A stretch of DNA of 53,157 nucleotides, from positions 1 through 53,157 of the forward strand of contig CAJJUC010000001.1 of assembly GCA_905195005.1 (NCBI GenBank), read 5' to 3'. Position 1 is the stretch's first letter. Each line of letters opens with the position of its first letter. Positions 1 through 53,157 of the stretch are shown piece by piece. A program made the position numbers and the translations under genes. The DNA is from an uncultured Eubacteriales bacterium. GTDB taxonomy: Bacteria; Bacillota; Clostridia; UMGS1883. The notes beneath the pieces were generated by a model that saw only the letters and a program-made list of their open reading frames with translations, was not told where the DNA came from and made no database searches.

Positions 1-102
1 GTAATGATCGTGATAATGCGATTCGGGCATATTGAACGACGCGGCGCGCTTTTCGCGCGTGACGGTATACTTTTCAATTGCCTCCTCAACTGCAAGCGCC
101 AT
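1..102 (-). CDS. 5' fragment (34 codons) of a gene leaving the window; possibly an AraC/cupin-type sugar regulator
   Basis: ATG at 102-100 behind GGAGGG (complement of 109-114). Reads MALAVEEAIEKYTVTREKRAASFNMPESHYHDHY; the HYHDHY string resembles the cupin start of AraC-type regulators. Divergent from uxaB-uxaA. The family call is weak. Confidence 0.35.
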   Translation of the reverse strand, partial: MALAVEEAIEKYTVTREKRAASFNMPESHYHDHY

Positions 103-255
103 GAGTATCCCTCCTATACTTTTACTATATCAGCATACAGATACAATTTCAAGCAAAAATTTAATAGTTTTTCGCCATAACAGCAATTTTCTTATAGAAA
201 TGCAAGCTTTTTTGACTTATAATTCTTAATGAATAGATATAAGGAGGTTTTCCCG

Positions 256-1542
256 ATGTTTGACAGAGATAACGCAAAGGAAAAGGTGATTCAGTTCGGC
301 GAGGGCGGCTTTCTCCGCGGCTTTGTTGACTGGATGCTTCAGGCAGTAAACGAAAAAACGGATTTTAACGGCAGTGTGGTTGTTGTTCAGCCGATAGAAA
401 AAGGAATGTGCGATATGCTCACAGCGCAGGACTGCGTTTATACGCATATCTGCCGCGGCAGCGAGGGCGTTGACACGCGGAAAATAAACGTGATTTCGCG
501 CTGCGTGAAGCCTTATGACGATTACGAGGCATATTTAAAGCTTGCCGAAAATCCCGATTTCAGATTTGTTGTTTCGAACACAACGGAGTCGGGCATTGTG
601 TTCCGCGATGAGGACAGGGCGGAGGACATGCCGCCGGTTTCGTTCCCGGCAAAGGTGACGCAGCTGCTCAAAAAAAGGTTTGAGCTGGGCTTGGGCGGAT
701 TTATATTCCTCCCGTGCGAGCTGATTGACAAAAACGGCGCGGCGCTTAAGAAAACCGTTTTGCAGTATGCCGACAAATGGCAGCTCGGCGGCGCTTTCAA
801 AAACTGGGTTGAAACGGAAAACGTTTTCTGCAACACGCTTGTTGACAGAATCAACACGGGCTTTCCGCGCGATGAAAAAATCGACCTAGGATATGAGGAC
901 AACATGCTCAATACCTCGGAATATTTTCATCTGTGGGTGATTGAAAACTGCATGAGCCTTTTTGACGAGCTTCCGCTCGATAAGTGCGGACTTAACGTTA
1001 TTCTGACGGAGAACCTTGAAATGTATCGCACGCGCAAGGTTCGCATTCTCAACGGCGCGCATACATCGCTTGTGCCCTATGCTCTGCTTGAGGGCTTCGA
1101 CACGGTTAAATCCTGCGTTGACAATCCGAAAATGCTTGCGCACATCAAAAAATGCGTGTACGATGAAATTATCCCCACGCTCGATTTGCCGAGAGAGGAG
1201 CTTATCGAGTATGCCGACAACGTTCTGAAGCGTTTTGCAAATCCGTATATAAAGCATTATCTTTCATCGATTGCGCTTAACTCGGTAAGCAAATTCAAGG
1301 TGCGCGTGCTTCCGTCAATCCTTGAGTACATAAAGCGTTTCGGTAAAATGCCGGATGAGCTTATTTTCTCATTTGCAAAGCTGATTGATTTCTACAAAAC
1401 CGATATGACGAACGACGACCCTGCGGTGACGGAGTTTATGAAAAAATCCTCCGTTCGCGAAATACTCGCAAATACGGAGCTTTGGGGCGAGGATCTCACG
1501 TTCCTTGCCGATGAGGTTTTAAAATACTCGTCCGCGGAATGA
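256..1542 (+). CDS. uxaB: tagaturonate reductase / altronate oxidoreductase (mannitol dehydrogenase family)
   Basis: ORF 229-1542, start moved to ATG 256 (AAGGAGG at 241-247). The IQFGEGGFLRGFVDW, NTTESGI, CELIDKNG, LNGAHT and NPYIKH blocks match UxaB as I remember it. uxaA follows directly. Confidence 0.85.
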   Translation: MFDRDNAKEKVIQFGEGGFLRGFVDWMLQAVNEKTDFNGSVVVVQPIEKGMCDMLTAQDCVYTHICRGSEGVDTRKINVISRCVKPYDDYEAYLKLAENPDFRFVVSNTTESGIVFRDEDRAEDMPPVSFPAKVTQLLKKRFELGLGGFIFLPCELIDKNGAALKKTVLQYADKWQLGGAFKNWVETENVFCNTLVDRINTGFPRDEKIDLGYEDNMLNTSEYFHLWVIENCMSLFDELPLDKCGLNVILTENLEMYRTRKVRILNGAHTSLVPYALLEGFDTVKSCVDNPKMLAHIKKCVYDEIIPTLDLPREELIEYADNVLKRFANPYIKHYLSSIALNSVSKFKVRVLPSILEYIKRFGKMPDELIFSFAKLIDFYKTDMTNDDPAVTEFMKKSSVREILANTELWGEDLTFLADEVLKYSSAE

Positions 1543-1557
1543 AAGGAGAGGCGTTAA

Positions 1558-2940
1558 ATGGCTTCAATGCTGATTATCAACAAAGCCGACAACGTTGAAA
1601 TTAATCTTGAAAACGGGCATAAATATGCGCTGCGCGATATTGCCGAGGGGGAAAATATTATAAAATACGGCTTCCCGATAGGGCACGCGGTGCAGCCGAT
1701 TAAAAAGGGTGAGCACGTTCACACGCATAATATGAAAACGAATCTTTCCGGCAAGCTTACCTACAGCTACAATCCCCGGTTTTACGATATTAAAAGGGAA
1801 GAAAGCGCAAAAACCTTTATGGGATACCGCCGCGGAAACGGCGCTGTCGGCATCAGAAACGACATCTGGATTATTCCGACGGTCGGCTGCGTTAATGCGC
1901 TTGCGCTGAAGCTGGCGGCAAAAACGGGCGCAAAGGCGTTCACGCATCCGTTCGGCTGCTCACAGCTCGGCGACGATATGAAAACAACGCAGCTTGTTCT
2001 GCGCGGACTGATAAACCATCCGAACGCCGGCGGCGTGCTTGTCCTCGGCTTGGGGTGCGAAAACAATAATATCGGCGTGTTTAAAAAGGCGCTCGGCGAG
2101 GTGAACCCCGAACGCGTTATTTTCCTCAACACGCAGGACGTTTCGGACGACATCGGCGAGGGCATTGCCGCAATTGAAAAGCTGAAAAAGTATGCATCAT
2201 CCTTCAAGCGCGAACCGATTCCCGTAAGCGAGCTGAAAATCGGGCTTAAATGCGGCGGCAGCGACGGTTACAGCGGCATCACGGCGAATCCGCTTGTCGG
2301 CAGACTTTCCGACAAGGTGATTTCAATGGGCGGCAGCTGCGTGCTCACGGAGGTGCCCGAAATGTTCGGCGCAGAGCAGCTTCTGATGAGCCGCTGCGAA
2401 AGCGAAGCAGTGTTTGATAAAACCGTCACGCTGATAAACAATTTCAAGGATTATTTCATCCGCCACGGGCAGGTGGTTTATGAAAATCCCTCCCCGGGAA
2501 ACAAGGAGGGCGGAATAACCACATTGGAGGAAAAATCGCTCGGCTGCGTGCAGAAGGGCGGGCTGTCCGTGGTGCGCGATGTTCTCGGATACGGCGACAC
2601 ACTCATGAAAAACGGGCTTTCGCTCCTGAACGGTCCCGGCAACGACATTGTTGCAATAACAAATCTGACGGCTGCCGGGGTGCACATGATTCTTTTCACA
2701 ACCGGGCGCGGAACGCCCGTGGGCGCACCTGTGCCGACTGTTAAAATCTCAACCAACAGCCGTCTTGCCGAAAGAAAACCCGGCTGGATTGATTTTAACG
2801 CAGGCAGGATTCTGGAGGGCGCGGAGCTCACGGACGAGCTTTTTGACTTCTGCATATCGGTTGCGGACGGAAAGCAGACGTGCAACGAGCAAAACGGATA
2901 TGAGGAAATCTCCATTTTTAAGGATGGCGTTACACTGTAA
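1558..2940 (+). CDS. uxaA: altronate dehydratase
   Basis: 460 aa. N-terminal SAF-like domain (GHKYALRDIAEGENIIKYGFPIG) plus UxaA/GarD-type C-domain blocks GCENN, KCGGSDG, TEVPEMFGAE and TTGRGTP. Starts 15 nt after uxaB. Confidence 0.85.
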   Translation: MASMLIINKADNVEINLENGHKYALRDIAEGENIIKYGFPIGHAVQPIKKGEHVHTHNMKTNLSGKLTYSYNPRFYDIKREESAKTFMGYRRGNGAVGIRNDIWIIPTVGCVNALALKLAAKTGAKAFTHPFGCSQLGDDMKTTQLVLRGLINHPNAGGVLVLGLGCENNNIGVFKKALGEVNPERVIFLNTQDVSDDIGEGIAAIEKLKKYASSFKREPIPVSELKIGLKCGGSDGYSGITANPLVGRLSDKVISMGGSCVLTEVPEMFGAEQLLMSRCESEAVFDKTVTLINNFKDYFIRHGQVVYENPSPGNKEGGITTLEEKSLGCVQKGGLSVVRDVLGYGDTLMKNGLSLLNGPGNDIVAITNLTAAGVHMILFTTGRGTPVGAPVPTVKISTNSRLAERKPGWIDFNAGRILEGAELTDELFDFCISVADGKQTCNEQNGYEEISIFKDGVTL

Positions 2941-2985
2941 AAAATAAATGGAATGTTAAAAAATTCCGGAATACAAGTAAACGAG

Positions 2986-3027
2986 GGACCGGTAAAAAAG
3001 TCAATTGACTTTTTTACCGGTCCGTTT
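2986..3027. terminator. bidirectional intrinsic terminator between convergent uxaA and cca
   Basis: Perfect 17-bp stem ggaccggtaaaaaagtc / gacttttttaccggtcc (2986-3002 / 3007-3023), loop aatt, flanking T/A runs. Confidence 0.6.
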
Positions 3028-3031
3028 TACA

Positions 3032-4222
3032 TCATTCCGAAATCATATTCCGGGCGAAATTCAGAAGAGCGCTCTTTTCATTCGGCACTTCATCGCGCAG
3101 GACGGAATCAAGCAAATAACCGAGAATGCTGCCGATTTCACGTTCGCCGCAAATTCCGAGCTTTATAAGGTCGCCGCCGTTTACCGCCATGTCACGCAGC
3201 GAGCAGCATTCATGCCCGGCAAGGACGGAGAGCGCTGTGCGTTCCGTTTCGGCTTCACCGAGTGCAAGCCTGCGCAGCTTTCCGAGCATGAGCATATTAT
3301 CCGCGCCGAAGCTGCCGATAAGCCGCCTGACGGTGTAACGGTCGGCTGAGTGATAATCATTGCAGTTTTCAGTGAGAAAGCAAACCGTGCGCCTCAGCTT
3401 GTTTGAAAATTTCAGTCTGCGGCACACTTCCGCCGCACCGCTTCCGAGCGGAAGCATAAGCGCCGCCCAGCACACGGCTGCGTGGCTGCCGCGGCATTTT
3501 TCCGCAAGCTGCGGACTTAAATCCGTGAATCGAACCCCGATTGAATCGGATATAACCGCTTCATACTCCGAAAACACCTCTGCCGTGAAACGCTCCGCGC
3601 AAATTGCCTTTTCAAGCTCCGTTTTAATGCGTTCCGCAGCAATGTGTGAAAGCAGCGGAGCGAGAGCGTTCATCGCGGCGGAGGTTTCTCCGTCAATGCC
3701 GAAGCCGAGCTGCATTGCAAAGCGCACGCCGCGCAGAATCCGCAGCGGATCCTCCGAAAATCGCTCAGCGGGCTTTCCGACGCACCTCAGCGTTTTTCTC
3801 AATATATCCTCAGCTCCGCCGAGAGGATCGATTATCTCGCCGCTGCCGCTTGCAGCAATCGCATTAACGGTGAAATCGCGCCGTGAAAGATCCTCTTTGA
3901 GCGAGCCGGAGAAAACAATTTCGGACGGGTGACGGAAATCGTCATAGCTGCTTTCGCTTCTGAACGTTGTCACCTCGTAAACGCCGTCACTCCCGATAAC
4001 CGAAACCGTTCCGTAACGAAGCCCCGTATCGGCGGTTTTCCATGCGCGGCACGCTTGTTTTATTTCATCGGGGCGAGCCGAGGTTGTTATATCCCAATCG
4101 TGCGGCACAGCGCCGAGCAGCCTGTCACGCACGCAGCCGCCCACGGCGTATGCCTTGAAGCCGTCCGTTTCAAGTGCGGAAATAATCGCTGCCGCCTCTT
4201 TTGGAATTTCAATGCTTTTCAT
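3032..4222 (-). CDS. cca: CCA-adding tRNA nucleotidyltransferase (poly(A) polymerase head-domain family)
   Basis: 396 aa. N-terminus has AVGGCVRDRLLGAVPHDWDITT and RDFTVNA, the hallmark nucleotidyltransferase motifs. Confidence 0.8.
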   Translation of the reverse strand: MKSIEIPKEAAAIISALETDGFKAYAVGGCVRDRLLGAVPHDWDITTSARPDEIKQACRAWKTADTGLRYGTVSVIGSDGVYEVTTFRSESSYDDFRHPSEIVFSGSLKEDLSRRDFTVNAIAASGSGEIIDPLGGAEDILRKTLRCVGKPAERFSEDPLRILRGVRFAMQLGFGIDGETSAAMNALAPLLSHIAAERIKTELEKAICAERFTAEVFSEYEAVISDSIGVRFTDLSPQLAEKCRGSHAAVCWAALMLPLGSGAAEVCRRLKFSNKLRRTVCFLTENCNDYHSADRYTVRRLIGSFGADNMLMLGKLRRLALGEAETERTALSVLAGHECCSLRDMAVNGGDLIKLGICGEREIGSILGYLLDSVLRDEVPNEKSALLNFARNMISE

Positions 4223-4264
4223 CTGTTCACATCCTTTTTTCGGAGCGCTGTAAAAGTTTTTTTC

Positions 4265-4293
4265 AGTATATCACGGCGTTGGCATATTGTCAA
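4265..4293 (-). promoter_or_regulatory. sigma-A-type promoter for cca
   Basis: Minus strand TTGACA (4293-4288), 17-nt spacer, TATACT (4270-4265), about 40 nt upstream of the cca ATG. Confidence 0.4.
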
Positions 4294-4314
4294 TCGGGCC
4301 GGCAGCGGCGAAAA

Positions 4315-4488
4315 TCAGTCAATATCGTCCTCGGGAAATGAGCCTGCATCAAACCACGCGCGCACAAATCCATCGGGATAGGGAACGGCTTCCTCCTCCT
4401 GCGGCTGCCTTACAGGGTGCGGAATAAACGGCATTTCGTCCATCGGAACGGCGTATGTTATATAACAGTAGCGTTTTTCGTTTTCCAT
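4315..4488 (-). CDS. small hypothetical protein (57 aa)
   Basis: ORF 4315-4497; ATG 4488 follows GAGGTG. Acidic, Pro-rich, no recognisable motif. Confidence 0.3.
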   Translation of the reverse strand: MENEKRYCYITYAVPMDEMPFIPHPVRQPQEEEAVPYPDGFVRAWFDAGSFPEDDID

Positions 4489-4565
4489 AGAAATCACCTC
4501 TTATAATTTCTATGCGGAAAAGCCGAACGGTACAACAAAAAAATAACTGCGCCGCAAATTAACTG

Positions 4566-4594
4566 TTGCAATTTAAGCCGCCGTGCGTTATAAT
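4566..4594 (+). promoter_or_regulatory. sigma-A-type promoter for the UPF0340 gene
   Basis: TTGCAA (4566-4571), 17-nt spacer, TATAAT (4589-4594). Confidence 0.45.
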
Positions 4595-4614
4595 CAGTTT
4601 CAGAGGTGAGCGTT

Positions 4615-5160
4615 ATGTTTGAAAATCTGAAGGAGGAAGCGCTTAAAGCCGTGACCGAGCTTGCGGAAACGGCAAAGCTGAAGAAGGGGGATATTTTTGT
4701 TGTCGGCTGTTCAACAAGCGAGGTATGCGGCGATAAAATCGGCACAAATTCGAATTATGATGCCGCTGCGGCAATTCTCGAGGGGATTTATCCCTATCTG
4801 AAAGAAAAGGGAATCTTCCTTGCGGCGCAGTGCTGCGAGCATCTTAACAGAAGCATTGTTATTGAGGAGGAATGCCGCGCAAAATACAATCTTGCTGAGG
4901 TTAATGCGGTTCCGCAGCCGAAGGCAGGCGGTTCATTTGCGACAAATGCGTACAAAGCGTTCAACGAACCCGTTTTGGTGGAGACCGTTCCGGGAAATGC
5001 CGGAATCGACATCGGCGGCACACTTATCGGAATGCACCTTAAGGCGGTTGCAGTTCCCGTGCGTTTAAGTATTAAGAAAATCGGTGAAGCGAATATTATC
5101 TGCGCGCGCACCCGTCCGCGGTTAATCGGCGGTCAGCGTGCAATTTATAAAGAAATGTGA
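4615..5160 (+). CDS. UPF0340/TIGR01440-family protein (YwlG-like)
   Basis: ORF 4606-5160; ATG 4615 follows GAGGTGA. The blocks VVGCSTSEV, AAQCCEHLNRS, AGGSFATNAY, GIDIGGTLIGMHLK and RPRLIGG fit this family. Confidence 0.7.
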   Translation: MFENLKEEALKAVTELAETAKLKKGDIFVVGCSTSEVCGDKIGTNSNYDAAAAILEGIYPYLKEKGIFLAAQCCEHLNRSIVIEEECRAKYNLAEVNAVPQPKAGGSFATNAYKAFNEPVLVETVPGNAGIDIGGTLIGMHLKAVAVPVRLSIKKIGEANIICARTRPRLIGGQRAIYKEM

Positions 5161-5179
5161 AAAAAATTTCAAAAAAGAC

Positions 5180-5208
5180 TTTACAAGCCCGTTATTATAT
5201 GCTATAAT
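5180..5208 (+). promoter_or_regulatory. sigma-A-type promoter for the tRNA-Gly/tRNA-Cys pair
   Basis: TTTACA (5180-5185), 17-nt spacer, TATAAT (5203-5208), 15 nt before tRNA-Gly. Confidence 0.5.
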
Positions 5209-5223
5209 ACGGGCATAAGTTTT

Positions 5224-5298
5224 GCGGGAGTGGCTCAGTGGTAGAGCGTCACCTTGCCAAGGTGAACGTCGCGAGTTCGAATCTCGTCTTCCGCTCCA
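5224..5298 (+). tRNA. tRNA-Gly (anticodon GCC)
   Basis: Folded by hand. Acceptor GCGGGAG/CTTCCGC (one G-U pair), anticodon loop CTTGCCAAG, T-arm GCGAGTTCGAATCTCGT, encoded CCA. Confidence 0.9.
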
Positions 5299-5332
5299 AA
5301 GATAAAAGGCGCCAAGGCGTCTTTTATAATAT

Positions 5333-5406
5333 GGCGCCATAGCCAAGTGGTAAGGCAGAGGCCTGCAAAGCCTTTACCCCCAGTTCAAGTCTGGGTGGCG
5401 CCTCCA
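5333..5406 (+). tRNA. tRNA-Cys (anticodon GCA)
   Basis: Acceptor GGCGCCA/TGGCGCC, anticodon stem-loop GGCCTGCAAAGCC, T-arm CCCAGTTCAAGTCTGGG, encoded CCA. Confidence 0.9.
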
Positions 5407-5407
5407 C

Positions 5408-5440
5408 ATCGGAACGGACTTTGCTCCGTTCCGATTTTTC
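5408..5440 (+). terminator. intrinsic terminator after tRNA-Cys
   Basis: 11-bp stem atcggaacgga / tccgttccgat, loop ctttgc, then TTTTT-like run. Confidence 0.7.
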
Positions 5441-5603
5441 TTTACAGAAAAATCAGTCACACGCGCCGTCGTTCCTCCTCTTTTGCAACAGGCACGCTCA
5501 GCTCGCCTGATCGCTTGCAAACGCACTCACAACGGCTCACAATCGCGGTCACCTTTTTGCGAGATACGCCTGCGGCGCGAATATCTTAATGGTTGGACAG
5601 TCT

Positions 5604-5636
5604 GAGGAAAGCGTTGTTGCAATGCTTTCCTTTTGA
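5604..5636 (+). terminator. second plus-strand terminator-like hairpin
   Basis: ggaaagc (5606-5612) / gctttcc (5624-5630) followed by TTTT. Closes a GC-rich ~190-nt non-coding segment. Confidence 0.45.
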
Positions 5637-5676
5637 CTTTCTCAAATTGAAAAATATTAATGCAGCTGCTTTTGCT

Positions 5677-5844
5677 TTAAGAATACAAGCTTTCTGAATT
5701 TGATTCTCTTTTTACTATATGTGCTTTTAAAATAATATTTATATACTGCGATAAGGAACGATCATCATTCTCCGCATAAAGCCGTATTTTTTCCAGTATC
5801 TCACTGTCAATAGTTATACTGATTTTATTTTTTAATGGTTTCAA
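5677..5844 (-). CDS. ribbon-helix-helix (CopG/Arc-like) small DNA-binding protein, 55 aa, TTG start; absent from the ORF track
   Basis: Hand translation gives (M)KPLKNKISITIDSEILEKIRLYAENDDRSLSQYINIILKAHIVKRESNSESLYS. This fits a beta-strand (ISITID), helix (EILEKIR), helix (LSQYINIIL) pattern. AGGTGA lies 5 nt upstream of the TTG. Confidence 0.5.
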   Translation of the reverse strand: MKPLKNKISITIDSEILEKIRLYAENDDRSLSQYINIILKAHIVKRESNSESLYS

Positions 5845-5887
5845 AGCAATCACCTACAAATAATTATACGCTAATATCGCATATTGT

Positions 5888-5930
5888 ATTGACAAATCGG
5901 ATAAGGTAGGATAAAATATTATTGACAAAT
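5888..5930 (+). promoter_or_regulatory. promoter with duplicated ATTGACAAAT boxes upstream of the zinc-ribbon/DUF2085 pair
   Basis: ATTGACAAAT occurs at 5888-5897 and 5921-5930. The first supplies -35 TTGACA (5889-5894), then a 17-nt spacer and TAAAAT (5912-5917). The second box sits just downstream of the -10. Confidence 0.4.
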
Positions 5931-5961
5931 ATCAACAAATTTTTACGGGAGGGGATAAAAA

Positions 5962-6276
5962 ATGAAATATTGTTCATAATGCGGAAAAGAAATTATGGAG
6001 GACGCTGTAATTTGCCCGAGCTGCGGCTGCGCACAGGATAACCGCGCTTTGCAAAGCCAAAATGATTCGAGCAGCTTCGGCTGGGCGCTGCTGGGTTTTT
6101 GTGTTCCTATCGTCGGACTCATTCTTTATTTGGTTTGGAAAGACAATACCCCGTTAAAAGCTAAGTCTGCCGGCAAAGGTGCATTAGTGAGCGTAATTTT
6201 ATCGGTAATAATCTATGTAATCTACGCCATTATCATCGGTGCGGCTATCGGAGCCATTGGATTGAGCTGCTTTTAA
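5962..6276 (+). pseudogene. zinc-ribbon + two-TM membrane protein interrupted by an in-frame TAA at codon 6
   Basis: A strong RBS (GGGAGGGG) precedes ATG 5962. The reading MKYCS-TAA-CGKEIMEDAVICPSCG puts the stop (5977-5979) inside the first CxxC knuckle. The ORF-track call starts only at ATG 5995. Confidence 0.5.
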
Positions 6277-6281
6277 TCCGC

Positions 6282-6641
6282 ATGAAGCTTAACAAGTTTC
6301 TTGCCATCGCTTTTATGTGCCATCAAAAACCGGAAAGGTCATTTCATTTCAAAGGAAAACAATTCCCCTTGTGCGCAAGGTGCACAGGTATTTTTGCAGG
6401 CTATTTTCTCGGTGTTATCGCAGCATTTATAACGAACTGTGATAATCACTTATTCATGCCGCTGCTTGCAGTTCCGATGGCAGCCGACGGTCTGATACAG
6501 TTTATTTTCAGAATAGAGAGCAACAATTTTCGGCGGTTAATCACCGGAATCCTTGGCGGCATGGGAATAATATATATTTTTATAAACATACATTTGTTTA
6601 CGGTTTGGTGGGTAGTAAAGTTTTTAAAGTTTGTTTCCTGA
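6282..6641 (+). CDS. DUF2085-family membrane protein
   Basis: CHQKPERSFHFKGKQFPLCARCTGIFAGY is the DUF2085 signature as I recall it. Four predicted TM segments. Starts 5 nt after the zinc-ribbon gene. Confidence 0.7.
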   Translation: MKLNKFLAIAFMCHQKPERSFHFKGKQFPLCARCTGIFAGYFLGVIAAFITNCDNHLFMPLLAVPMAADGLIQFIFRIESNNFRRLITGILGGMGIIYIFINIHLFTVWWVVKFLKFVS

Positions 6642-6654
6642 ACTCCGAAATGCA

Positions 6655-6706
6655 GAAAAAGGTGCGGCAGTAAAATGAAATCGCATTTTGCTGCCGCACC
6701 TTTTTT
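6655..6706. terminator. bidirectional intrinsic terminator
   Basis: ggtgcggcag (6661-6670) / ctgccgcacc (6691-6700), flanked by an A-run (6655-6660) and a T-run (6701-6706). Sits between convergent genes. Confidence 0.65.
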
Positions 6707-6744
6707 ATTTTTACCGATAAAACAGGCTATACGCCGACCGCCCC

Positions 6745-7659
6745 TTATAACACTCCGCTGCCGTCCTGCCTTTCACCGTAACCGCCGTAATATATCGTTT
6801 CGCTCGTTCCGTCACTGTATTCAAGCTTGATTGTATCAAGAACAACGGCTTCGCACAAAGAGGAATATGCCTCGGGCAGATCATTTTGTCCTGTAAAATT
6901 CACAAGCCATTCTCCCGGATAAACAGGACCGACCAGCCTCCTCTCAAAATAACTTTGTCCGCTGACAATATCATACGCCGGATCACCCACAGGATTATAC
7001 ATATAGTATGTAGTTGTAAAATAATTTATCGTCTTGTTTGTATTATTCAATGCCGACCAGCGCACGCGGACGCCGTTGGCGCTGTCAAGCTTGAAATACA
7101 ATCCGTTGGGAATAGCCGACGGATTATCGCCGGGTATTAGCGACGGCGGACTTATTTTATAATTCAATCCATCATAGATATCGAGGCGCAGCCGCCGTAT
7201 ACGATTGTCATAAGCAACACTTCCGAACACATTCAGGGCATCGAAGCGCAGAACCGTCTGACCGTCAATATTAAAGCTCGGCACCCAATTCCCGTTAATA
7301 TACGTTTGAATATCCGTTTTGAGAACATCGTTTGCTTTTGTTCCCACAAGCACCTTCGGGATTTTCGGCGCAATATATGTGCTTGCGACATTATTGCTTC
7401 CGTTTCTGCTGATTGACAATGTGCGTGCCTCGCTGCTCCAAACTACGTCAAAGCCGTAATTTCTTAAGTCCTCGGCAACCACAACCGTGTTCCCGTCAAG
7501 ATTAAAGGACGCAATGTTATAATCGTTTATCGACGCTATTATGTCTGTATAGACGGTCTCCCCGATTATTTCGGCAGCGCTTACCCTTACCGAAGCAAGA
7601 AAAAGCAATATTGCTGCACAGCCGCACAGCTTGGCAGCTTTTTTTAATTTTTCCTGCAT
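6745..7659 (-). CDS. secreted protein with two N-terminal repeats resembling copper-amine-oxidase N-terminal (stalk) domains; C-terminal half unknown
   Basis: Signal peptide AAILLFLASVRVSAAE. Internal repeat YTDIIASINDYNIASFNLDGNTVVVAEDLRNYGFDV / KTDIQTYINGNWVPSFNIDGQTVLRFDAL. RBS GGAGGGG. The domain name is from memory only. Confidence 0.55.
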   Translation of the reverse strand: MQEKLKKAAKLCGCAAILLFLASVRVSAAEIIGETVYTDIIASINDYNIASFNLDGNTVVVAEDLRNYGFDVVWSSEARTLSISRNGSNNVASTYIAPKIPKVLVGTKANDVLKTDIQTYINGNWVPSFNIDGQTVLRFDALNVFGSVAYDNRIRRLRLDIYDGLNYKISPPSLIPGDNPSAIPNGLYFKLDSANGVRVRWSALNNTNKTINYFTTTYYMYNPVGDPAYDIVSGQSYFERRLVGPVYPGEWLVNFTGQNDLPEAYSSLCEAVVLDTIKLEYSDGTSETIYYGGYGERQDGSGVL

Positions 7660-7676
7660 AAAATCCCCTCCGCATC

Positions 7677-7729
7677 ATATGTTAATTAATATGTTATATA
7701 TTATAACATATATTATTTCCCATTGTCAA
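7677..7729. promoter_or_regulatory. operator/promoter region: three ATATGTTA half-sites including a 23-bp perfect palindrome that overlaps the minus-strand promoter
   Basis: ATATGTTA at 7677-7684 and 7689-7696, inverted TAACATAT at 7704-7711. The palindrome atatgttatatattataacatat spans 7689-7711. The minus-strand promoter is TTGACA (7729-7724), 18-nt spacer, TATAAT (7705-7700), so its -10 lies inside the palindrome. Confidence 0.45.
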
Positions 7730-7770
7730 GATATAATAGCTTATATTTGACATGCGCCGGGGGTGGGGTA

Positions 7771-7959
7771 ATGAGAGAAAAGCTTACCATAACCAGAAAA
7801 AATCTGAAAGGCGAGGACGGCTACAAAACATTTTCCATAAGAATCAAAGAAAAAACAGCCGCAAACCTCGACCTGCTTTCGAAGCAAACGAACCGCTCAC
7901 GCAATGAGCTGATAAATCTGCTTTTGGATTATGCAATCGAAAACAGCGAGGTTCTTTAA
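7771..7959 (+). CDS. ribbon-helix-helix (CopG-family) DNA-binding protein, 62 aa
   Basis: ORF 7723-7959, start moved to ATG 7771 (GGGGTGGGG RBS). FSIRIKEKTAANLDLLSKQTNRSRNELINLLLDYAI fits the RHH strand-helix-helix pattern. Confidence 0.6.
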   Translation: MREKLTITRKNLKGEDGYKTFSIRIKEKTAANLDLLSKQTNRSRNELINLLLDYAIENSEVL

Positions 7960-7973
7960 ACGGCTGTACACTA

Positions 7974-8609
7974 TCACAGGAGCTCGCGGTAGGATTTGAT
8001 GAAAATATCCGATTCACGCTGCATTTTCTCCGTGCAGGGGGAATCGGGCGCATATATAGCGGTAAAGCGCATATTTGCTTTTCTGACGCCGCTGAGCGCA
8101 ATATGGCTGTCCTCGTACACCATGCAGTCCGCGGGCGGCGTTTCAAGCATTTGTGCGGCTTTAAGGAATATATCCGGTTCATCCTTTCCTTTGCCGACAG
8201 ATGTTGATGATATAATGCAGTCAATATATTTTGACATTCCGCGGCGGACGAGCGCCGCCTTGCAAAGCGGACGCGGACAGTTCGTTGCAATCGCGGTTTT
8301 TATGCCGTTATTCTTCAGCCTGTGCAGATACTCGCGCGCGCCGTCAATCGGCTGCACGGTTGTTATATATTTTATCAGTCCTGCCATGCACCACGAACGC
8401 AAAGCTTTATTTATGTTTATTTCCTTGTAATTATCACGCAGATAAGCGAGCGTTTGTTCCAGCGTTGCATATTTGAATGAATTTGTCAGTTCCGGCGTTA
8501 CCGCAACGCCGTTTTTCTTCGCCCATTCAACGGCAATATTCTGCCACATTCCCATGGAATTGACAAGCGTTCCGTCAAAGTCAAAAATTGCTGCTTTAAA
8601 ATCCACCAC
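7974..8609 (-). CDS. HAD-superfamily hydrolase (beta-phosphoglucomutase-like subfamily IA)
   Basis: GTG start. Motif I IFDFDGTLVNS, motif II IATNC, motif IV VYEDS. Confidence 0.75.
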   Translation of the reverse strand: MVDFKAAIFDFDGTLVNSMGMWQNIAVEWAKKNGVAVTPELTNSFKYATLEQTLAYLRDNYKEININKALRSWCMAGLIKYITTVQPIDGAREYLHRLKNNGIKTAIATNCPRPLCKAALVRRGMSKYIDCIISSTSVGKGKDEPDIFLKAAQMLETPPADCMVYEDSHIALSGVRKANMRFTAIYAPDSPCTEKMQRESDIFIKSYRELL

Positions 8610-8623
8610 AACTCCTCACCCCT

Positions 8624-8672
8624 TGAAAAAGCGGAGGCTGTGGCTAAAGTCCAATTGACTTTAGCCGCAGCC
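8624..8672 (-). terminator. intrinsic terminator after rplL
   Basis: 16-bp stem (8636-8651 / 8657-8672), followed on the minus strand by a T-run (complement of 8626-8630). Confidence 0.6.
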
Positions 8673-8700
8673 CCTTTTAATGCGATAGGTATAGGTTAAA

Positions 8701-9072
8701 TTACTTAAGTTCAACCTTTGCGCCAACTTCTTCAAGCTGTGCCTTATACTTCTCAGCGTCGTCCTTAGCAACACCCTCTTTAAGAGTTGTGGGTGCGCCG
8801 TCAACAGCAGCCTTTGCTTCCTTAAGGCCAAGACCTGTGATTTCACGAACGATCTTTATAACCTTAATCTTCTCTGCGCCTGCTTCTGCAAGTACAACGT
8901 CAAAGTCAGTCTTTTCCTCAGCTGCTGCGCCGCCCTCTGCACCTGCTGCCATAACTGCAACGGGAGCTGCTGCGCTTACGCCGAATTCTTCCTCCATAGC
9001 CTTTACAAGGTCAGCTACTTCGAGGAGCTTTAATTCTTTAATTTCAGCAATGATTTCTTCAATCTTACTCAT
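8701..9072 (-). CDS. rplL: 50S ribosomal protein L7/L12
   Basis: [32 protein letters not shown]... followed by an Ala-rich hinge and C-terminal domain. Confidence 0.95.
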
Positions 9073-9110
9073 TGTTTCTTTCCTCCTAATATTTCGTTTT
9101 AAATTTGTTC

Positions 9111-9704
9111 TTATTCTGCTGCGGGTGCGCTTTCAGCCGGAGCTTCTGCTGCTTCCGCGGGAGCCTCTGCCGGAGCTTCCTCCGCCTTCTCAACCTTAAT
9201 GTCGGCCGGTTCTACGCCGTTATCAACAAGCGCCTGCAATGTGCGGACAAGATTGCTGATGGGAGCGTTCATGCTGCCGAGCATTTTAGCAAGAAGAGTT
9301 TCACGGTTGGGCGTTGCTGCGAGCTTCTTGATTTCTTCAAGAGCAAGCACCTTTCCGTCCAAAAAACCTGCCTTGATTTCAAGCTGCTCGTTATCCTTTG
9401 CAAAATCTGCAATAACCTTAGCGGGTGCAACCTCATCCGTCATGCTGATTGCAAGAGATGTTGGGCCGTTAAGGATAGGATCAAGCTCATCAAAGCCAAC
9501 TTCCTTTGCTGCAAAGCGTGTAAGGGTATTCTTTACAACCTTATACTCAACGCCTGCCTCACGAAGCTTGTTACGAAGCTTTGTATCCTGTTCAACCGTA
9601 AGACCGCAATAGTCAACGAAAACGCCGGAAACGGCAGTCTTAAGCTGTTCTGAAAGAGCGGATACAATCTGCTTCTTTTCATCGAGAATTTTCTGACTTG
9701 GCAT
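9111..9704 (-). CDS. rplJ: 50S ribosomal protein L10, with a ~30-aa Ala/Glu/Pro-rich C-terminal tail
   Basis: 197 aa; the L10 core is followed by [26 protein letters not shown]. Located upstream of rplL. Confidence 0.95.
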
Positions 9705-9856
9705 ATTCTCACCTCACAATAAAAAATAAAAGGGATTCTCTGTCCATAGACACAAAGAATCCCGGTATTTCGGAAAAAATTCCTCGGCAGGACTTACTGT
9801 CGCCTGCTGTCTATGGAAAATATATAATCAAGCGGTTTATCCGCCCGACAACTGAA
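9705..9856 (-). promoter_or_regulatory. ribosomal protein L10 leader (autoregulatory attenuator) candidate
   Basis: 152-nt structured spacer between rplA and rplJ. Long-range pairing ccatagaca/tgtctatgg. A terminator-like stem gggattct/agaatccc (9732-9763) is followed on the minus strand by TTTTATTTTTT, right before the rplJ RBS. Confidence 0.5.
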
Positions 9857-10549
9857 TTAAACGAGCTTAGCGCTGTTAATCTTTATTCCGGGGCCCATTG
9901 TGCTGGCAACGGAAATACTTCTGATATACTGACCCTTTGCAGCAGCCGGCTTAGCCTTCATAATAGCCGCAACGAGAACATCGTAGTTTTCCTTGAGCTT
10001 TGCTGCGCCGAAAGAAGCCTTACCGATGGGGCAGTGAATGATATTTGTCTTATCAAGACGGTATTCAATCTTACCTGCTTTGACATCGTTTACAGCCTTT
10101 GCAACATCCATGCTTACCGTACCTGCCTTAGGGTTCGGCATGAGACCCTTAGGTCCGAGGATTCTTGCAATTCTTCCGACAACACCCATCATATCGGGAG
10201 TTGCGATAACAACATCGAAATCAAGCCAGTTTTCTTTCTGAATCTTTTCGATGTATTCTTCCGCACCGACATAGTCGGCGCCTGCAGCTTTCGCTTCGTT
10301 CTCCTTCTCGCCTTTTGCGAAAACAAGCACGCGAACCTTCTTACCTGTTCCGTTGGGAAGAACGACAGCGCCTCTTACCTGCTGATCCGCGTGACGTGAG
10401 TCAACGCCCAGCTTTGCATGAAATTCGATTGTTTCATCGAATTTTGCGCTTGCAGTCTTTACAACAAGGTCAAGAGCTTCGGCAGCGTCATACTGCTTAC
10501 CGGCTTCAATAAGCTTTGCGCCGGTCATATATTTCTTACCATGTTTCAT
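9857..10549 (-). CDS. rplA: 50S ribosomal protein L1
   Basis: 230 aa, [21 protein letters not shown]..., conserved L1 blocks, position after rplK. Confidence 0.95.
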
Positions 10550-10602
10550 ACTGTTACCTCCTTGTGGTTAACCGGGGTTCTGCCCCTCCCACTTTCTTTG
10601 AA

Positions 10603-11028
10603 TCATTCCTCGACGGTTACGCCCATGCTTCTTGCCGTACCTGCGATCATGCTCATAGCAGCTTCAATGCTTGCAGCATTAAGGTCGGGCATCTTTGTTT
10701 CGGCGATCTGACGAAGATCGTCCTTCTTGAGCTGAGCAACCTTTGTTTTGTTCGGCACGCCGCTTCCGCTTTCAATCTTGCAAGCCTTTTTAATAAGGAC
10801 TGCTGCCGGCGGAGTCTTTGTTACGAATGAGAAAGATCTGTCCGCATAAACAGTGATAACAACAGGGATAATAAGCCCTGCGTCCTTTGCGGTTCTTTCG
10901 TTAAATTCCTTGGTGAACTGCACAATGTTTACGCCGTGCTGACCGAGCGCCGGACCTACCGGAGGAGCCGGCGTAGCCTTTCCTGCGGGAATTTGCAATT
11001 TGATGTAACCTTCAATTTTCTGAGCCAT
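10603..11028 (-). CDS. rplK: 50S ribosomal protein L11
   Basis: ORF 10603-11085 trimmed to ATG 11028 (AAGGAGG RBS). [34 protein letters not shown]. Confidence 0.95.
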
Positions 11029-11118
11029 GGTTTTGCACCTCCTTAGAGAAAAAAATGTGGTGTTAGCGGGGAAATACCCTCCCACCTATATAACAAGCAT
11101 AACTGCCTATTATCATAA

Positions 11119-11646
11119 TCAATCCAGCGGTTCAACCTGGTAGAAATCAAACTCTACCTGCATTTCTCTGCCGCCGAACATTGTTACCATAACGTTTATT
11201 TTACGTTTTTCGGCATTTATTTCGAGAACCTCACCCATAAAGCCCTCCATGCTGCCGTCGGTTATGCGCACCGTGTCGCCGACATTAATTCCGATGTCGG
11301 GTACGCTCGTTTCAACGCCCATGCGCTCAACCTCACTGTCAGACAGGGGAACAGGCTTGCTTCCCGGACCGACAAAGCCCGTACAGCCGCGCGTGTTGCG
11401 CACGATATACCAGCTTTCATCCGTCATAACCATTTTCAAAAACACATATCCGGGATAAATTTTGCGCGAAACAGCTTTCTTTACACCGTTTTCGTTTTCC
11501 TCAACAGTTTCTTCCGTGGGGATTGCAACCTCAGCGATAAGATTTGACAGATTGCGGTTTTCAACGGTTTTTTCTATGCTGTCCTTAACCTTGTTTTCAT
11601 ACCCCGAATAGGTGTGGGCAACGTACCACTTAAATTCTGCACTCAT
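11119..11646 (-). CDS. nusG: transcription termination/antitermination factor NusG
   Basis: KWYVAHTYSGYENKVK at the N-terminus (NGN domain), C-terminal KOW domain, located between secE and rplK. Confidence 0.95.
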   Translation of the reverse strand: MSAEFKWYVAHTYSGYENKVKDSIEKTVENRNLSNLIAEVAIPTEETVEENENGVKKAVSRKIYPGYVFLKMVMTDESWYIVRNTRGCTGFVGPGSKPVPLSDSEVERMGVETSVPDIGINVGDTVRITDGSMEGFMGEVLEINAEKRKINVMVTMFGGREMQVEFDFYQVEPLD

Positions 11647-11687
11647 AATTTGCCGGGCGGCTTCGCCCTTCCCCCCTTATTTCAAAA

Positions 11688-11900
11688 TCAACCGAGAATC
11701 ATCTTGCTGAGTGAAATAAAGAGCGAATCAAGACCGAAGATAATCAGTCCGACAACGATAAGAGCCGCAATAACAATACCTGTGTTGTTGAAAAGCTGCT
11801 TTCTTGTCGGCCAAACGACTTTTTTCAATTCCGATTTAGTGGCTTTAAACGACTTCCCCACGCGGGCGAAAAATCCTTCTTTTTTAACGGTTTCTCCCAT
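11688..11900 (-). CDS. secE: preprotein translocase subunit SecE
   Basis: ORF 11688-11909 trimmed to ATG 11900 (GAGGGTG RBS). KSELKKVVWPTRKQL followed by a single TM segment. Confidence 0.85.
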   Translation of the reverse strand: MGETVKKEGFFARVGKSFKATKSELKKVVWPTRKQLFNNTGIVIAALIVVGLIIFGLDSLFISLSKMILG

Positions 11901-11915
11901 TACATTCACCCTCTA

Positions 11916-12065
11916 TTACTTAGATTCTTTGTGCAGCGTGTGCTTGCGGCAGAAAGGACAATACTTGTTCATTTCAATTCTGTCAGGGTCGTTTTTCTTA
12001 TTTTTCATAGTATTGTAATTACGCTGCTTGCACTCTGTGCACGCCATTGTGATTTTAACTCTCAT
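11916..12065 (-). CDS. rpmG: 50S ribosomal protein L33 (zinc-ribbon C+ form)
   Basis: ORF 11916-12101 trimmed to ATG 12065 (GGGAGG RBS). [49 protein letters not shown]. Confidence 0.9.
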
Positions 12066-12137
12066 AACTGCGCCTCCCGAGAAAAATTTACCCGCCTTCA
12101 TTGCACATAAAAAAAACCTTCACAGCGAGGTATTATT

Positions 12138-12166
12138 AATTTACCACATATAAGACGGCTTGTCAA
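12138..12166 (-). promoter_or_regulatory. sigma-A-type promoter for rpmG-secE-nusG
   Basis: Minus strand TTGACA (12166-12161), 17-nt spacer, TAAATT (12143-12138). Confidence 0.45.
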
Positions 12167-12212
12167 TAGTTTTTGAAAAATTTCTTGGCAAATTCAGCCG
12201 AAACAGTCGAAT

Positions 12213-12974
12213 TTATGCCAAAATCAGCTTTGTGTCCGATTCCTCGAGCCGTTTTTCCCAATGTGCGTCAAGCGGCTTTTCCGATACAAAGTAATCGATA
12301 TCGTCAAATGCCGCAAGCTTTGCAAAGCCCACACGGTCAAGCTTTGTATGCTCGCACACATATATTTTTGTCTGCGAATTTTCAATCATGCATTTTTTCA
12401 TTGCACATTCCCGCTCGTTGCTGTCAAGAATCCCTGCCTCGGCGGTTACGCCGCGCGAGCTGAAGAACAGCTTGTTGGCAAAATAATTTTCCCTGATTGC
12501 CGATTCGGCAAGGCTGCCGACAAAGGAGCGGCTGCCGCCGACAAGTCCGCCGGTTCCGATAACGCGTATATCGGTGCAGCCGGAAAGCTCGGCAATGGTT
12601 TCGAGCGAATTGGTGACAACGGTGATGTTTCTCATTGTTTTAAGCTCGCGCGCTATATAAAAGGTAGTTGTTGACGCGTCAAGAAAAATCGTGTCGCCGG
12701 GAGAAACAAGCTCTGCCGCGGCGCGCGCTACCAGCTCCTTGCCGGCAACATTAAGCTTTTTGCGTTTTTCAAGCGACGGCTCGTGCTTATTGTCGTCAAC
12801 GGGAACGGCTCCGCCGTGCGTTCTGAGCAAAAGCTCCTGTTTTTCAAGCTTCTCGAGATCCCTGCGGACGGTTTCCTCCGCAACGTTGAAATCGGCGCTT
12901 AATTTACTTACCTGAACGGCGCCGTTTTCGCGCAGAAGCTCAACTATTTTTTTCTGTCTTTCTATGGCAAACAA
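12213..12974 (-). CDS. DeoR-family transcriptional regulator (last gene of the BMC locus)
   Basis: TTG start behind AGGAGGG. N-terminal HTH ERQKKIVELLRENGAVQVSKLSADFNVAEETVRRDLEKLE plus a DeoR C-terminal sugar-phosphate sensor domain. Confidence 0.85.
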   Translation of the reverse strand: MFAIERQKKIVELLRENGAVQVSKLSADFNVAEETVRRDLEKLEKQELLLRTHGGAVPVDDNKHEPSLEKRKKLNVAGKELVARAAAELVSPGDTIFLDASTTTFYIARELKTMRNITVVTNSLETIAELSGCTDIRVIGTGGLVGGSRSFVGSLAESAIRENYFANKLFFSSRGVTAEAGILDSNERECAMKKCMIENSQTKIYVCEHTKLDRVGFAKLAAFDDIDYFVSEKPLDAHWEKRLEESDTKLILA

Positions 12975-12997
12975 GTTTTTCCCTCCTTATATCCGAC

Positions 12998-13030
12998 GAG
13001 CGGTAAATTGCGTATACCAATTTACCGCTC
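12998..13030 (-). terminator. 13-bp perfect hairpin between pduL and the DeoR gene (terminator-like, no clear U-tract)
   Basis: gagcggtaaattg (12998-13010) / caatttaccgctc (13018-13030), 7-nt loop. Could instead be an operator or RNA-stability element. Confidence 0.35.
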
Positions 13031-13045
13031 ATATAATGTACTTAT

Positions 13046-13678
13046 TTATTTTTTTATAAGCGTTACCATATCGCCGTTCCTGAGCCCGGCGCTGTTTGCG
13101 TCGTCAGTGTCGATATGCATTTCAACGTTGAAGTCGTCGCGCACTCTTATCTGCACATCGTAAAACTTGGTTGTTTTCTCTTTTCCGTGGCAAAGCACAT
13201 CAACGTAATCGCCGTCCTTAAGCTCATGAGCCGCAGCATATTCGGGCGTCAGATGAATATGCCTGTTTGCAATTATAACGCCTTCCTTTAAATATATGCT
13301 TCCCTTTGGACCGACAACAACTATTCTTTCGCTGCCCTCAATGTGACCCGATGGGCGAACCGGAGGGCTGACCTTAAGAATGAACGTGTCCGTTCTTGAA
13401 ATTTCAACCTGTGTGTTCTTGCGCACAGGTCCGAGCACTCTTACTCTTTCAATCGCCTTGAGCGACGGACCGACAAGCGTTACAAGCTCTTCGGAGGCAT
13501 ATTCGCGCCCCATGAGTTGCTTTTTCTTCGTAAGCTCGTAGCCCTTCCCGAAAAGGATATCGAGATGCTCCCGTGAAAGGTGGATGTGGCGCTGAGAAAC
13601 ACCGATTTTCACTTCGCCTTGGTTTACATATTCACTTGCCGCCTTGCGGACAATGTTTTCAATTTCTTTTATATCCAT
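13046..13678 (-). CDS. pduL: phosphate propanoyltransferase PduL, with an N-terminal amphipathic helix
   Basis: Duplicated RHIHL motifs (VSQRHIHLS, IANRHIHLT). N-terminus MDIKEIENIVRKAASEY. Confidence 0.85.
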   Translation of the reverse strand: MDIKEIENIVRKAASEYVNQGEVKIGVSQRHIHLSREHLDILFGKGYELTKKKQLMGREYASEELVTLVGPSLKAIERVRVLGPVRKNTQVEISRTDTFILKVSPPVRPSGHIEGSERIVVVGPKGSIYLKEGVIIANRHIHLTPEYAAAHELKDGDYVDVLCHGKEKTTKFYDVQIRVRDDFNVEMHIDTDDANSAGLRNGDMVTLIKK

Positions 13679-13959
13679 TATTCATCTACCTCTGTATCAA
13701 AAAACTTCATAAGCTCCTCGTGGGGATTTGCGATAACCTCGCAGCCGTAAACAGTTCCGAGCTTTTCCGCCTCCGCTTTTCCTGCTTCAATGGCTGCCTT
13801 AACAGCCGAAACCTGCCCCATCACCACAAAGGTAACAAGCCTTCCGCCGAGGCGCTTTTCCGAATGAATAATCCGCACCTGCGCCGCTTTAAGCATTGCG
13901 TCCAGACCGCTTATTGCCGCAACAAGACCCTGGATTTCGAGTATTCCGATTGATCTCAT
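13678..13959 (-). CDS. BMC-domain shell protein (BMC-H, 93 aa)
   Basis: MRSIGILEIQGLVAAISGLDAMLKAAQVRII...VSAVKAAIEAG is a single Pfam00936-type domain. Its stop overlaps the pduL start (TAATG). Confidence 0.85.
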   Translation of the reverse strand: MRSIGILEIQGLVAAISGLDAMLKAAQVRIIHSEKRLGGRLVTFVVMGQVSAVKAAIEAGKAEAEKLGTVYGCEVIANPHEELMKFFDTEVDE

Positions 13960-14303
13960 CTTTTAAATCCTCTCTTTCCGAGCTTCTTGTTATATTTGTC
14001 ACGGTTTATATCATTAAGATATGCCATCGCTTCGGTCTGGTCATCGGGGCGCGATATAACGTGCGACGTTATGTACTTGCCCTCACCCTCGGCATATGCC
14101 TTGCCTGCTTCAATTGCAGCCTTGACCGCCGCCGATGAGCCTTCTATTTTTACCTCCATTACAAGAGGCGCCGGAACGTCCGTCCTTATCGGGCGGTTTC
14201 TGTCAAACGCTATGATGCTCACATCGGCAGCCTTAGCCATTAAATCGGCTGTTACAAGCGCCGTTGTGAAGCTGTATACCTCGATCATTCCGAGTGCCTG
14301 CAT
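13956..14303 (-). CDS. BMC-domain shell protein (115 aa) with a basic C-terminal tail
   Basis: MQALGMIEVYSFTTALVTADLMAKAADVSII...AAVKAAIEAG, then the tail RDKYNKKLGKRGFKR. Confidence 0.8.
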   Translation of the reverse strand: MQALGMIEVYSFTTALVTADLMAKAADVSIIAFDRNRPIRTDVPAPLVMEVKIEGSSAAVKAAIEAGKAYAEGEGKYITSHVISRPDDQTEAMAYLNDINRDKYNKKLGKRGFKR

Positions 14304-14328
14304 TCAAATCATTCCTTTCGGGAGTTAA

Positions 14329-15717
14329 TCAAACGATATGAAGTCCGTCAGCCATTACGCATCTTCTTGCGCGCGTAAAGGAATGAGCAGCCGTCAAGCC
14401 CTCGCCCGTGGGTCCGGCAATGGTGAACGTTGTATAACCCTCGCCGCCTGCACCGATACCTGCATAGGAGGGAGCGTTTTTAACAAATATTGTCGTTTCA
14501 ACCTCGCGTGCAAAACGAGTGAGGTTGTCGATATTTTTTGAATGAATATGCGCACTGTGACGGCGGCCCGCTTCAGCCTTAACGCCGTACTCGATAGCCC
14601 GGTCGATATTATCAACGCGCACGATTGCAAGAATCGGCATCATAAGCTCTGTCTGAACAAAGGGATGATCAAAATCCGTTTCGCAGATGATAAGGCGCGG
14701 ATCGGCATCGATACCGATTGCCTTTAAGAACTTGCCTGCATCACGGCCAACCATTTTCTTGTTTATAACAAGCTTGCCGTCCTTTTCAACAAGTGCAACC
14801 TTAACGAGCTTGTCAATATCATCGCCCTTAACCATGTAAGCGCCGTTTTCAAGCATGCTTTGAATAAGCTCATCGGCAACGGAGGACACAACAAAGCATT
14901 CCTTTTCCGCAATGCACGGAAGGTTGTTGTCGAAGCTTGCGCCCTTAACGATGTCCGCACCGGCTTTTTTGATGTCGGCAGTTTCGTCAACGATAACCGG
15001 AGGATTGCCTGCGCCGGCGCCGATTGCCTTTTTGCCGGAGGAAAGAAGCATTTTAACAACGCCGGGACCGCCCGTTGCAACAAGCATTTTAACGAGCGGC
15101 GATTTAACCATCTCATCGGATGATTTCATTGTAGGATTCTTAACCGAAACAACAAGGTTTTCGGGACCGCCTGCTTCAAGAATCGCACGGTTTACCATAT
15201 CGACAGCAGCATTTGAGGTTTTCTTCGCATTCGGATGAGGATTGAAAACAACGGCGTTTCCGCCTGCAATCATACCCATTGAATTACAGATAACCGTTTC
15301 ACTGGGGTTTGTTGACGGCGTTATGCTTCCTATAATTCCGAAAGGAGCCATTTCTATAAGAGTAAGACCGTCGTCACCCGTCCATACGGAGGGCTTGAGA
15401 TCCTCCGTTCCGGGAGTTTTTTCGGCAACAAGCTGATGCTTTATCGTCTTATCCTCAACACGGCCCATGCCCGTTTCCTCAACGCCCATCTCGGCAAGCT
15501 TTGCCGCATTTTTTAGCGTGTATTCGCGGATTTTCGAAATCATTTTTTCGCGCTGAGCAACCGTGTAGGAACGAAATTCCTTATATGCCTTCGATACGGC
15601 TGCCAAAGCGTCCGACATTTCATCAAACACGCCGAGCTGCCTTGTATCGTTCGTCTGTGCGCCCATTTCGCTGAGAACGTTCTCAACTATCTGACTGATA
15701 TATTTTTCATCCAACAT
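14329..15717 (-). CDS. CoA-acylating aldehyde dehydrogenase (PduP/EutE-like) with an N-terminal encapsulation peptide
   Basis: ORF 14329-15750 trimmed to ATG 15717 (GAGAGGTG RBS). N-terminus MLDEKYISQIVENVLSEM. Catalytic loop NNLPCIAEKE. Confidence 0.85.
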   Translation of the reverse strand: MLDEKYISQIVENVLSEMGAQTNDTRQLGVFDEMSDALAAVSKAYKEFRSYTVAQREKMISKIREYTLKNAAKLAEMGVEETGMGRVEDKTIKHQLVAEKTPGTEDLKPSVWTGDDGLTLIEMAPFGIIGSITPSTNPSETVICNSMGMIAGGNAVVFNPHPNAKKTSNAAVDMVNRAILEAGGPENLVVSVKNPTMKSSDEMVKSPLVKMLVATGGPGVVKMLLSSGKKAIGAGAGNPPVIVDETADIKKAGADIVKGASFDNNLPCIAEKECFVVSSVADELIQSMLENGAYMVKGDDIDKLVKVALVEKDGKLVINKKMVGRDAGKFLKAIGIDADPRLIICETDFDHPFVQTELMMPILAIVRVDNIDRAIEYGVKAEAGRRHSAHIHSKNIDNLTRFAREVETTIFVKNAPSYAGIGAGGEGYTTFTIAGPTGEGLTAAHSFTRARRCVMADGLHIV

Positions 15718-15731
15718 TTGTAAGCACCTCT

Positions 15732-16280
15732 CTATAAAATGTTTTTCCACAAATCTTTTGCGGGACGGGGGATAACGGCGCTGTCAAGAAACATTCCCGT
15801 ATCTCCGCAGTCGCGCTTTGCGCGCTCAATTGCAGCAGTCACAGCCGCAACATCGCCCGTTATAAGAACATAGGACTTTCCGCACATGCCGCGCGCCAGT
15901 CTTATTTCTATAAGCTTTACCATTGACGTTTTCACCGTGTTATCCGCCGCAACGACAGCCGAAGCCGCGCTGTAGGTTTCGAACACGCCGAGCGCCTCCA
16001 CCTCAGACACATCGGTTGCTCCGCATATTGCCGGAATAACATCGTCATGAGGATTGCCGAGCACGAAGCTGTCAATAAGTCTTGACGGCAGTTTTTTGCG
16101 GCATGCATCGATTGACGCTCTTACCGCGCTGAGATCGCCGGCAAACGTTACAAGATATTTACCGGGGCAGACGGTACTTGCTTCAAGTATTTCAACCTCG
16201 GCAGTTTTAACAATTAAATCTGCCGCCTGCATACCCGATGAAACCGTAGTATATTCTACCATTCCCAATGCTTTATTCAT
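15732..16280 (-). CDS. tandem-BMC-domain shell protein (BMC-T, PduT-like)
   Basis: 182 aa with two BMC domains. Cys38 in STVCPGKY is at the position of the PduT pore [4Fe-4S] ligand, as I recall it. Confidence 0.8.
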   Translation of the reverse strand: MNKALGMVEYTTVSSGMQAADLIVKTAEVEILEASTVCPGKYLVTFAGDLSAVRASIDACRKKLPSRLIDSFVLGNPHDDVIPAICGATDVSEVEALGVFETYSAASAVVAADNTVKTSMVKLIEIRLARGMCGKSYVLITGDVAAVTAAIERAKRDCGDTGMFLDSAVIPRPAKDLWKNIL

Positions 16281-16285
16281 CTAAG

Positions 16286-17626
16286 TCAATTCCTTTCCGC
16301 AGATTCTATTGTTATTGTATCGCCCGTTACCTTAAGCACCTTCCCGTCAACCGGGCTGTGAATGGGCAGCCCCAATGCATTTTCGGGCGCTTCGGCGATG
16401 CAGTCGCCGCGCTTCACGCTTTGCCCCTCGGAAACCACGCACACGCTCGGGGCGCCGATATTCTGCCTGAGAGAGATATAAAGGCGTTTTACCTTTATTT
16501 CATCCTCAACGAGCGGCGAAGCATTATTATATTTTTCAAGGTCAAGCTTTTGCCTGAGCCTTGCAGTTGTCACTCTCCTGAAATCGCGTTCCTCAAGAGG
16601 AACCGCTTTTATTTTATCAAAGGTCTTAAGACCGTTTTTCTGAATCACTTTCTTTGCAAAGCCGATAAGCGTTCTGGGGTTAAGCCCCTGCTTGCAGGCA
16701 ACCATTTCACAAATTCCGCACTGCGAACAGTACTGCGTGTTAAGAAATGCTTTTGTATTCGTCGCATCGTCATTTTTCACGCCGCGCATGAACATGTGCG
16801 GTTCAATCGGATAACCGAGCAAATGCCTGGGGCACATATCCGTGCACATTCTGCACTGGCAGCACGCACTCATGGCGCGCCTTTTCAGAACGTTTACGTT
16901 TTGCATACGCTGCGCGATAACAGGATTCGTTCTCGGCAGCGCCAAAACTCCGTTTGTTGTTTTTTTGACGGTGTCATCACTTTTTGCGAGATTGCCCGTC
17001 ATCGGACCGCCGTTTAACAAAACGGTGTCGTCCTCGGTCGCTCCGCCGGCAAGCTCAACAAGATAACTGAGCGGTGTTCCGAGCGGAACGCAGTATGTCT
17101 GCGGATTTTTAACGGCTCCGCCGACCGTTACGTACTTATGCGTCACGCACTCGCCGTGAAGTGCGCGGTATGTATTAAGAATCGTTTCAACATTATAAAC
17201 GATTACCTTAACATCTATCGGGAGACCCCCGGCAGGCACGACACGTCCTGTCGTGTCATTGATGAGAATAATCTCATCGCCTGCCGGATAAACCTCCTTA
17301 AGATATTTTACTTCTCCGTGTTCGAACGCAGCAATATCGCGCTCGACAGCCTCCGCAGTGCTTGCATAGCCCTTTTTCAAAGCTACATAAAAATGTTCTG
17401 CACCGAGACTTTCGCGGATAACGTCAAGAGTGCTTATGATTTCATAAGAATAACGGCGCAGAAGCTGACGGTGAAGCCTGAAAAGCGGCTCACATTCCGC
17501 ACAGTTAAGAATAACCGTGTCAGCCTTGTCGTTAAGTTTTGCATATCCCGGAAATCCGGCGCCGCCGGCACCGGCAATACCGCAATTCTTCATCAAACCT
17601 TTAAGTTCGTCTAACCTCATTGCCAT
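16286..17626 (-). CDS. PduS/RnfC-like flavin and Fe-S oxidoreductase
   Basis: GAGGAGFPGYAKL nucleotide/flavin motif, SLBB-like region, and two ferredoxin motifs CCQCRMCTDMCP and CSQCGICEMVAC. Confidence 0.75.
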   Translation of the reverse strand: MAMRLDELKGLMKNCGIAGAGGAGFPGYAKLNDKADTVILNCAECEPLFRLHRQLLRRYSYEIISTLDVIRESLGAEHFYVALKKGYASTAEAVERDIAAFEHGEVKYLKEVYPAGDEIILINDTTGRVVPAGGLPIDVKVIVYNVETILNTYRALHGECVTHKYVTVGGAVKNPQTYCVPLGTPLSYLVELAGGATEDDTVLLNGGPMTGNLAKSDDTVKKTTNGVLALPRTNPVIAQRMQNVNVLKRRAMSACCQCRMCTDMCPRHLLGYPIEPHMFMRGVKNDDATNTKAFLNTQYCSQCGICEMVACKQGLNPRTLIGFAKKVIQKNGLKTFDKIKAVPLEERDFRRVTTARLRQKLDLEKYNNASPLVEDEIKVKRLYISLRQNIGAPSVCVVSEGQSVKRGDCIAEAPENALGLPIHSPVDGKVLKVTGDTITIESAERN

Positions 17627-17641
17627 TCCCTTTCCGTCTTA

Positions 17642-17908
17642 TCAGTGAATCGAAGAAACATCGTCGATGATTCCGACGATAGCCGCGTCAACGGGCGCGC
17701 TTTCCTCGTCCGTTCCTATTCTTGCGGCGCTTCCCATCGCCACAAGAACAGCTTCGCCCATACCGGCGCCGACATTGTCAACCGCGACAATGCGCTTTGC
17801 CTCCGGGCCGAATCCGGGAAGCGTTTCCACGATCATAAACTTATTTCCTACAAGCTTTTCGTTCTTGCGCGTCGAAACAAGTGTTCCGACAACCTTACCG
17901 ACTAACAT
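17642..17908 (-). CDS. BMC vertex protein (BMC-P; EutN/PduN/CcmL family)
   Basis: MLVGKVVGTLVSTRKNEKLVGNKFMIVETL..., 88 aa. Confidence 0.85.
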   Translation of the reverse strand: MLVGKVVGTLVSTRKNEKLVGNKFMIVETLPGFGPEAKRIVAVDNVGAGMGEAVLVAMGSAARIGTDEESAPVDAAIVGIIDDVSSIH

Positions 17909-17922
17909 TGAATTTCCTCCGA

Positions 17923-18201
17923 TTATTTAAGAGAGGGAAGAATTTTTTCAACATCAGTGTGAGGACGGGGAATTACGTGAACCGCGATAAGCTCGCCGAG
18001 CTTGCTTGCATTTGCGCTGCCTGCGTCAACAGCTGCTTTAACGGCGCCGACGTCGCCCCTTACCATAACGCTTACAAGACCGCTGCCGATTTTCTCCGTT
18101 CCGATAAGTGTTACGTTTGCTGCCTTAAGCATAGAATCCGCTGCTTCGATTGCCGCAACAAGACCTCTTGTTTCTACCATTCCGAGTGCTTCCTGTGTCA
18201 T
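17923..18201 (-). CDS. PduA/PduJ-like BMC-H shell protein (paralog A)
   Basis: ATG 18201 sits 8 nt after AAGGAGG and gives [22 protein letters not shown]... The ORF-track version (to 18276) adds [25 protein letters not shown], so the start is ambiguous. Confidence 0.85.
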
Positions 18202-18292
18202 AACCTTAACCTCCTTATTTATTTCAGCCGCCGCCGGAGCAGCAGCCTTTTTTGCCTGTTTTTTTTCAGCCATCATTTTTCACCCTTTCCGA

Positions 18293-18568
18293 TTAAAGAG
18301 TCGGAAGAATTTTCTCAACGTCAGTGTGAGGACGGGGAATTACGTGAACTGCGATAAGCTCGCCGAGCCTGCTTGCGCTTGTGCTGCCTGCTTCAACTGC
18401 TGCCTTAACTGCGCCGACGTCGCCCCTTACCATAACGCTTACAAGACCGCTGCCGATCTTTTCCGTTCCGATAAGCGTTACCTCTGCCGCTTTAACCATA
18501 GCGTCTGCTGCTTCAACCGCCGCAACAAGACCTCTTGTTTCAATCATACCCAATGCTTCCTGAGCCAT
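18293..18568 (-). CDS. PduA/PduJ-like BMC-H shell protein (paralog B)
   Basis: [61 protein letters not shown]... Confidence 0.9.
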
Positions 18569-18600
18569 TGTATGTACCTCCTATATAAATAATAATTATT

Positions 18601-19800
18601 TTACTTGTTTACGATGGCGATCTTAAGACCTTCCATCTTCAGGTTTGTAACGTGCGCTTCGTTAATCTCGCTGAGCGGGAAGCGGTGCGTTATAAGCTCC
18701 GACATCGGAAGACCGATAGCCTTTGCTCTCTTGAGAAAATCAAACGTTGTTGCATAATCGCGGAGCGTGTAAACCCACGAGCCGACAATCGTGATTTCCT
18801 TTGAACAAATATCAAAGTGCGGATTAATCGCAGCGTCGCCTCCGTTGATGAAGAAGCCGAGCTCGCAAAGTCCGCCGCCGTTGCGGATAAACTTATATAT
18901 ATTGCTGTGTGCCGCCGGAGCGCCCGTGCACTGGAAAGCAAAGTCGGCAAGATGACCGCCGAAGGTTGCCTCAACCGCACCGGTGAGAGCTTCAATGCCC
19001 TTATGCTCCGTGAAGTTGACCGTTTTGTCCGCGCCCATTTTCTTTGCAAATTCAAGGCGTTTCGGCTGACCGTCAACCGCTGTGATATTTTCAATACCCA
19101 TTGTTCTGAGAACGGCTATGCAGATAAGACCGATAGGTCCGCAGCCCTGAACGACAACGCGGCTGTTGAAGCGCAGGATTCCCGTTGTTTTTGCACGCTC
19201 AACCGCGTGAACGAGAACTGCGCACGGCTCTATAAGTATTCTCGAATCAAGGTCAAGGTCGCTTACGTTGAACACGGAAGATCCCTTTCTGATAAGAATA
19301 TAATCGGAGAACCAGCCGTTAAGGTGCACATCGTCATCGGGAAGAAGTCCGTAAACATCCGCTCCGCCGACATTCTGCTTGTTAAGGTCAAACATTGTGA
19401 TATCGGGATTATCCTTAAATATCATGCAGGTTACAACCTTATCGCCGACAGAAAGCTTCTTTCCGGCGCTGTCAACCTTTACGTCCTTGCCCATCTTAAC
19501 GATTTCGCCCGTTCCCTCGTGACCGAGAACAACAGGGATAAGACCGAAGGGGTCGCGCTTAAATTCATGCGCGTCCGTGCCGCAGATGCCGCAGCCCTCA
19601 ACCTTTACGAGAATATCGCCGTCACCAACCTCGGGAATGGGATATTCCTTAATGTCATAATGTTCAAGCTTTGTAAGCATTGCAACGCGAGCCGTTTTCG
19701 GGATAGGACCCGACGCACTCGGAGCGGCAGCCGGAGCGCCGTTCATTTCACTGAGCACCTGCTTTACAATCTGCTGAATTTTTTCAGAATTGATGTCCAT
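18601..19800 (-). CDS. zinc-dependent (MDR-family) alcohol dehydrogenase with an N-terminal encapsulation peptide and Ala/Pro linker
   Basis: ORF 18601-19833 trimmed to ATG 19800. N-terminus MDINSEKIQQIVKQVLSEMNGAPAAAPSASGPIP, then the ADH core with CGICGTDAHEF and GHEGTGEIV. Confidence 0.8.
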   Translation of the reverse strand: MDINSEKIQQIVKQVLSEMNGAPAAAPSASGPIPKTARVAMLTKLEHYDIKEYPIPEVGDGDILVKVEGCGICGTDAHEFKRDPFGLIPVVLGHEGTGEIVKMGKDVKVDSAGKKLSVGDKVVTCMIFKDNPDITMFDLNKQNVGGADVYGLLPDDDVHLNGWFSDYILIRKGSSVFNVSDLDLDSRILIEPCAVLVHAVERAKTTGILRFNSRVVVQGCGPIGLICIAVLRTMGIENITAVDGQPKRLEFAKKMGADKTVNFTEHKGIEALTGAVEATFGGHLADFAFQCTGAPAAHSNIYKFIRNGGGLCELGFFINGGDAAINPHFDICSKEITIVGSWVYTLRDYATTFDFLKRAKAIGLPMSELITHRFPLSEINEAHVTNLKMEGLKIAIVNK

Positions 19801-19865
19801 TGTATCATTCCTTTCTTTCCGTCCGTATCGCAAACGGAAAAATCATTGACAATCCGCCGGGCGGA

Positions 19866-20660
19866 TTATTTGCCCATTGCTTCAAGAACCTTTTTTGTGA
19901 TTTCCGCTACAAGGTCATTGTCGCCTTTTTTGCCGTTCGAGCAGCCGCCGCAGCTGTGGCAGCTTGCCTTACCGTCACGGTTGTTCGGGCAGAGATCTGC
20001 CGGATGCTTACCCTTAAGACCGAACTGACGGCGGATTTCGTACAGGCGCTGAACCTGCTCCTCATTAAGCTCCTTAGGACCGCCGAGCTGCTTTGAATTG
20101 AAGAGAAGCTGTGCATAAAACTCAACGGATTCCATCTTATGATATGCGTTCAGAAGCGAATCGCTGTAGGAAAGTGCGCCGTGGTTGGCAAGAAGAACAG
20201 CGTCAAAATGCTGAAGATACTTTTCAACAGCATCCGGAATTTCGTTTGTCGAAGGTGTGCCGTACTCGGCAATCGGAACGCAGCCGAGAGCGATGACAGC
20301 CTCGGGCATAATCGGCTGAGTCAGCGGAATGCCTGCAATTGCAAAGCTTGTTGCATAGATGGGATGAGCATGCACAACGCTTCTGACGTCGGGACGCTCT
20401 TTGTAAACTCTCATATGCATTTTGATTTCGCTGGAGGGCTTGAACGAACCGTTTGCTTCAAGCACCTTTCCCTCCTTATCGACCTTGCAGATGTAATCGG
20501 GAGTCATGAAGCCCTTGCTTACGCCCGTGGGTGTGCAAAGAAACTCGTTGTCGGAAATTTTAACCGAGATGTTGCCGTCGTTTGCGGCAACCATGCCTCT
20601 GTCATAAATTCTTTTACCGATTTCGCAAATCTGTTTTTTGATTTCGTACTCGTTTACCAT
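19866..20660 (-). CDS. class II aldolase (L-fuculose/rhamnulose-1-phosphate aldolase-like) with a Cys-rich linker and C-terminal encapsulation peptide
   Basis: ORF 19866-20669 trimmed to ATG 20660 (AAAGGA RBS). NDGNISVK and VVHAHPIYAT are class II aldolase motifs. Tail: CPNNRDGKASCHSCGGCSNGKKGDNDLVAEITKKVLEAMGK. Confidence 0.8.
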   Translation of the reverse strand: MVNEYEIKKQICEIGKRIYDRGMVAANDGNISVKISDNEFLCTPTGVSKGFMTPDYICKVDKEGKVLEANGSFKPSSEIKMHMRVYKERPDVRSVVHAHPIYATSFAIAGIPLTQPIMPEAVIALGCVPIAEYGTPSTNEIPDAVEKYLQHFDAVLLANHGALSYSDSLLNAYHKMESVEFYAQLLFNSKQLGGPKELNEEQVQRLYEIRRQFGLKGKHPADLCPNNRDGKASCHSCGGCSNGKKGDNDLVAEITKKVLEAMGK

Positions 20661-20721
20661 ATGTTTCATCCTTTCAAAAAGAAATTAATTAATAGCTGTT
20701 TCAAATTGTTGGCTTATGTTT

Positions 20722-20750
20722 ATTTTACACTCATTACAGCGTGTTGTCAA
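20722..20750 (-). promoter_or_regulatory. sigma-A-type promoter for the aldolase-to-pduL transcription unit
   Basis: Minus strand TTGACA (20750-20745), 17-nt spacer, TAAAAT (20727-20722). Confidence 0.5.
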
Positions 20751-20760
20751 TAGTATTTTG

Positions 20761-20780
20761 TGGTTTTTTGTGGTTTTTTG
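20761..20780 (-). repeat. perfect tandem 10-mer (tggttttttg x2), giving phased A-tracts upstream of the -35 (UP-element-like)
   Basis: 20761-20770 equals 20771-20780. On the minus strand it reads caaaaaaccacaaaaaacca, just 5' of the -35. Confidence 0.5.
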
Positions 20781-20786
20781 CCTATT

Positions 20787-21215
20787 TTATTGAGAAAGAT
20801 AGTTTAAAATCTCACTTATTCCCTCGTTATTGTATGATGAGGTGAAGAAAATCCGCTTGCAGCCGGCAATTCTAAGCCACATTTCCGCCATATCCGGGCG
20901 TGCGTGCGGCGCGTCCGTTTTTGTGACAATTCCTATAACCTCCCTGTTTGCCATCGGAGCAACGTTCGGGGGGTAGAGTGAATACGGTTCTGTTGCCGAA
21001 AGCAGCAGCCCCACCACATCAGCCTCATAAGAATAGAGCGCAAGCGCACGTCCGAGCTCGGGGTTTTCGGCATATTCGCCGGGGGTATCTATCACCGCGC
21101 CGCCGAAATTGACATACTGTGTTTTGTGATAATGAAGTTTCTCTCCGCGCAGCGCCTGCAGCAGCGTTGTTTTTCCTGCCTCGCTTCTTCCGATTAAAAT
21201 AAGCTTTTTCATCAT
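20787..21215 (-). CDS. EutP/PduV-family small GTPase
   Basis: ORF 20787-21233; the likely start ATG 21215 overlaps the upstream stop (ATGA). P-loop GRSEAGKTTLLQAL, DTPGEY, TKTD. Confidence 0.75.
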   Translation of the reverse strand: MMKKLILIGRSEAGKTTLLQALRGEKLHYHKTQYVNFGGAVIDTPGEYAENPELGRALALYSYEADVVGLLLSATEPYSLYPPNVAPMANREVIGIVTKTDAPHARPDMAEMWLRIAGCKRIFFTSSYNNEGISEILNYLSQ

Positions 21216-21580
21216 GTTTTTGTTATCGGGCAAACTGTGAAGCCGAGCGTTTTTTCCGCATATGCGACAACCGCGCTTACCGAAGCGTCAACCTCGGAAA
21301 CGGTTCCCGTCACAATAAGCGTTCCGCTGAAACGGTCAACAAATCCAATCTCAACGCCCGACGCCTTGATTGCAATATCACCGGCAATAATCGCTGTTTC
21401 GCTCGGAGTCATCGTAATAATTCCGATTGCCGATTTTGAATAGTCAACCGAAGGATCCAATCCGAGCTTTCTGTACAGAATTTCATCCGGATTTGCAATG
21501 ACATGCGCAAGCGTTATCTGCTTGCCGGGGACAATTTCCTGTATTATCCGCATTTTGTCCTTTAATTCAAATTCATTCAC
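21212..21580 (-). CDS. circularly permuted BMC shell protein (PduU/EutS-like)
   Basis: 122 aa. RIIQEIVPGKQITLAHVIANPDEILYRKLGL...SAIGIITMTP matches the PduU/EutS pattern. Confidence 0.8.
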   Translation of the reverse strand: MNEFELKDKMRIIQEIVPGKQITLAHVIANPDEILYRKLGLDPSVDYSKSAIGIITMTPSETAIIAGDIAIKASGVEIGFVDRFSGTLIVTGTVSEVDASVSAVVAYAEKTLGFTVCPITKT

Positions 21581-21584
21581 GCTG

Positions 21585-22370
21585 TCATCCCCCGATCTTT
21601 GCTTTCATTCCGCATTGCTCCGCCACAGCCTTAAGCCGCTGCATTTTCTCATCCGACGGCGGTTCAAGCTCTCCCATGCCGTAATCCCTGCCGAGCCAGC
21701 CGTACTTGTCCCGTCCGAGCTGATGATACGGCAGCAGATTGATTTCCTCAACATGCATTTTATCGTGTGCAAACCGCGCAATTTCCGCAATTTCCTCCTC
21801 TGTGTCGTTAAAAGTCGGAATTGTCGGCACGCGGACGATGCACTTTTTCGCATTCTGCGCAATTTTAACCGCGTTTTCAAGAATAAGCGAATTGTCGCGC
21901 GTTGTAAACTGCTTATGTTTTTCGCTGTTTATGTGCTTTATGTCGAGAAGATATGTATCGATATAAGGCAGCAGCCTTGCAATTGTTTCAAAGGAGGCGC
22001 AGCCCGTCGATTCCACCGCCGTGTTTATTCCGTGATTCTTTGCAAGCTTCAAAAGAGCAAGCGAAAAATCGGGCTGCATCAGCATTTCGCCGCCGGAAAG
22101 CGTCATTCCTCCGCCGCTGCGGCGGTAATACGATATATCCTTTTTAACCTCGGCAAAAACCTCCGCCGCCGTCACATCGCGCCCTACAAGCTTTGACCCG
22201 TCCGGCATATTCATCGTCTGAAACTCGAATTTCTGCGATTCGGGATTGCAGCACCAACGGCAGCGCAGCGGACAGCCCTTCAGAAAAACAATCGTTCTGA
22301 TCCCCGGTCCATCGTGCACCGAGTATTTCTGTATGTCAAATATTCTGCCCTTTACGTTTGAGTAGTCCAT
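21585..22370 (-). CDS. glycyl-radical enzyme activase (radical SAM, short PflA-like form)
   Basis: 261 aa. VHDGPGIRTIVFLKGCPLRCRWCCNPES carries the CxxxCxxC motif. No CxxCxxCxxxC ferredoxin-type insert is visible after it. Confidence 0.9.
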   Translation of the reverse strand: MDYSNVKGRIFDIQKYSVHDGPGIRTIVFLKGCPLRCRWCCNPESQKFEFQTMNMPDGSKLVGRDVTAAEVFAEVKKDISYYRRSGGGMTLSGGEMLMQPDFSLALLKLAKNHGINTAVESTGCASFETIARLLPYIDTYLLDIKHINSEKHKQFTTRDNSLILENAVKIAQNAKKCIVRVPTIPTFNDTEEEIAEIARFAHDKMHVEEINLLPYHQLGRDKYGWLGRDYGMGELEPPSDEKMQRLKAVAEQCGMKAKIGG

Positions 22371-22383
22371 TTCTGCCTCCTTA

Positions 22384-24894
22384 TCAGAAGCTCATCTGCT
22401 CCGTTCTTCTGATAATATCATCCTGAAGCGAGCGCGACAGAGTTGTAAACAGTGCGCTGTAACCCGCAACGCGGACAACAAGATTCTTGTAATTTTCGGG
22501 ATGCTCCTGCGCATCGCGCAGCGTTTCGCGGCTTACAACGTTAAACTGAACATGCATTCCCTTCTGGTCGAAGTATGCGCGTATAAGCGAAACAAAGTTC
22601 TGCAAGCCCTCATCGCCTTTAAGCGCCGACGGATGGAATTTCATATTGAACAGAGTTCCGTTTGAGGCAATTGCATGGTCGATTTTTGCAACCGAGTTTG
22701 CCGCTGCCGTCGGTCCGTGAACATCGCGCCCCGCGCAGGGAGAAACACCGTCCGCAATCGGGGTGAACGCCATGCGCCCGTCGGGAGTTGCGCCAGTCTG
22801 CGCCCCGAGCGGCACATTTGCCGAAACGGGGTAAAGCCCTGCCTGGAACATTCCGCCGCGCGGATTTTTGTATTTCTCGAGCGGGCGGGTATATGTATAA
22901 GCCGCCGCGCGGGCAAACTCGTCAACCTCGTCCATATCGTTTCCGAATTTCGGCAGCGCGGTTATGTCCTCCAGAAGCTGTGCATAGCGTGCGCTTCCGC
23001 TGCTCCCCCTGCTTTCATGAACATTTTTGTAAATTTCCTTAATGATTTCCTCGTTGAGCGAAACGCTGTGCTCGGCAAGGCGGCTTGCAATCTGCACTGT
23101 GATTTCTTCATCGCTTGCGGATGAATTTCCGCCGCTGAAATTCGCCTCCAGTGCCGCCTTAACCTCTTTGAGACTGTATTTCTTTTCATCATAGACAAGC
23201 TTTTTGACTGCGTAAAGCGCGTCCGCCATGTTCGCGATTCCGAAGCCCTGCGGTCCCGTGAAATTGTAGTGTGCGCCGCCCTCCTGAACCGATTTTCCTT
23301 TTTCGATGCAGTCGGAAACCATGGACGACAAGAACGGCAGCGGACAGCGGATTGAATGAGCCTTATCGATTGAATTATCGGAATTTACAAGCAGCGTTAT
23401 CATGTATTCCATCTGCTTTTTGTACGCGTCAAAGAATTTTTCGTATGTATCGAGCGTTTCAACCTCACCCGTTTTAACCGAAATCTGTTCGCCCTTGCTT
23501 TTTCCGTTCGAGAACACAAGCTCGAGCGGACGAAGCATGTTGAAGAACGCGGCATCGTGCCAGCCGTCCGTTTTTGACGGAGCCTGCGGCTCAACGCAGC
23601 CGATTATACAGTAATTATGCGCGTCCTCCGATGTTAATCCGCGGCTTAACAGAGCCGGAATGATAACCTCGTCATTGTAATATGCCGGAAGCCCGACGCC
23701 CGTGCGCGTTACATGCGCCGCCATTATAAGCAGCTCGTTCGGCGAACCGTTCCACACCCTTATCGATATGGACGGCTGCGGAAGCATAATATGGAGCGTT
23801 GCGTTCAGGCATATAAACGACAGCTCGTTTGTTGAATCGCGCCCGTCTTCCGTCTGACCGCCGACAATAAGGTTCTGGAAAAGACTGTAGCCTGCAAAGC
23901 CCTCCGCCGAAACGGCATCGCGCACCTTGTTGAGGTCATTGAGCTTGACCCAGATACAGTCAACAAGCTCCTGTGCAGTCGAAAGCGTGATTTTTCCGCT
24001 TTCGTAATCCTTTTTGAAGTAAGGATACATATACATATCAAATCTGCCGGGAGAAATCGAATGACCGCTGCCCTCCGTCTGAATAAGCATCTGAACAAAC
24101 CAGAACGACTGGCACGCTTCATAAAAGCTCTGCGCTCCGTTTGCCGGAACTCTGCGGCAGTTTGCGGCAATTCTCAAAAGCTCCTCTTTGCGTTCGCCGG
24201 TCTCCGCGCTCGCCATACTTTCGGCAAGCTGCGCATATCGGTTTGCATATAAAACGGCTGCGTCGCAGCACTCGATAACCGCTTCGAGGAAGCTTCTGCG
24301 CTGTGCATAATCCGCGTCCGCCGGCTGCACCTTTTCAAGCGCCGCCTGCGCCTCGGTCTTTATCCCGTTGTAGCCTATTGCAAGTACCTTTCCGTAGTCA
24401 ACGCACAGATGACCCACACCGTTATAAAAATAGTTTCCCGTTGTGAAAATGTTATGCTCGATCGCCTTAAGCGCTTCGGGCGCCATAAAGCTCGTTGCAA
24501 GATCGCTGTTTGTCTTGCCCTTCCAGTATTTATGCGCTTCTCTGAGCGCCTGCTTGTTTTCTTCGCTTATGTAGAATGGATCGGCAGAGCGCGTTGCAAC
24601 GGTGTCAAACTCTTTCTCGAGCCACTCGAACGAATATTCCGGGAAGGTTTGGCAGCTTCTCGGTCTCTTTGTGTTGCTGCCGACAATAAGCTCACCTTCG
24701 CGAATCGTTATCGGAAGATTTTTCATTATATGCGCAAACGCGGCGCTTCTTCTTTTAATTATCGGAAGATTCTCCGTCTGCATATAGCTCTCGGTAACAA
24801 GCCGCGCGCGGTCGCTCTCAATCTGAGGCATCTGCTCGAAAAGCATTTCCTTAAGCTTTTCAACGCGCGGAGTCACACCGATGCGTTCCATCAT
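22384..24894 (-). CDS. glycyl radical enzyme of the dehydratase/eliminase clade (probable 1,2-propanediol dehydratase), 836 aa
   Basis: ORF 22384-24963 trimmed to ATG 24894 (MMERIGVTPRVEKLKEML). Thiyl loop IIGCVEPQ (Cys433/Glu435), WHD (Asp447), radical loop VVRVAGYSA (Gly811). Confidence 0.9.
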   Translation of the reverse strand: MMERIGVTPRVEKLKEMLFEQMPQIESDRARLVTESYMQTENLPIIKRRSAAFAHIMKNLPITIREGELIVGSNTKRPRSCQTFPEYSFEWLEKEFDTVATRSADPFYISEENKQALREAHKYWKGKTNSDLATSFMAPEALKAIEHNIFTTGNYFYNGVGHLCVDYGKVLAIGYNGIKTEAQAALEKVQPADADYAQRRSFLEAVIECCDAAVLYANRYAQLAESMASAETGERKEELLRIAANCRRVPANGAQSFYEACQSFWFVQMLIQTEGSGHSISPGRFDMYMYPYFKKDYESGKITLSTAQELVDCIWVKLNDLNKVRDAVSAEGFAGYSLFQNLIVGGQTEDGRDSTNELSFICLNATLHIMLPQPSISIRVWNGSPNELLIMAAHVTRTGVGLPAYYNDEVIIPALLSRGLTSEDAHNYCIIGCVEPQAPSKTDGWHDAAFFNMLRPLELVFSNGKSKGEQISVKTGEVETLDTYEKFFDAYKKQMEYMITLLVNSDNSIDKAHSIRCPLPFLSSMVSDCIEKGKSVQEGGAHYNFTGPQGFGIANMADALYAVKKLVYDEKKYSLKEVKAALEANFSGGNSSASDEEITVQIASRLAEHSVSLNEEIIKEIYKNVHESRGSSGSARYAQLLEDITALPKFGNDMDEVDEFARAAAYTYTRPLEKYKNPRGGMFQAGLYPVSANVPLGAQTGATPDGRMAFTPIADGVSPCAGRDVHGPTAAANSVAKIDHAIASNGTLFNMKFHPSALKGDEGLQNFVSLIRAYFDQKGMHVQFNVVSRETLRDAQEHPENYKNLVVRVAGYSALFTTLSRSLQDDIIRRTEQMSF

Positions 24895-24983
24895 ATTATA
24901 ATCCAAAACAACCCCTCCGTTTCCGTAAATGACAATTTTCCTTTTATGCCGCTGTGGGTTCAATTCTGTTATGCCTTATATAT

Positions 24984-25012
24984 AGAATACAACACATTCA
25001 GACATTTGTCAA
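24984..25012 (-). promoter_or_regulatory. sigma-A-type promoter for the GRE-activase-pduU-pduV unit
   Basis: Minus strand TTGACA (25012-25007), 17-nt spacer, TATTCT (24989-24984). Confidence 0.45.
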
Positions 25013-25112
25013 TAGCAAATCGCAGAAATTCACAGATAAACACATATGTTTTCGCCCAAAACGGTCATCAAACCCACATAATGCCTTTTTAAAGGTTTTT
25101 TCAAGCTGTGTA

Positions 25113-25141
25113 TTGCAAAGAAAAAGCAAATGTGGTATTAT
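25113..25141 (+). promoter_or_regulatory. sigma-A-type promoter for tsaE-tsaB-rpiB-nrdR
   Basis: TTGCAA (25113-25118), 17-nt spacer ending in TGg (extended -10), TATTAT (25136-25141). Confidence 0.45.
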
Positions 25142-25179
25142 ATATAAATAGGAAATTATTATTACGGAGGGTGTGCCGA

Positions 25180-25623
25180 TTGGAATACTTATCTCACAGC
25201 GCCGAGGAAACGGAGCGCATTGCATATGATTTGGCCGCTGAAATTGAGCCGCCGTGCGTAATCTGCCTTTTCGGAGACCTCGGAGCCGGCAAAACGGCGT
25301 TTGTCCGCGGATTCGCGCGGCGCTTTGGAGTGACGGAGGGCGTGTGCTCGCCAACGTTCATAATAATGCACTGCTACAGCGGCGCCGTGCAGATAAATCA
25401 TTACGACCTGTATCGCATAGGCAGCTTTGAGGAGCTGGAGGATATTGGCTTTGACGAACAGATTTCAAGCGGAATCTCGCTCATTGAATGGCCGGATTCC
25501 TTTATTGACTGCCTGCCGGAGGAGCGCATTGATATTTCAATTACGCGCAGCGGCGATGATGAGAACACGCGCCGGATCACGGTTAAGGATTTGCGCCGGG
25601 TGCGAAAGGAGCAGTTATCATGA
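25180..25623 (+). CDS. tsaE: tRNA t6A37 biosynthesis ATPase TsaE
   Basis: ORF 25108-25623 trimmed to TTG 25180, 9 nt after GGAGG. P-loop LFGDLGAGKTAFVRG. Confidence 0.8.
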   Translation: MEYLSHSAEETERIAYDLAAEIEPPCVICLFGDLGAGKTAFVRGFARRFGVTEGVCSPTFIIMHCYSGAVQINHYDLYRIGSFEELEDIGFDEQISSGISLIEWPDSFIDCLPEERIDISITRSGDDENTRRITVKDLRRVRKEQLS

Positions 25624-26312
25624 ATCTGAAAATACTTGCGCTCGATACGTCCGCGCTCACCGCGTCCGCCGCGCTGCTTGACGGCAACACTGTCAAGGGG
25701 GAAATTTCATTCACCTGTGCGCTCAATCATTCACAGACGATTATGGAATCGGTTGACGCACTGCTGCGCAGATTGTCGCTCACGCCGAAGGATGTTGACC
25801 TGTTTGCCTGCGCGAACGGTCCGGGCTCGTTCACAGGGCTCAGAATCGGCATCGGTACAGTTAAGGGGCTTGCTTTCGGAGCTGATAAAATGACTGTCGG
25901 AGTGCCGACGCTTCTGGCGCTTGCGCATAATGTGTCCGTAAGCGATTGCCTGATTGCCCCGATTATGGATGCGCGCCGCAGTCAGGTTTACAATGCGCTT
26001 TACCGAAGCGAAAACGGGATCCTTCGCGAGGTTTGTCCTCCGCGCGCCGTTTCGGTTGAGGATTTGTGCGGCGGGCTGAACGAAAAAACGCTGTTTGTCG
26101 GTGACGGAGTTAATCCCTACCGCGAAAAAATCACTGAGCTGCTCGGCGGAAACGCACTGTTTGCACCGCCGAATCTTTGCCTGCAAAGCGCAGCAAGCGT
26201 TGCACTTGCCGCACGCGATATTCCGCCCGTTTCGGCGGCGGAGCTGGGGGCTGTGTATCTTCGCAAATCGCAGGCGGAAAGAGAACGGGAAGAAAAGAAA
26301 GGAAACGAATGA
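25620..26312 (+). CDS. tsaB: tRNA t6A37 biosynthesis protein TsaB
   Basis: MNLKILALDTSALTASAALLDG..., GPGSFTGLRIGIG. Overlaps tsaE by 4 nt. Confidence 0.85.
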   Translation: MNLKILALDTSALTASAALLDGNTVKGEISFTCALNHSQTIMESVDALLRRLSLTPKDVDLFACANGPGSFTGLRIGIGTVKGLAFGADKMTVGVPTLLALAHNVSVSDCLIAPIMDARRSQVYNALYRSENGILREVCPPRAVSVEDLCGGLNEKTLFVGDGVNPYREKITELLGGNALFAPPNLCLQSAASVALAARDIPPVSAAELGAVYLRKSQAEREREEKKGNE

Positions 26313-26313
26313 A

Positions 26314-26811
26314 ATGAAAATTGCCATGGCTGCCGATCACGGCGGATACGAACTGAAAAACATACTTAAGGAATATCTTGAAGCAAAGGGGAACAGCATT
26401 ACAGACCTCGGAACAAATTCATCCGGGAGCGTTGATTATCCCGATTATGCCGCTCTTTGCTGCAGGGAGGTAACGGGCGGACATGCCGATTTCGGTATTC
26501 TTGTCTGCGGAACGGGCGTCGGGATTTCAATTGCGGCAAACAAAATCCGCGGAATCCGCTGCGGACTGTGCTACTCGCCCGAGGTTGCGGCGCTTGTCAA
26601 GCAGCACAACAATGCAAACGTTATTGCTCTCGGCGGACGGACAACCGACCCCGAAACGGCAAAGAAAATTGTGGACGCATATATGTCGGCTGACTTTGAG
26701 GGAGGCCGCCACACAAGAAGAATAGATAAAATCACAGAGCTTGAAAAAGGCCGAGAGGAGGAACGCTCATGCGCTGCCCGTTTTGCGGTCATTCAGACAG
26801 CAAGGTTATAG
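26314..26811 (+). CDS. rpiB: ribose-5-phosphate isomerase B
   Basis: In frame with ORF 26095-26811; ATG 26314. [36 protein letters not shown]. The 3' end overlaps nrdR by 43 nt. Confidence 0.85.
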
Positions 26812-27227
26812 ATTCGCGCCCGGCTGACGACGGAAACGCAATCAGACGCCGCCGCGAATGTATCGAATGTGAAAAACGCTTCACAACATATGAAAAGGTT
26901 GAAAGTCTGCCGCTGATTGTTATAAAAAAGGACAAAACGCGCCAGCAGTTCGACCGCGAAAAGCTGCTTGTCGGCATAACGCGCGCCTGCGAGAAGCGGC
27001 CGGTTGAAACAAAGCAGCTCGAAGAGCTTGTTGACAGAATCGAATCCGAGCTTCAGAACACGCTGCGCCGCGAGATTTCCAGCGCGGAAATCGGCGAAAA
27101 GGTTATGGAGGGGCTTCGCGGAATCGATGAGGTTTCCTATGTGCGCTTTGCTTCCGTTTACAGACAGTTTAAGGACGCAAGCACATTTATCGCAGAGGTG
27201 AACAAGCTTCTGACGGAAAAAAACTAA
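26769..27227 (+). CDS. nrdR: transcriptional repressor NrdR
   Basis: [18 protein letters not shown] zinc ribbon plus an ATP-cone domain. Confidence 0.9.
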
Positions 27228-27240
27228 AGGGAGGAAAATC

Positions 27241-28896
27241 ATGGCACAGCGAGTTATGTACGATGTTACAAAATTCAGTTCCTTGCGCGAAATGCTTGAA
27301 ATTGCAAAAGCGCAGGCAGGTGACAATATTGCTTTTAAATTCAAGAAAAACGGAGAGGTGCAAAGCATTTCCTACAACCGCTTTTACGAAGATGTTTACG
27401 CGCTCGGCACGGAGCTTGCAAGCCGCGGCATAAGCGGCACGCACATTGCCTGCGTCGGCGAAAACAGCTATAAATGGGTAAATATTTATCTTGCGGTTCT
27501 CTGCTCGGACAGCGTTTTTGTCGGAATCGACAAGGAGCTGCCGCCCGCCGATTTTCTTAATATTCTGAAGGAAAGTGACAGCGAGGTACTCTTCTATTGG
27601 AGAAAAACCGAGGACATTATAAAAGAGCATATGGACGAGCTTGGAAAGATTAAGCTTTTCATAGGCATTGACCGCACCGAGGACGACGGGCAGTTTCTTG
27701 CGCTTGATTCCTTTATTGAGCATGGGCGCGAGCTTTATAAAAACGGCGACAAATCCTATATTTCAATGCAAAACGACCCCGAAAAAATGAAAATGCTTGT
27801 CTACACTTCCGGCACAACCGGCATTGCAAAAGGCGTTATGCTTTCGGAGAAAAATCTTGTTGCGTGCGTATATAACGGGCTGAGAGTTTCGACAATATAC
27901 ACAACGGGTCTTTCGCTTCTTCCCTATCATCACACCTACGAGGCGGTCTGCGGACTGCTGGTCGGGCTTCACAAGCATGTCACAATATGCATAAACGAAA
28001 GCCTTCGCGCAGTTGCGAAAAATCTGGCGCTGTACAAGCCCGATTATATGTACGTTGTTCCGGCTGTTGCGTCGGCGCTTCACAAAAACGTTATCAGAAC
28101 GGCAAAAAAGCAGGGCAAGCTCGGCGCGCTTGAATTTATGATAAAGGTATCGAACGGGCTGCGCAAGGTTGGAATCGACATCCGCAAAAAAGCGTTTGCA
28201 TCAGTTCATGCAGGGCTCGGCGGCAGACTGCGCAAGGTTGTCTGCGGCGGCGCGCCCGTACCGGTCGATACGGCTAAGTTTTTTGACGATATAGGAATCG
28301 CGCTCATCAACGGCTACGGAATCACAGAATGTTCGCCGCTTGTAAGCGCGAATGCTGACAGTGACAACGATTTCCGTACTGTCGGCTATCCGTTGCCGTG
28401 CGTTGAGCTGAAAATCGAAAATAAGGACGAGGACGGCATCGGGGAGATCTGCGTTAAGGGCGATACCGTTATGCTCGGCTATTACAAACGCCCAGACCTC
28501 ACAGCCGAGGTAATTAAGGACGGCTGGTTCTCCACAGGCGATTTCGGGTATATAAACAAGCGCGGTCAGCTTGTCATAACCGGGCGCAAGAAAAATATCA
28601 TTGTGCTTGACAACGGCAAAAATATTTATCCCGAGGAAATCGAGGAATATATTTACACTCTTGCATATGTCAAGGAGGTTGTCGTATACGATTACGATGA
28701 CAATGGCAAAAAGGAGCTTTGCGCAGAAATCTTCCCGGATAATGAGCTTCTTGAGGGGGCGGATGTTAATGCGGATATATGCCGCGTTCTCTCCGAGCTT
28801 CCGAGCTATAAGCAGATAACGAAAATTGTTATGCGTGACAAGGAGTTTATTAAAAACACGTCGCAGAAAATCAAGCGCGGAGAAATCCACAAATAA
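27241..28896 (+). CDS. AMP-binding acyl-CoA synthetase (long-chain fatty-acid-CoA ligase-like)
   Basis: LVYTSGTTGIAKGVMLS, GYGITE and TGDFGYINKRGQLVITGRKKNII are adenylate-forming motifs. Confidence 0.8.
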   Translation: MAQRVMYDVTKFSSLREMLEIAKAQAGDNIAFKFKKNGEVQSISYNRFYEDVYALGTELASRGISGTHIACVGENSYKWVNIYLAVLCSDSVFVGIDKELPPADFLNILKESDSEVLFYWRKTEDIIKEHMDELGKIKLFIGIDRTEDDGQFLALDSFIEHGRELYKNGDKSYISMQNDPEKMKMLVYTSGTTGIAKGVMLSEKNLVACVYNGLRVSTIYTTGLSLLPYHHTYEAVCGLLVGLHKHVTICINESLRAVAKNLALYKPDYMYVVPAVASALHKNVIRTAKKQGKLGALEFMIKVSNGLRKVGIDIRKKAFASVHAGLGGRLRKVVCGGAPVPVDTAKFFDDIGIALINGYGITECSPLVSANADSDNDFRTVGYPLPCVELKIENKDEDGIGEICVKGDTVMLGYYKRPDLTAEVIKDGWFSTGDFGYINKRGQLVITGRKKNIIVLDNGKNIYPEEIEEYIYTLAYVKEVVVYDYDDNGKKELCAEIFPDNELLEGADVNADICRVLSELPSYKQITKIVMRDKEFIKNTSQKIKRGEIHK

Positions 28897-28905
28897 AATA
28901 AATGA

Positions 28906-28941
28906 GCAGGGTGTGCGGAATCGGTTATCCGCACACCCTGC
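28906..28941. terminator. bidirectional intrinsic terminator between convergent genes
   Basis: 14-bp perfect stem gcagggtgtgcgga / tccgcacaccctgc, with T-rich sequence following. Confidence 0.7.
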
Positions 28942-28945
28942 TTCT

Positions 28946-31900
28946 TTATTTGCTTCCGCGCTTTTCCGGATCTTTGCGAACCGCTGCATATACAATCGCC
29001 GCAGCTGCTGCCGCGGCGGCAATAAGCGCTGCAACAACCGCGATTTTTGCGATAAGACTGCGCTTCACTGCCGAAAATGAGAAGTCATTTCCCTTAACCT
29101 CAAATACTATATAGCTTCCGTCCTCGTGCGTTTGCACTCTGCGCCACTCATTTCCGCTCAAAACATATATCCTCGGATTTTTAACCTTTTTCGGTGGTGC
29201 ATAATGCACGGTTACAACGCTTGCGTCATTTTCCGACAGCGTTACATGCAGGCGTTCCGCCTCACGCCGCTGCAAGCCCTTCCCCGGCACATGGTTTTTC
29301 TCGTTTTCAACCGTCATTTTCGGATTCGTGCCGAACAGCCCCTCAATAAGCAGCACAGGCGTTGTTTTTCCGCGCTTGCGGCTGCTTTCGATTGCCGTCA
29401 CATAGTCATAATATTCTGCATTTGCCTCAACGTCATGTGTCAGCTTGTTAAACTTCGTTCTGTCCCATTTGCCGAACAGCTTATCGCGCGAGGGAACGTT
29501 CGGAATCTCCTTGTCCGTCAGTGATTCTCCGTACGCAAATTCCACTTCCTTGTATACCTTGTCATCAACATAAAACGTTGCGGTAAACGACATAAATTCC
29601 TGCGGCACATTCGGAAGCGCAATCATTGCATCGTATGAAAGCGGCTCCGCCTTTCCGCTGTAGCTCACGGAATCAACGCCGTGTTCCTTGTCGGAGGTAA
29701 AATAGTTCGCCGTGTATTCCTTTTTTATATCTCCGGCAATCGCGCCGCGGTATTCGTTCGCACTTTCTATATAAGCAACAGACAGGCAGTTAAACACATT
29801 ATTTCCCCGCCCGACAATACCGCCGACATAATTTTCTCCCGAAACAATGCTCTTCGAATAGCAATTTTTTATCGTCGATTCCGAAAGACCGGCTATTCCG
29901 CCGACATAATTGCCGCTGGAGCTTTCCGCTCTACCGCATGCAAGCGAGTCGATTATACTTCCCAAATCCTCCTTGCCGCATATTGCGCCGACGCAGTTTT
30001 TCTTTGCGCTGACGCTGCCGCGGTTCGTACACTCGCGCACAACCGCCTTTGTTTTGTAAACAAAATTGAGAGATTTATCTCCGCGCTTTGAAACATCGTC
30101 CTCGGGGTCAAAATCAAACTCGATAGCCATTGAACCCACAATTCCGCCAACGTTCAGATCGCCGTGCACCTTTCCGCGGTTTATGCTGCGCACCGTTTTT
30201 CCGTTTGATTTATCATCGGCGTCACTATCGGAAATGTCCTCCGTCAAATCCTCCGCTGTTTTATCCTTATTATCGTCGTAAATCCCTGTCAGCTCATCTG
30301 TCACGCGGAACATTTTGTCCGACATATCCTGAAGATTCTTTGCCATGCTTCCTGCCGAGCCGTCAACATCGTCTGACAGTCCGCCGAGCGAATCGGTGAT
30401 TTTTCCGATTGTGTCCGAAAGCTTATCCTTTCGCGCCGTGAAATCGTCATCTATCCGCGGCAGAGTGATCAGCGGTTTTGAAGCAAAATCGCTGAAAATG
30501 TCCGACATTTGCCCGAGCGAACCGATAATAACATCTCCGCAGTCCTTTATTTTATCCGTCACATCACGGATTGAATCCATTGCATCCTTAATTTCGTCCG
30601 AAGCGTCCGACGCACTGTCCGCCGCGGTTTTCATATGGTCAATCGATTTTGTTACCGAATCCATTGCGTCCTTCATATATCCGGCGGCACGGGCACAATC
30701 GTCCAATCCGCTTGACAAGCCGCTCAGGCTCAGCTTGTTTATTGCATCCGGCAGGCGGTCAAATCCGTTACCGAGCTTGTCAAGCCCCTCCCTGAATAAA
30801 TCGTTACTGTTTTTGATGGATGAAATCGATTCGCTTATTGTATCACTCATCTTCTTAAATTCCTCGGCTATGCTCGAATCCGGATTTTTAACGCTTCCGA
30901 AGAAGTCCGTAACAGCGTTCCTTATTCTTGCGAGCGATTCATCCGTGCGCGTGAGCGCTTTGTTGATTTTGCTGATCCCGATTGCGATTTTGTGAAGCGC
31001 ATTCTTAAGCGCGCCCATATCTCCAACGCTTGCCGCCGCACTCGTGAGACCTCTTTCAAGATATGACGAAGCCTCGCTCAGCTCCTTGCAGGCTGCTTTA
31101 AGTTCGTCCAGCGCACTGTCAAGCTCATCCGTCTTTATAGTGTCAACTGCGTCCGAAATTTTGTCAAATTCCTTTTTATAGCCGTCTGCAAGCGAAGCAA
31201 TGCTGTCAGCCTGCTTTGCCATTGTGTCAAACACTGGCGCAATGCTGCTCAGCGTTCCGCTGAGCCTTGCCGACAAATCGTTTGCGGAATCGATTCCGCT
31301 GTTCATCAGCTCCTTCGACTTGTCGAGCAGCGAATCTGTATCTGTCCGCGCATCGTCAACATATCCGCGGATTGAATCCAGGCGGTTTTTGACGGTAGTT
31401 TTCGATCCTCTGAAATCGGCAATCGCCGCGTCAACGGAGGACTGAAGCGAGTCAAGCGCGTCGGAAACCCTGTCGAACGATGACAGATTATACTCAAGCA
31501 CGGTGTACGGCTCCATTTGTCCGCATATGCCGCCGACATCCTTTCGTCCGTAAACCTTTCCGCTGTTTGTGCAATCGCTCACATATCCACACTGTCTGCC
31601 GACAATTCCGCCGATGTTGTACCCGACATGCTCATAGCCTACTCTGCCGCTGTTTGCGCAATCCTGCAAAACACCGGACGAATATCCCGCAACGCCGCCC
31701 ACGTCGGTTATATCTGTTGTGTTTTCGGCAGAGCGGATTTTCTCCAGATTTATATTGTCGATGTCCAGCTTAACCTCCTCTGTGTATGTGTTCACATCAC
31801 CGGAATTGGCGCACATCATAATCTGGCCGAAGTTTCTGCCGGCAATGCCTCCGGCATAATGCTCTCCGTAAACCTTGGCGTGCGATTTGCAGCCGTTTAT

Positions 31901-32440
31901 TATTCCCGTTGTCTGATTCACTCCTGCAACCGCGCCGACCCCTGTGCCGCCTTTAACGCTTCCGCGCACCTCACAGCCGAGAATTGTTCCGCTGTTATTT
32001 CCCGCAATAAGAGCGGCATTTGTTTTCGTTCCCGTCAGATCAGCGCTGCCCTCAGCCGTTAAATTTTTAATCACACCGCCGGGCTGCACATATCTGAACA
32101 TACCGCTGTTAGACCCGTCCGACTTTATTTTCACACCCTTGATTGTATGCCCGCCGCCGTCAAAAACTCCGCCGAACGTTGCCGCAGGGGTGAATTTTTT
32201 TCCTTTCAGATTCAGGTCTTTTTCCAAAACTGCTGTCTTATCCTGCGACCATGTGTCGAGTGAGCATTTTTTTAGGAAAGCGATAAATTCCTTTTCCGAC
32301 GAGATGGCAATAACAATTTCATCGGAAGCCGCGTTTCCATCCGTCACTTCATCATCGGCAAGCGCCGTCATAAGCGGCGCAGCCGAAGAAATCACAAGGA
32401 GCATTGCAATCATAACCGATAAAAAGCGTTTTCTTTTCAT
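28946..32440 (-). CDS. large membrane-anchored surface protein: signal peptide, GLUG-repeat module, ~430-aa acidic helical region, second GLUG module, C-terminal TM anchor
   Basis: 1164 aa. Signal peptide MIAMLLVISSAAPLMTALADD. Repeated GG(I/V)(A/V)G motifs (GGIAGRNFG, GGVAGYSSG, GGIVGRQCG, GGIAGLSES). C-terminal LIAKIAVVAALIAAAAAAAAIVYAAVRK. The start overlaps the MMPL stop (ATGA). Confidence 0.7.
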   Translation of the reverse strand: MKRKRFLSVMIAMLLVISSAAPLMTALADDEVTDGNAASDEIVIAISSEKEFIAFLKKCSLDTWSQDKTAVLEKDLNLKGKKFTPAATFGGVFDGGGHTIKGVKIKSDGSNSGMFRYVQPGGVIKNLTAEGSADLTGTKTNAALIAGNNSGTILGCEVRGSVKGGTGVGAVAGVNQTTGIINGCKSHAKVYGEHYAGGIAGRNFGQIMMCANSGDVNTYTEEVKLDIDNINLEKIRSAENTTDITDVGGVAGYSSGVLQDCANSGRVGYEHVGYNIGGIVGRQCGYVSDCTNSGKVYGRKDVGGICGQMEPYTVLEYNLSSFDRVSDALDSLQSSVDAAIADFRGSKTTVKNRLDSIRGYVDDARTDTDSLLDKSKELMNSGIDSANDLSARLSGTLSSIAPVFDTMAKQADSIASLADGYKKEFDKISDAVDTIKTDELDSALDELKAACKELSEASSYLERGLTSAAASVGDMGALKNALHKIAIGISKINKALTRTDESLARIRNAVTDFFGSVKNPDSSIAEEFKKMSDTISESISSIKNSNDLFREGLDKLGNGFDRLPDAINKLSLSGLSSGLDDCARAAGYMKDAMDSVTKSIDHMKTAADSASDASDEIKDAMDSIRDVTDKIKDCGDVIIGSLGQMSDIFSDFASKPLITLPRIDDDFTARKDKLSDTIGKITDSLGGLSDDVDGSAGSMAKNLQDMSDKMFRVTDELTGIYDDNKDKTAEDLTEDISDSDADDKSNGKTVRSINRGKVHGDLNVGGIVGSMAIEFDFDPEDDVSKRGDKSLNFVYKTKAVVRECTNRGSVSAKKNCVGAICGKEDLGSIIDSLACGRAESSSGNYVGGIAGLSESTIKNCYSKSIVSGENYVGGIVGRGNNVFNCLSVAYIESANEYRGAIAGDIKKEYTANYFTSDKEHGVDSVSYSGKAEPLSYDAMIALPNVPQEFMSFTATFYVDDKVYKEVEFAYGESLTDKEIPNVPSRDKLFGKWDRTKFNKLTHDVEANAEYYDYVTAIESSRKRGKTTPVLLIEGLFGTNPKMTVENEKNHVPGKGLQRREAERLHVTLSENDASVVTVHYAPPKKVKNPRIYVLSGNEWRRVQTHEDGSYIVFEVKGNDFSFSAVKRSLIAKIAVVAALIAAAAAAAAIVYAAVRKDPEKRGSK

Positions 32441-35007
32441 GCCTGCCCCTCCTTTTCATCATTTCCGCCGTCTGTTTTTGCACCGTCAGTTTTTTCTTCA
32501 CCGGCGGACGGGGCGCTTTTGCCTTTTGGCGGATTTTCTCCGCCGGTCGGCGGTTCGGCGCTGTCGGGCGGAGCTTCTCCGCCGTTTTCCGCCGATTCGC
32601 CCGTCTGAATCATTGCGTTAACGTCTCCGATAACAAGACCGTGAATATATGCGTCAACAATACCGTTCACCTTTCCGCGCACACGCCCGTTCACAAACAC
32701 CGTTCCCGTTGACTTCTGAACAAGCTCCGGCGCTTTAAGCTTAAACGAGGTTCTCTCTATAATTGCATCACCGAGCAGCATAATCTGCGGAAGCACCGCC
32801 ATAACAAGAACGATGGATATAATCGTTCCTCTGCCGAGGCAAACGCCGATCGCCGAGATAACTCCGTTTGTTGAAATCTGTCCGATAAGAATACCTGCCG
32901 CAGCCAAAATTGCACCCGAAGTAAGAATTGTCGGGAAAGCCTGGTTCAGCGCTTCAACCATAGCCTTATCCTTCGGCATGGATTGCTTCAGCTCCGTATA
33001 CCGCGTTGAAATTACTATAGCATAGTCAATGTTCGCGCCCATCTGAATTGAGTTTACAATCAAATAACCGAGGAAATAAAGCTTCGAGTCCATAAGATAC
33101 GGGAACGAGAAGTTAATCCATATACTGCCCTGAATAACTGCGATAAGCAGAAGCGGAAGCCCTGCCGACATGAACGTGAACAAAAGCACCAAAATAACGA
33201 ACAGCGCGGAAAGAATACTGATAATCAGATTATCGCGTGAGAACGAGCTCGACAAATCGTAATCGCTTGTCGTGTTGCCGACAATGTACGAATCGTCAAG
33301 ACTGTAATACTTTTTCACGATTGAATGCATTTCATTGAGGAACGCAAACGTTTCGTTACTTTCCTCGGGAAGCGTCAGATAAACCAGCATACGGCTGTAT
33401 TTTTTACTTTGCAGCTGCTTCTTCGCGTCCGTTATTTTATCATATATTTCATTTATATCATCCGTCAGCTCATCATCGAGCGTGATATATTTTTTCTCTA
33501 TCTCCTCATGCAGAAATTCAAGCATATCAATCAGCGGCACACCGTATGCGTCAAGGTCGTTTATAATTTGTCCGTAATCCTTTTCGCGCACGGCATAAGC
33601 GCCGTAAAGCAGTTCCGCAGCTTCAAAGTCAACGTCTGTCAGCTCTGAAAATTCGCGCGGCTTAAGCTTGTCGGTCAGCATATATCCGTCAAGCGCCTCA
33701 GTGTTTGAAAGCCCGAGCGTTGTGTCTACCTCCGGGTGCTTTTCAAGCTCCGTCAAAAGTGCGTTTTCCTTTTCATAGTTTCCTGCCGGCACAATCAGCG
33801 CAAGCATATTTTTCTGTTTAAAGGTTGAATTGATTTTATCGCGCGCAATCTGCTTTTCGTCCTTTTTCGGGGTTGAAAGATTCGTGTTTCCGTAGCAGTA
33901 TGGACACATACTCGAAAATATAAACGCAACAATCATTATAACCGCAAATATCGGCGGAACAATGTATTTTGTTTTGTTTACAAAGTGACCGAGCTTTGAA
34001 ATTTTCGGCACAAAATTTCTGTGAACCGTTTTGTCAATCCATTTTGAAAATAGGATTAAAAGCCCCGGCATAAGTGTGAACACGCTCAGCATACTTAAAA
34101 TAATTGCTTTTATAAGTACGAACGCAAGGTCGCGCCCGATGCCGAACTGCATTGTCACAAGCGCAGCCAAACCCGAAACGGTTGTCAGCGAGCTTGATGA
34201 AATTTCAACAATCGCCTTGCTGAGTGCAGCAATCGCAGCTTCGCGCGAAGGGAGCTTCTCATGCTCCTCGCTGTAGCGGTGGCAGAATATTATCGCATAG
34301 TCAATGGCAAGCGCCAGCTGCAAAACCACGGCAACCGAGTTTGATATGAAGGATATTTTCCCGAGCATGAAATTAGTGCCCTTGTTAAGCAGCGCCGCCG
34401 CGGCAAACGTGATGATCAGCACGGGGATTTCCGCATACGAGCGCGATGTGAATAAAAGCACAAGCACAATGATAACCGCCGCAATGACGATAATTATGTT
34501 CATATCCTTTGCCAGCGACTCCGTGTCGGAATTTCCGACGTCGCTTTTAACATAAAACTCATATCCGTCAAGCTTTTTCCGTATTTGATTCAATGCTTTT
34601 ACGGATACCTCATCTTCTGTCATTCCGTCAAATGTCACGCTGTAAAGTGCGGACGCTTTTTTGAAATGATCCTCGGAATTGTCGAAATCCACAGAGGATA
34701 CACCCTTTATATCCTCAAGCATTTCGGATATGTCCTCCGCGCGGTCATATGATACGTTGGAAACCATAATGTCCGCCGTCGCATATGTGACAAATTCCTT
34801 ATCCATAAGCGTAACGCCGCGGCGCGTTTCGGTTGTTTTCGGAAGATATTTTGTTATGTCCTCCTCAACCTTAACCCAGCCGCTTGAGAAAATGCTGAAT
34901 ATTCCGGCAAAAATGAAAAGCAGGAAAAACAGATTTCTTTTATCAACAATAAACGTTGCCAGCGACACAAGAAAATTCGGTTTCTCCGTTTCTTTGATTT
35001 TACTCAT
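32437..35007 (-). CDS. MMPL/RND-superfamily membrane transporter with an unusual C-terminal tail
   Basis: 856 aa. Two 6-TM bundles with large extracytoplasmic loops; AIDYAIIFCHRYSEE and GANIDYAIVISTRYTE are the duplicated MMPL motifs. Confidence 0.8.
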   Translation of the reverse strand: MSKIKETEKPNFLVSLATFIVDKRNLFFLLFIFAGIFSIFSSGWVKVEEDITKYLPKTTETRRGVTLMDKEFVTYATADIMVSNVSYDRAEDISEMLEDIKGVSSVDFDNSEDHFKKASALYSVTFDGMTEDEVSVKALNQIRKKLDGYEFYVKSDVGNSDTESLAKDMNIIIVIAAVIIVLVLLFTSRSYAEIPVLIITFAAAALLNKGTNFMLGKISFISNSVAVVLQLALAIDYAIIFCHRYSEEHEKLPSREAAIAALSKAIVEISSSSLTTVSGLAALVTMQFGIGRDLAFVLIKAIILSMLSVFTLMPGLLILFSKWIDKTVHRNFVPKISKLGHFVNKTKYIVPPIFAVIMIVAFIFSSMCPYCYGNTNLSTPKKDEKQIARDKINSTFKQKNMLALIVPAGNYEKENALLTELEKHPEVDTTLGLSNTEALDGYMLTDKLKPREFSELTDVDFEAAELLYGAYAVREKDYGQIINDLDAYGVPLIDMLEFLHEEIEKKYITLDDELTDDINEIYDKITDAKKQLQSKKYSRMLVYLTLPEESNETFAFLNEMHSIVKKYYSLDDSYIVGNTTSDYDLSSSFSRDNLIISILSALFVILVLLFTFMSAGLPLLLIAVIQGSIWINFSFPYLMDSKLYFLGYLIVNSIQMGANIDYAIVISTRYTELKQSMPKDKAMVEALNQAFPTILTSGAILAAAGILIGQISTNGVISAIGVCLGRGTIISIVLVMAVLPQIMLLGDAIIERTSFKLKAPELVQKSTGTVFVNGRVRGKVNGIVDAYIHGLVIGDVNAMIQTGESAENGGEAPPDSAEPPTGGENPPKGKSAPSAGEEKTDGAKTDGGNDEKEGQA

Positions 35008-35071
35008 ATATACAACCCCTATTTAAACACTCTATCTATCTTATATTACAGTAAAATAATATTTTTTTCAA

Positions 35072-35125
35072 TATACAAAATACAAAAAATGTATAGTAGA
35101 CAAGAGTTTTTTTTAATGCTATAAT
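35072..35125 (+). promoter_or_regulatory. TetR-gene promoter with a candidate operator in the divergent intergenic region
   Basis: Inverted repeat TATACA (35072-35077), 12-nt gap, TGTATA (35090-35095). It abuts -35 TAGACA (35097-35102), a 17-nt spacer and TATAAT (35120-35125). Confidence 0.45.
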
Positions 35126-35145
35126 GAAAAGCAGAGGTGATTTTT

Positions 35146-35697
35146 ATGCCCGACAAAAAAAAGACTGCAAAAGCGCTGCTTGCCGCAGCGCTTAAAGAAA
35201 AGATGTGCCATAAGCCGCTCGATAAAATTACCGTGAGAGAAATAACCGAGGAATGCGGCGTGAACCGCCAAACGTTTTACTATCATTTTGAGGATATTTA
35301 TGACCTTTTAAAATGGGTGTATCAGCAGGAAATAATCCTTCTTATGAAAAAGCAGGAGGTTGTAAAAACATGGCAGGACGCGCTCCTCGTTCTGCTCGAT
35401 TATCTGACCTTAAACCATGATTTTTGCCTGAACACGCTTAATTCCGTCGGTTACCGGAATCTGCGCCGCTTCTTTTATCAGGATGTCAACAGCATCGTCC
35501 GCCTGCTGCAGCCCCAGGGCGATAATGACCGCTGCTTAGATACCGATTTCAGCGATTTCCTCGCGCATTTTTACACTGTGTCGCTCGGAACGCTTATGGA
35601 AAGCTGGCTGCTCGGAGAAATCGACAAAACGCCGCAGCAGATTATTGAATATCTTGAAAAAATTATCCCTGTATCAAAAGAACCGCGTCAAAAATGA
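35146..35697 (+). CDS. TetR/AcrR-family transcriptional regulator (DhaS-like subgroup)
   Basis: ORF 35137-35697 trimmed to ATG 35146 (GAGGTGA RBS). HTH ITVREITEECGVNRQTFYYHFEDIYDLLKWV. Confidence 0.8.
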   Translation: MPDKKKTAKALLAAALKEKMCHKPLDKITVREITEECGVNRQTFYYHFEDIYDLLKWVYQQEIILLMKKQEVVKTWQDALLVLLDYLTLNHDFCLNTLNSVGYRNLRRFFYQDVNSIVRLLQPQGDNDRCLDTDFSDFLAHFYTVSLGTLMESWLLGEIDKTPQQIIEYLEKIIPVSKEPRQK

Positions 35698-35731
35698 AAT
35701 CATTTTGACGCGGTTCTTTTGATACAGGGAT
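35665..35731. terminator. 29-bp perfect inverted repeat (bidirectional terminator) overlapping the 3' end of the TetR gene
   Basis: atccctgtatcaaaagaaccgcgtcaaaa (35665-35693) / ttttgacgcggttcttttgatacagggat (35703-35731), 9-nt loop. Ends exactly at the stop codon of the convergent symporter gene. Confidence 0.7.
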
Positions 35732-37156
35732 TTATTTAATTTTATCCAGATTTTTTACAAAAGCTTTTGTTTCTGCCGCAACAATGCCGCTCAATGCAAA
35801 CAGTGCAACAAGGTTCGGGAAAGCCATAAGTCCGTTTACAATGTCCGCAAGCGTCCACACAAAGCCCGCTTTAAGGTACGGGCCGACAAACACTGCGAGT
35901 ATGTAAAGAACTCTGTAGGTCATAATCACACCTTGCTTTTCGCCCACAAGGTACTGAAGGCACTTTTCGGAATAGTAATCCCAGCCGAGAATTGTTGTGA
36001 ACGCAAAGAACACAAGGCTCATCATAAGCAAAAATGCGGCGACATGATTCGGGAACGGAAGTCCGTCCGTGAATGCCTTTGTCGTTATTTCAACGCCCTC
36101 AAGCGTTTTATCCATCGCCGGCTTGTAAGCGCCCGTCAGAACGATTGAAAGACCTGTGATTGTGCAGATGATGATAGTATCGAAAAACGTACCCGTCATA
36201 CACACAAGACCCTGGCGAACTGCCGATTTTGTTCTTGCGGCAGCCGCAGCAATCGGCGCTGAACCGATACCTGCTTCGTTCGAGAAAATACCTCTTGCGA
36301 TACCCTTCTGCATTGCCATTTTCATAGTTACGCCGACAGCGCCGCCGAACACCGCCTTGGGGCAAAATGCGCTTTTCACGATGAGAACAATCGCCGCCGG
36401 AACTTTTGTTATGTTAAATACAAGAAGAATGATTCCGCAGGCAAAGTAGATAACAGCCATGAACGGCACAATAATTTCGGAAACCTTTGCAATTCTCTTT
36501 ATTCCGCCGATGATAACAAGCGCTGCAAAAAGCGTTACCAAAACGCCCGAAATAACCGTCGGCCATGCGTAAGCGTGCTTTCCGATTGAAAATGCAACCA
36601 TTGCCCTATCGGGGTCAAAGAAATTCTGAACCGCAGCCGTGATACCGTTGATCTGCGTCATTGTCCCGATTCCGAGAATACCTACAAGCATTCCGAAGAT
36701 TGCGAAAAGCTTTGCAAGCCATTTCCAGTTTGCGCCCATGCCTTTTTCAATATAGTAGAACGGACCGCCGAGAACCTTGCCGTCCTTGCCGATTTCTCTG
36801 TACTTAACCGCAAGCAGACCCTCGGCATATTTTGTTGCCATTCCGAGAAATGCCGCAAATTCCATCCAGAACAAAGCTCCGGGACCTCCGGCTGCAATCG
36901 CCGTTGCAACGCCGACAATGTTACCCGTTCCGATAGTTGCCGAAAGAGCCGTGCAGAGGGCGCCGAAGCTTGTAACGTCGCCCTCGCCGTCCTCCTCATC
37001 CTTAAGCATAAAGCGGAGCGCCTTGCCGAGATGCTTAACCTGAATAAGGCCCGTTCTGACCGTCAGCAGAAATCCGACCGCAAGAATAAGCACGATGAGC
37101 GGAATCCCCCACACCCAGTCGTTAATCTGCGTTAATAATTTGTTAAACGCTTCCAT
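35732..37156 (-). CDS. sodium:alanine (AGCS-family) amino-acid symporter
   Basis: ORF 35732-37294 trimmed to ATG 37156 (GGAGGA RBS). FGALCTALSATIGTGNIVGVATAIAAGGPGALFWM is the AGCS hallmark. The upstream part of the ORF overlaps the riboswitch. Confidence 0.85.
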   Translation of the reverse strand: MEAFNKLLTQINDWVWGIPLIVLILAVGFLLTVRTGLIQVKHLGKALRFMLKDEEDGEGDVTSFGALCTALSATIGTGNIVGVATAIAAGGPGALFWMEFAAFLGMATKYAEGLLAVKYREIGKDGKVLGGPFYYIEKGMGANWKWLAKLFAIFGMLVGILGIGTMTQINGITAAVQNFFDPDRAMVAFSIGKHAYAWPTVISGVLVTLFAALVIIGGIKRIAKVSEIIVPFMAVIYFACGIILLVFNITKVPAAIVLIVKSAFCPKAVFGGAVGVTMKMAMQKGIARGIFSNEAGIGSAPIAAAAARTKSAVRQGLVCMTGTFFDTIIICTITGLSIVLTGAYKPAMDKTLEGVEITTKAFTDGLPFPNHVAAFLLMMSLVFFAFTTILGWDYYSEKCLQYLVGEKQGVIMTYRVLYILAVFVGPYLKAGFVWTLADIVNGLMAFPNLVALFALSGIVAAETKAFVKNLDKIK

Positions 37157-37171
37157 ACTAATCCTCCAATA

Positions 37172-37203
37172 ACAAAAAAGTTGCCGACCCAAGGCGGCAA
37201 CTT
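37172..37203 (-). terminator. expression-platform terminator of the glycine riboswitch
   Basis: Minus strand agttgccg-ccttgggt-cggcaact followed by TTTTTT, about 20 nt before the RBS. Confidence 0.6.
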
Positions 37204-37234
37204 CAAAAAACACAAAAAACACGCTTAACGCAGT

Positions 37235-37347
37235 CTTCGTCCTTTTGCCTGAGAGTTTCAGCCGCCCCAAAGCGCAGCCTTGCCCCTTCGGCACTCAATC
37301 CAATGAGCTTCTCCGAAGTTCCCTTCATTTCCGGTTTTATCCGAAAA
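37235..37347 (-). promoter_or_regulatory. glycine riboswitch (single aptamer plus a 5' hairpin)
   Basis: Minus strand cttcGGAGAAgctcattggattgagtgCCGAAGGGGCAAggctgcgctttggggcggctgaaaCTCTCAGGCAAAAGGACgaag. These are the conserved glycine-aptamer core strings, with P1 cttcg/cgaag. Only one aptamer core is present. Confidence 0.75.
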
Positions 37348-37378
37348 CTTCCATGGGTCATATTTAGTTAACATTGCG

Positions 37379-37407
37379 ATGATATCACATAATTCGCCGT
37401 ATGTCAA
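37379..37407 (-). promoter_or_regulatory. sigma-A-type promoter for the riboswitch-symporter transcript
   Basis: Minus strand TTGACA (37407-37402), 17-nt spacer, TATCAT (37384-37379). Confidence 0.5.
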
Positions 37408-37441
37408 CCTTTTTTTCAAACTGCGCTGTATATTTCTTCGC

Positions 37442-38980
37442 TTATCTCGCATCAAGCGGCTTAAGTCCGTCAGTCCAGAGAAGAAGCCGCAGCGAATATG
37501 CCGCGTCTCCCGTATATTCCGCAAAAACTCTGTTTAACCCCGGCACAACGCTTGCCCGTTTTACGAAGCCCTCGCTATCAGCTGCATAGAGCGCAGCTTT
37601 TTTTGCGGTACTGCGGAGCAATGCGACAATCTTTCCGTCTATAAGCCCCGCACCGAGTATTTGTCCATCCGTTTCTCCGAGCGGAACAGCGCCGACGCTG
37701 AATCTGACCAAATTGGGTTCCGACAATGTAAAACGAAGAACACCCCCGTCAATGCGCAGATATTTAATCATTGCACTTCCGCTGCCGCTATTGTAAAACT
37801 GTCCGCTTTCTCCTGTGCTTAATTTAATCCAATAAATACTCTGCTTGTAACAGGCAAAAAGCAAATCTCCGTATATTCCAATTCCCGCTTCAATATGATT
37901 TTCTCCCTCGGTAATTATACAAACCGCTTCCTCAGCATCTGATTTCTTCATAATCTTATTGCCGCTGATATAGTAAATTGCACCGTCATTCACAATAATC
38001 TGCGCCGATGAAGAATCATCCCACGGACGGTTCTCATCATAATATGTATCGCTGCACTCAACAGCACACTCAATGTTTTCCCTATCTATGGAATCGTTCG
38101 GATTAATGCTTTTCAGCTTTTTATCGCTTACAAGAAAATAATTGTGCGACACGCGCAGCGGCGCATCCGCTGCAGTTTGCGTTTCGCTGTATCTGAGCAG
38201 CGGATCATCGTACGTTGCGTCTGTATGATACCATTTTCCGTCAATTTTTATAACATTCCATATGTGACCTGCCGCACCTGCCGTTTTATTATTCCACACT
38301 GCAAAGCCGCAGCCCATGCCAAGCTCATTGGCGCATATGTCATAAAACATCTGCGCATAACCCTGGCACACTCCGCTGCCGCCGAGCGCCATATTCACAG
38401 CGTCATAAACATTATAAGAGGTATCGTATTTAAGATTCATAACAATGTAATCATGAACCGTAACAGCCTTTTGAAAATCAGTCATGTCCTTCGTTATCAG
38501 GGAAAGAATATCCTCCTTGAACGCTTCATACAGGCGCATACGCTTCTGAACATTATCAATATCCTCAGAGTAATTAAGCTCGACGGTAACGCGTCCGCTT
38601 GTGTACCGCCGCACGGTAAAGCCGTTCTCCACAAAGTACATTTCGGGGTATGTATACTTCACTTTAAGAATAATATCCGCGAGTATTTCGCCCGTTTTTT
38701 TGCCGATTTCACTGCTCGTCAGAGCCGAATCCTCTACAAGAGGCGAATCCGACACTGTTATTTCGCTCCTTTGTTCGGCTGCACCCTCATAAATTTTTCT
38801 TATAATATCATCTTCGTTATAATCCGCGGAAAACAGCGCTATATTACTGCACGGCTCTGTGACGAACGAAATAAATTCGGGCAGCTCCGCCCACATATAT
38901 TCTGCAGTTTCGCTTGCAGAGGCGCATGCGGCTGAAAACAGAACTGCCGCAGCAACTATCATTGATACAAATTTTTTCAT
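37442..38980 (-). CDS. secreted transglutaminase-like (papain-fold Cys-His-Asp) protein with a repeat-rich C-terminal domain
   Basis: ORF 37442-39013 trimmed to ATG 38980 (AGGAGG RBS). Signal peptide MKKFVSMIVAAAVLFSAACASA. Core GSGVCQGYAQMF...GHIWNVIKIDGKWYHTDATYDD. Confidence 0.7.
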   Translation of the reverse strand: MKKFVSMIVAAAVLFSAACASASETAEYMWAELPEFISFVTEPCSNIALFSADYNEDDIIRKIYEGAAEQRSEITVSDSPLVEDSALTSSEIGKKTGEILADIILKVKYTYPEMYFVENGFTVRRYTSGRVTVELNYSEDIDNVQKRMRLYEAFKEDILSLITKDMTDFQKAVTVHDYIVMNLKYDTSYNVYDAVNMALGGSGVCQGYAQMFYDICANELGMGCGFAVWNNKTAGAAGHIWNVIKIDGKWYHTDATYDDPLLRYSETQTAADAPLRVSHNYFLVSDKKLKSINPNDSIDRENIECAVECSDTYYDENRPWDDSSSAQIIVNDGAIYYISGNKIMKKSDAEEAVCIITEGENHIEAGIGIYGDLLFACYKQSIYWIKLSTGESGQFYNSGSGSAMIKYLRIDGGVLRFTLSEPNLVRFSVGAVPLGETDGQILGAGLIDGKIVALLRSTAKKAALYAADSEGFVKRASVVPGLNRVFAEYTGDAAYSLRLLLWTDGLKPLDAR

Positions 38981-39092
38981 TTTATATCCTCCTGCTGTTT
39001 TTATATTTGACATTCTAATATATTTGTTTTAAAATAATATATCATACAATTTTATTCAATGCAACAATTATAATGAGAAAGAGGTAATTAAA

Positions 39093-40265
39093 ATGAATTT
39101 TACACCGCTTGGCAGCTTTCTTGACCATTTAACCGGGAGTGTTGGGATTCCCACAGCCGAAATCCGCGTTCACCGTGACGGTAAAGAATTGTTTTCTTAC
39201 GGCAGCGGCTCGATCGACCCTGCCGCTCCGCTGTACAACATGTACTCAATGTCCAAACCGATAACATGCGCGGCAGCGCTTTCACTTTTTGAAAAGGGAA
39301 AATTTCAGCTTGCGGAGCCGTTATATGAATACATGCCGGAATTTCGCGAAATGACAGTAAAAAAACACTTTTCCGATTCGGGCGAGGGGATGTCCGTTGC
39401 TCAAGGAAAGCTTACGGGAAGCGAAAACACGGATTTTGAAGTTGTAAAAGCGGAAAATCCAATCCTGATTGAGCATCTGTTTACCATGTCGGCAGGGTTT
39501 AATTACGACACGGAATCCGAGAATATCAAGCAAAAAATACGCGATACAGACGGCAAATTCCCGACAAGAATGATTGCCAAAGCGCTTTCCGAGCAGCCGC
39601 TTGATTTCGAACCCGGAACGCACTGGCAGTACAGTCTTTGCCATGATGTGCTTGCGGCATTTGTTGAGGTTGTTTCGGGAAAACGCTTCTCGGACTATGT
39701 TGCAGAAACAATTTTCGAACCGCTCGGCATGACAAATTCATTCTTTCACCCGACCGAAGCGGATTATTCCCGCATTGCAAAGCAGTATATGTATGACTCT
39801 GACACGAAAAAAACAAACGAAATTCAGAAAACGAATCACCTTGTTCTCGGCAGCGAATATGACAGCGGCGGCGCAGGAATAATATCAACCGTTGACGATT
39901 ACATAAGATTTGCCGACGCTATGGCAAACGGCGGAACATCGTTTGACGGAACGCGTATTCTCAGCCGCAGCGCAGTTGACCTTATGCGCACCAACAGACT
40001 TACGGCGCAGCAGCTTCCCGACTTTAACTGGCCGCAGCTTCGCGGTTACGGCTACGGTCTCGGCGTGCGCACGCTCATTGACCGCGCATACGGCGGCTCA
40101 CTCTCGCCGCACGGAGAATTCGGTTGGGGCGGCGCGGCAGGCTCGTATATTATGATTGACCCCGAGAATCGGATAAGCGCTGTGTACGGGCAGCATATGT
40201 TAAACAATCTTGAACCGTACGTTCACACAAGAATCAGAAATATCATTTACGGTTGTATTCTTTAA
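39093..40265 (+). CDS. serine hydrolase of the beta-lactamase (class C/esterase) family
   Basis: SxxK motif in MYSMSKPIT; 390 aa; no signal peptide seen. Confidence 0.8.
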   Translation: MNFTPLGSFLDHLTGSVGIPTAEIRVHRDGKELFSYGSGSIDPAAPLYNMYSMSKPITCAAALSLFEKGKFQLAEPLYEYMPEFREMTVKKHFSDSGEGMSVAQGKLTGSENTDFEVVKAENPILIEHLFTMSAGFNYDTESENIKQKIRDTDGKFPTRMIAKALSEQPLDFEPGTHWQYSLCHDVLAAFVEVVSGKRFSDYVAETIFEPLGMTNSFFHPTEADYSRIAKQYMYDSDTKKTNEIQKTNHLVLGSEYDSGGAGIISTVDDYIRFADAMANGGTSFDGTRILSRSAVDLMRTNRLTAQQLPDFNWPQLRGYGYGLGVRTLIDRAYGGSLSPHGEFGWGGAAGSYIMIDPENRISAVYGQHMLNNLEPYVHTRIRNIIYGCIL

Positions 40266-40494
40266 TAATTTATGCAAATTCGACAAAAAATTTTGTAAAA
40301 AAATATATAATCCGTATATTTTGCGAATTGCAAAAACAAAGAAATTGGATTATTATATAGATGTACCGATGAGGTACACAAACTTTTTTCATTTTCCCTC
40401 CTTTTAGTGGCAGACTTCGCTGAATGTCTGTCATATTTTTTTGCATATTTTTTCACAGCTTGTCATATATATTTCGTTGTAAGGGGGATGCGCC

Positions 40495-42021
40495 ATGGAA
40501 ATCAATATTAACAACGAAAAGCTCTCGGTATGTCCGGCAGTGTGCCATACAAAAAGCGAATTTAATACCGAGTGCGATATCATCGTGCCCGATTCAAAGC
40601 CTGACATTTCGAGAATACTTCAAATCAGCGCACGGGCAAAGGTAACAAGCTGCGAAACACAGACCGATCGGGTTATATTATCGGGAACAATCTCGTTCAA
40701 CATACTTTATCTTGCCGATAATGAGGAAAAATGCGTTTGCTCCATTGACTCCTCCTGTGTTTTCTCGAATCTGTTTACTCACAGCGGAATAACGGAGGGT
40801 ATGCTTACAATTGCGGATGCGGAGGTTTCAAGTCTGAGCTACGACCTTGCCAACTGCCGCAAGCTGACGGCAAAGGCAGCTTTGTGCGGCTGCCTGAAGG
40901 TTTATGACCGCGGAGAGCTTAACCTGATTTCGTCAATTGACGGGGCGCGCATGCGCAGAACGGAGCTCTCGTCAACCGTTATACGAGCATTTTCGGAGAG
41001 TACGGCGACAGTTACGGACAGCTTTGAGCTTTCGGCAGGCAAAATGAGTATTTCGGAGATTCTCAAGTCTGATGCCGAAATATCGGACAGCGACATAAAA
41101 ATTATTGACGACAAAGCCATAATCAAAGGAACGATAGCCGTTACAACGCTTTACTGCGCGGAGGGAAAGCTTGATTATATCGAAACGGAGCTTCCGTTTG
41201 CACAGGTGATTGACGTCCAGGGTATACGCGGCGACATGATGGTTGACTATACTGCAAAAATTACCGATTTAAGTGTACGTGCGGCGGATGACGCCGTGGG
41301 CGAAAAACGGATACTTGACATTGACGCGGAGCTGTTTTTCCGCGTGACGGCAAAGGAAACCGTGCATTGCAGCGCGGTTACGGACGCATTTATTCCCCGC
41401 GGTGCGCTCAACTGCCAAAGCAGTCCGGTTAGGGTTTCGAGCATTGAGGGAACAGTTCACAACGAAATAAACTTTAAGGAGCTCGTCACGCTTCCGGAAT
41501 CGGCAGCGCCGATTGAAACAGTGTATGAAACTGTGGCACGCCCGTTTGCCGAAAAATGTGAAATAATCGGTGACAAGCTGAAAATATCGGGTTATACCGA
41601 GGTTTATATTCTTTATCTGAGTCACGATGCGCTTTCGCCCGTATACAGTTACAAGGCGGACATTGATTTTTCTGTTGTGACGGACGCGCCCGACTGCACG
41701 CTGACGCCCTCGGCAGAATGCCGTTTGAAGAGCCTGAGTTATGTTATCGGCGGCGAGCGCAGCATTGAGATACGCGGAAGCCTTGCGATAACAACTCAGT
41801 GTATACGCAGCCGCGAAGAAATGATTGTTTCCGATGCGAAGATTGAGGAATATGCGCCGCCGAAGCGCCCGTCGATTATAATTTCCTATGCGTCGGAGGA
41901 TCGCAGCCTTTGGGATATTGCCAAGGAGTACAATGTTGCCGAGGAGGATATTTTAAGCGCAAACGCTCTCGAAAGTGAGGATGCACTTTCTCCGTGCGCC
42001 GCACTGATTATTCCGAAATAA
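40495..42021 (+). CDS. DUF3794-repeat protein with a C-terminal LysM domain
   Basis: The N-terminus ECDIIVPDSKPDISRILQISARAKVTSCETQTDRVILSGTISFNILY is typical of DUF3794. The C-terminal SLWDIAKEYNVAEEDILSANAL is LysM-like. Confidence 0.7.
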   Translation: MEININNEKLSVCPAVCHTKSEFNTECDIIVPDSKPDISRILQISARAKVTSCETQTDRVILSGTISFNILYLADNEEKCVCSIDSSCVFSNLFTHSGITEGMLTIADAEVSSLSYDLANCRKLTAKAALCGCLKVYDRGELNLISSIDGARMRRTELSSTVIRAFSESTATVTDSFELSAGKMSISEILKSDAEISDSDIKIIDDKAIIKGTIAVTTLYCAEGKLDYIETELPFAQVIDVQGIRGDMMVDYTAKITDLSVRAADDAVGEKRILDIDAELFFRVTAKETVHCSAVTDAFIPRGALNCQSSPVRVSSIEGTVHNEINFKELVTLPESAAPIETVYETVARPFAEKCEIIGDKLKISGYTEVYILYLSHDALSPVYSYKADIDFSVVTDAPDCTLTPSAECRLKSLSYVIGGERSIEIRGSLAITTQCIRSREEMIVSDAKIEEYAPPKRPSIIISYASEDRSLWDIAKEYNVAEEDILSANALESEDALSPCAALIIPK

Positions 42022-42053
42022 AAACGAGCTTGATTACGAATATAACATAAAAC

Positions 42054-42093
42054 AAAGGGACGGCAGCAAAGCCACATTTTGCTGCCGTCCCTT
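42054..42093. terminator. bidirectional intrinsic terminator
   Basis: aaagggacggcagcaaa / tttgctgccgtcccttt-type stem with T-rich flanks on both strands. Confidence 0.65.
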
Positions 42094-42103
42094 ATTTGTC
42101 AAG

Positions 42104-42145
42104 AGCCCCGAAGTGCGGCATTTCACCGCGCTTCGGGGCTTTTTA
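42104..42145. terminator. second GC-rich hairpin between convergent genes
   Basis: agccccgaag.gcgg / ccgcgcttcggggct followed by TTTTT on the plus strand. Confidence 0.55.
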
Positions 42146-42176
42146 TGAAACTGAAAAAACGTTTTGCAGTCCCTTT

Positions 42177-42521
42177 TTAGTCGACAAGCTTGATTATAGC
42201 CATCGGAGCGTTGTCTCCGCGGCGAACGCCTGTCTTGAAAATCTGAGTATAACCGCCGTTACGCTCTGCATATTTGGGAGCAAGCTCGTCAAATACTTTC
42301 TTAACAACATCTTCCTTTGTGATGAAGCTAAGCGCCTGTCTTCTTGCATGAAGATCTCCGCGTTTTCCGAGAGTAATCATATTCTCAGCGAGCGGACGAA
42401 CTTCCTTTGCACGAGTTACAGTCGTTTCGATCTTGCCGTTTTCCAAAAGAGCAGTAACCATACCACGCAGCATAGCGATTCTCTGGTCTGTAGGACGACC
42501 GAGCTTTCTTGTTCCGGGCAT
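42177..42521 (-). CDS. rplQ: 50S ribosomal protein L17
   Basis: [34 protein letters not shown]...; last gene of the alpha operon. Confidence 0.95.
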
Positions 42522-42569
42522 TGATATTCCTCCTTCAAAACTTCTGATATATCAGTTAACTATAGGTAA

Positions 42570-43526
42570 TCAGTCCTCATCGGGAGCAAATGAAAACCCG
42601 AGAGATTTAAGCTTGTTACAAACCTCATCAAGTGATTTGCGTCCAAGGTTTCTTACCTTCATCATTTCTTCTTCCCTGCGCAGCGTCAGATCTTCAACGG
42701 TGTTGATACCTGCGCGCTTCAGGCAGTTGTAGGAACGAACCGAAAGGTCAAGCTCCTCAATAGTCATATCGAGCATCTTTTCCTTCTTTGTTTCTTCCTT
42801 TTCAACCATTGTTTCTACGTTCATTGCCTCATCCGTGAGCTGGATAAAGAGCATCATGTGATCATTTATAATCTTTGCGGAAAGGCTGATAGCCTCATCC
42901 GCCGTTTTGGTGCCGTTTGTCCAAACCTCAACCGTGAGCTTATCGTAGTCTGTGTTCTGTCCGACACGGGTGTTTTCCACATAGTAGTTCACCTTCTGGA
43001 CAGGAGTATAAATGGAATCCACGGGGATAAGTCCGATAAGGGGCTGAAGTATTGCCTTGTTTTTCTCGGCAGAAACATAACCTCTTCCGCGGTTTATCGT
43101 GATTTCCATATAAAGCTTTGCATCCTCGTTTAACGTTGCAAGATGCAGATCGGGATTAACAATTTCAACATCGCTGTCGGTCTTAATATCGCGCGCGCAA
43201 AGCTCGCCCGCGCCCTCAGCTTCGATGTAAACGGTTTTCGGACCGTCGGAATAAAGCTTTATTATAACCTGCTTGATGTTTAAAACAATCTCGCTGACAT
43301 CTTCCTTAACGCCGGGGATCGTGGAGAATTCATGCTGAACATTTTCAATCTTAATTGAAGATATTGCCGCTCCCTCCAAGGAGGAGAGCATCATTCTGCG
43401 CAGGGAGTTCCCGAGAGTTGTCCCGTAACCGCGCTGAAGCGGCGCAACGGTATATTTACCGTAAGAACCATCCTCGCTGAGTTCCACACGTTCAACACGA
43501 GGCTTTTCAAATCTTAAATCAGTCAT
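42570..43526 (-). CDS. rpoA: DNA-directed RNA polymerase subunit alpha
   Basis: ORF 42570-43544 trimmed to ATG 43526 (GGGAGGG RBS). [24 protein letters not shown], and a C-terminal domain with [17 protein letters not shown]. Confidence 0.95.
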
Positions 43527-43613
43527 TATATAAAACCCTCCCACTTATTTATTTATGAATAAAATACCCGAGGGTAAGCAAAGAAAGGCGAAAGCCCTCT
43601 TTGCTCATTTGTG

Positions 43614-44240
43614 TTACCTGGAGTACAACTCGACAATAAGTGTTTCGTTAACCTCGTAGTCAATATCTTCACGCTTTGCAAGGTTGAGAACCTTTACCGA
43701 GTGTGCATTGGAATCGAGGTCAAGCCAAGCGGGGATATTTTTGCCTTCCGTTGACTCGAGCACAGCCTTCATCTTTGCCTGACCGAGACTCTTTTCCGTA
43801 ACAGCGATAACATCGCCCTCTTTAATAAGATATGAGGGGATATTAACTTTCTTGCCGTTTACAGTGAAATGACCGTGTCTTACAAGCTGACGTGCTTCCG
43901 CACGGCTCAGCGCAAAGCCTGCTCTGTAGCAAACGTTGTCAAGGCGGCTTTCGCAAATTGTAAGAAGGTTTTCACCGACGATACCGCTCTTGTTGGAAGC
44001 AAGCTCGAAGTATGTTCTGAACTGGCTCTCCAAAACGCCGTAGTAACGCTTTACTTTCTGCTTTTCGCGCATCTGAAGACCGTATTCGGAAACCTTCTTT
44101 CTGCCCTGACCGTGCTGACCGGGAGCATACTCGCGCCTTGCGATTGCGCATTTATCGGAATAACATCTTTCGCCCTTCAAAAAGAGCTTCTGACCTTCGC
44201 GGCGGCAAAGTCTGCACACCGCATCTGTATATCTTGCCAT
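43614..44240 (-). CDS. rpsD: 30S ribosomal protein S4
   Basis: [26 protein letters not shown]..., 208 aa. Confidence 0.95.
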
Positions 44241-44258
44241 ATTATCTCTGCACCTCCA

Positions 44259-44654
44259 TCACACTCTTCTTCTTTTGGGCGGACGGCAGCCGTTATGGGG
44301 AATGGGGGTAACGTCTTTAATAAGGCTTACCTCAAGACCTGCTGCCTGAAGGGCACGGATTGCGGCTTCACGGCCGGCACCGGGTCCTTTAACGAAAACT
44401 TCAACAGTTTTCAGACCGTGTTCCATAGCTGCCTTTGCAGCTGTTTCTGCTGCCATCTGCGCAGCAAATGGAGTGCTCTTTTTAGAACCGCGGAAGCCAA
44501 GGCCGCCTGCGCTTGCCCAGGAAAGAGCATTACCGTTTACATCTGTCATCGTAACGATGGTGTTGTTAAAGGTGCTGCGGATATGAGCTGCACCGCGCTC
44601 GATATTTTTGCGTTCCTTCTTTTTACGAGCTACTCTTTTTACAGTTTTAGCCAT
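44259..44654 (-). CDS. rpsK: 30S ribosomal protein S11
   Basis: [32 protein letters not shown]. Confidence 0.95.
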
Positions 44655-44666
44655 ACTCTCTCCTCC

Positions 44667-45035
44667 TTACTTCTTCTTATTTGCAATAGTGCGCTTCGGA
44701 CCCTTGCGGGTTCTTGCGTTTGTCTTTGTTCTCTGACCTCTTACGGGAAGTCCGCGTCTGTGACGGATACCTCTGTAAGAGCCGATTTCGGTCAGACGCT
44801 TAATGTTAAGCGCAACCTCACGGCGAAGGTCACCTTCAACGGTATATTCATGATCTATCGCGTCTCTTATCTTTGCAACCTCATCCTCTGTGAGATCCTT
44901 AACTCTTGTGTCGGGATTGATTCCCGTAGCCTTAAGAATCTTGGTTGCGCTTGTTCTGCCGATTCCGTAAACATATGTGAGACCTATCTCAACACGTTTT
45001 TCACGGGGCAGATCAACACCGGCTATTCTCGCCAT
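44667..45035 (-). CDS. rpsM: 30S ribosomal protein S13
   Basis: [26 protein letters not shown]... Confidence 0.95.
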
Positions 45036-45153
45036 CTGTTAATACACCTCCAAAAATTAATGAAACAAACTTCTATTGGAATAGGGTAATTAATCATGCG
45101 TTCCGGGCAACCGCACAAAGCGGCTTCAGCCGCGCCCGCAAACGGACTATAAA

Positions 45154-45297
<144 letters not shown>

Positions 45298-45516
45298 TTA
45301 TTTTGCCCGCCAGGTAATCCTTCCGCGGGTGAGGTCGTATGGAGAAAGCTCCACAGTAACCTTGTCTCCGGGCAAAATTCTAATAAAGTTCATCCTCAAC
45401 TTGCCTGATATGTGTGCCAGGATCTGATGTCCGTTATCAAGCTCCACCTGAAACATTGCGTTTGGCAAAGCTTCAAGCACGGTACCTTCAAGCTCCAATA
45501 CATCTTCTTTAGCCAA
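45298..45516 (-). CDS. infA: translation initiation factor IF-1
   Basis: TTG start 8 nt after [45 protein letters not shown]. Confidence 0.95.
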
Positions 45517-45769
45517 GGCAACAACCTCCTTTTTTTTGCGAGCATTTAAGCTCCTTCAATATGTGGGCATCGTAAAGCGGCTCATATTTGGAAAGCTCCG
45601 CATAATCGCCTGTATCTTTAAGATGCTTTTGCTTTTTCTTTTTCGGCTTTTCGAGCGTATGATGTCTGCCGTCAGCCACGAATGCATAACCGTCCCTGAA
45701 ATCAAGAACAATATAAAGTCTGCCGTTATCGTGCCCGGCAAGCGACCGCACTACCGTTCCTCTGTGCAT
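45509..45769 (-). CDS. KOW-domain small RNA-binding protein (YbzG-like), typical between map and infA in Firmicutes
   Basis: [24 protein letters not shown]...; overlaps infA by 8 nt. Confidence 0.7.
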
Positions 45770-45778
45770 TTTACCACC

Positions 45779-46528
45779 CTACAGCGTTAAAAATATCGGT
45801 TCACCGTCCGTTATAAGAACGGTGTTTTCATAGTGCGCAGAAAGCTTTCTGTCACGCGTCCTTACGGTCCAGCCGTCGGCGCGGTCAAAGTCAACCTCCT
45901 TGCAGCCCATGTTAATCATCGGCTCAATCGCAATCACCATTCCCGCTGTAAGCCTTATGCCGTGACCCGCTTTTCCGAAGTTCGGCACATCGGGATCCTC
46001 GTGAAGATTTTTTCCGACGCCGTGCCCGACAAGCTCGCGCACAACGCCGTAGCCGTTTTCCTCGGCAAGAGTCTGAACGGCGCTTCCGATGTCTCCTATT
46101 CTGTTGCCGTGAACCGCCTGTGCGGCACCGCGGAAAAAACATTCCTTGGTCACATCAATAAGCTTTTGCGCTTCCGATGAAATATTTCCTACCGGAAAGG
46201 TTCGTGCCGCGTCACCATGGTAGCCGTCAAGGCACGCACCTATGTCAACGCTTACTATATCGCCCTCATGCAGCACCGTTTTTGCTGACGGGATACCGTG
46301 CACAACAATGCAGTTCGGGGATATGCAGCTTGCAGCCGGGAATCCGTTGTAATTTTTAAACGACGGACGCGCACCGTATTTCGTGATGCACTTTTCAATA
46401 GTGTGATTAAGCTCACTCGTTGTCATACCGGGAGCAACATGCTCACCGGCAGTCTGCAGTGCTTCACGAACGATTTTTCCGGCCTCTTTCATTTTATCAA
46501 TTTCCGGTTTTGTTTTGATAATAATCAT
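45779..46528 (-). CDS. map: type I methionine aminopeptidase
   Basis: VVHGIPS, DIVSVDIGA, HGVGKNLHE, IEPMIN are the metal-ligand blocks. Confidence 0.95.
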   Translation of the reverse strand: MIIIKTKPEIDKMKEAGKIVREALQTAGEHVAPGMTTSELNHTIEKCITKYGARPSFKNYNGFPAASCISPNCIVVHGIPSAKTVLHEGDIVSVDIGACLDGYHGDAARTFPVGNISSEAQKLIDVTKECFFRGAAQAVHGNRIGDIGSAVQTLAEENGYGVVRELVGHGVGKNLHEDPDVPNFGKAGHGIRLTAGMVIAIEPMINMGCKEVDFDRADGWTVRTRDRKLSAHYENTVLITDGEPIFLTL

Positions 46529-47166
46529 TGACCGTCTACTCCCAGCGCCTTATACACCTCAGCCGTTGTTTCCTCAATGGTATCCCGGCCGGGAATGTCC
46601 TTAAGCAGATTCAGATTTCTGTAGAAGCCTATAAGCGGCTCTGTCTGCTTATGATAAACGGCAAGTCTTTCGCGGATAGTATCGGGATTATCATCCGAGC
46701 GCATTATCAGCTCGCCGCCGCATTTATCACACTTGCCCTCAACCTTCGGAGGGTTGTACTTTATATGATACGGCGCTGCACACTGCTTGCACTCACGTCT
46801 GCCCGAAAGGCGGTCAATTATCTGCTCATCCGTTGCAAGCAGATTGAGCACGCAGTCGAGCTTAATCCCGATTCCGTCCATTGACTGCGCCTGCACAAGT
46901 GTGCGCGGAAAGCCGTCAAGGATATATCCGTTTTTGCAATCGTCCTCCGCAAGGCGATGCGACACCATACCGATAACAACATCATCGGGAACGAGCTGTC
47001 CGTCATCGATATACTGCTTTGCCGCCTTGCCGAGTTCTGTTTGATTTCTGATTGCATTTCTGATTATTGCTCCCGTTGAGATATGCGGAACGGAAAGCTT
47101 TTTGCTGATTATCTCAGCCTGCGTTCCTTTGCCGCCTCCGGGAGGTCCCATTATTGTTATTTTCAT
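46525..47166 (-). CDS. adk: adenylate kinase (Cys4 zinc lid form)
   Basis: IMGPPGGGKGTQA P-loop; lid CKQCAAPYH...CDKCGGEL. Confidence 0.95.
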   Translation of the reverse strand: MKITIMGPPGGGKGTQAEIISKKLSVPHISTGAIIRNAIRNQTELGKAAKQYIDDGQLVPDDVVIGMVSHRLAEDDCKNGYILDGFPRTLVQAQSMDGIGIKLDCVLNLLATDEQIIDRLSGRRECKQCAAPYHIKYNPPKVEGKCDKCGGELIMRSDDNPDTIRERLAVYHKQTEPLIGFYRNLNLLKDIPGRDTIEETTAEVYKALGVDGQ

Positions 47167-47210
47167 TACAAACCCTTCTTTCAGGAAGTCACCGCTTCCC
47201 TTAGGTTTCC

Positions 47211-48512
47211 TTATTCCAGGAAGCCCTTGTAGTGACGCATAATCATCTGGCTTTCAACCTCGCGCACTGTTTCAAGAGCAACGCCGACTACGATGAGAAG
47301 GCTTGTTCCCGTAAGAGAAAGCGCCGAAATGTTTGCCGTGAGATACTGCGAAAATACCTGAGTCAAAACAATGGGAAGCACTGCGATAAATCCGAGGAAT
47401 ATAGCACCGATGAAGGTGATTCTTCCGAGAACCTTCGCAATATATTCTGTCGTGGGTCTTCCGGGACGGATACCCGGAATCATACCGTTATTGCTCTTAA
47501 TGTTGTTCGAAACCTCAATCGGGTTGAACGTGATTGAAGTATAGAAGTACGTGAAGCCCACAATCAGCAGAAAGTACAGTATCGGATAGATAGGACCGCT
47601 TGTGATAAAGTTTGTAATCCTGACAAGAATACCGTCCGTCTTACCGAAAAGCTGTGCAAGCGTTCCGGGGAAAGACATAATGCTCATCGCAAAGATAATC
47701 GGAATAACTCCGCCCATTGCAACCTTTATCGGAATGTTGGAGCTCTGTCCGCCGTACATCTTTCTTCCCACAACGCGCTTTGCGTACTGAACGGGGATTC
47801 TGCGTTCCGCTTCGTTAACAAGAACAACGAACATGATTGAAGCAATGGAATAAATCAGGAGAATTATAAGCATATACCACTTGCCCGTGGGAACAAATCC
47901 CTTCCATGCTGTCTGCATCATTGTGGGGATGCGGCTTACGATACCTGCAAAGATAAGCATTGAGATACCGTTTCCGATTCCTTTTCCTGTGATTTCTTCA
48001 CCCAGCCACATAAGAAACGCCGTACCTGCCGTGAAAGCAAGAATAATCGTGAATCCTACAAGCGCCTTCGGAACACCCGGAACCGTCATGATAGCGCCCT
48101 GGTTGTGCAGCGTTACGAACAGACCGTAGGCCTGAAGCGCTGCAAGAGCAACAGTAACATAACGTGTAATTTTTGTAATTTTCTTTCTGCCTTCCTCGCC
48201 TTCCTTGCTCATTCTTTCAAGAGCAGGAATAGCTACGCACAAAAGCTGCATGATAATGGAGCTGTTGATGTAGGGCGAGATTGACATTGCAAAGATTGTA
48301 GCCTGTGAGAACGCGCCGCCCGAAAATGTGTCAAGCAAATCGAAAAGCGTGCTGCCCTGAGCGCCGTTGAGCCAGGTCTGCAAAACACCCGTATCAATCC
48401 ACGGAACGGGAATAACGCTTCCGAAACGGAATACAATCAAAAGGAATACTGTGTATATGATTTTTCTTCTTAAATCAGGGATCTTCCATGCATTACGTAA
48501 AGTTTGCAGCAT
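47211..48512 (-). CDS. secY: preprotein translocase subunit SecY
   Basis: 433 aa, 10 TM segments, GISPYINSSIIMQLL-type block (MSISPYINSSIIMQLL). Confidence 0.95.
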   Translation of the reverse strand: MLQTLRNAWKIPDLRRKIIYTVFLLIVFRFGSVIPVPWIDTGVLQTWLNGAQGSTLFDLLDTFSGGAFSQATIFAMSISPYINSSIIMQLLCVAIPALERMSKEGEEGRKKITKITRYVTVALAALQAYGLFVTLHNQGAIMTVPGVPKALVGFTIILAFTAGTAFLMWLGEEITGKGIGNGISMLIFAGIVSRIPTMMQTAWKGFVPTGKWYMLIILLIYSIASIMFVVLVNEAERRIPVQYAKRVVGRKMYGGQSSNIPIKVAMGGVIPIIFAMSIMSFPGTLAQLFGKTDGILVRITNFITSGPIYPILYFLLIVGFTYFYTSITFNPIEVSNNIKSNNGMIPGIRPGRPTTEYIAKVLGRITFIGAIFLGFIAVLPIVLTQVFSQYLTANISALSLTGTSLLIVVGVALETVREVESQMIMRHYKGFLE

Positions 48513-48513
48513 T

Positions 48514-48954
48514 TTAGATCACCTCCACCTTGCCACCGGCAGCCTCAATCTTCTGTGCAGCGCCCTTTGTTACACGCGCTGCCTTAACTGTTACCTTCTT
48601 CTCGATTTCACCGCGGCCCAATACAACTACGCCATCAAGAATTTTCGAGATAACACCCGATTCCTTAAGAAGATTAGCGTCTACAACAGTGCCATCCTCA
48701 AATTTATTAAGCTGAGAAACATTGATTTCCGTGTATTTCTTAGCAAAAATATTGTTGAAACCTCTTTTGGGCAGACGTCTGTATAAAGGCATCTGTCCGC
48801 CTTCAAAGCCGGGTCTTACACCGCCGCCGCTGCGCGCCTTCTGACCCTTGTGACCGCGGCCGGCCGTTTTACCGTTACCGCTGCCTGCGCCTCTGCCTTT
48901 TCTTTTGCCGACAGTTTTGCTGCCCGGTACGGGACTAAGCTCATTAAGTTTCAT
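48514..48954 (-). CDS. rplO: 50S ribosomal protein L15
   Basis: [44 protein letters not shown]. Confidence 0.95.
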
Positions 48955-48974
48955 TTTGCCACACCTCCTTAATG

Positions 48975-49154
48975 TTAGATTTCTTCATATTTTACAAGGT
49001 GACTTACCTTGTTGATCATCCCTCTTATCTGAGGATTATCCTCGTGCTCTTTTACATCGCGGATTTTTTTAAGACCGAGAGCCTCAACTGTAGCGATCTG
49101 ATCTTTTTTTGATCCGATAACGCTTTTTACAAGAGTTATTTTAAGCTTTGCCAC
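48975..49154 (-). CDS. rpmD: 50S ribosomal protein L30 (59 aa, GTG start); absent from the ORF track
   Basis: Hand translation gives (M)[68 protein letters not shown]. Confidence 0.85.
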
Positions 49155-49168
49155 TTTTATTCTCCTCC

Positions 49169-49666
49169 TTACAGTTCTTCTACAGCCTTACCTCTGAGAC
49201 GGGCAACCTGCTCGGCGCTCTTGAGAGAAGCAAGACCTTCGATAGTAGCTCTTACAACATTTCTGGGGTTATTCGAACGAAGGCACTTTGTTCTGATATC
49301 CTTGATACCGCAAAGCTCTACAACGGCTCTTACTGCGCCGCCGGCGATAACGCCTGTACCTTCTTTAGCCGGCATGAGAAGAACTCTTCCCGCACCGAAC
49401 TCACCAATCATTTCGTGAGGAATAGTTGAACCTGCCAAAGGAACAGAAACCATGTTCTTCTTAGCGTCCTCTATACCTTTTCTGATTGCATCCGGAACCT
49501 CGGCTGCTTTACCCAGACCGTAGCCAACCTTGCCGTTCTCGTCACCGACAACAACAAGTGCGCTGAAGCGGAATGTACGACCGCCCTTTACAACCTTTGC
49601 TACACGGCTGATATGAACAACCTTTTCTTTAATATCCAGTGTTGATGCGTCAATACGCTCTGACAT
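49169..49666 (-). CDS. rpsE: 30S ribosomal protein S5
   Basis: [28 protein letters not shown]. Confidence 0.95.
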
Positions 49667-49682
49667 AATCTCCCTCCTTCTC

Positions 49683-50039
49683 TTAAAACTTCAGACCGCC
49701 TTCACGGGCGCCTGCTGCAAGCTCAGCAACTCTGCCGTGGTAAATATAACCTCCGCGGTCGAAAACCACTTCGTTAATACCTGCGGCAGCAGCTTTCTGA
49801 GCTACCAATTTACCGACTTCCTTAGCCGCTTCCTTGTTTCCGCCGTAAGTTTCCTTAAGCTCGAGACTTGAAGCGGATACCAGGGTTACACCTTTTTCAT
49901 CATCGATGATCTGTGCATATATATTGTTAAGGCTTCTGAAAACATTAAGACGTGGACGTGCTGCCGTGCCGCTGATGTAATTACGGATACGGCCGTGTCT
50001 CTTAAGTCTTGCCTTATTACTGTTAGGCTTACTAACCAT
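49683..50039 (-). CDS. rplR: 50S ribosomal protein L18
   Basis: [33 protein letters not shown]. Confidence 0.95.
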
Positions 50040-50057
50040 CTCGCGTTATCTCCTCTC

Positions 50058-50603
50058 TTACTTAGACTTACCGGCTTTACCTTCCTTGCGGATGATACGC
50101 TCGGAAACGTATTTGATACCCTTACCCTTGTAAGGCTCCGGCGGACGCTTTTCTCTGATTTCCGCAGCATACTGACCGACAGCCTGCTTGTCAGCACCGG
50201 AAACGATTACTGAGTTGGGGTTCGGAACCTCAACCGTGATTCCCTCGGGAGCTGTCATTTCAACAGTATGTGAGTAACCAAGGTTCATAACGAGCGTCTT
50301 GCCCTGCATCTGAGCACGGTAACCGACGCCGTTGATTTCAAGCTCTTTCTTAAAGCCGTCCGTAACGCCTTCAACCATGTTGTGAAGAAGGCTTCTTGTA
50401 AGACCGTGAAGAGCCTTGTGCTTTTTATCCTCGCTCGGACGCTTAACCTCAATAACGCCTGCGTCCTGTGTTATAATCATATCACCGTGGAGCTGTTTCT
50501 CCAGCGTACCCTTAGGTCCCTTTACCGTAACGTAATTTCCGTCGGCAACGGTAACGGTTACTCCTGCGGGAACGGTGATAGGCATTCTTCCGATTCTAGA
50601 CAT
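50058..50603 (-). CDS. rplF: 50S ribosomal protein L6
   Basis: MSRIGRMPITVPAGVTVTV...; two L6 repeats. Confidence 0.95.
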   Translation of the reverse strand: MSRIGRMPITVPAGVTVTVADGNYVTVKGPKGTLEKQLHGDMIITQDAGVIEVKRPSEDKKHKALHGLTRSLLHNMVEGVTDGFKKELEINGVGYRAQMQGKTLVMNLGYSHTVEMTAPEGITVEVPNPNSVIVSGADKQAVGQYAAEIREKRPPEPYKGKGIKYVSERIIRKEGKAGKSK

Positions 50604-50629
50604 TTTTTCACCACCTAAAATTTAAAATA

Positions 50630-51028
50630 TTACCAAACAAATGCAAGCACTTCGCCGCCAACCTTCTCGGCTCTTGCTTTCTTATCAGTCATAACGCCCT
50701 TTGACGTCGATACGATTGCTATTCCGAGGCCCTTGAGAACTCTGGGAAGCTCTTCTCTGCCGGCGTAAACTCTGAGACCGGGCTTTGAAACTCTCTGAAT
50801 TCCCGAAATAACCTTTTCTTTATTTGCACCGTACTTGAGGGTGATGTGAATCATGCCCTGTTTTCCGTCATCTACGAGCTCATAGCTTTTGATGTAGCCT
50901 TCCTCAAGAAGAATGTCTGCTATCGACTTCTTCATGTTGGAAACGGGAACATCAACTGTTTCATGCTTCGCTGAGTTTGCGTTACGGATTCTTGTAAGCA
51001 TATCAGCGATAGGATCTGTGATTTGCAT
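50630..51028 (-). CDS. rpsH: 30S ribosomal protein S8
   Basis: [25 protein letters not shown]. Confidence 0.95.
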
Positions 51029-51057
51029 GAGTAAACCTCCTTTTCCAAAGCTTTATT

Positions 51058-51243
51058 TTACCAGCTTGCCTTCTTAACGCCGGGAATCTGACCCTTGTAT
51101 GCAAGCTCTCTGAAGCAGATACGGCAGATACCGTACTTTCTCAAATAACCGTGAGGTCTTCCGCAGATCTTGCATCTGTTATAGGCTCTTGTGCTAAACT
51201 TAGGTGTTTTCTGCTGTTTTAAAACCATTGATTTTTTAGCCAT
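51058..51243 (-). CDS. rpsN: 30S ribosomal protein S14, type Z (61 aa, zinc form)
   Basis: [61 protein letters not shown]. Confidence 0.95.
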
Positions 51244-51260
51244 CTTTAACTACCTCCCCT

Positions 51261-51803
51261 TTAGCTTCTGGCAAAGGGCGCACCGAGGAGCGTCAGCAGC
51301 TCGCGGCCCTCTTCGTCTGTTTTTGCTGTGGTAACAAAGATAATGTCCATACCTCTGATTTTATCGATTTTATCATATTCGATTTCGGGGAATATGAGCT
51401 GCTCTTTGATACCGAGAGAGTAATTACCTCTACCGTCGAACGCGTTGGGGTTAATTCCTCTGAAGTCTCTAACGCGGGGAAGCGCTACGTTAAAGAGTCT
51501 GTCTATAAACTCATACATCTTTTCGCCACGGAGTGTTACCTTGACGCCGATGCTCATGCCTTGTCTTAATTTAAAGTTAGCAACTGATTTCTTCGCCTTT
51601 GTTACAACAGGCTTCTGACCTGTGATCTGTGAAAGGTCGCTCAGTGCCGCATCAATAGCCTTTGGGTTGTCCTTTGCTTCTCCAAGGCCGATATTGATTA
51701 CAATCTTATCCATCTTCGGAATCTGCATCGTGCTCTTATAAGCAAATTTCTTAAAAAGCGCCGGTGCAACTTCCTCGGTGTAAAGCTTCTTTATTGTTGA
51801 CAA
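51261..51803 (-). CDS. rplE: 50S ribosomal protein L5
   Basis: 180 aa; [36 protein letters not shown]. Confidence 0.95.
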
Positions 51804-51822
51804 TGCACTTACCTCCTTTCAA

Positions 51823-52146
51823 TTAATCATCAAAGTTTTCATTGCACTTCTTGCATGTACGAACCTTGCTGCCGTCGGCAAGAATGGAATAACCGATTCT
51901 TGTGGGCTCGCCGCACTTCTTGCAGATGTGCATAACATTGCTTATGCTGATAGCGGCTTCCTGATGGATTATTCCGCCGACATCGCCCTGCTTGCGGGGC
52001 TTTCTGTGCTTTGTTGCCATGCTTACGCCTTCAACGATTACGCGGCCGTTTTCATGGTCAACGCTGAGCACCTTGCCCTTTTTGCCTTTATCGTTACCGC
52101 TGATTACGATAACGTTATCATTCTTTTTAATATGATTATTTTTCAT
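51823..52146 (-). CDS. rplX: 50S ribosomal protein L24, with a Cys4 zinc-ribbon-like C-terminus
   Basis: ORF 51823-52161 trimmed to ATG 52146 (GGGAGG RBS). MKNNHIKKNDNVIVISGNDKGKKGKVL KOW domain. C-terminus CKKCGEPTRIGYSILADGSKVRTCKKCNENFDD. Confidence 0.9.
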   Translation of the reverse strand: MKNNHIKKNDNVIVISGNDKGKKGKVLSVDHENGRVIVEGVSMATKHRKPRKQGDVGGIIHQEAAISISNVMHICKKCGEPTRIGYSILADGSKVRTCKKCNENFDD

Positions 52147-52160
52147 CACGTTACCTCCCA

Positions 52161-52529
52161 TTAAAGAACTTCCGGAGCGAGAGAAAGAATCTTCATGTAC
52201 TCATGGTCTCTCAATTCTCTTGCAACAGGTCCAAATATACGGGTTCCTCTGGGGTTTTTATCTTCTTTAATGATAACAGCGGCATTTTCATCAAACTTGA
52301 TGTATGTTCCGTCAGCTCTGCGAACGCCCTTTACTGAACGAACGATAACAGCTTTCACAACATCACCCTTCTTAACCATACCGCCGGGAGCTGCTTTCTT
52401 AACCGAAGCAACTATTACATCACCAATGTTGCCATATCTTCTGAGGGAGCCACCCAATACGCGTATGCACATAAGCTCTTTCGCACCCGTATTGTCGGCA
52501 ACCTTCAACAGAGTCTGCTGTTGAATCAT
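52161..52529 (-). CDS. rplN: 50S ribosomal protein L14
   Basis: [27 protein letters not shown]. Confidence 0.95.
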
Positions 52530-52561
52530 GTTTTTTCACTCCTTCTTGTTTTAGAGAAGAA

Positions 52562-52819
52562 TTATTTAGCCTTCTCAACGATTTCTGCCAGTCTCCATCT
52601 CTTATCACGGCTCAAAGGACGTGTTTCCATAACCTTAACACGGTCACCGATACCACAGGTGTTTTCCTCATCATGAGCTTTTATTTTTACAGTTCTTTTA
52701 ACAACCTTGCCATAGAGAGGATGCTTAACACTGTCTTCGATTGCAACAACGATTGTCTTATCCATTTTATTGCTTACAACCTTGCCGATTCTTACCTTAC
52801 GATAATTTCTTTCGGTCAT
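52562..52819 (-). CDS. rpsQ: 30S ribosomal protein S17
   Basis: [23 protein letters not shown]...[13 protein letters not shown]. Confidence 0.95.
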
Positions 52820-52842
52820 TTATATTTCCTCCTTTCTATGTC

Positions 52843-53043
52843 TCACTCTTCGCCCTTGATTTCTCTTTCGCGGATAACCGTCATAACCTTTGCAATATCC
52901 TTTTTGATTGCGGATATCTTCATGGGGTTATCGAGGTTGTTCGTTGCAAGAGAAAATCTCTGAGTAAAGAGATCCTTTTTCAAATCAGCAACCTTCTGCT
53001 GTAATTCTTCGGTAGTCATTTCACGAATTTCTGTTATTTTCAT
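52843..53043 (-). CDS. rpmC: 50S ribosomal protein L29
   Basis: [40 protein letters not shown]. Confidence 0.95.
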
Positions 53044-53157
53044 TCGTTGTCACCCTCCGTTTCCTGTGTGTCGCGTGCTACGATTTTGCACTTAACGGGA
53101 AGCTTATGCAGGGCAAGACGAAGAGCCTCGCGGGCGACCTCTTCGGAGACGCCGGCG
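53040..53157 (-). CDS. rplP: 3' end (38 codons) of 50S ribosomal protein L16; the gene enters from outside the window
   Basis: Hand translation gives ...[38 protein letters not shown]-stop. The stop overlaps the rpmC ATG (ATGA). Position fits the canonical order. Confidence 0.85.

Follow-up and report, generated by a model that had tools for sequence, protein, structure and literature searches.

GRM5 microcompartment loci have been defined by Axen 2014, Zarzycki 2015 and Ferlez 2019, and those of Roseburia inulinivorans and Clostridium (Lachnoclostridium) phytofermentans (Cphy_1174-1186) come closest to the locus described here. GRM5 clusters build a protein-shelled organelle; inside it, the C3 fragment of fucose and rhamnose is fermented by gut Clostridia, yielding propionate and propanol. 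Their hallmarks are a PF00596 aldolase, a PF00107/PF08240 alcohol dehydrogenase (ADH), PduS and PduT without GrpU, and a glycyl radical enzyme (GRE) that carries an insertion of about 60 amino acids and is devoid of an N-terminal encapsulation peptide (PMC6325248). Among GRMs, activases without a ferredoxin-like insert are found in GRM5 only (Ferlez 2019, PMC6325248). In C. phytofermentans, fucose and rhamnose induce the BMC locus, and cells form polyhedral bodies (PMC3557285). Other known systems share part of this content. The GRM3 of Rhodopseudomonas palustris BisB18 also combines a glycyl-radical 1,2-propanediol dehydratase, bearing an encapsulation-peptide-like internal insertion, with an aldehyde dehydrogenase (AldDH)/PduL core, but it has neither aldolase nor Zn-ADH, its activase contains a ferredoxin-like insert, and GrpU is present in many GRM3 loci. 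The PVM and PVM-like aldolase microcompartments of Planctomycetes and Verrucomicrobia possess a DeoR regulator and a homologous class II aldolase that bears an encapsulation peptide at its C-terminus, and likewise use lactaldehyde derived from fucose or rhamnose. In contrast, they are devoid of GRE and activase, and process lactaldehyde directly in an aerobic pathway.

In the window (the whole stretch of 53,157 nucleotides that was analysed, from an uncultured gut Clostridia genome), we identified what is very probably a complete GRM5-type glycyl-radical-enzyme microcompartment operon, with putative substrates and putative encapsulation. Pfam and NCBIfam profile searches gave 16 co-oriented genes on the minus strand, between 12213 and 24963. 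The original prediction had announced 17 genes, although its own list also sums to 16; its gene families, strand and position were all recovered, as was the absence from the locus of genes for a B12 diol dehydratase or an ethanolamine lyase. Since the Pfam E-values of the locus genes range from 1e-14 to 1e-242, chance is excluded for these family assignments. Gene content, gene order and family membership were thus established directly, as were the motifs and the cross-species conservation given below. The features are, in the direction of transcription:

24964..25107, no strand: divergent intergenic region between GRE and tsaE, with TTGACA-17-TATTCT at 25012-24984 on the minus strand (10/12)
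22384..24963, minus: GRE of the 1,2-propanediol dehydratase type (PF02901 1.8e-242, PF01228 8.9e-39)
21585..22370, minus: GRE activating enzyme, short PflA-like, 261 aa (PF04055, PF13353)
21212..21580, minus: PduU/EutS-type (permuted) BMC-H (PF00936 2.6e-14)
20787..21233, minus: PduV/EutP small GTPase (PF10662 9.4e-50)
20670..20786, minus: intergenic gap of 117 bp, with TTGACA-17-TAAAAT at 20750-20722 (11/12, the best match of the region)
19866..20669, minus: class II aldolase of the fuculose-/rhamnulose-1-phosphate aldolase type (PF00596 1.5e-50, residues 13-188)
18601..19833, minus: Zn-dependent MDR alcohol dehydrogenase (PF00107 and PF08240)
18293-18568, minus: PduA-like BMC-H (PF00936; 7.9e-30 and 1.2e-29 for this gene and the next as a pair)
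17923-18276, minus: PduA-like BMC-H (PF00936; second gene of this pair), with a possible Lys/Ala-rich N-terminal extension
17642..17908, minus: BMC-P (EutN/CcmL) vertex protein (PF03319 5e-28)
16286..17626, minus: PduS-like flavin/Fe-S oxidoreductase (PF01512, PF10531, PF13534, PF13375)
15732..16280, minus: PduT-like BMC-T with tandem BMC domains and Cys38 (PF00936 in two stretches, 7.9e-45)
14329..15750, minus: CoA-acylating AldDH of the PduP type (NF011927 679 bits, cut-off 403; PF00171)
13956-14303, minus: BMC-H (PF00936; 1.9e-21 and 8.3e-21 for this gene and the next as a pair)
13678-13959, minus: BMC-H (PF00936; second gene of this pair)
13046..13678, minus: PduL phosphate propanoyltransferase (PF06130 2.7e-68; NF011652 237 bits, cut-off 209)
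12213..12974, minus: DeoR-family regulator (PF00455, PF08220)

All the sequence-level features by which GRM5 is recognised in PMC6325248 were found in this locus, and its assignment to the GRM of the fucose/rhamnose type, as known from C. phytofermentans and R. inulinivorans, therefore stands. It shares with the loci of these two species the insertion-bearing propanediol-dehydratase GRE, the short activase, the aldolase with a C-terminal encapsulation peptide, Zn-ADH, AldDH and PduL, together with PduS, PduT, the PduU-type shell protein, BMC-H, BMC-P and DeoR. Some differences were also observed: the present locus includes PduV and lacks the hydrolase and DUF336 accessory genes of the GRM5 listing of Axen 2014, and the C. 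phytofermentans-like gene order diverges past the ADH (in Lachnotalea L046, AldDH directly follows the aldolase). The locus is a complete yet ordinary case of a known cluster type, in agreement with the original view that the class was probably not new.

The open reading frame of the GRE begins at TTG 24963, and the true start is likely TTG 24906 (GGAGG 7 nt upstream) or ATG 24894. The protein has the RVxG radical glycine loop and the catalytic Cys-x-Glu of glycyl radical 1,2-eliminases (the CXE motif of this dehydratase class is defined in PMC13450708), here as GCVEP and RVAGYS, both of which align with their RiDD counterparts. Its best PDB match is 5i2a, the characterised 1,2-propanediol dehydratase of R. 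inulinivorans (1218 bits in a single stretch), with which it shares only 62.7% identity over 831 columns. The second-best is the glycerol dehydratase of C. butyricum (1001 bits), while scores were 518 bits for HypD, 420 for IslA and at most 597 for CutC. Because the diol dehydratase scores far above these last three, this score ranking groups the GRE with diol dehydratases and not with choline, hydroxyproline or isethionate lyases, the placement that the original prediction had named as contrary to it. The GRE also scored far below the cut-offs of the CutC, HypD, sulfopropanediol dehydratase and indoleacetate decarboxylase equivalog models, and these identities were rejected. An internal insertion of about 57 residues (residues 612-668 of the open reading frame, about 22960-23130), containing two amphipathic stretches, aligns with RiDD and is skipped in the alignment with the C. 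butyricum enzyme. No N-terminal encapsulation peptide was found on the GRE, whose alignment with RiDD already begins at the likely N-terminus. In the activase, CxxxCxxC occurs once, as the radical-SAM cluster motif CPLRCRWC, and the profile search gave no Fer4 (PF00037) match, so that the ferredoxin-like insert is absent. The activase aligns with TIGR02493 (PFLA) in one stretch and with TIGR02494 in two, about 38 model positions (the insert) being skipped.

Five single-domain PF00936 genes, one tandem-domain PF00936 gene and one PF03319 gene make up the shell set, BMC-H, BMC-T and BMC-P all being clustered with the enzymes. All seven BMC domains of the assembly fall in this single locus. A motif search found the GrpU pore motif G-x-C-P-Q-N/H in none of the six BMC-domain proteins, and a GrpU identity for the PduU/EutS-type protein was rejected on the absence of this motif. 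PduS and PduT are both present, as GRM5 requires. The metabolosome core is present as well, AldDH and PduL both exceeding their NCBIfam cut-offs. AldDH carries a putative N-terminal encapsulation peptide (EKYISQIVENVLSEM) and PduL a short N-terminal peptide resembling one. Another putative N-terminal encapsulation peptide (EKIQQIVKQVLSEM) was found on the Zn-ADH, whose likely start is ATG 19800. The role of this enzyme is disputed: the GRM5 literature calls it lactaldehyde reductase, against propanol dehydrogenase.

The aldolase, with a likely start at ATG 20660, is the sole PF00596 protein of the assembly. As the latter is a 94%-complete MAG, the uniqueness of the aldolase and that of the BMC locus are statements on the assembly. 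The protein remains below every NCBIfam equivalog cut-off, with at best 142 bits for 3-oxo-tetronate-4-phosphate decarboxylase and 129 bits for FucA (PRK06833). Behind the catalytic domain, a tail of about 50 residues comprises a Cys/His-rich linker and a putative C-terminal encapsulation-peptide helix ending in DLVAEITKKVLEAMGK. This tail is conserved in 57/57 relatives, and a low-confidence structure model predicts the terminal helix at 248-261.

The original prediction correctly noted that sugar genes are absent from the window; they were nevertheless found on other contigs of the same genome. These are a FucI equivalog (999 bits, cut-off 775), RhaA (396 bits, in a gene cut by the contig end) and a rhamnulokinase-like kinase (449 bits, under the rhamnulokinase cut-off of 528). 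Neither a clear fuculokinase nor a clear deoxyhexose transporter could be identified in this 94%-complete assembly. C. phytofermentans likewise has its genes for sugar isomerase, kinase and transport outside the microcompartment locus (PMC3557285).

By analogy with characterised homologous systems, we infer the following pathway. L-fucose and L-rhamnose would be isomerised and phosphorylated in the cytosol, the candidates being FucI, RhaA and FGGY kinases, whose genes lie on other contigs. The aldolase, with its encapsulation peptide, would cleave fuculose-1-phosphate or rhamnulose-1-phosphate to DHAP and L-lactaldehyde, which the Zn-ADH would reduce to 1,2-propanediol. Once activated by the short radical-SAM activase, the GRE would convert propanediol to propionaldehyde within a shell built of five BMC-H, one BMC-T and one BMC-P. 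AldDH and PduL would then yield propionyl-CoA and propionyl-phosphate, and ATP would come from the single acetate/propionate kinase of the genome (one acetate kinase was found). An alcohol dehydrogenase may reduce part of the aldehyde to 1-propanol, rebalancing NAD(H). PduS and PduT probably transfer electrons across the shell, and a sugar phosphate is probably the signal through which DeoR regulates expression.

The GRE, AldDH, PduL and the shell alone form a complete propanediol-utilisation core, and the GREs of GRM3 and GRM5 have a common active-site architecture (PMC5311937). The organelle might then serve mainly, as in GRM3 or PDU, for exogenous 1,2-propanediol released by neighbouring gut bacteria, the aldolase and ADH being accessory or unused. 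However, the aldolase has kept its encapsulation peptide and 75-89% identity across 35 aligned species, which points to strong selection. The genome moreover encodes FucI and RhaA but no other class II aldolase, so that without this one the two isomerases would lead nowhere. We therefore regard a main use of exogenous propanediol as unlikely, although the use of exogenous propanediol and that of fucose and rhamnose are not mutually exclusive.

A B12-independent glycerol dehydratase, in a compartment handling 3-hydroxypropionaldehyde, seems very improbable. The C. butyricum enzyme does rank second, and GRE eliminases are hard to distinguish from sequence (PMC13450708), but the propanediol dehydratase scores 217 bits higher, in a continuous alignment that includes the insertion lacking in glycerol dehydratase; propanediol is also favoured by the accompanying aldolase and ADH genes and by synteny with GRM5 loci. 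It is harder still to believe that the aldolase-family enzyme, for example as a class II aldolase superfamily decarboxylase or epimerase, acts on another phosphorylated substrate, with the compartment serving some other aldehyde-yielding pathway. Its top NCBIfam score is indeed that of a decarboxylase and stays, like the others, below the equivalog cut-off, but these sub-threshold scores differ little from each other, fucose and rhamnose induce the homologous aldolase in the BMC locus of C. phytofermentans 62- to 86-fold (PMC3557285), and the downstream propanediol dehydratase needs an input of lactaldehyde or propanediol. The fucose/rhamnose-type GRM5 thus remains our preferred reading.

The identical 16-gene order was found in the genomes of many other gut Clostridia species, labelled Clostridia or Oscillospiraceae, with 67-97% identity for the GRE, and in these relatives the DeoR gene is likewise conserved as the distal gene of the locus. 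The flanks are those described in the original prediction: rpmG, secE, nusG and rplKAJL on one side, divergent tsaE, tsaB and nrdR on the other. Its emphasis on an unusual neighbourhood, with an inserted island, found no support in functional terms, and we give this neighbourhood little weight. Adjacency to tsaEB is common to several species of the same genus, whereas adjacency to rpmG-secE-nusG is limited to the present genome and its nearest sister, other congeners having other flanks. The position beside ribosomal genes is a lineage-specific rearrangement. The promoters proposed near 25012 and 20750 coincide with the two best minus-strand sigma-70 consensus matches of the region, both intergenic and consensus matches only; judging from this sequence, the 20670..20786 gap would be the putative start of the second of two transcription units.

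In addition, the linker of the aldolase contains four invariant Cys and two invariant His in 57/57 relatives, in the motif H-P-A-[DN]-x-C-x(6-11)-C-H-x-C-x(2-3)-C, which could bind Zn or an Fe-S cluster. While the literature describes aldolase linkers as unconserved tethers, we tentatively suggest, as a possibility that is still rather doubtful, that this one is a conserved small metal site. If so, it could hold the aldolase in place at the shell, gate it there by redox state, or link it to electron transfer through PduS/PduT, and it would characterise the GRM5 family as a whole and not just the present locus.

The microcompartment locus consists of 16 co-oriented minus-strand genes within positions 12213-24963, as determined from an ORF listing and profile searches. 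The profile searches confirmed every family assignment of the original prediction; its count of seventeen genes disagrees with the sequence and with its own gene list.

Genes of the microcompartment locus (12213-24963), in transcription order
Gene 1, minus strand, glycyl radical enzyme (GRE; PF02901, 1.8e-242; PF01228)
Gene 2, minus strand, radical-SAM activase
Gene 3, minus strand, PduU-type BMC protein
Gene 4, minus strand, PduV/EutP GTPase
Gene 5, minus strand, class II aldolase
Gene 6, minus strand, Zn-dependent MDR alcohol dehydrogenase (ADH)
Genes 7 and 8, minus strand, two PduA-like BMC-H proteins
Gene 9, minus strand, EutN-type BMC-P
Gene 10, minus strand, PduS-like flavo-Fe-S protein
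Gene 11, minus strand, tandem-domain BMC-T
Gene 12, minus strand, acylating aldehyde dehydrogenase (AldDH; NF011927, 679 bits)
Genes 13 and 14, minus strand, two further BMC-H proteins
Gene 15, minus strand, PduL
Gene 16, minus strand, DeoR regulator

The two best minus-strand matches to the sigma-70 consensus in 11600-25300 are TTGACA-17-TAAAAT at 20750 and TTGACA-17-TATTCT at 25012, both intergenic. These promoter-like sites coincide with the two promoters proposed earlier and support, but do not prove, two transcription units with putative promoters at these positions. For several genes, the likely true start is shorter than the maximal ORF. The GRE probably begins at TTG 24906, behind a GGAGG, or at ATG 24894, and the aldolase at ATG 20660, in agreement with the MVNEYE start of all its relatives. 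For the second PduA-like gene (17923-18276), an upstream in-frame ATG would add a Lys/Ala-rich N-terminal extension of 25 residues. The GC content over the locus (0.46-0.54) does not depart from that of the remaining window.

We then placed the GRE by score ranking against all PDB chains and the NCBIfam equivalog models. The best match was the diol dehydratase of Roseburia inulinivorans (5i2a), with 1218 bits in a single stretch covering residues 28-857 and 62.7% identity over 831 columns. The motifs GCVEP (Cys-x-Glu; see PMC13450708 for the definition of the CXE motif) and RVAGYS (radical Gly) are in register with this structure. Among the other PDB chains, the glycerol dehydratase of C. butyricum reached 1001 bits, choline TMA-lyases 597 bits or less, hydroxyproline dehydratase 518 bits and isethionate sulfite-lyase 420 bits. 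Residues 612-668 of the GRE ORF, a segment of 57 residues, align with the R. inulinivorans enzyme; glycerol dehydratase lacks this segment, where its alignment is split in two. An assignment as a choline, hydroxyproline, isethionate, sulfopropanediol or indoleacetate enzyme was rejected, the scores against the equivalog models (CutC, HypD, sulfopropanediol dehydratases, indoleacetate decarboxylase) being far under each cut-off. Clustering with choline, hydroxyproline or isethionate lyases, which would have spoken against the fucose/rhamnose type, was thus not found, the ranking favouring 5i2a.

The locus was also compared with the published definition of GRM5, the fucose/rhamnose-type class of GRE microcompartments (Ferlez 2019; Axen 2014; Aussignargues 2015; Petit 2013). 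This class combines a 1,2-propanediol dehydratase GRE with a fuculose-phosphate aldolase (pfam00596) and a lactaldehyde reductase (pfam00107, pfam08240), and PduS and PduT occur in 57 out of 57 GRM5 loci and GrpU in none of the 57 (Ferlez 2019; PMC6325248). GRM5 GREs have no encapsulation peptide at the N-terminus and contain an insertion of about 60 residues predicted to serve as one, and their activating enzymes are the only ones missing a ferredoxin-like insertion of about 70 residues (PMC6325248). A DeoR regulator (Axen 2014; PMC4207490) and a C-terminal encapsulation peptide on the aldolase (Aussignargues 2015, PMC4594438; Sutter 2021, PMC8217296) complete the description. All of these features were found in the locus. 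The activase (261 aa) has a single CPLRCRWC motif, and its alignment to the PflA model is unbroken over the full length. The GrpU pore motif (G-x-C-P-Q-N/H; PMC6325248) is absent from every BMC protein of the locus, which rules out the PduU-like protein as a GrpU. The aldolase ends in DLVAEITKKVLEAMGK, and similar amphipathic N-terminal peptides are present on the ADH (EKIQQIVKQVLSEM), the AldDH (EKYISQIVENVLSEM) and PduL (IKEIENIVRKAASEY). Features that seem odd in isolation, namely the short activase, the insertion inside the GRE and the presence of PduS and PduT without B12 enzymes, are published hallmarks of GRM5. The locus is a real, complete and ordinary member of this already known class, as the original prediction had supposed.

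A Cys/His-rich segment (19941-19991) links the aldolase core to the encapsulation peptide at the C-terminus. The motif H-P-A-[DN]-x-C-x(6-11)-C-H-x-C, together with four or more Cys in the tail, is found in all 57 complete aldolases of related loci (L013-L090), and H219, P220, A221, C224, G230, C234, H235, C237 and C240 are invariant in an alignment of 35 sequences. It is a family-wide feature and no peculiarity of this locus. The segment may form a Zn or Fe-S site. An AlphaFold2 model built from a 35-sequence alignment predicts a terminal helix at 248-261, with a confidence (mean pLDDT 62, tail <52) too low to judge the motif. Aldolase linkers have been described as lacking conservation, with 5.5% Cys in the composition table (Aussignargues 2015; PMC4594438), and this motif did not come up in the literature searched. 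It is the only item here that possibly deserves a bench test.

The original prediction had considered the neighbourhood unusual for a catabolic organelle. The flanks are as it described them, with rpmG (49 aa), secE, nusG, rplK, rplA, rplJ and rplL on the low side, divergent tsaE, tsaB and nrdR on the high side and no tRNA gene within 8000-29000, but they carry no special meaning, since the same 16 genes are flanked differently in the congeners G005, G008 and G010, and the GRE side of G005 also lacks tsaEB. The tsaE-tsaB-nrdR-AMP-ligase block beside the GRE is common to the closest relatives (L013-L017, L019 and G004). At the DeoR end, the junction with rpmG-secE-nusG was seen in this genome and otherwise only in the sister nearest to it, G004 (GRE 97%, NusG 99%). 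Upstream of nusG, over up to about 18 kb (less at contig ends), 18 out of 19 relatives examined have neither locus nor tsaEB genes. The nusG regions of the relatives and the flanks of the congeners thus speak against a meaningful insertion of an island between translation clusters. As the L-fucose isomerase gene of this genome also lies between housekeeping genes, the position is a rearrangement specific to this lineage, whose genome is small and shuffled, and we found no evidence for either a special link to the translation machinery or a recent insertion.

A scan with one genome per species returned at least 595 relatives of the GRE. The best 80 of them share 67-84% identity with it and are mostly MAGs labelled as gut or rumen Clostridia, Oscillospiraceae or Acutalibacteraceae; cultured strains are few (Lachnotalea sp., Clostridium disporicum, Clostridium hominis). 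Using tblastn of the window proteins on the relatives' loci, we found an identical gene order in many species (e.g. L014, L019, L032, L037, L042, L043, L045, L051, L055, L056, L059, L063, L071, L073 and L076): GRE, activase, PduU, PduV, aldolase, ADH, BMC-H, BMC-H, EutN, PduS, PduT, AldDH, BMC, BMC, PduL and (DeoR). Two further orders were seen, an Acutalibacteraceae variant and that of Lachnotalea (L046), where AldDH directly follows the aldolase as in the C. phytofermentans list (Cphy_1177 aldolase, Cphy_1178 AldDH). Within the genus, 12 out of 18 genomes have a GRE match, which reaches 76-97% identity in 10 of the 12; in the neighbouring family f3, all 11 genomes lack a match. A second or different GRE, with 65-66% identity, is present in some genomes of the genus (G007:C62, G014:C181 and G015:C28, the last being locus L117). 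In L117, PduU, PduV and BMC-H directly follow the GRE, with no adjacent activase or aldolase, which looks like a different GRM arrangement. In another congener (G016:C40:21795-24067), the GRE is split over two frames with an in-frame TAG, possibly a pseudogene or an assembly error.

Sugar genes are absent from the window, as noted originally, and we searched for them in the rest of the assembly (2.38 Mb, 263 contigs, 94% complete). An L-fucose isomerase was identified at equivalog level (999 bits vs. a cut-off of 775), solitary between recJ and trmD (C79:4209-5996). On C192, an AraC/RhaS-like regulator is followed by an L-rhamnose isomerase (PF06134, 396 bits) that is truncated where the contig ends. 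One FGGY kinase resembles rhamnulokinase (449 bits vs. a cut-off of 528) and stands alone among unrelated genes on C5, and two more FGGY kinases and one acetate kinase are present. As the fucose isomerase and rhamnulokinase-like genes show, single catabolic genes lie dispersed among the housekeeping genes of this small genome. We also observed three Fucose_iso_C-domain proteins of about 470 aa (C44, C149, C85), one weakly like sulfoquinovose isomerase and two with neighbouring XylB-like FGGY kinases.

Since the microcompartment aldolase gives the single PF00596 hit of the assembly, no other enzyme encoded there is a candidate for cleaving what the isomerase/kinase routes produce, and an AraD-type epimerase is likewise absent from the assembly. 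A clear fuculokinase or deoxyhexose transporter could not be identified in the assembly, and the aldolase scores below every NCBIfam equivalog cut-off; deoxyhexoses (fucose/rhamnose) are thus a substrate that we infer, with good support. C. phytofermentans likewise has its genes for fucose (Cphy_3153-3155, Cphy_2010-2012) and rhamnose (Cphy_1146-1149, Cphy_0580-0584) outside the microcompartment locus, which is induced on fucose and rhamnose, with polyhedral bodies and production of propanol and propionate (PMC3557285). The dispersed layout is the same in both organisms.

The published GRM5 pathway is the best-supported model for the locus. It accords with the observed gene content, motifs and synteny; the activities, encapsulation and regulation in it are predictions. 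The sugar would be acted on by a cytosolic isomerase and kinase, and the aldolase, presumably encapsulated, would yield DHAP and lactaldehyde. The Zn-dependent ADH would reduce lactaldehyde to 1,2-propanediol, which the activated GRE would convert to propionaldehyde. AldDH and PduL would then produce propionyl-phosphate, from which acetate kinase would form propionate and ATP, and an alcohol-dehydrogenase branch would lead to propanol. PduS and PduT are the probable electron conduit and DeoR the likely regulator.

GRM5 loci are reported to be common in gut microbiomes, and the discovery value is small: one more uncultured gut Clostridia lineage with GRM5. For annotation, this genome can be credited with a putative route from deoxyhexoses to propionate and propanol, of relevance to propionate production in the gut from the fucose of mucin and the rhamnose of plants.

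Follow-up and report, generated by a model that had tools for sequence, protein, structure and literature searches.

The window, i.e., the whole stretch of 53,157 nucleotides that was analysed, encodes a glycyl radical enzyme (GRE) with an internal block of about 48 residues. This block is likely (probability of about 0.7) to be the intramolecular encapsulation peptide (EP) of a GRM5-type B12-independent 1,2-propanediol dehydratase, predicted to form a hairpin on two flexible linkers. It is virtually certain that the block corresponds to the feature already published under this name. The insert is real and its interpretation is already in print: the original prediction is a correct rediscovery and contains nothing new. 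For this window the value is confirmatory, i.e., one more well-formed GRM5 locus, from uncultured gut Clostridia, with a feature described in 2015-2019. The additions made here are: (i) the restriction of the insert to 3 of 140 representatives; (ii) its EP-likeness in 40 of 46 loci; (iii) its retention across 80 loci.

The «intramolecular encapsulation peptide» of Zarzycki 2017 (PMC5311937) consists of two helices of ~15 residues, a loop of ~5 residues and disordered linkers. It is handled there as a separate «new type» of EP and is absent from the glycerol dehydratase of C. butyricum. The GREs of GRM3, GRM4 and GRM5 bear an insertion of ~60 aa predicted as an EP (Ferlez 2019, PMC6325248). The present insert fits the published feature by its site, its size class (~50-60 residues), its two helices, its disordered linkers and the lack of a terminal EP. 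Classical EPs, by contrast, are defined by their place at a terminus, whereas this one is internal. The intramolecular EP of GRM3/4/5 propanediol dehydratases is reportedly also described in Zarzycki 2015.

The enzyme, its locus and the inserted block

The genes considered are the following:

22384..24894, minus strand: glycyl radical 1,2-propanediol dehydratase (GRE), 836 aa from the ATG at 24894
21585..22370, minus strand: GRE-activating enzyme, radical SAM, 261 aa, without ferredoxin-like insert and without its own EP
13678..21580, minus strand: shell and remaining cargo genes of the GRM5 locus (Pfam PF00936, PF03319, PF10662, PF01512 and others)
21212-21580, 18293-18568, 17923-18276, 13956-14303 and 13678-13959, minus strand: BMC-H genes
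20787-21233, minus strand: PduV
17642-17908, minus strand: BMC-P
16286-17626, minus strand: PduS
15732-16280, minus strand: PduT

The locus is a textbook GRM5 fucose/rhamnose microcompartment. [quoted passage not shown] The shell set contains five BMC-H ORFs (one with its domain at 51-118), EutN and a two-domain BMC protein of 182 aa, in addition to PduS; the published GRM5 catalogue description has four BMC-H, i.e., one less than here. PduS and PduT are always encoded by GRM5 loci, and only GRM5 activating enzymes lack the ferredoxin insert (Ferlez 2019, PMC6325248). The activating enzyme of the window has PF04055 and PF13353, with no Fer4 domain beyond the radical SAM cluster. Its gene adjoins the GRE gene in 78 of 80 related loci.

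Database proteins identical to the GRE carry PF01228 and PF02901. When compared with PDB sequences by phmmer, the GRE matches the diol dehydratase of R. inulinivorans (5I2A) in a single end-to-end stretch of 1218 bits (residues 7-834 aligned to 11-840 of 843). Foldseek gives a TM of 0.88 and 62% identity for the same pair. A propanediol dehydratase function is inferred from two elements only, i.e., this identity to an enzyme already characterised in R. inulinivorans and the locus type.

The original prediction placed the catalytic residues at Cys433, Glu435 and Gly811, counted from the ATG at 24894. In the phmmer alignment GCVEP indeed has the same numbers as in C. butyricum DhaB1 (1R8W), and C433 and E435 of the IIGCVEPQ Cys loop are invariant across 53 homologues. 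Gly811 of the RVAGYS radical motif is aligned to Gly763 of the DhaB1 RVAGYS, i.e., with an offset of 48. The coincidence of the numbers holds from the ATG at 24894 and hinges on the start codon chosen. Translation most likely begins at the in-frame TTG at 24906, which lies 5 nt after GGAGGGG (24912-24918) and gives a product of 840 aa, the length of most close homologues.

The GRE was said to have no N- or C-terminal extension, and its end-to-end alignment with 5I2A and 1R8W bears this out; the N-terminus has at most 4 extra residues if the TTG at 24906 is the start. ORF callers lengthen the GRE up to the TTG at 24963 (859 aa). The 23 residues thus added (MNPQRHKRKIVIYGNGGVVLDYN) were considered as an N-terminal EP and rejected: homologues begin at MMERIG or 4 residues earlier, and the Shine-Dalgarno sequence sits within this stretch.

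The inserted block is organised as follows (residues counted from the ATG at 24894):

22990..23133, minus strand: insertion, GRE residues 588-635, GGNSSASDEEITVQIASRLAEHSVSLNEEIIKEIYKNVHESRGSSGSA
23113..23133, minus strand: linker 1, residues 588-594, GGNSSAS, poorly conserved and variable in length
23071..23112, minus strand: helix 1, residues 595-608, DEEITVQIASRLAE, register T599-x-x-I602-A603-x-x-L606-A607
23053..23070, minus strand: inter-helix loop, residues 609-614, HSVSLN, non-helical in AlphaFold2
23011..23052, minus strand: helix 2, residues 615-628, EEIIKEIYKNVHES, register I618-x-x-I621-Y622-x-x-V625
22990..23010, minus strand: linker 2, residues 629-635, RGSSGSA, variable in length and composition

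The alignment with DhaB1 could have revealed no insertion, or another numbering of DhaB1; the insertion is present and Gly763 is confirmed. The ~48 extra residues do form one block, with a net difference of 48 from DhaB1. With DhaB1 and every other solved GRE but one, the phmmer alignment breaks in two and leaves GRE residues ~589-645 unmatched; DhaB1 has 9 residues opposite this segment. The part common to other GREs is ARYAQLLEDITAL (635-647), hence the true insert covers approximately residues 589-634. The statement that related GREs run «almost directly» from NFxG to PKFGND was not accurate: the stretch from anchor L582 to anchor G651 takes 22-34 residues in them, versus 70 here.

Two short helices between Gly/Ser linkers were expected, and AlphaFold2 predicts helices at 595-608 and 615-628, separated by a loop of 6 residues, with pLDDT <50 at linker positions 588-592 and 630-632. 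In the homologue alignment, linker 1 shows high column entropy and gaps. The conserved positions of helix 1 are T599, I/V602, A603 and L606; on the whole, the h..hh..h positions of the insert are conserved and its linkers vary. Loop position 610 is G or N in 50 of 53 sequences and S in this GRE, and position 613 is a conserved hydrophobic residue. The identity inside the insert is far under the 77% mean of the whole protein. The insert contains no Cys or His motifs and nothing that points to the binding of a cofactor or cluster.

Likeness to terminal encapsulation peptides and distribution of the insert

Terminal EPs had been announced on four other enzymes of the locus, and they were found on the following ones:

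19744..19785, minus strand: N-terminal EP of the Zn-alcohol (lactaldehyde) dehydrogenase (ADH), EKIQQIVKQVLSEM
19875..19916, minus strand: C-terminal EP of the class II (fuculose/rhamnulose-phosphate) aldolase, DLVAEITKKVLEAM
15664..15705, minus strand: N-terminal EP of the acylating aldehyde dehydrogenase (AldDH), KYISQIVENVLSEM
13628..13672, minus strand: N-terminal EP of the phosphotransacylase PduL, IKEIENIVRKAASEY

The hydrophobic spacing of the insert matches that of these peptides, as proposed. Helix 2 is the best 14-mer of the whole GRE when scored against the four terminal EPs (10.75, for a mean of −10.6 and a standard deviation of 5.8). It also ranks first for the hydrophobic moment (99.8th percentile of the GRE), while helix 1 is at about the 94th percentile. 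Among 46 GRM5 loci, the GRE segment closest to the EPs of its own locus falls wholly within the insert in 40 cases, and the insert is in the top three in 45, with just 4.3% of the scored segments of the GRE. Covariation between the insert helices and the terminal EPs of the same locus was not detected over the 46 loci, neither for helix 1 (z = 0.54, p = 0.30) nor for helix 2 (z = 1.02, p = 0.16).

The nearest GRE families, clustered at 50% identity, gave 140 full-length representatives, in which the length of the anchor segment L582..G651 was measured. The segment is enlarged (70-81 aa) in three of them only, i.e., this GRE, P0121 and P0122, and has 22-34 aa in the other 137. P0121 lies in a GRM3 locus with BMC-H, BMC-T and BMC-P genes. 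P0122 adjoins PduL and a flavoprotein, both with EP-like N-termini. The relatives P0124-P0126, which have no insert, have no microcompartment genes within 10 kb. According to the MAFFT alignment, the insert sequences of the three lineages differ widely and occupy the same site.

The insert is kept in all of the 80 related genome loci (80 species, 66-80% overall identity). The anchor segment varies from 65 to 83 aa in these loci, and the helix register and the amphipathicity persist. At least one BMC-domain ORF is found in 65 of these loci. Seven insert-bearing loci with ~10 kb downstream have no shell genes there. Among the representatives, the insert is found in EP or microcompartment contexts (3 of 140); among the 80 loci, these 7 have it without neighbouring shell genes, which does not clearly refute the original prediction. 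In these seven loci no decay of amphipathicity was seen: it is, if anything, higher for helix 1 and slightly lower for helix 2 (n=7). Such undegraded inserts fit targeting in trans and fit a shell-independent role as well.

Published catalogues list GRM5 or GRM5-like loci in C. celatum DSM 1785 and other C. disporicum strains. It must be noticed that these entries touch two of the seven species whose insert-bearing loci lack nearby shell genes.

Proposed targeting signal and alternative explanations

The original prediction of a loop-displayed internal signal is supported, the same explanation having been published for exactly this insertion. It also agrees with the lineage restriction, the EP-like register, the flexible linkers and the microcompartment context. 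As the GRE has no terminal extension, the hairpin, which follows the conserved NFxG turn and comes ahead of the helix preceding PKFGND, would stand in for the missing one. The hydrophobic faces of one or both helices would bind the luminal face of shell proteins, the EPs of other cargo, or both. The GRE dimer would thereby be drawn into the cargo core during the assembly of the microcompartment, and the activating enzyme, which has no EP, would enter as a passenger attached to the GRE. That the insert truly mediates encapsulation or core assembly is considered probable. Ferlez 2019 (PMC6325248) states that GRM GREs had not been studied by biophysical means within a microcompartment; in the literature searched, no encapsulation experiment on the insert and no later study of GRM GREs in microcompartments was found.

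Experimental background comes from GRM3 enzymes. The deletion of the insert improved the solubility of the R. palustris and R. planticola enzymes (PMC5311937, for R. palustris), a gain that may be read as the usual behaviour of an EP. Truncation left the R. palustris enzyme able to bind its activating enzyme and to sustain conversion in reconstituted core reactions (PMC5311937). A second truncated GRM3 homologue, without insert, crystallised.

A first alternative, considered unlikely, is that the hairpin is a self-association module which joins GRE dimers into tetramers or larger assemblies, with no direct contact with the shell, packaging being indirect via condensation of the cargo core. According to PMC5311937, the authors of the 5I2A structure described the homologous block only as part of an unusual oligomerisation interface, unseen in other GREs, of an enzyme that did not aggregate. 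However, crystal contacts are weak evidence for assembly in solution. Two-helix hairpins with conserved hydrophobic faces are typical of helix-bundle contacts, and aggregation falls once the insert is removed. T599, I621 and Y622 are more conserved in the clade than is usual for EPs, which suits a binding face and, equally, a hairpin that is packed. If the ~40 residues missing in 5I2G are the insert, the latter would be ordered only in a particular packing. The orphan loci, made of GRE and activating enzyme, retain an intact amphipathic insert, although the insert is confined to lineages tied to microcompartments. Moreover, self-association overlaps the accepted role of EPs in cargo aggregation (PMC6325248) and is more a sub-mechanism than a true alternative.

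It is very improbable that the insert is a lineage-specific surface decoration without a function of its own, tolerated at a permissive loop and inherited by descent. The low identity inside the insert and the lack of covariation with the terminal EPs go in this direction, and so do the GRM3 homologue that remains folded, active and able to bind its activating enzyme once the equivalent insert is removed (PMC5311937) and the crystallised second one. Nevertheless: (i) register and amphipathicity are kept across 80 species with no loss of the insert; (ii) three lineages have divergent inserts at the same site, all in EP or microcompartment contexts; (iii) in 40 of 46 loci, no other part of the protein resembles the EPs as closely as the insert; (iv) a neutral loop is expected to shrink, or to vary well beyond the observed 65-83 aa.

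Hardly credible, lastly, is the idea that the hairpin, in place of being a targeting signal, lets a redox or activation partner (activating enzyme, PduS, flavodoxin) dock. The constant presence of PduS and PduT in GRM5 loci, the need of a local electron supply for GRE activation in a closed shell (PMC6325248) and the GRM5 activating enzyme, devoid of the ferredoxin domain of other GRM activating enzymes, would suit it. But the GRM3 and GRM4 enzymes carry the insert despite different partners (PMC6325248), and the insert sequence lacks Cys or His motifs and any sign of cofactor or cluster binding. Docking to the activating enzyme is rejected, since the R. palustris GRE co-purified with that enzyme even when deprived of its insert (PMC5311937).

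The preferred reading, i.e., a predicted internal targeting signal, leads to wider propositions. Tentatively, the hairpin would package the enzyme wherever its gene lies, so that displaced pairs of GRE and activating enzyme would be delivered in trans to an aldolase-type («GRM5-like») compartment. Within this in-trans reading, the pairs left the shell genes on at least four independent occasions (in Clostridium sensu stricto, in Blautia, in Acetatifactor and in another Clostridia lineage). If targeting in trans is true, an intact insert would predict the cargo status better than the gene neighbourhood. It would also count against the conclusion of Ravcheev 2019, according to which the fucose/rhamnose compartment of Firmicutes functions with no propanediol dehydratase wherever the corresponding gene is not co-localised. 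More speculative is the proposition that the order of the hairpin depends on the state of the enzyme, which would couple packaging to that state.

An internal and doubly tethered targeting element would widen the rules of cargo loading for engineered protein shells. Enzymes with buried or catalytically important termini could carry the tag in a surface loop. Cargo would be recognisable from its sequence even if its gene is distant from the shell operon, a situation that the orphan GRE loci illustrate.

Comparison with known systems

Terminal EPs (PduP, PduD and EutC type, and those of ADH, AldDH, aldolase and PduL of this locus) are amphipathic helices of ~14-18 residues. They share with the GRE insert the h-x-x-h-h-x-x-h-h pattern, a poorly conserved linker and the absence from non-compartment homologues. 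They differ by having one helix and one tether at a terminus, whereas the GRE element has two helices, is internal (588-635 of 836) and is tethered at both ends. Necessity and sufficiency were shown by experiment for several terminal EPs, according to the works that Ferlez 2019 (PMC6325248) cites on this point.

The R. inulinivorans enzyme (5I2A/5I2G) has the same Cys loop, Gly radical motif, insert position, two-helix layout and GRM5 locus type. In 5I2A the insert is aligned through (GRE 588-645 to 593-650); its sequence is weakly conserved, its linkers are not Gly/Ser-rich and Y622 of the present clade is replaced. As reported in PMC5311937, the depositors drew no microcompartment connection to the block. 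The chains of 5I2A have 836 modelled residues and those of 5I2G 796. The ~40 residues modelled in 5I2A and absent from 5I2G are a hint of a state-dependent order of the hairpin.

The GRM3 enzymes (R. palustris BisB18; Raoultella planticola, PDB 9RCO-9RCR) share the site and the concept, i.e., helices on disordered linkers, with ~52-56% overall identity to this GRE. The GRM3-locus protein P0121 has a segment of 81 aa with the EP-like helix TYELVLEAVKKVLGE. In GRM3 enzymes only one strongly amphipathic helix is obvious, and their linkers are described as ~15 residues long, versus ~7 here. The GRM3 activating enzyme carries a ferredoxin domain, whereas the GRM5 one of this locus does not. The GRM3 enzyme aggregates at full length, and its insert was removed so as to make the protein soluble; nothing comparable is reported for the GRM5 enzyme.

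C. butyricum DhaB1 (1R8W) has the same fold, the same C433/E435 numbers and ~52% identity. On the contrary, it has no insert (9 residues versus 57 here), its radical residue is Gly763 instead of Gly811 and it is not associated with a microcompartment (PMC5311937). CutC (GRM1/GRM2) is likewise the signature GRE of a microcompartment and requires a signal for its packaging (PMC6325248). It has a short segment at the insert site and carries instead a short N-terminal EP (GRM1) or an N-terminal extension of ~350 aa (GRM2).

Position, extent and anatomy of the insert

The glycyl radical enzyme (GRE) studied, a probable 1,2-propanediol dehydratase hereafter called the query, and its insert are located as follows:

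22384-24963, minus strand: long ORF harbouring the insert
22990-23133, minus strand: insert, translated as GGNSSASDEEITVQIASRLAEHSVSLNEEIIKEIYKNVHESRGSSGSA

Numbered from the ATG at 24894, the block corresponds to residues 588-635 of an 836-residue GRE. A search against solved structures confirms the numbering originally proposed: Cys433 and Glu435 of IIGCVEPQ carry the numbers of their counterparts in the C. butyricum glycerol dehydratase DhaB1 (1R8W), and the radical Gly of RVAGYS is residue 811 vs. 763 in DhaB1, i.e., a net excess of 48 residues. DhaB1 and at least 30 other solved GREs align as two stretches, with a break at about residue 588 and a restart at about 646. The exceptions are 9RCO (Raoultella planticola GRM3 enzyme), which restarts at residue 632, and 5I2A (R. 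inulinivorans diol dehydratase), which is aligned straight through. The nearest families were aligned with MAFFT (140 full-length representatives), and in other GREs the anchor segment from L582 to G651 has 22-34 residues; contrary to what had been assumed, these enzymes do not run almost directly from NFxG to PKFGND. The query stretch ARYAQLLEDITAL is the counterpart of the part common to insert-free GREs, which places the true insert at about 589-634. This is essentially the single block of about 48 residues first described.

An AlphaFold2 model (input alignment of 53 homologues, mean pLDDT 79, pTM 0.81) predicts one helix at 595-608 and a second at 615-628, with six loop residues between them; pLDDT falls below 50 at residues 588-592 and 630-632. 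Homologues differ in how long the linkers are and in their residues. Conservation is seen at 598/599, 602, 603 and 606 (helix 1) and at 618, 621, 622 and 625 (helix 2), a spacing by which both helices fit the h-x-x-h-h-x-x-h-(h) register of terminal encapsulation peptides (EPs). Within the clade of the query, T599, I621 and Y622 are more conserved than is typical of EPs, which would suit either a packed hairpin or a binding surface.

It must be noted that the GRE start is ambiguous (24894-24963, minus strand), identical database proteins being called with 859 aa from a TTG at 24963. GGAGGGG is found at 24912-24918, an in-frame TTG (24906) 5 nt downstream and ATG ATG (24894) another 12 nt on. 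The start is probably the TTG at 24906, given the position of GGAGGGG and the resulting product of 840 aa, which most close homologues match in length. With either TTG 24906 or ATG 24894, the GRE has no terminal extension, as predicted.

The GRM5 locus and its encapsulation peptides

The query belongs to a textbook operon for a GRM5 microcompartment, which encodes in order:

GRE, then a 261-aa activating enzyme without ferredoxin insert
BMC-H shell protein, PduV
class II aldolase, Zn-dependent alcohol dehydrogenase (ADH)
two BMC-H proteins, one BMC-P protein
PduS, PduT
acylating aldehyde dehydrogenase (AldDH)
two further BMC-H proteins, PduL, DeoR regulator

The operon is chromosomal since housekeeping genes lie on both flanks, i.e., nusG-rplK-rplA-rplJ-rplL (8701-11646, minus strand) and tsaE/tsaB-like genes judged from translations only (25108-26312, plus strand); no obvious mobile-element boundary was seen in the parts examined. 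The closest genome locus (80% identity) belongs to an uncultured gut Clostridia MAG. One BMC-H paralogue (17923-18276, minus strand) has a Lys/Ala-rich N-terminal extension of about 25 residues, absent from the adjoining and otherwise near-identical BMC-H (18293-18568).

The four terminal EPs announced for this locus are indeed present.

Terminal encapsulation peptides of the locus
ADH, N-terminus: EKIQQIVKQVLSEM
AldDH, N-terminus: KYISQIVENVLSEM
aldolase, C-terminus: DLVAEITKKVLEAM
PduL, N-terminus: IKEIENIVRKAASEY

Between the aldolase core and its EP (19875-20030, minus strand) lies a conserved Cys/His-rich stretch, HPADLCPNNRDGKASCHSCGGCS, of pattern C-x8-9-C-H-x-C-G-x-C. The pattern is present in 6 of the 7 related loci compared (L003, L004, L006, L014, L033 and L064; the spacing varies in L043). 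The stretch resembles a small knuckle for binding metal, inside what usually counts as plain linker.

When the query is compared with these four EPs, its best 14-residue window is 616-629, i.e., helix 2, with a score of 10.75 (all windows: mean −10.6, sd 5.8). Helix 2 has also the highest hydrophobic moment of the whole enzyme (99.8th percentile). Helix 1 is joint second for EP similarity and only at about the 94th percentile for amphipathicity. The description as a pair of EPs is therefore fair for the layout, helix 2 being the stronger candidate in the query. Each 13-residue GRE window was also scored against the EPs of its own locus in the 46 GRM5 loci with at least three extractable terminal EPs. 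The top window lies entirely within the insert in 40 of these loci and a window of the insert ranks among the top three in 45, while the insert represents only 4.3% of GRE windows (nominal binomial P ~2e-48, a figure that overstates independence, the loci being related). The helices of an insert do not resemble the terminal EPs of their own locus more closely than those of other loci, thus support from covariation for a shared co-evolving binding partner is absent.

Distribution of the insert and orphan GRE loci

Only 2 of the best 150 matches from a search of 1.84 billion cluster representatives align through the insert. In the alignment of 140 representatives, the anchor segment is enlarged only in the query (70 residues) and in two family representatives, P0121 (81) and P0122 (71). 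P0121 is closest to DhaB1 and the GRM3 enzyme; the locus around it is of GRM3 type and contains BMC-H, BMC-T and BMC-P genes, and the insert of P0121 includes a very EP-like helix, TYELVLEAVKKVLGE. P0122 (7187-11291 of its locus, L082) is a third insert-bearing lineage, 45% identical to the query. Neither a shell gene nor an adjacent activating enzyme occurs within 21 kb of it; PduL and a flavoprotein are encoded upstream, each with an EP-like N-terminal helix (TIEKITAEVISRL and ENILERIKGDLLEQIINCI, respectively). Within 10 kb, microcompartment genes are absent from the loci of three of the nearest insert-free representatives.

A genome scan gave 80 species-level loci (66-80% identity), all of which keep the insert, their anchor segments spanning 65-83 residues. 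Of these loci, 65 contain one or more BMC-domain ORFs, and most of the others are contigs ending just past the GRE. Seven loci with about 10 kb downstream (L010, L021, L027, L031, L042, L055, L062) show no genes for shell proteins, aldolase-type cargo or PduL over that distance; L020 and L058 are probably similar. The seven belong to Clostridium disporicum, C. hominis, C. celatum, Blautia acetigignens, B. ammoniilytica and two uncultured lineages. Their GREs share 67-69% identity with the query and have an intact insert whose helices are still amphipathic. Most are isolated pairs of GRE and activating enzyme amid unrelated genes, e.g., peptide ABC transporters. Such pairs arose several times; each orphan GRE is nearest to relatives that adjoin shell genes. 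In L062 (9983-12541), the hairpin loop carries an extra 12-residue insertion, SRANLLEMSKVM; the activating enzyme is about 4 kb off, not adjacent, and a class II aldolase is the sole other locus-type gene nearby.

These orphans come close to what the original prediction held to speak against it, i.e., the same block in genomes without BMC shell genes. They do not clearly refute it: for two of the seven species, C. celatum (DSM 1785) and C. disporicum (strains different from that of L010), shell loci of type GRM5 or «GRM5like» are listed in two published catalogues. Moreover, among gut Firmicutes with a fucose/rhamnose compartment, the GRE dehydratase occurs in 10 of 13 genomes and is co-localised in only 6 (Ravcheev 2019). 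The simplest reading is delivery in trans, and the orphan loci would be a useful natural test case for targeting.

Proposed role of the insert and comparison with the published intramolecular peptide

In the best-supported account, the hairpin would sit at the surface of the enzyme, flexibly tethered at both ends, and present an EP-like hydrophobic face on one or both helices. By binding the inside of the shell, the EPs of other cargo or both of these, such faces would bring the GRE dimer into the core of the compartment, with the activating enzyme as its passenger. We put the probability that the insert really mediates packaging at about 0.65. The main rival is that the hairpin serves GRE self-association only: to the crystallographers of 5I2A, the homologous block was no more than one element of an unusual interface for oligomerisation (per Zarzycki 2017, PMC5311937). 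This role is not cleanly separable from targeting, as EPs are believed to promote the aggregation of cargo too. That the insert is a neutral decoration is unlikely because it is retained across 80 species and GRM3-like lineages have inserts of widely differing sequence at the same site. A docking role is contradicted by a truncated GRE: once its insert is removed, the R. palustris enzyme is more soluble and still binds its activating enzyme (PMC5311937).

The packaging reading is not new. The best structural relative, 5I2A (62% identical), aligns unbroken through the insert, so the block is homologous to one that a crystal structure already contains. In the Foldseek table, 836-837 residues are modelled in the chains of 5I2A vs. 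796 in those of 5I2G; if the roughly 40 absent ones are the insert, as they may be, its order would be conditional, in one crystal form only. A literature search returned no paper that tests the internal element by encapsulation, pull-down or imaging, and Ferlez 2019 (PMC6325248) describes biophysical work on GRM GREs within compartments as non-existent. In 2025 «the encapsulation peptide sequence» was cut from the R. planticola GRM3 enzyme, likewise for solubility; the resulting structure is 9RCO, the entry whose alignment restarts at residue 632. Zarzycki et al. (PMC5311937) describe an intramolecular EP as two helices of about 15 residues, one of them amphipathic like an EP, with a loop of about 5 residues and disordered linkers; they note a predicted equivalent in the R. 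inulinivorans GRM5 enzyme and none in C. butyricum glycerol dehydratase. Ferlez et al. (PMC6325248) attribute to the GREs of GRM3, GRM4 and GRM5 an insertion of about 60 aa with a predicted EP function. The original prediction of an internal targeting signal thus arrives, correctly and independently, at one already published, and its interpretation is supported: the insert of the query is almost certainly this already known intramolecular EP.
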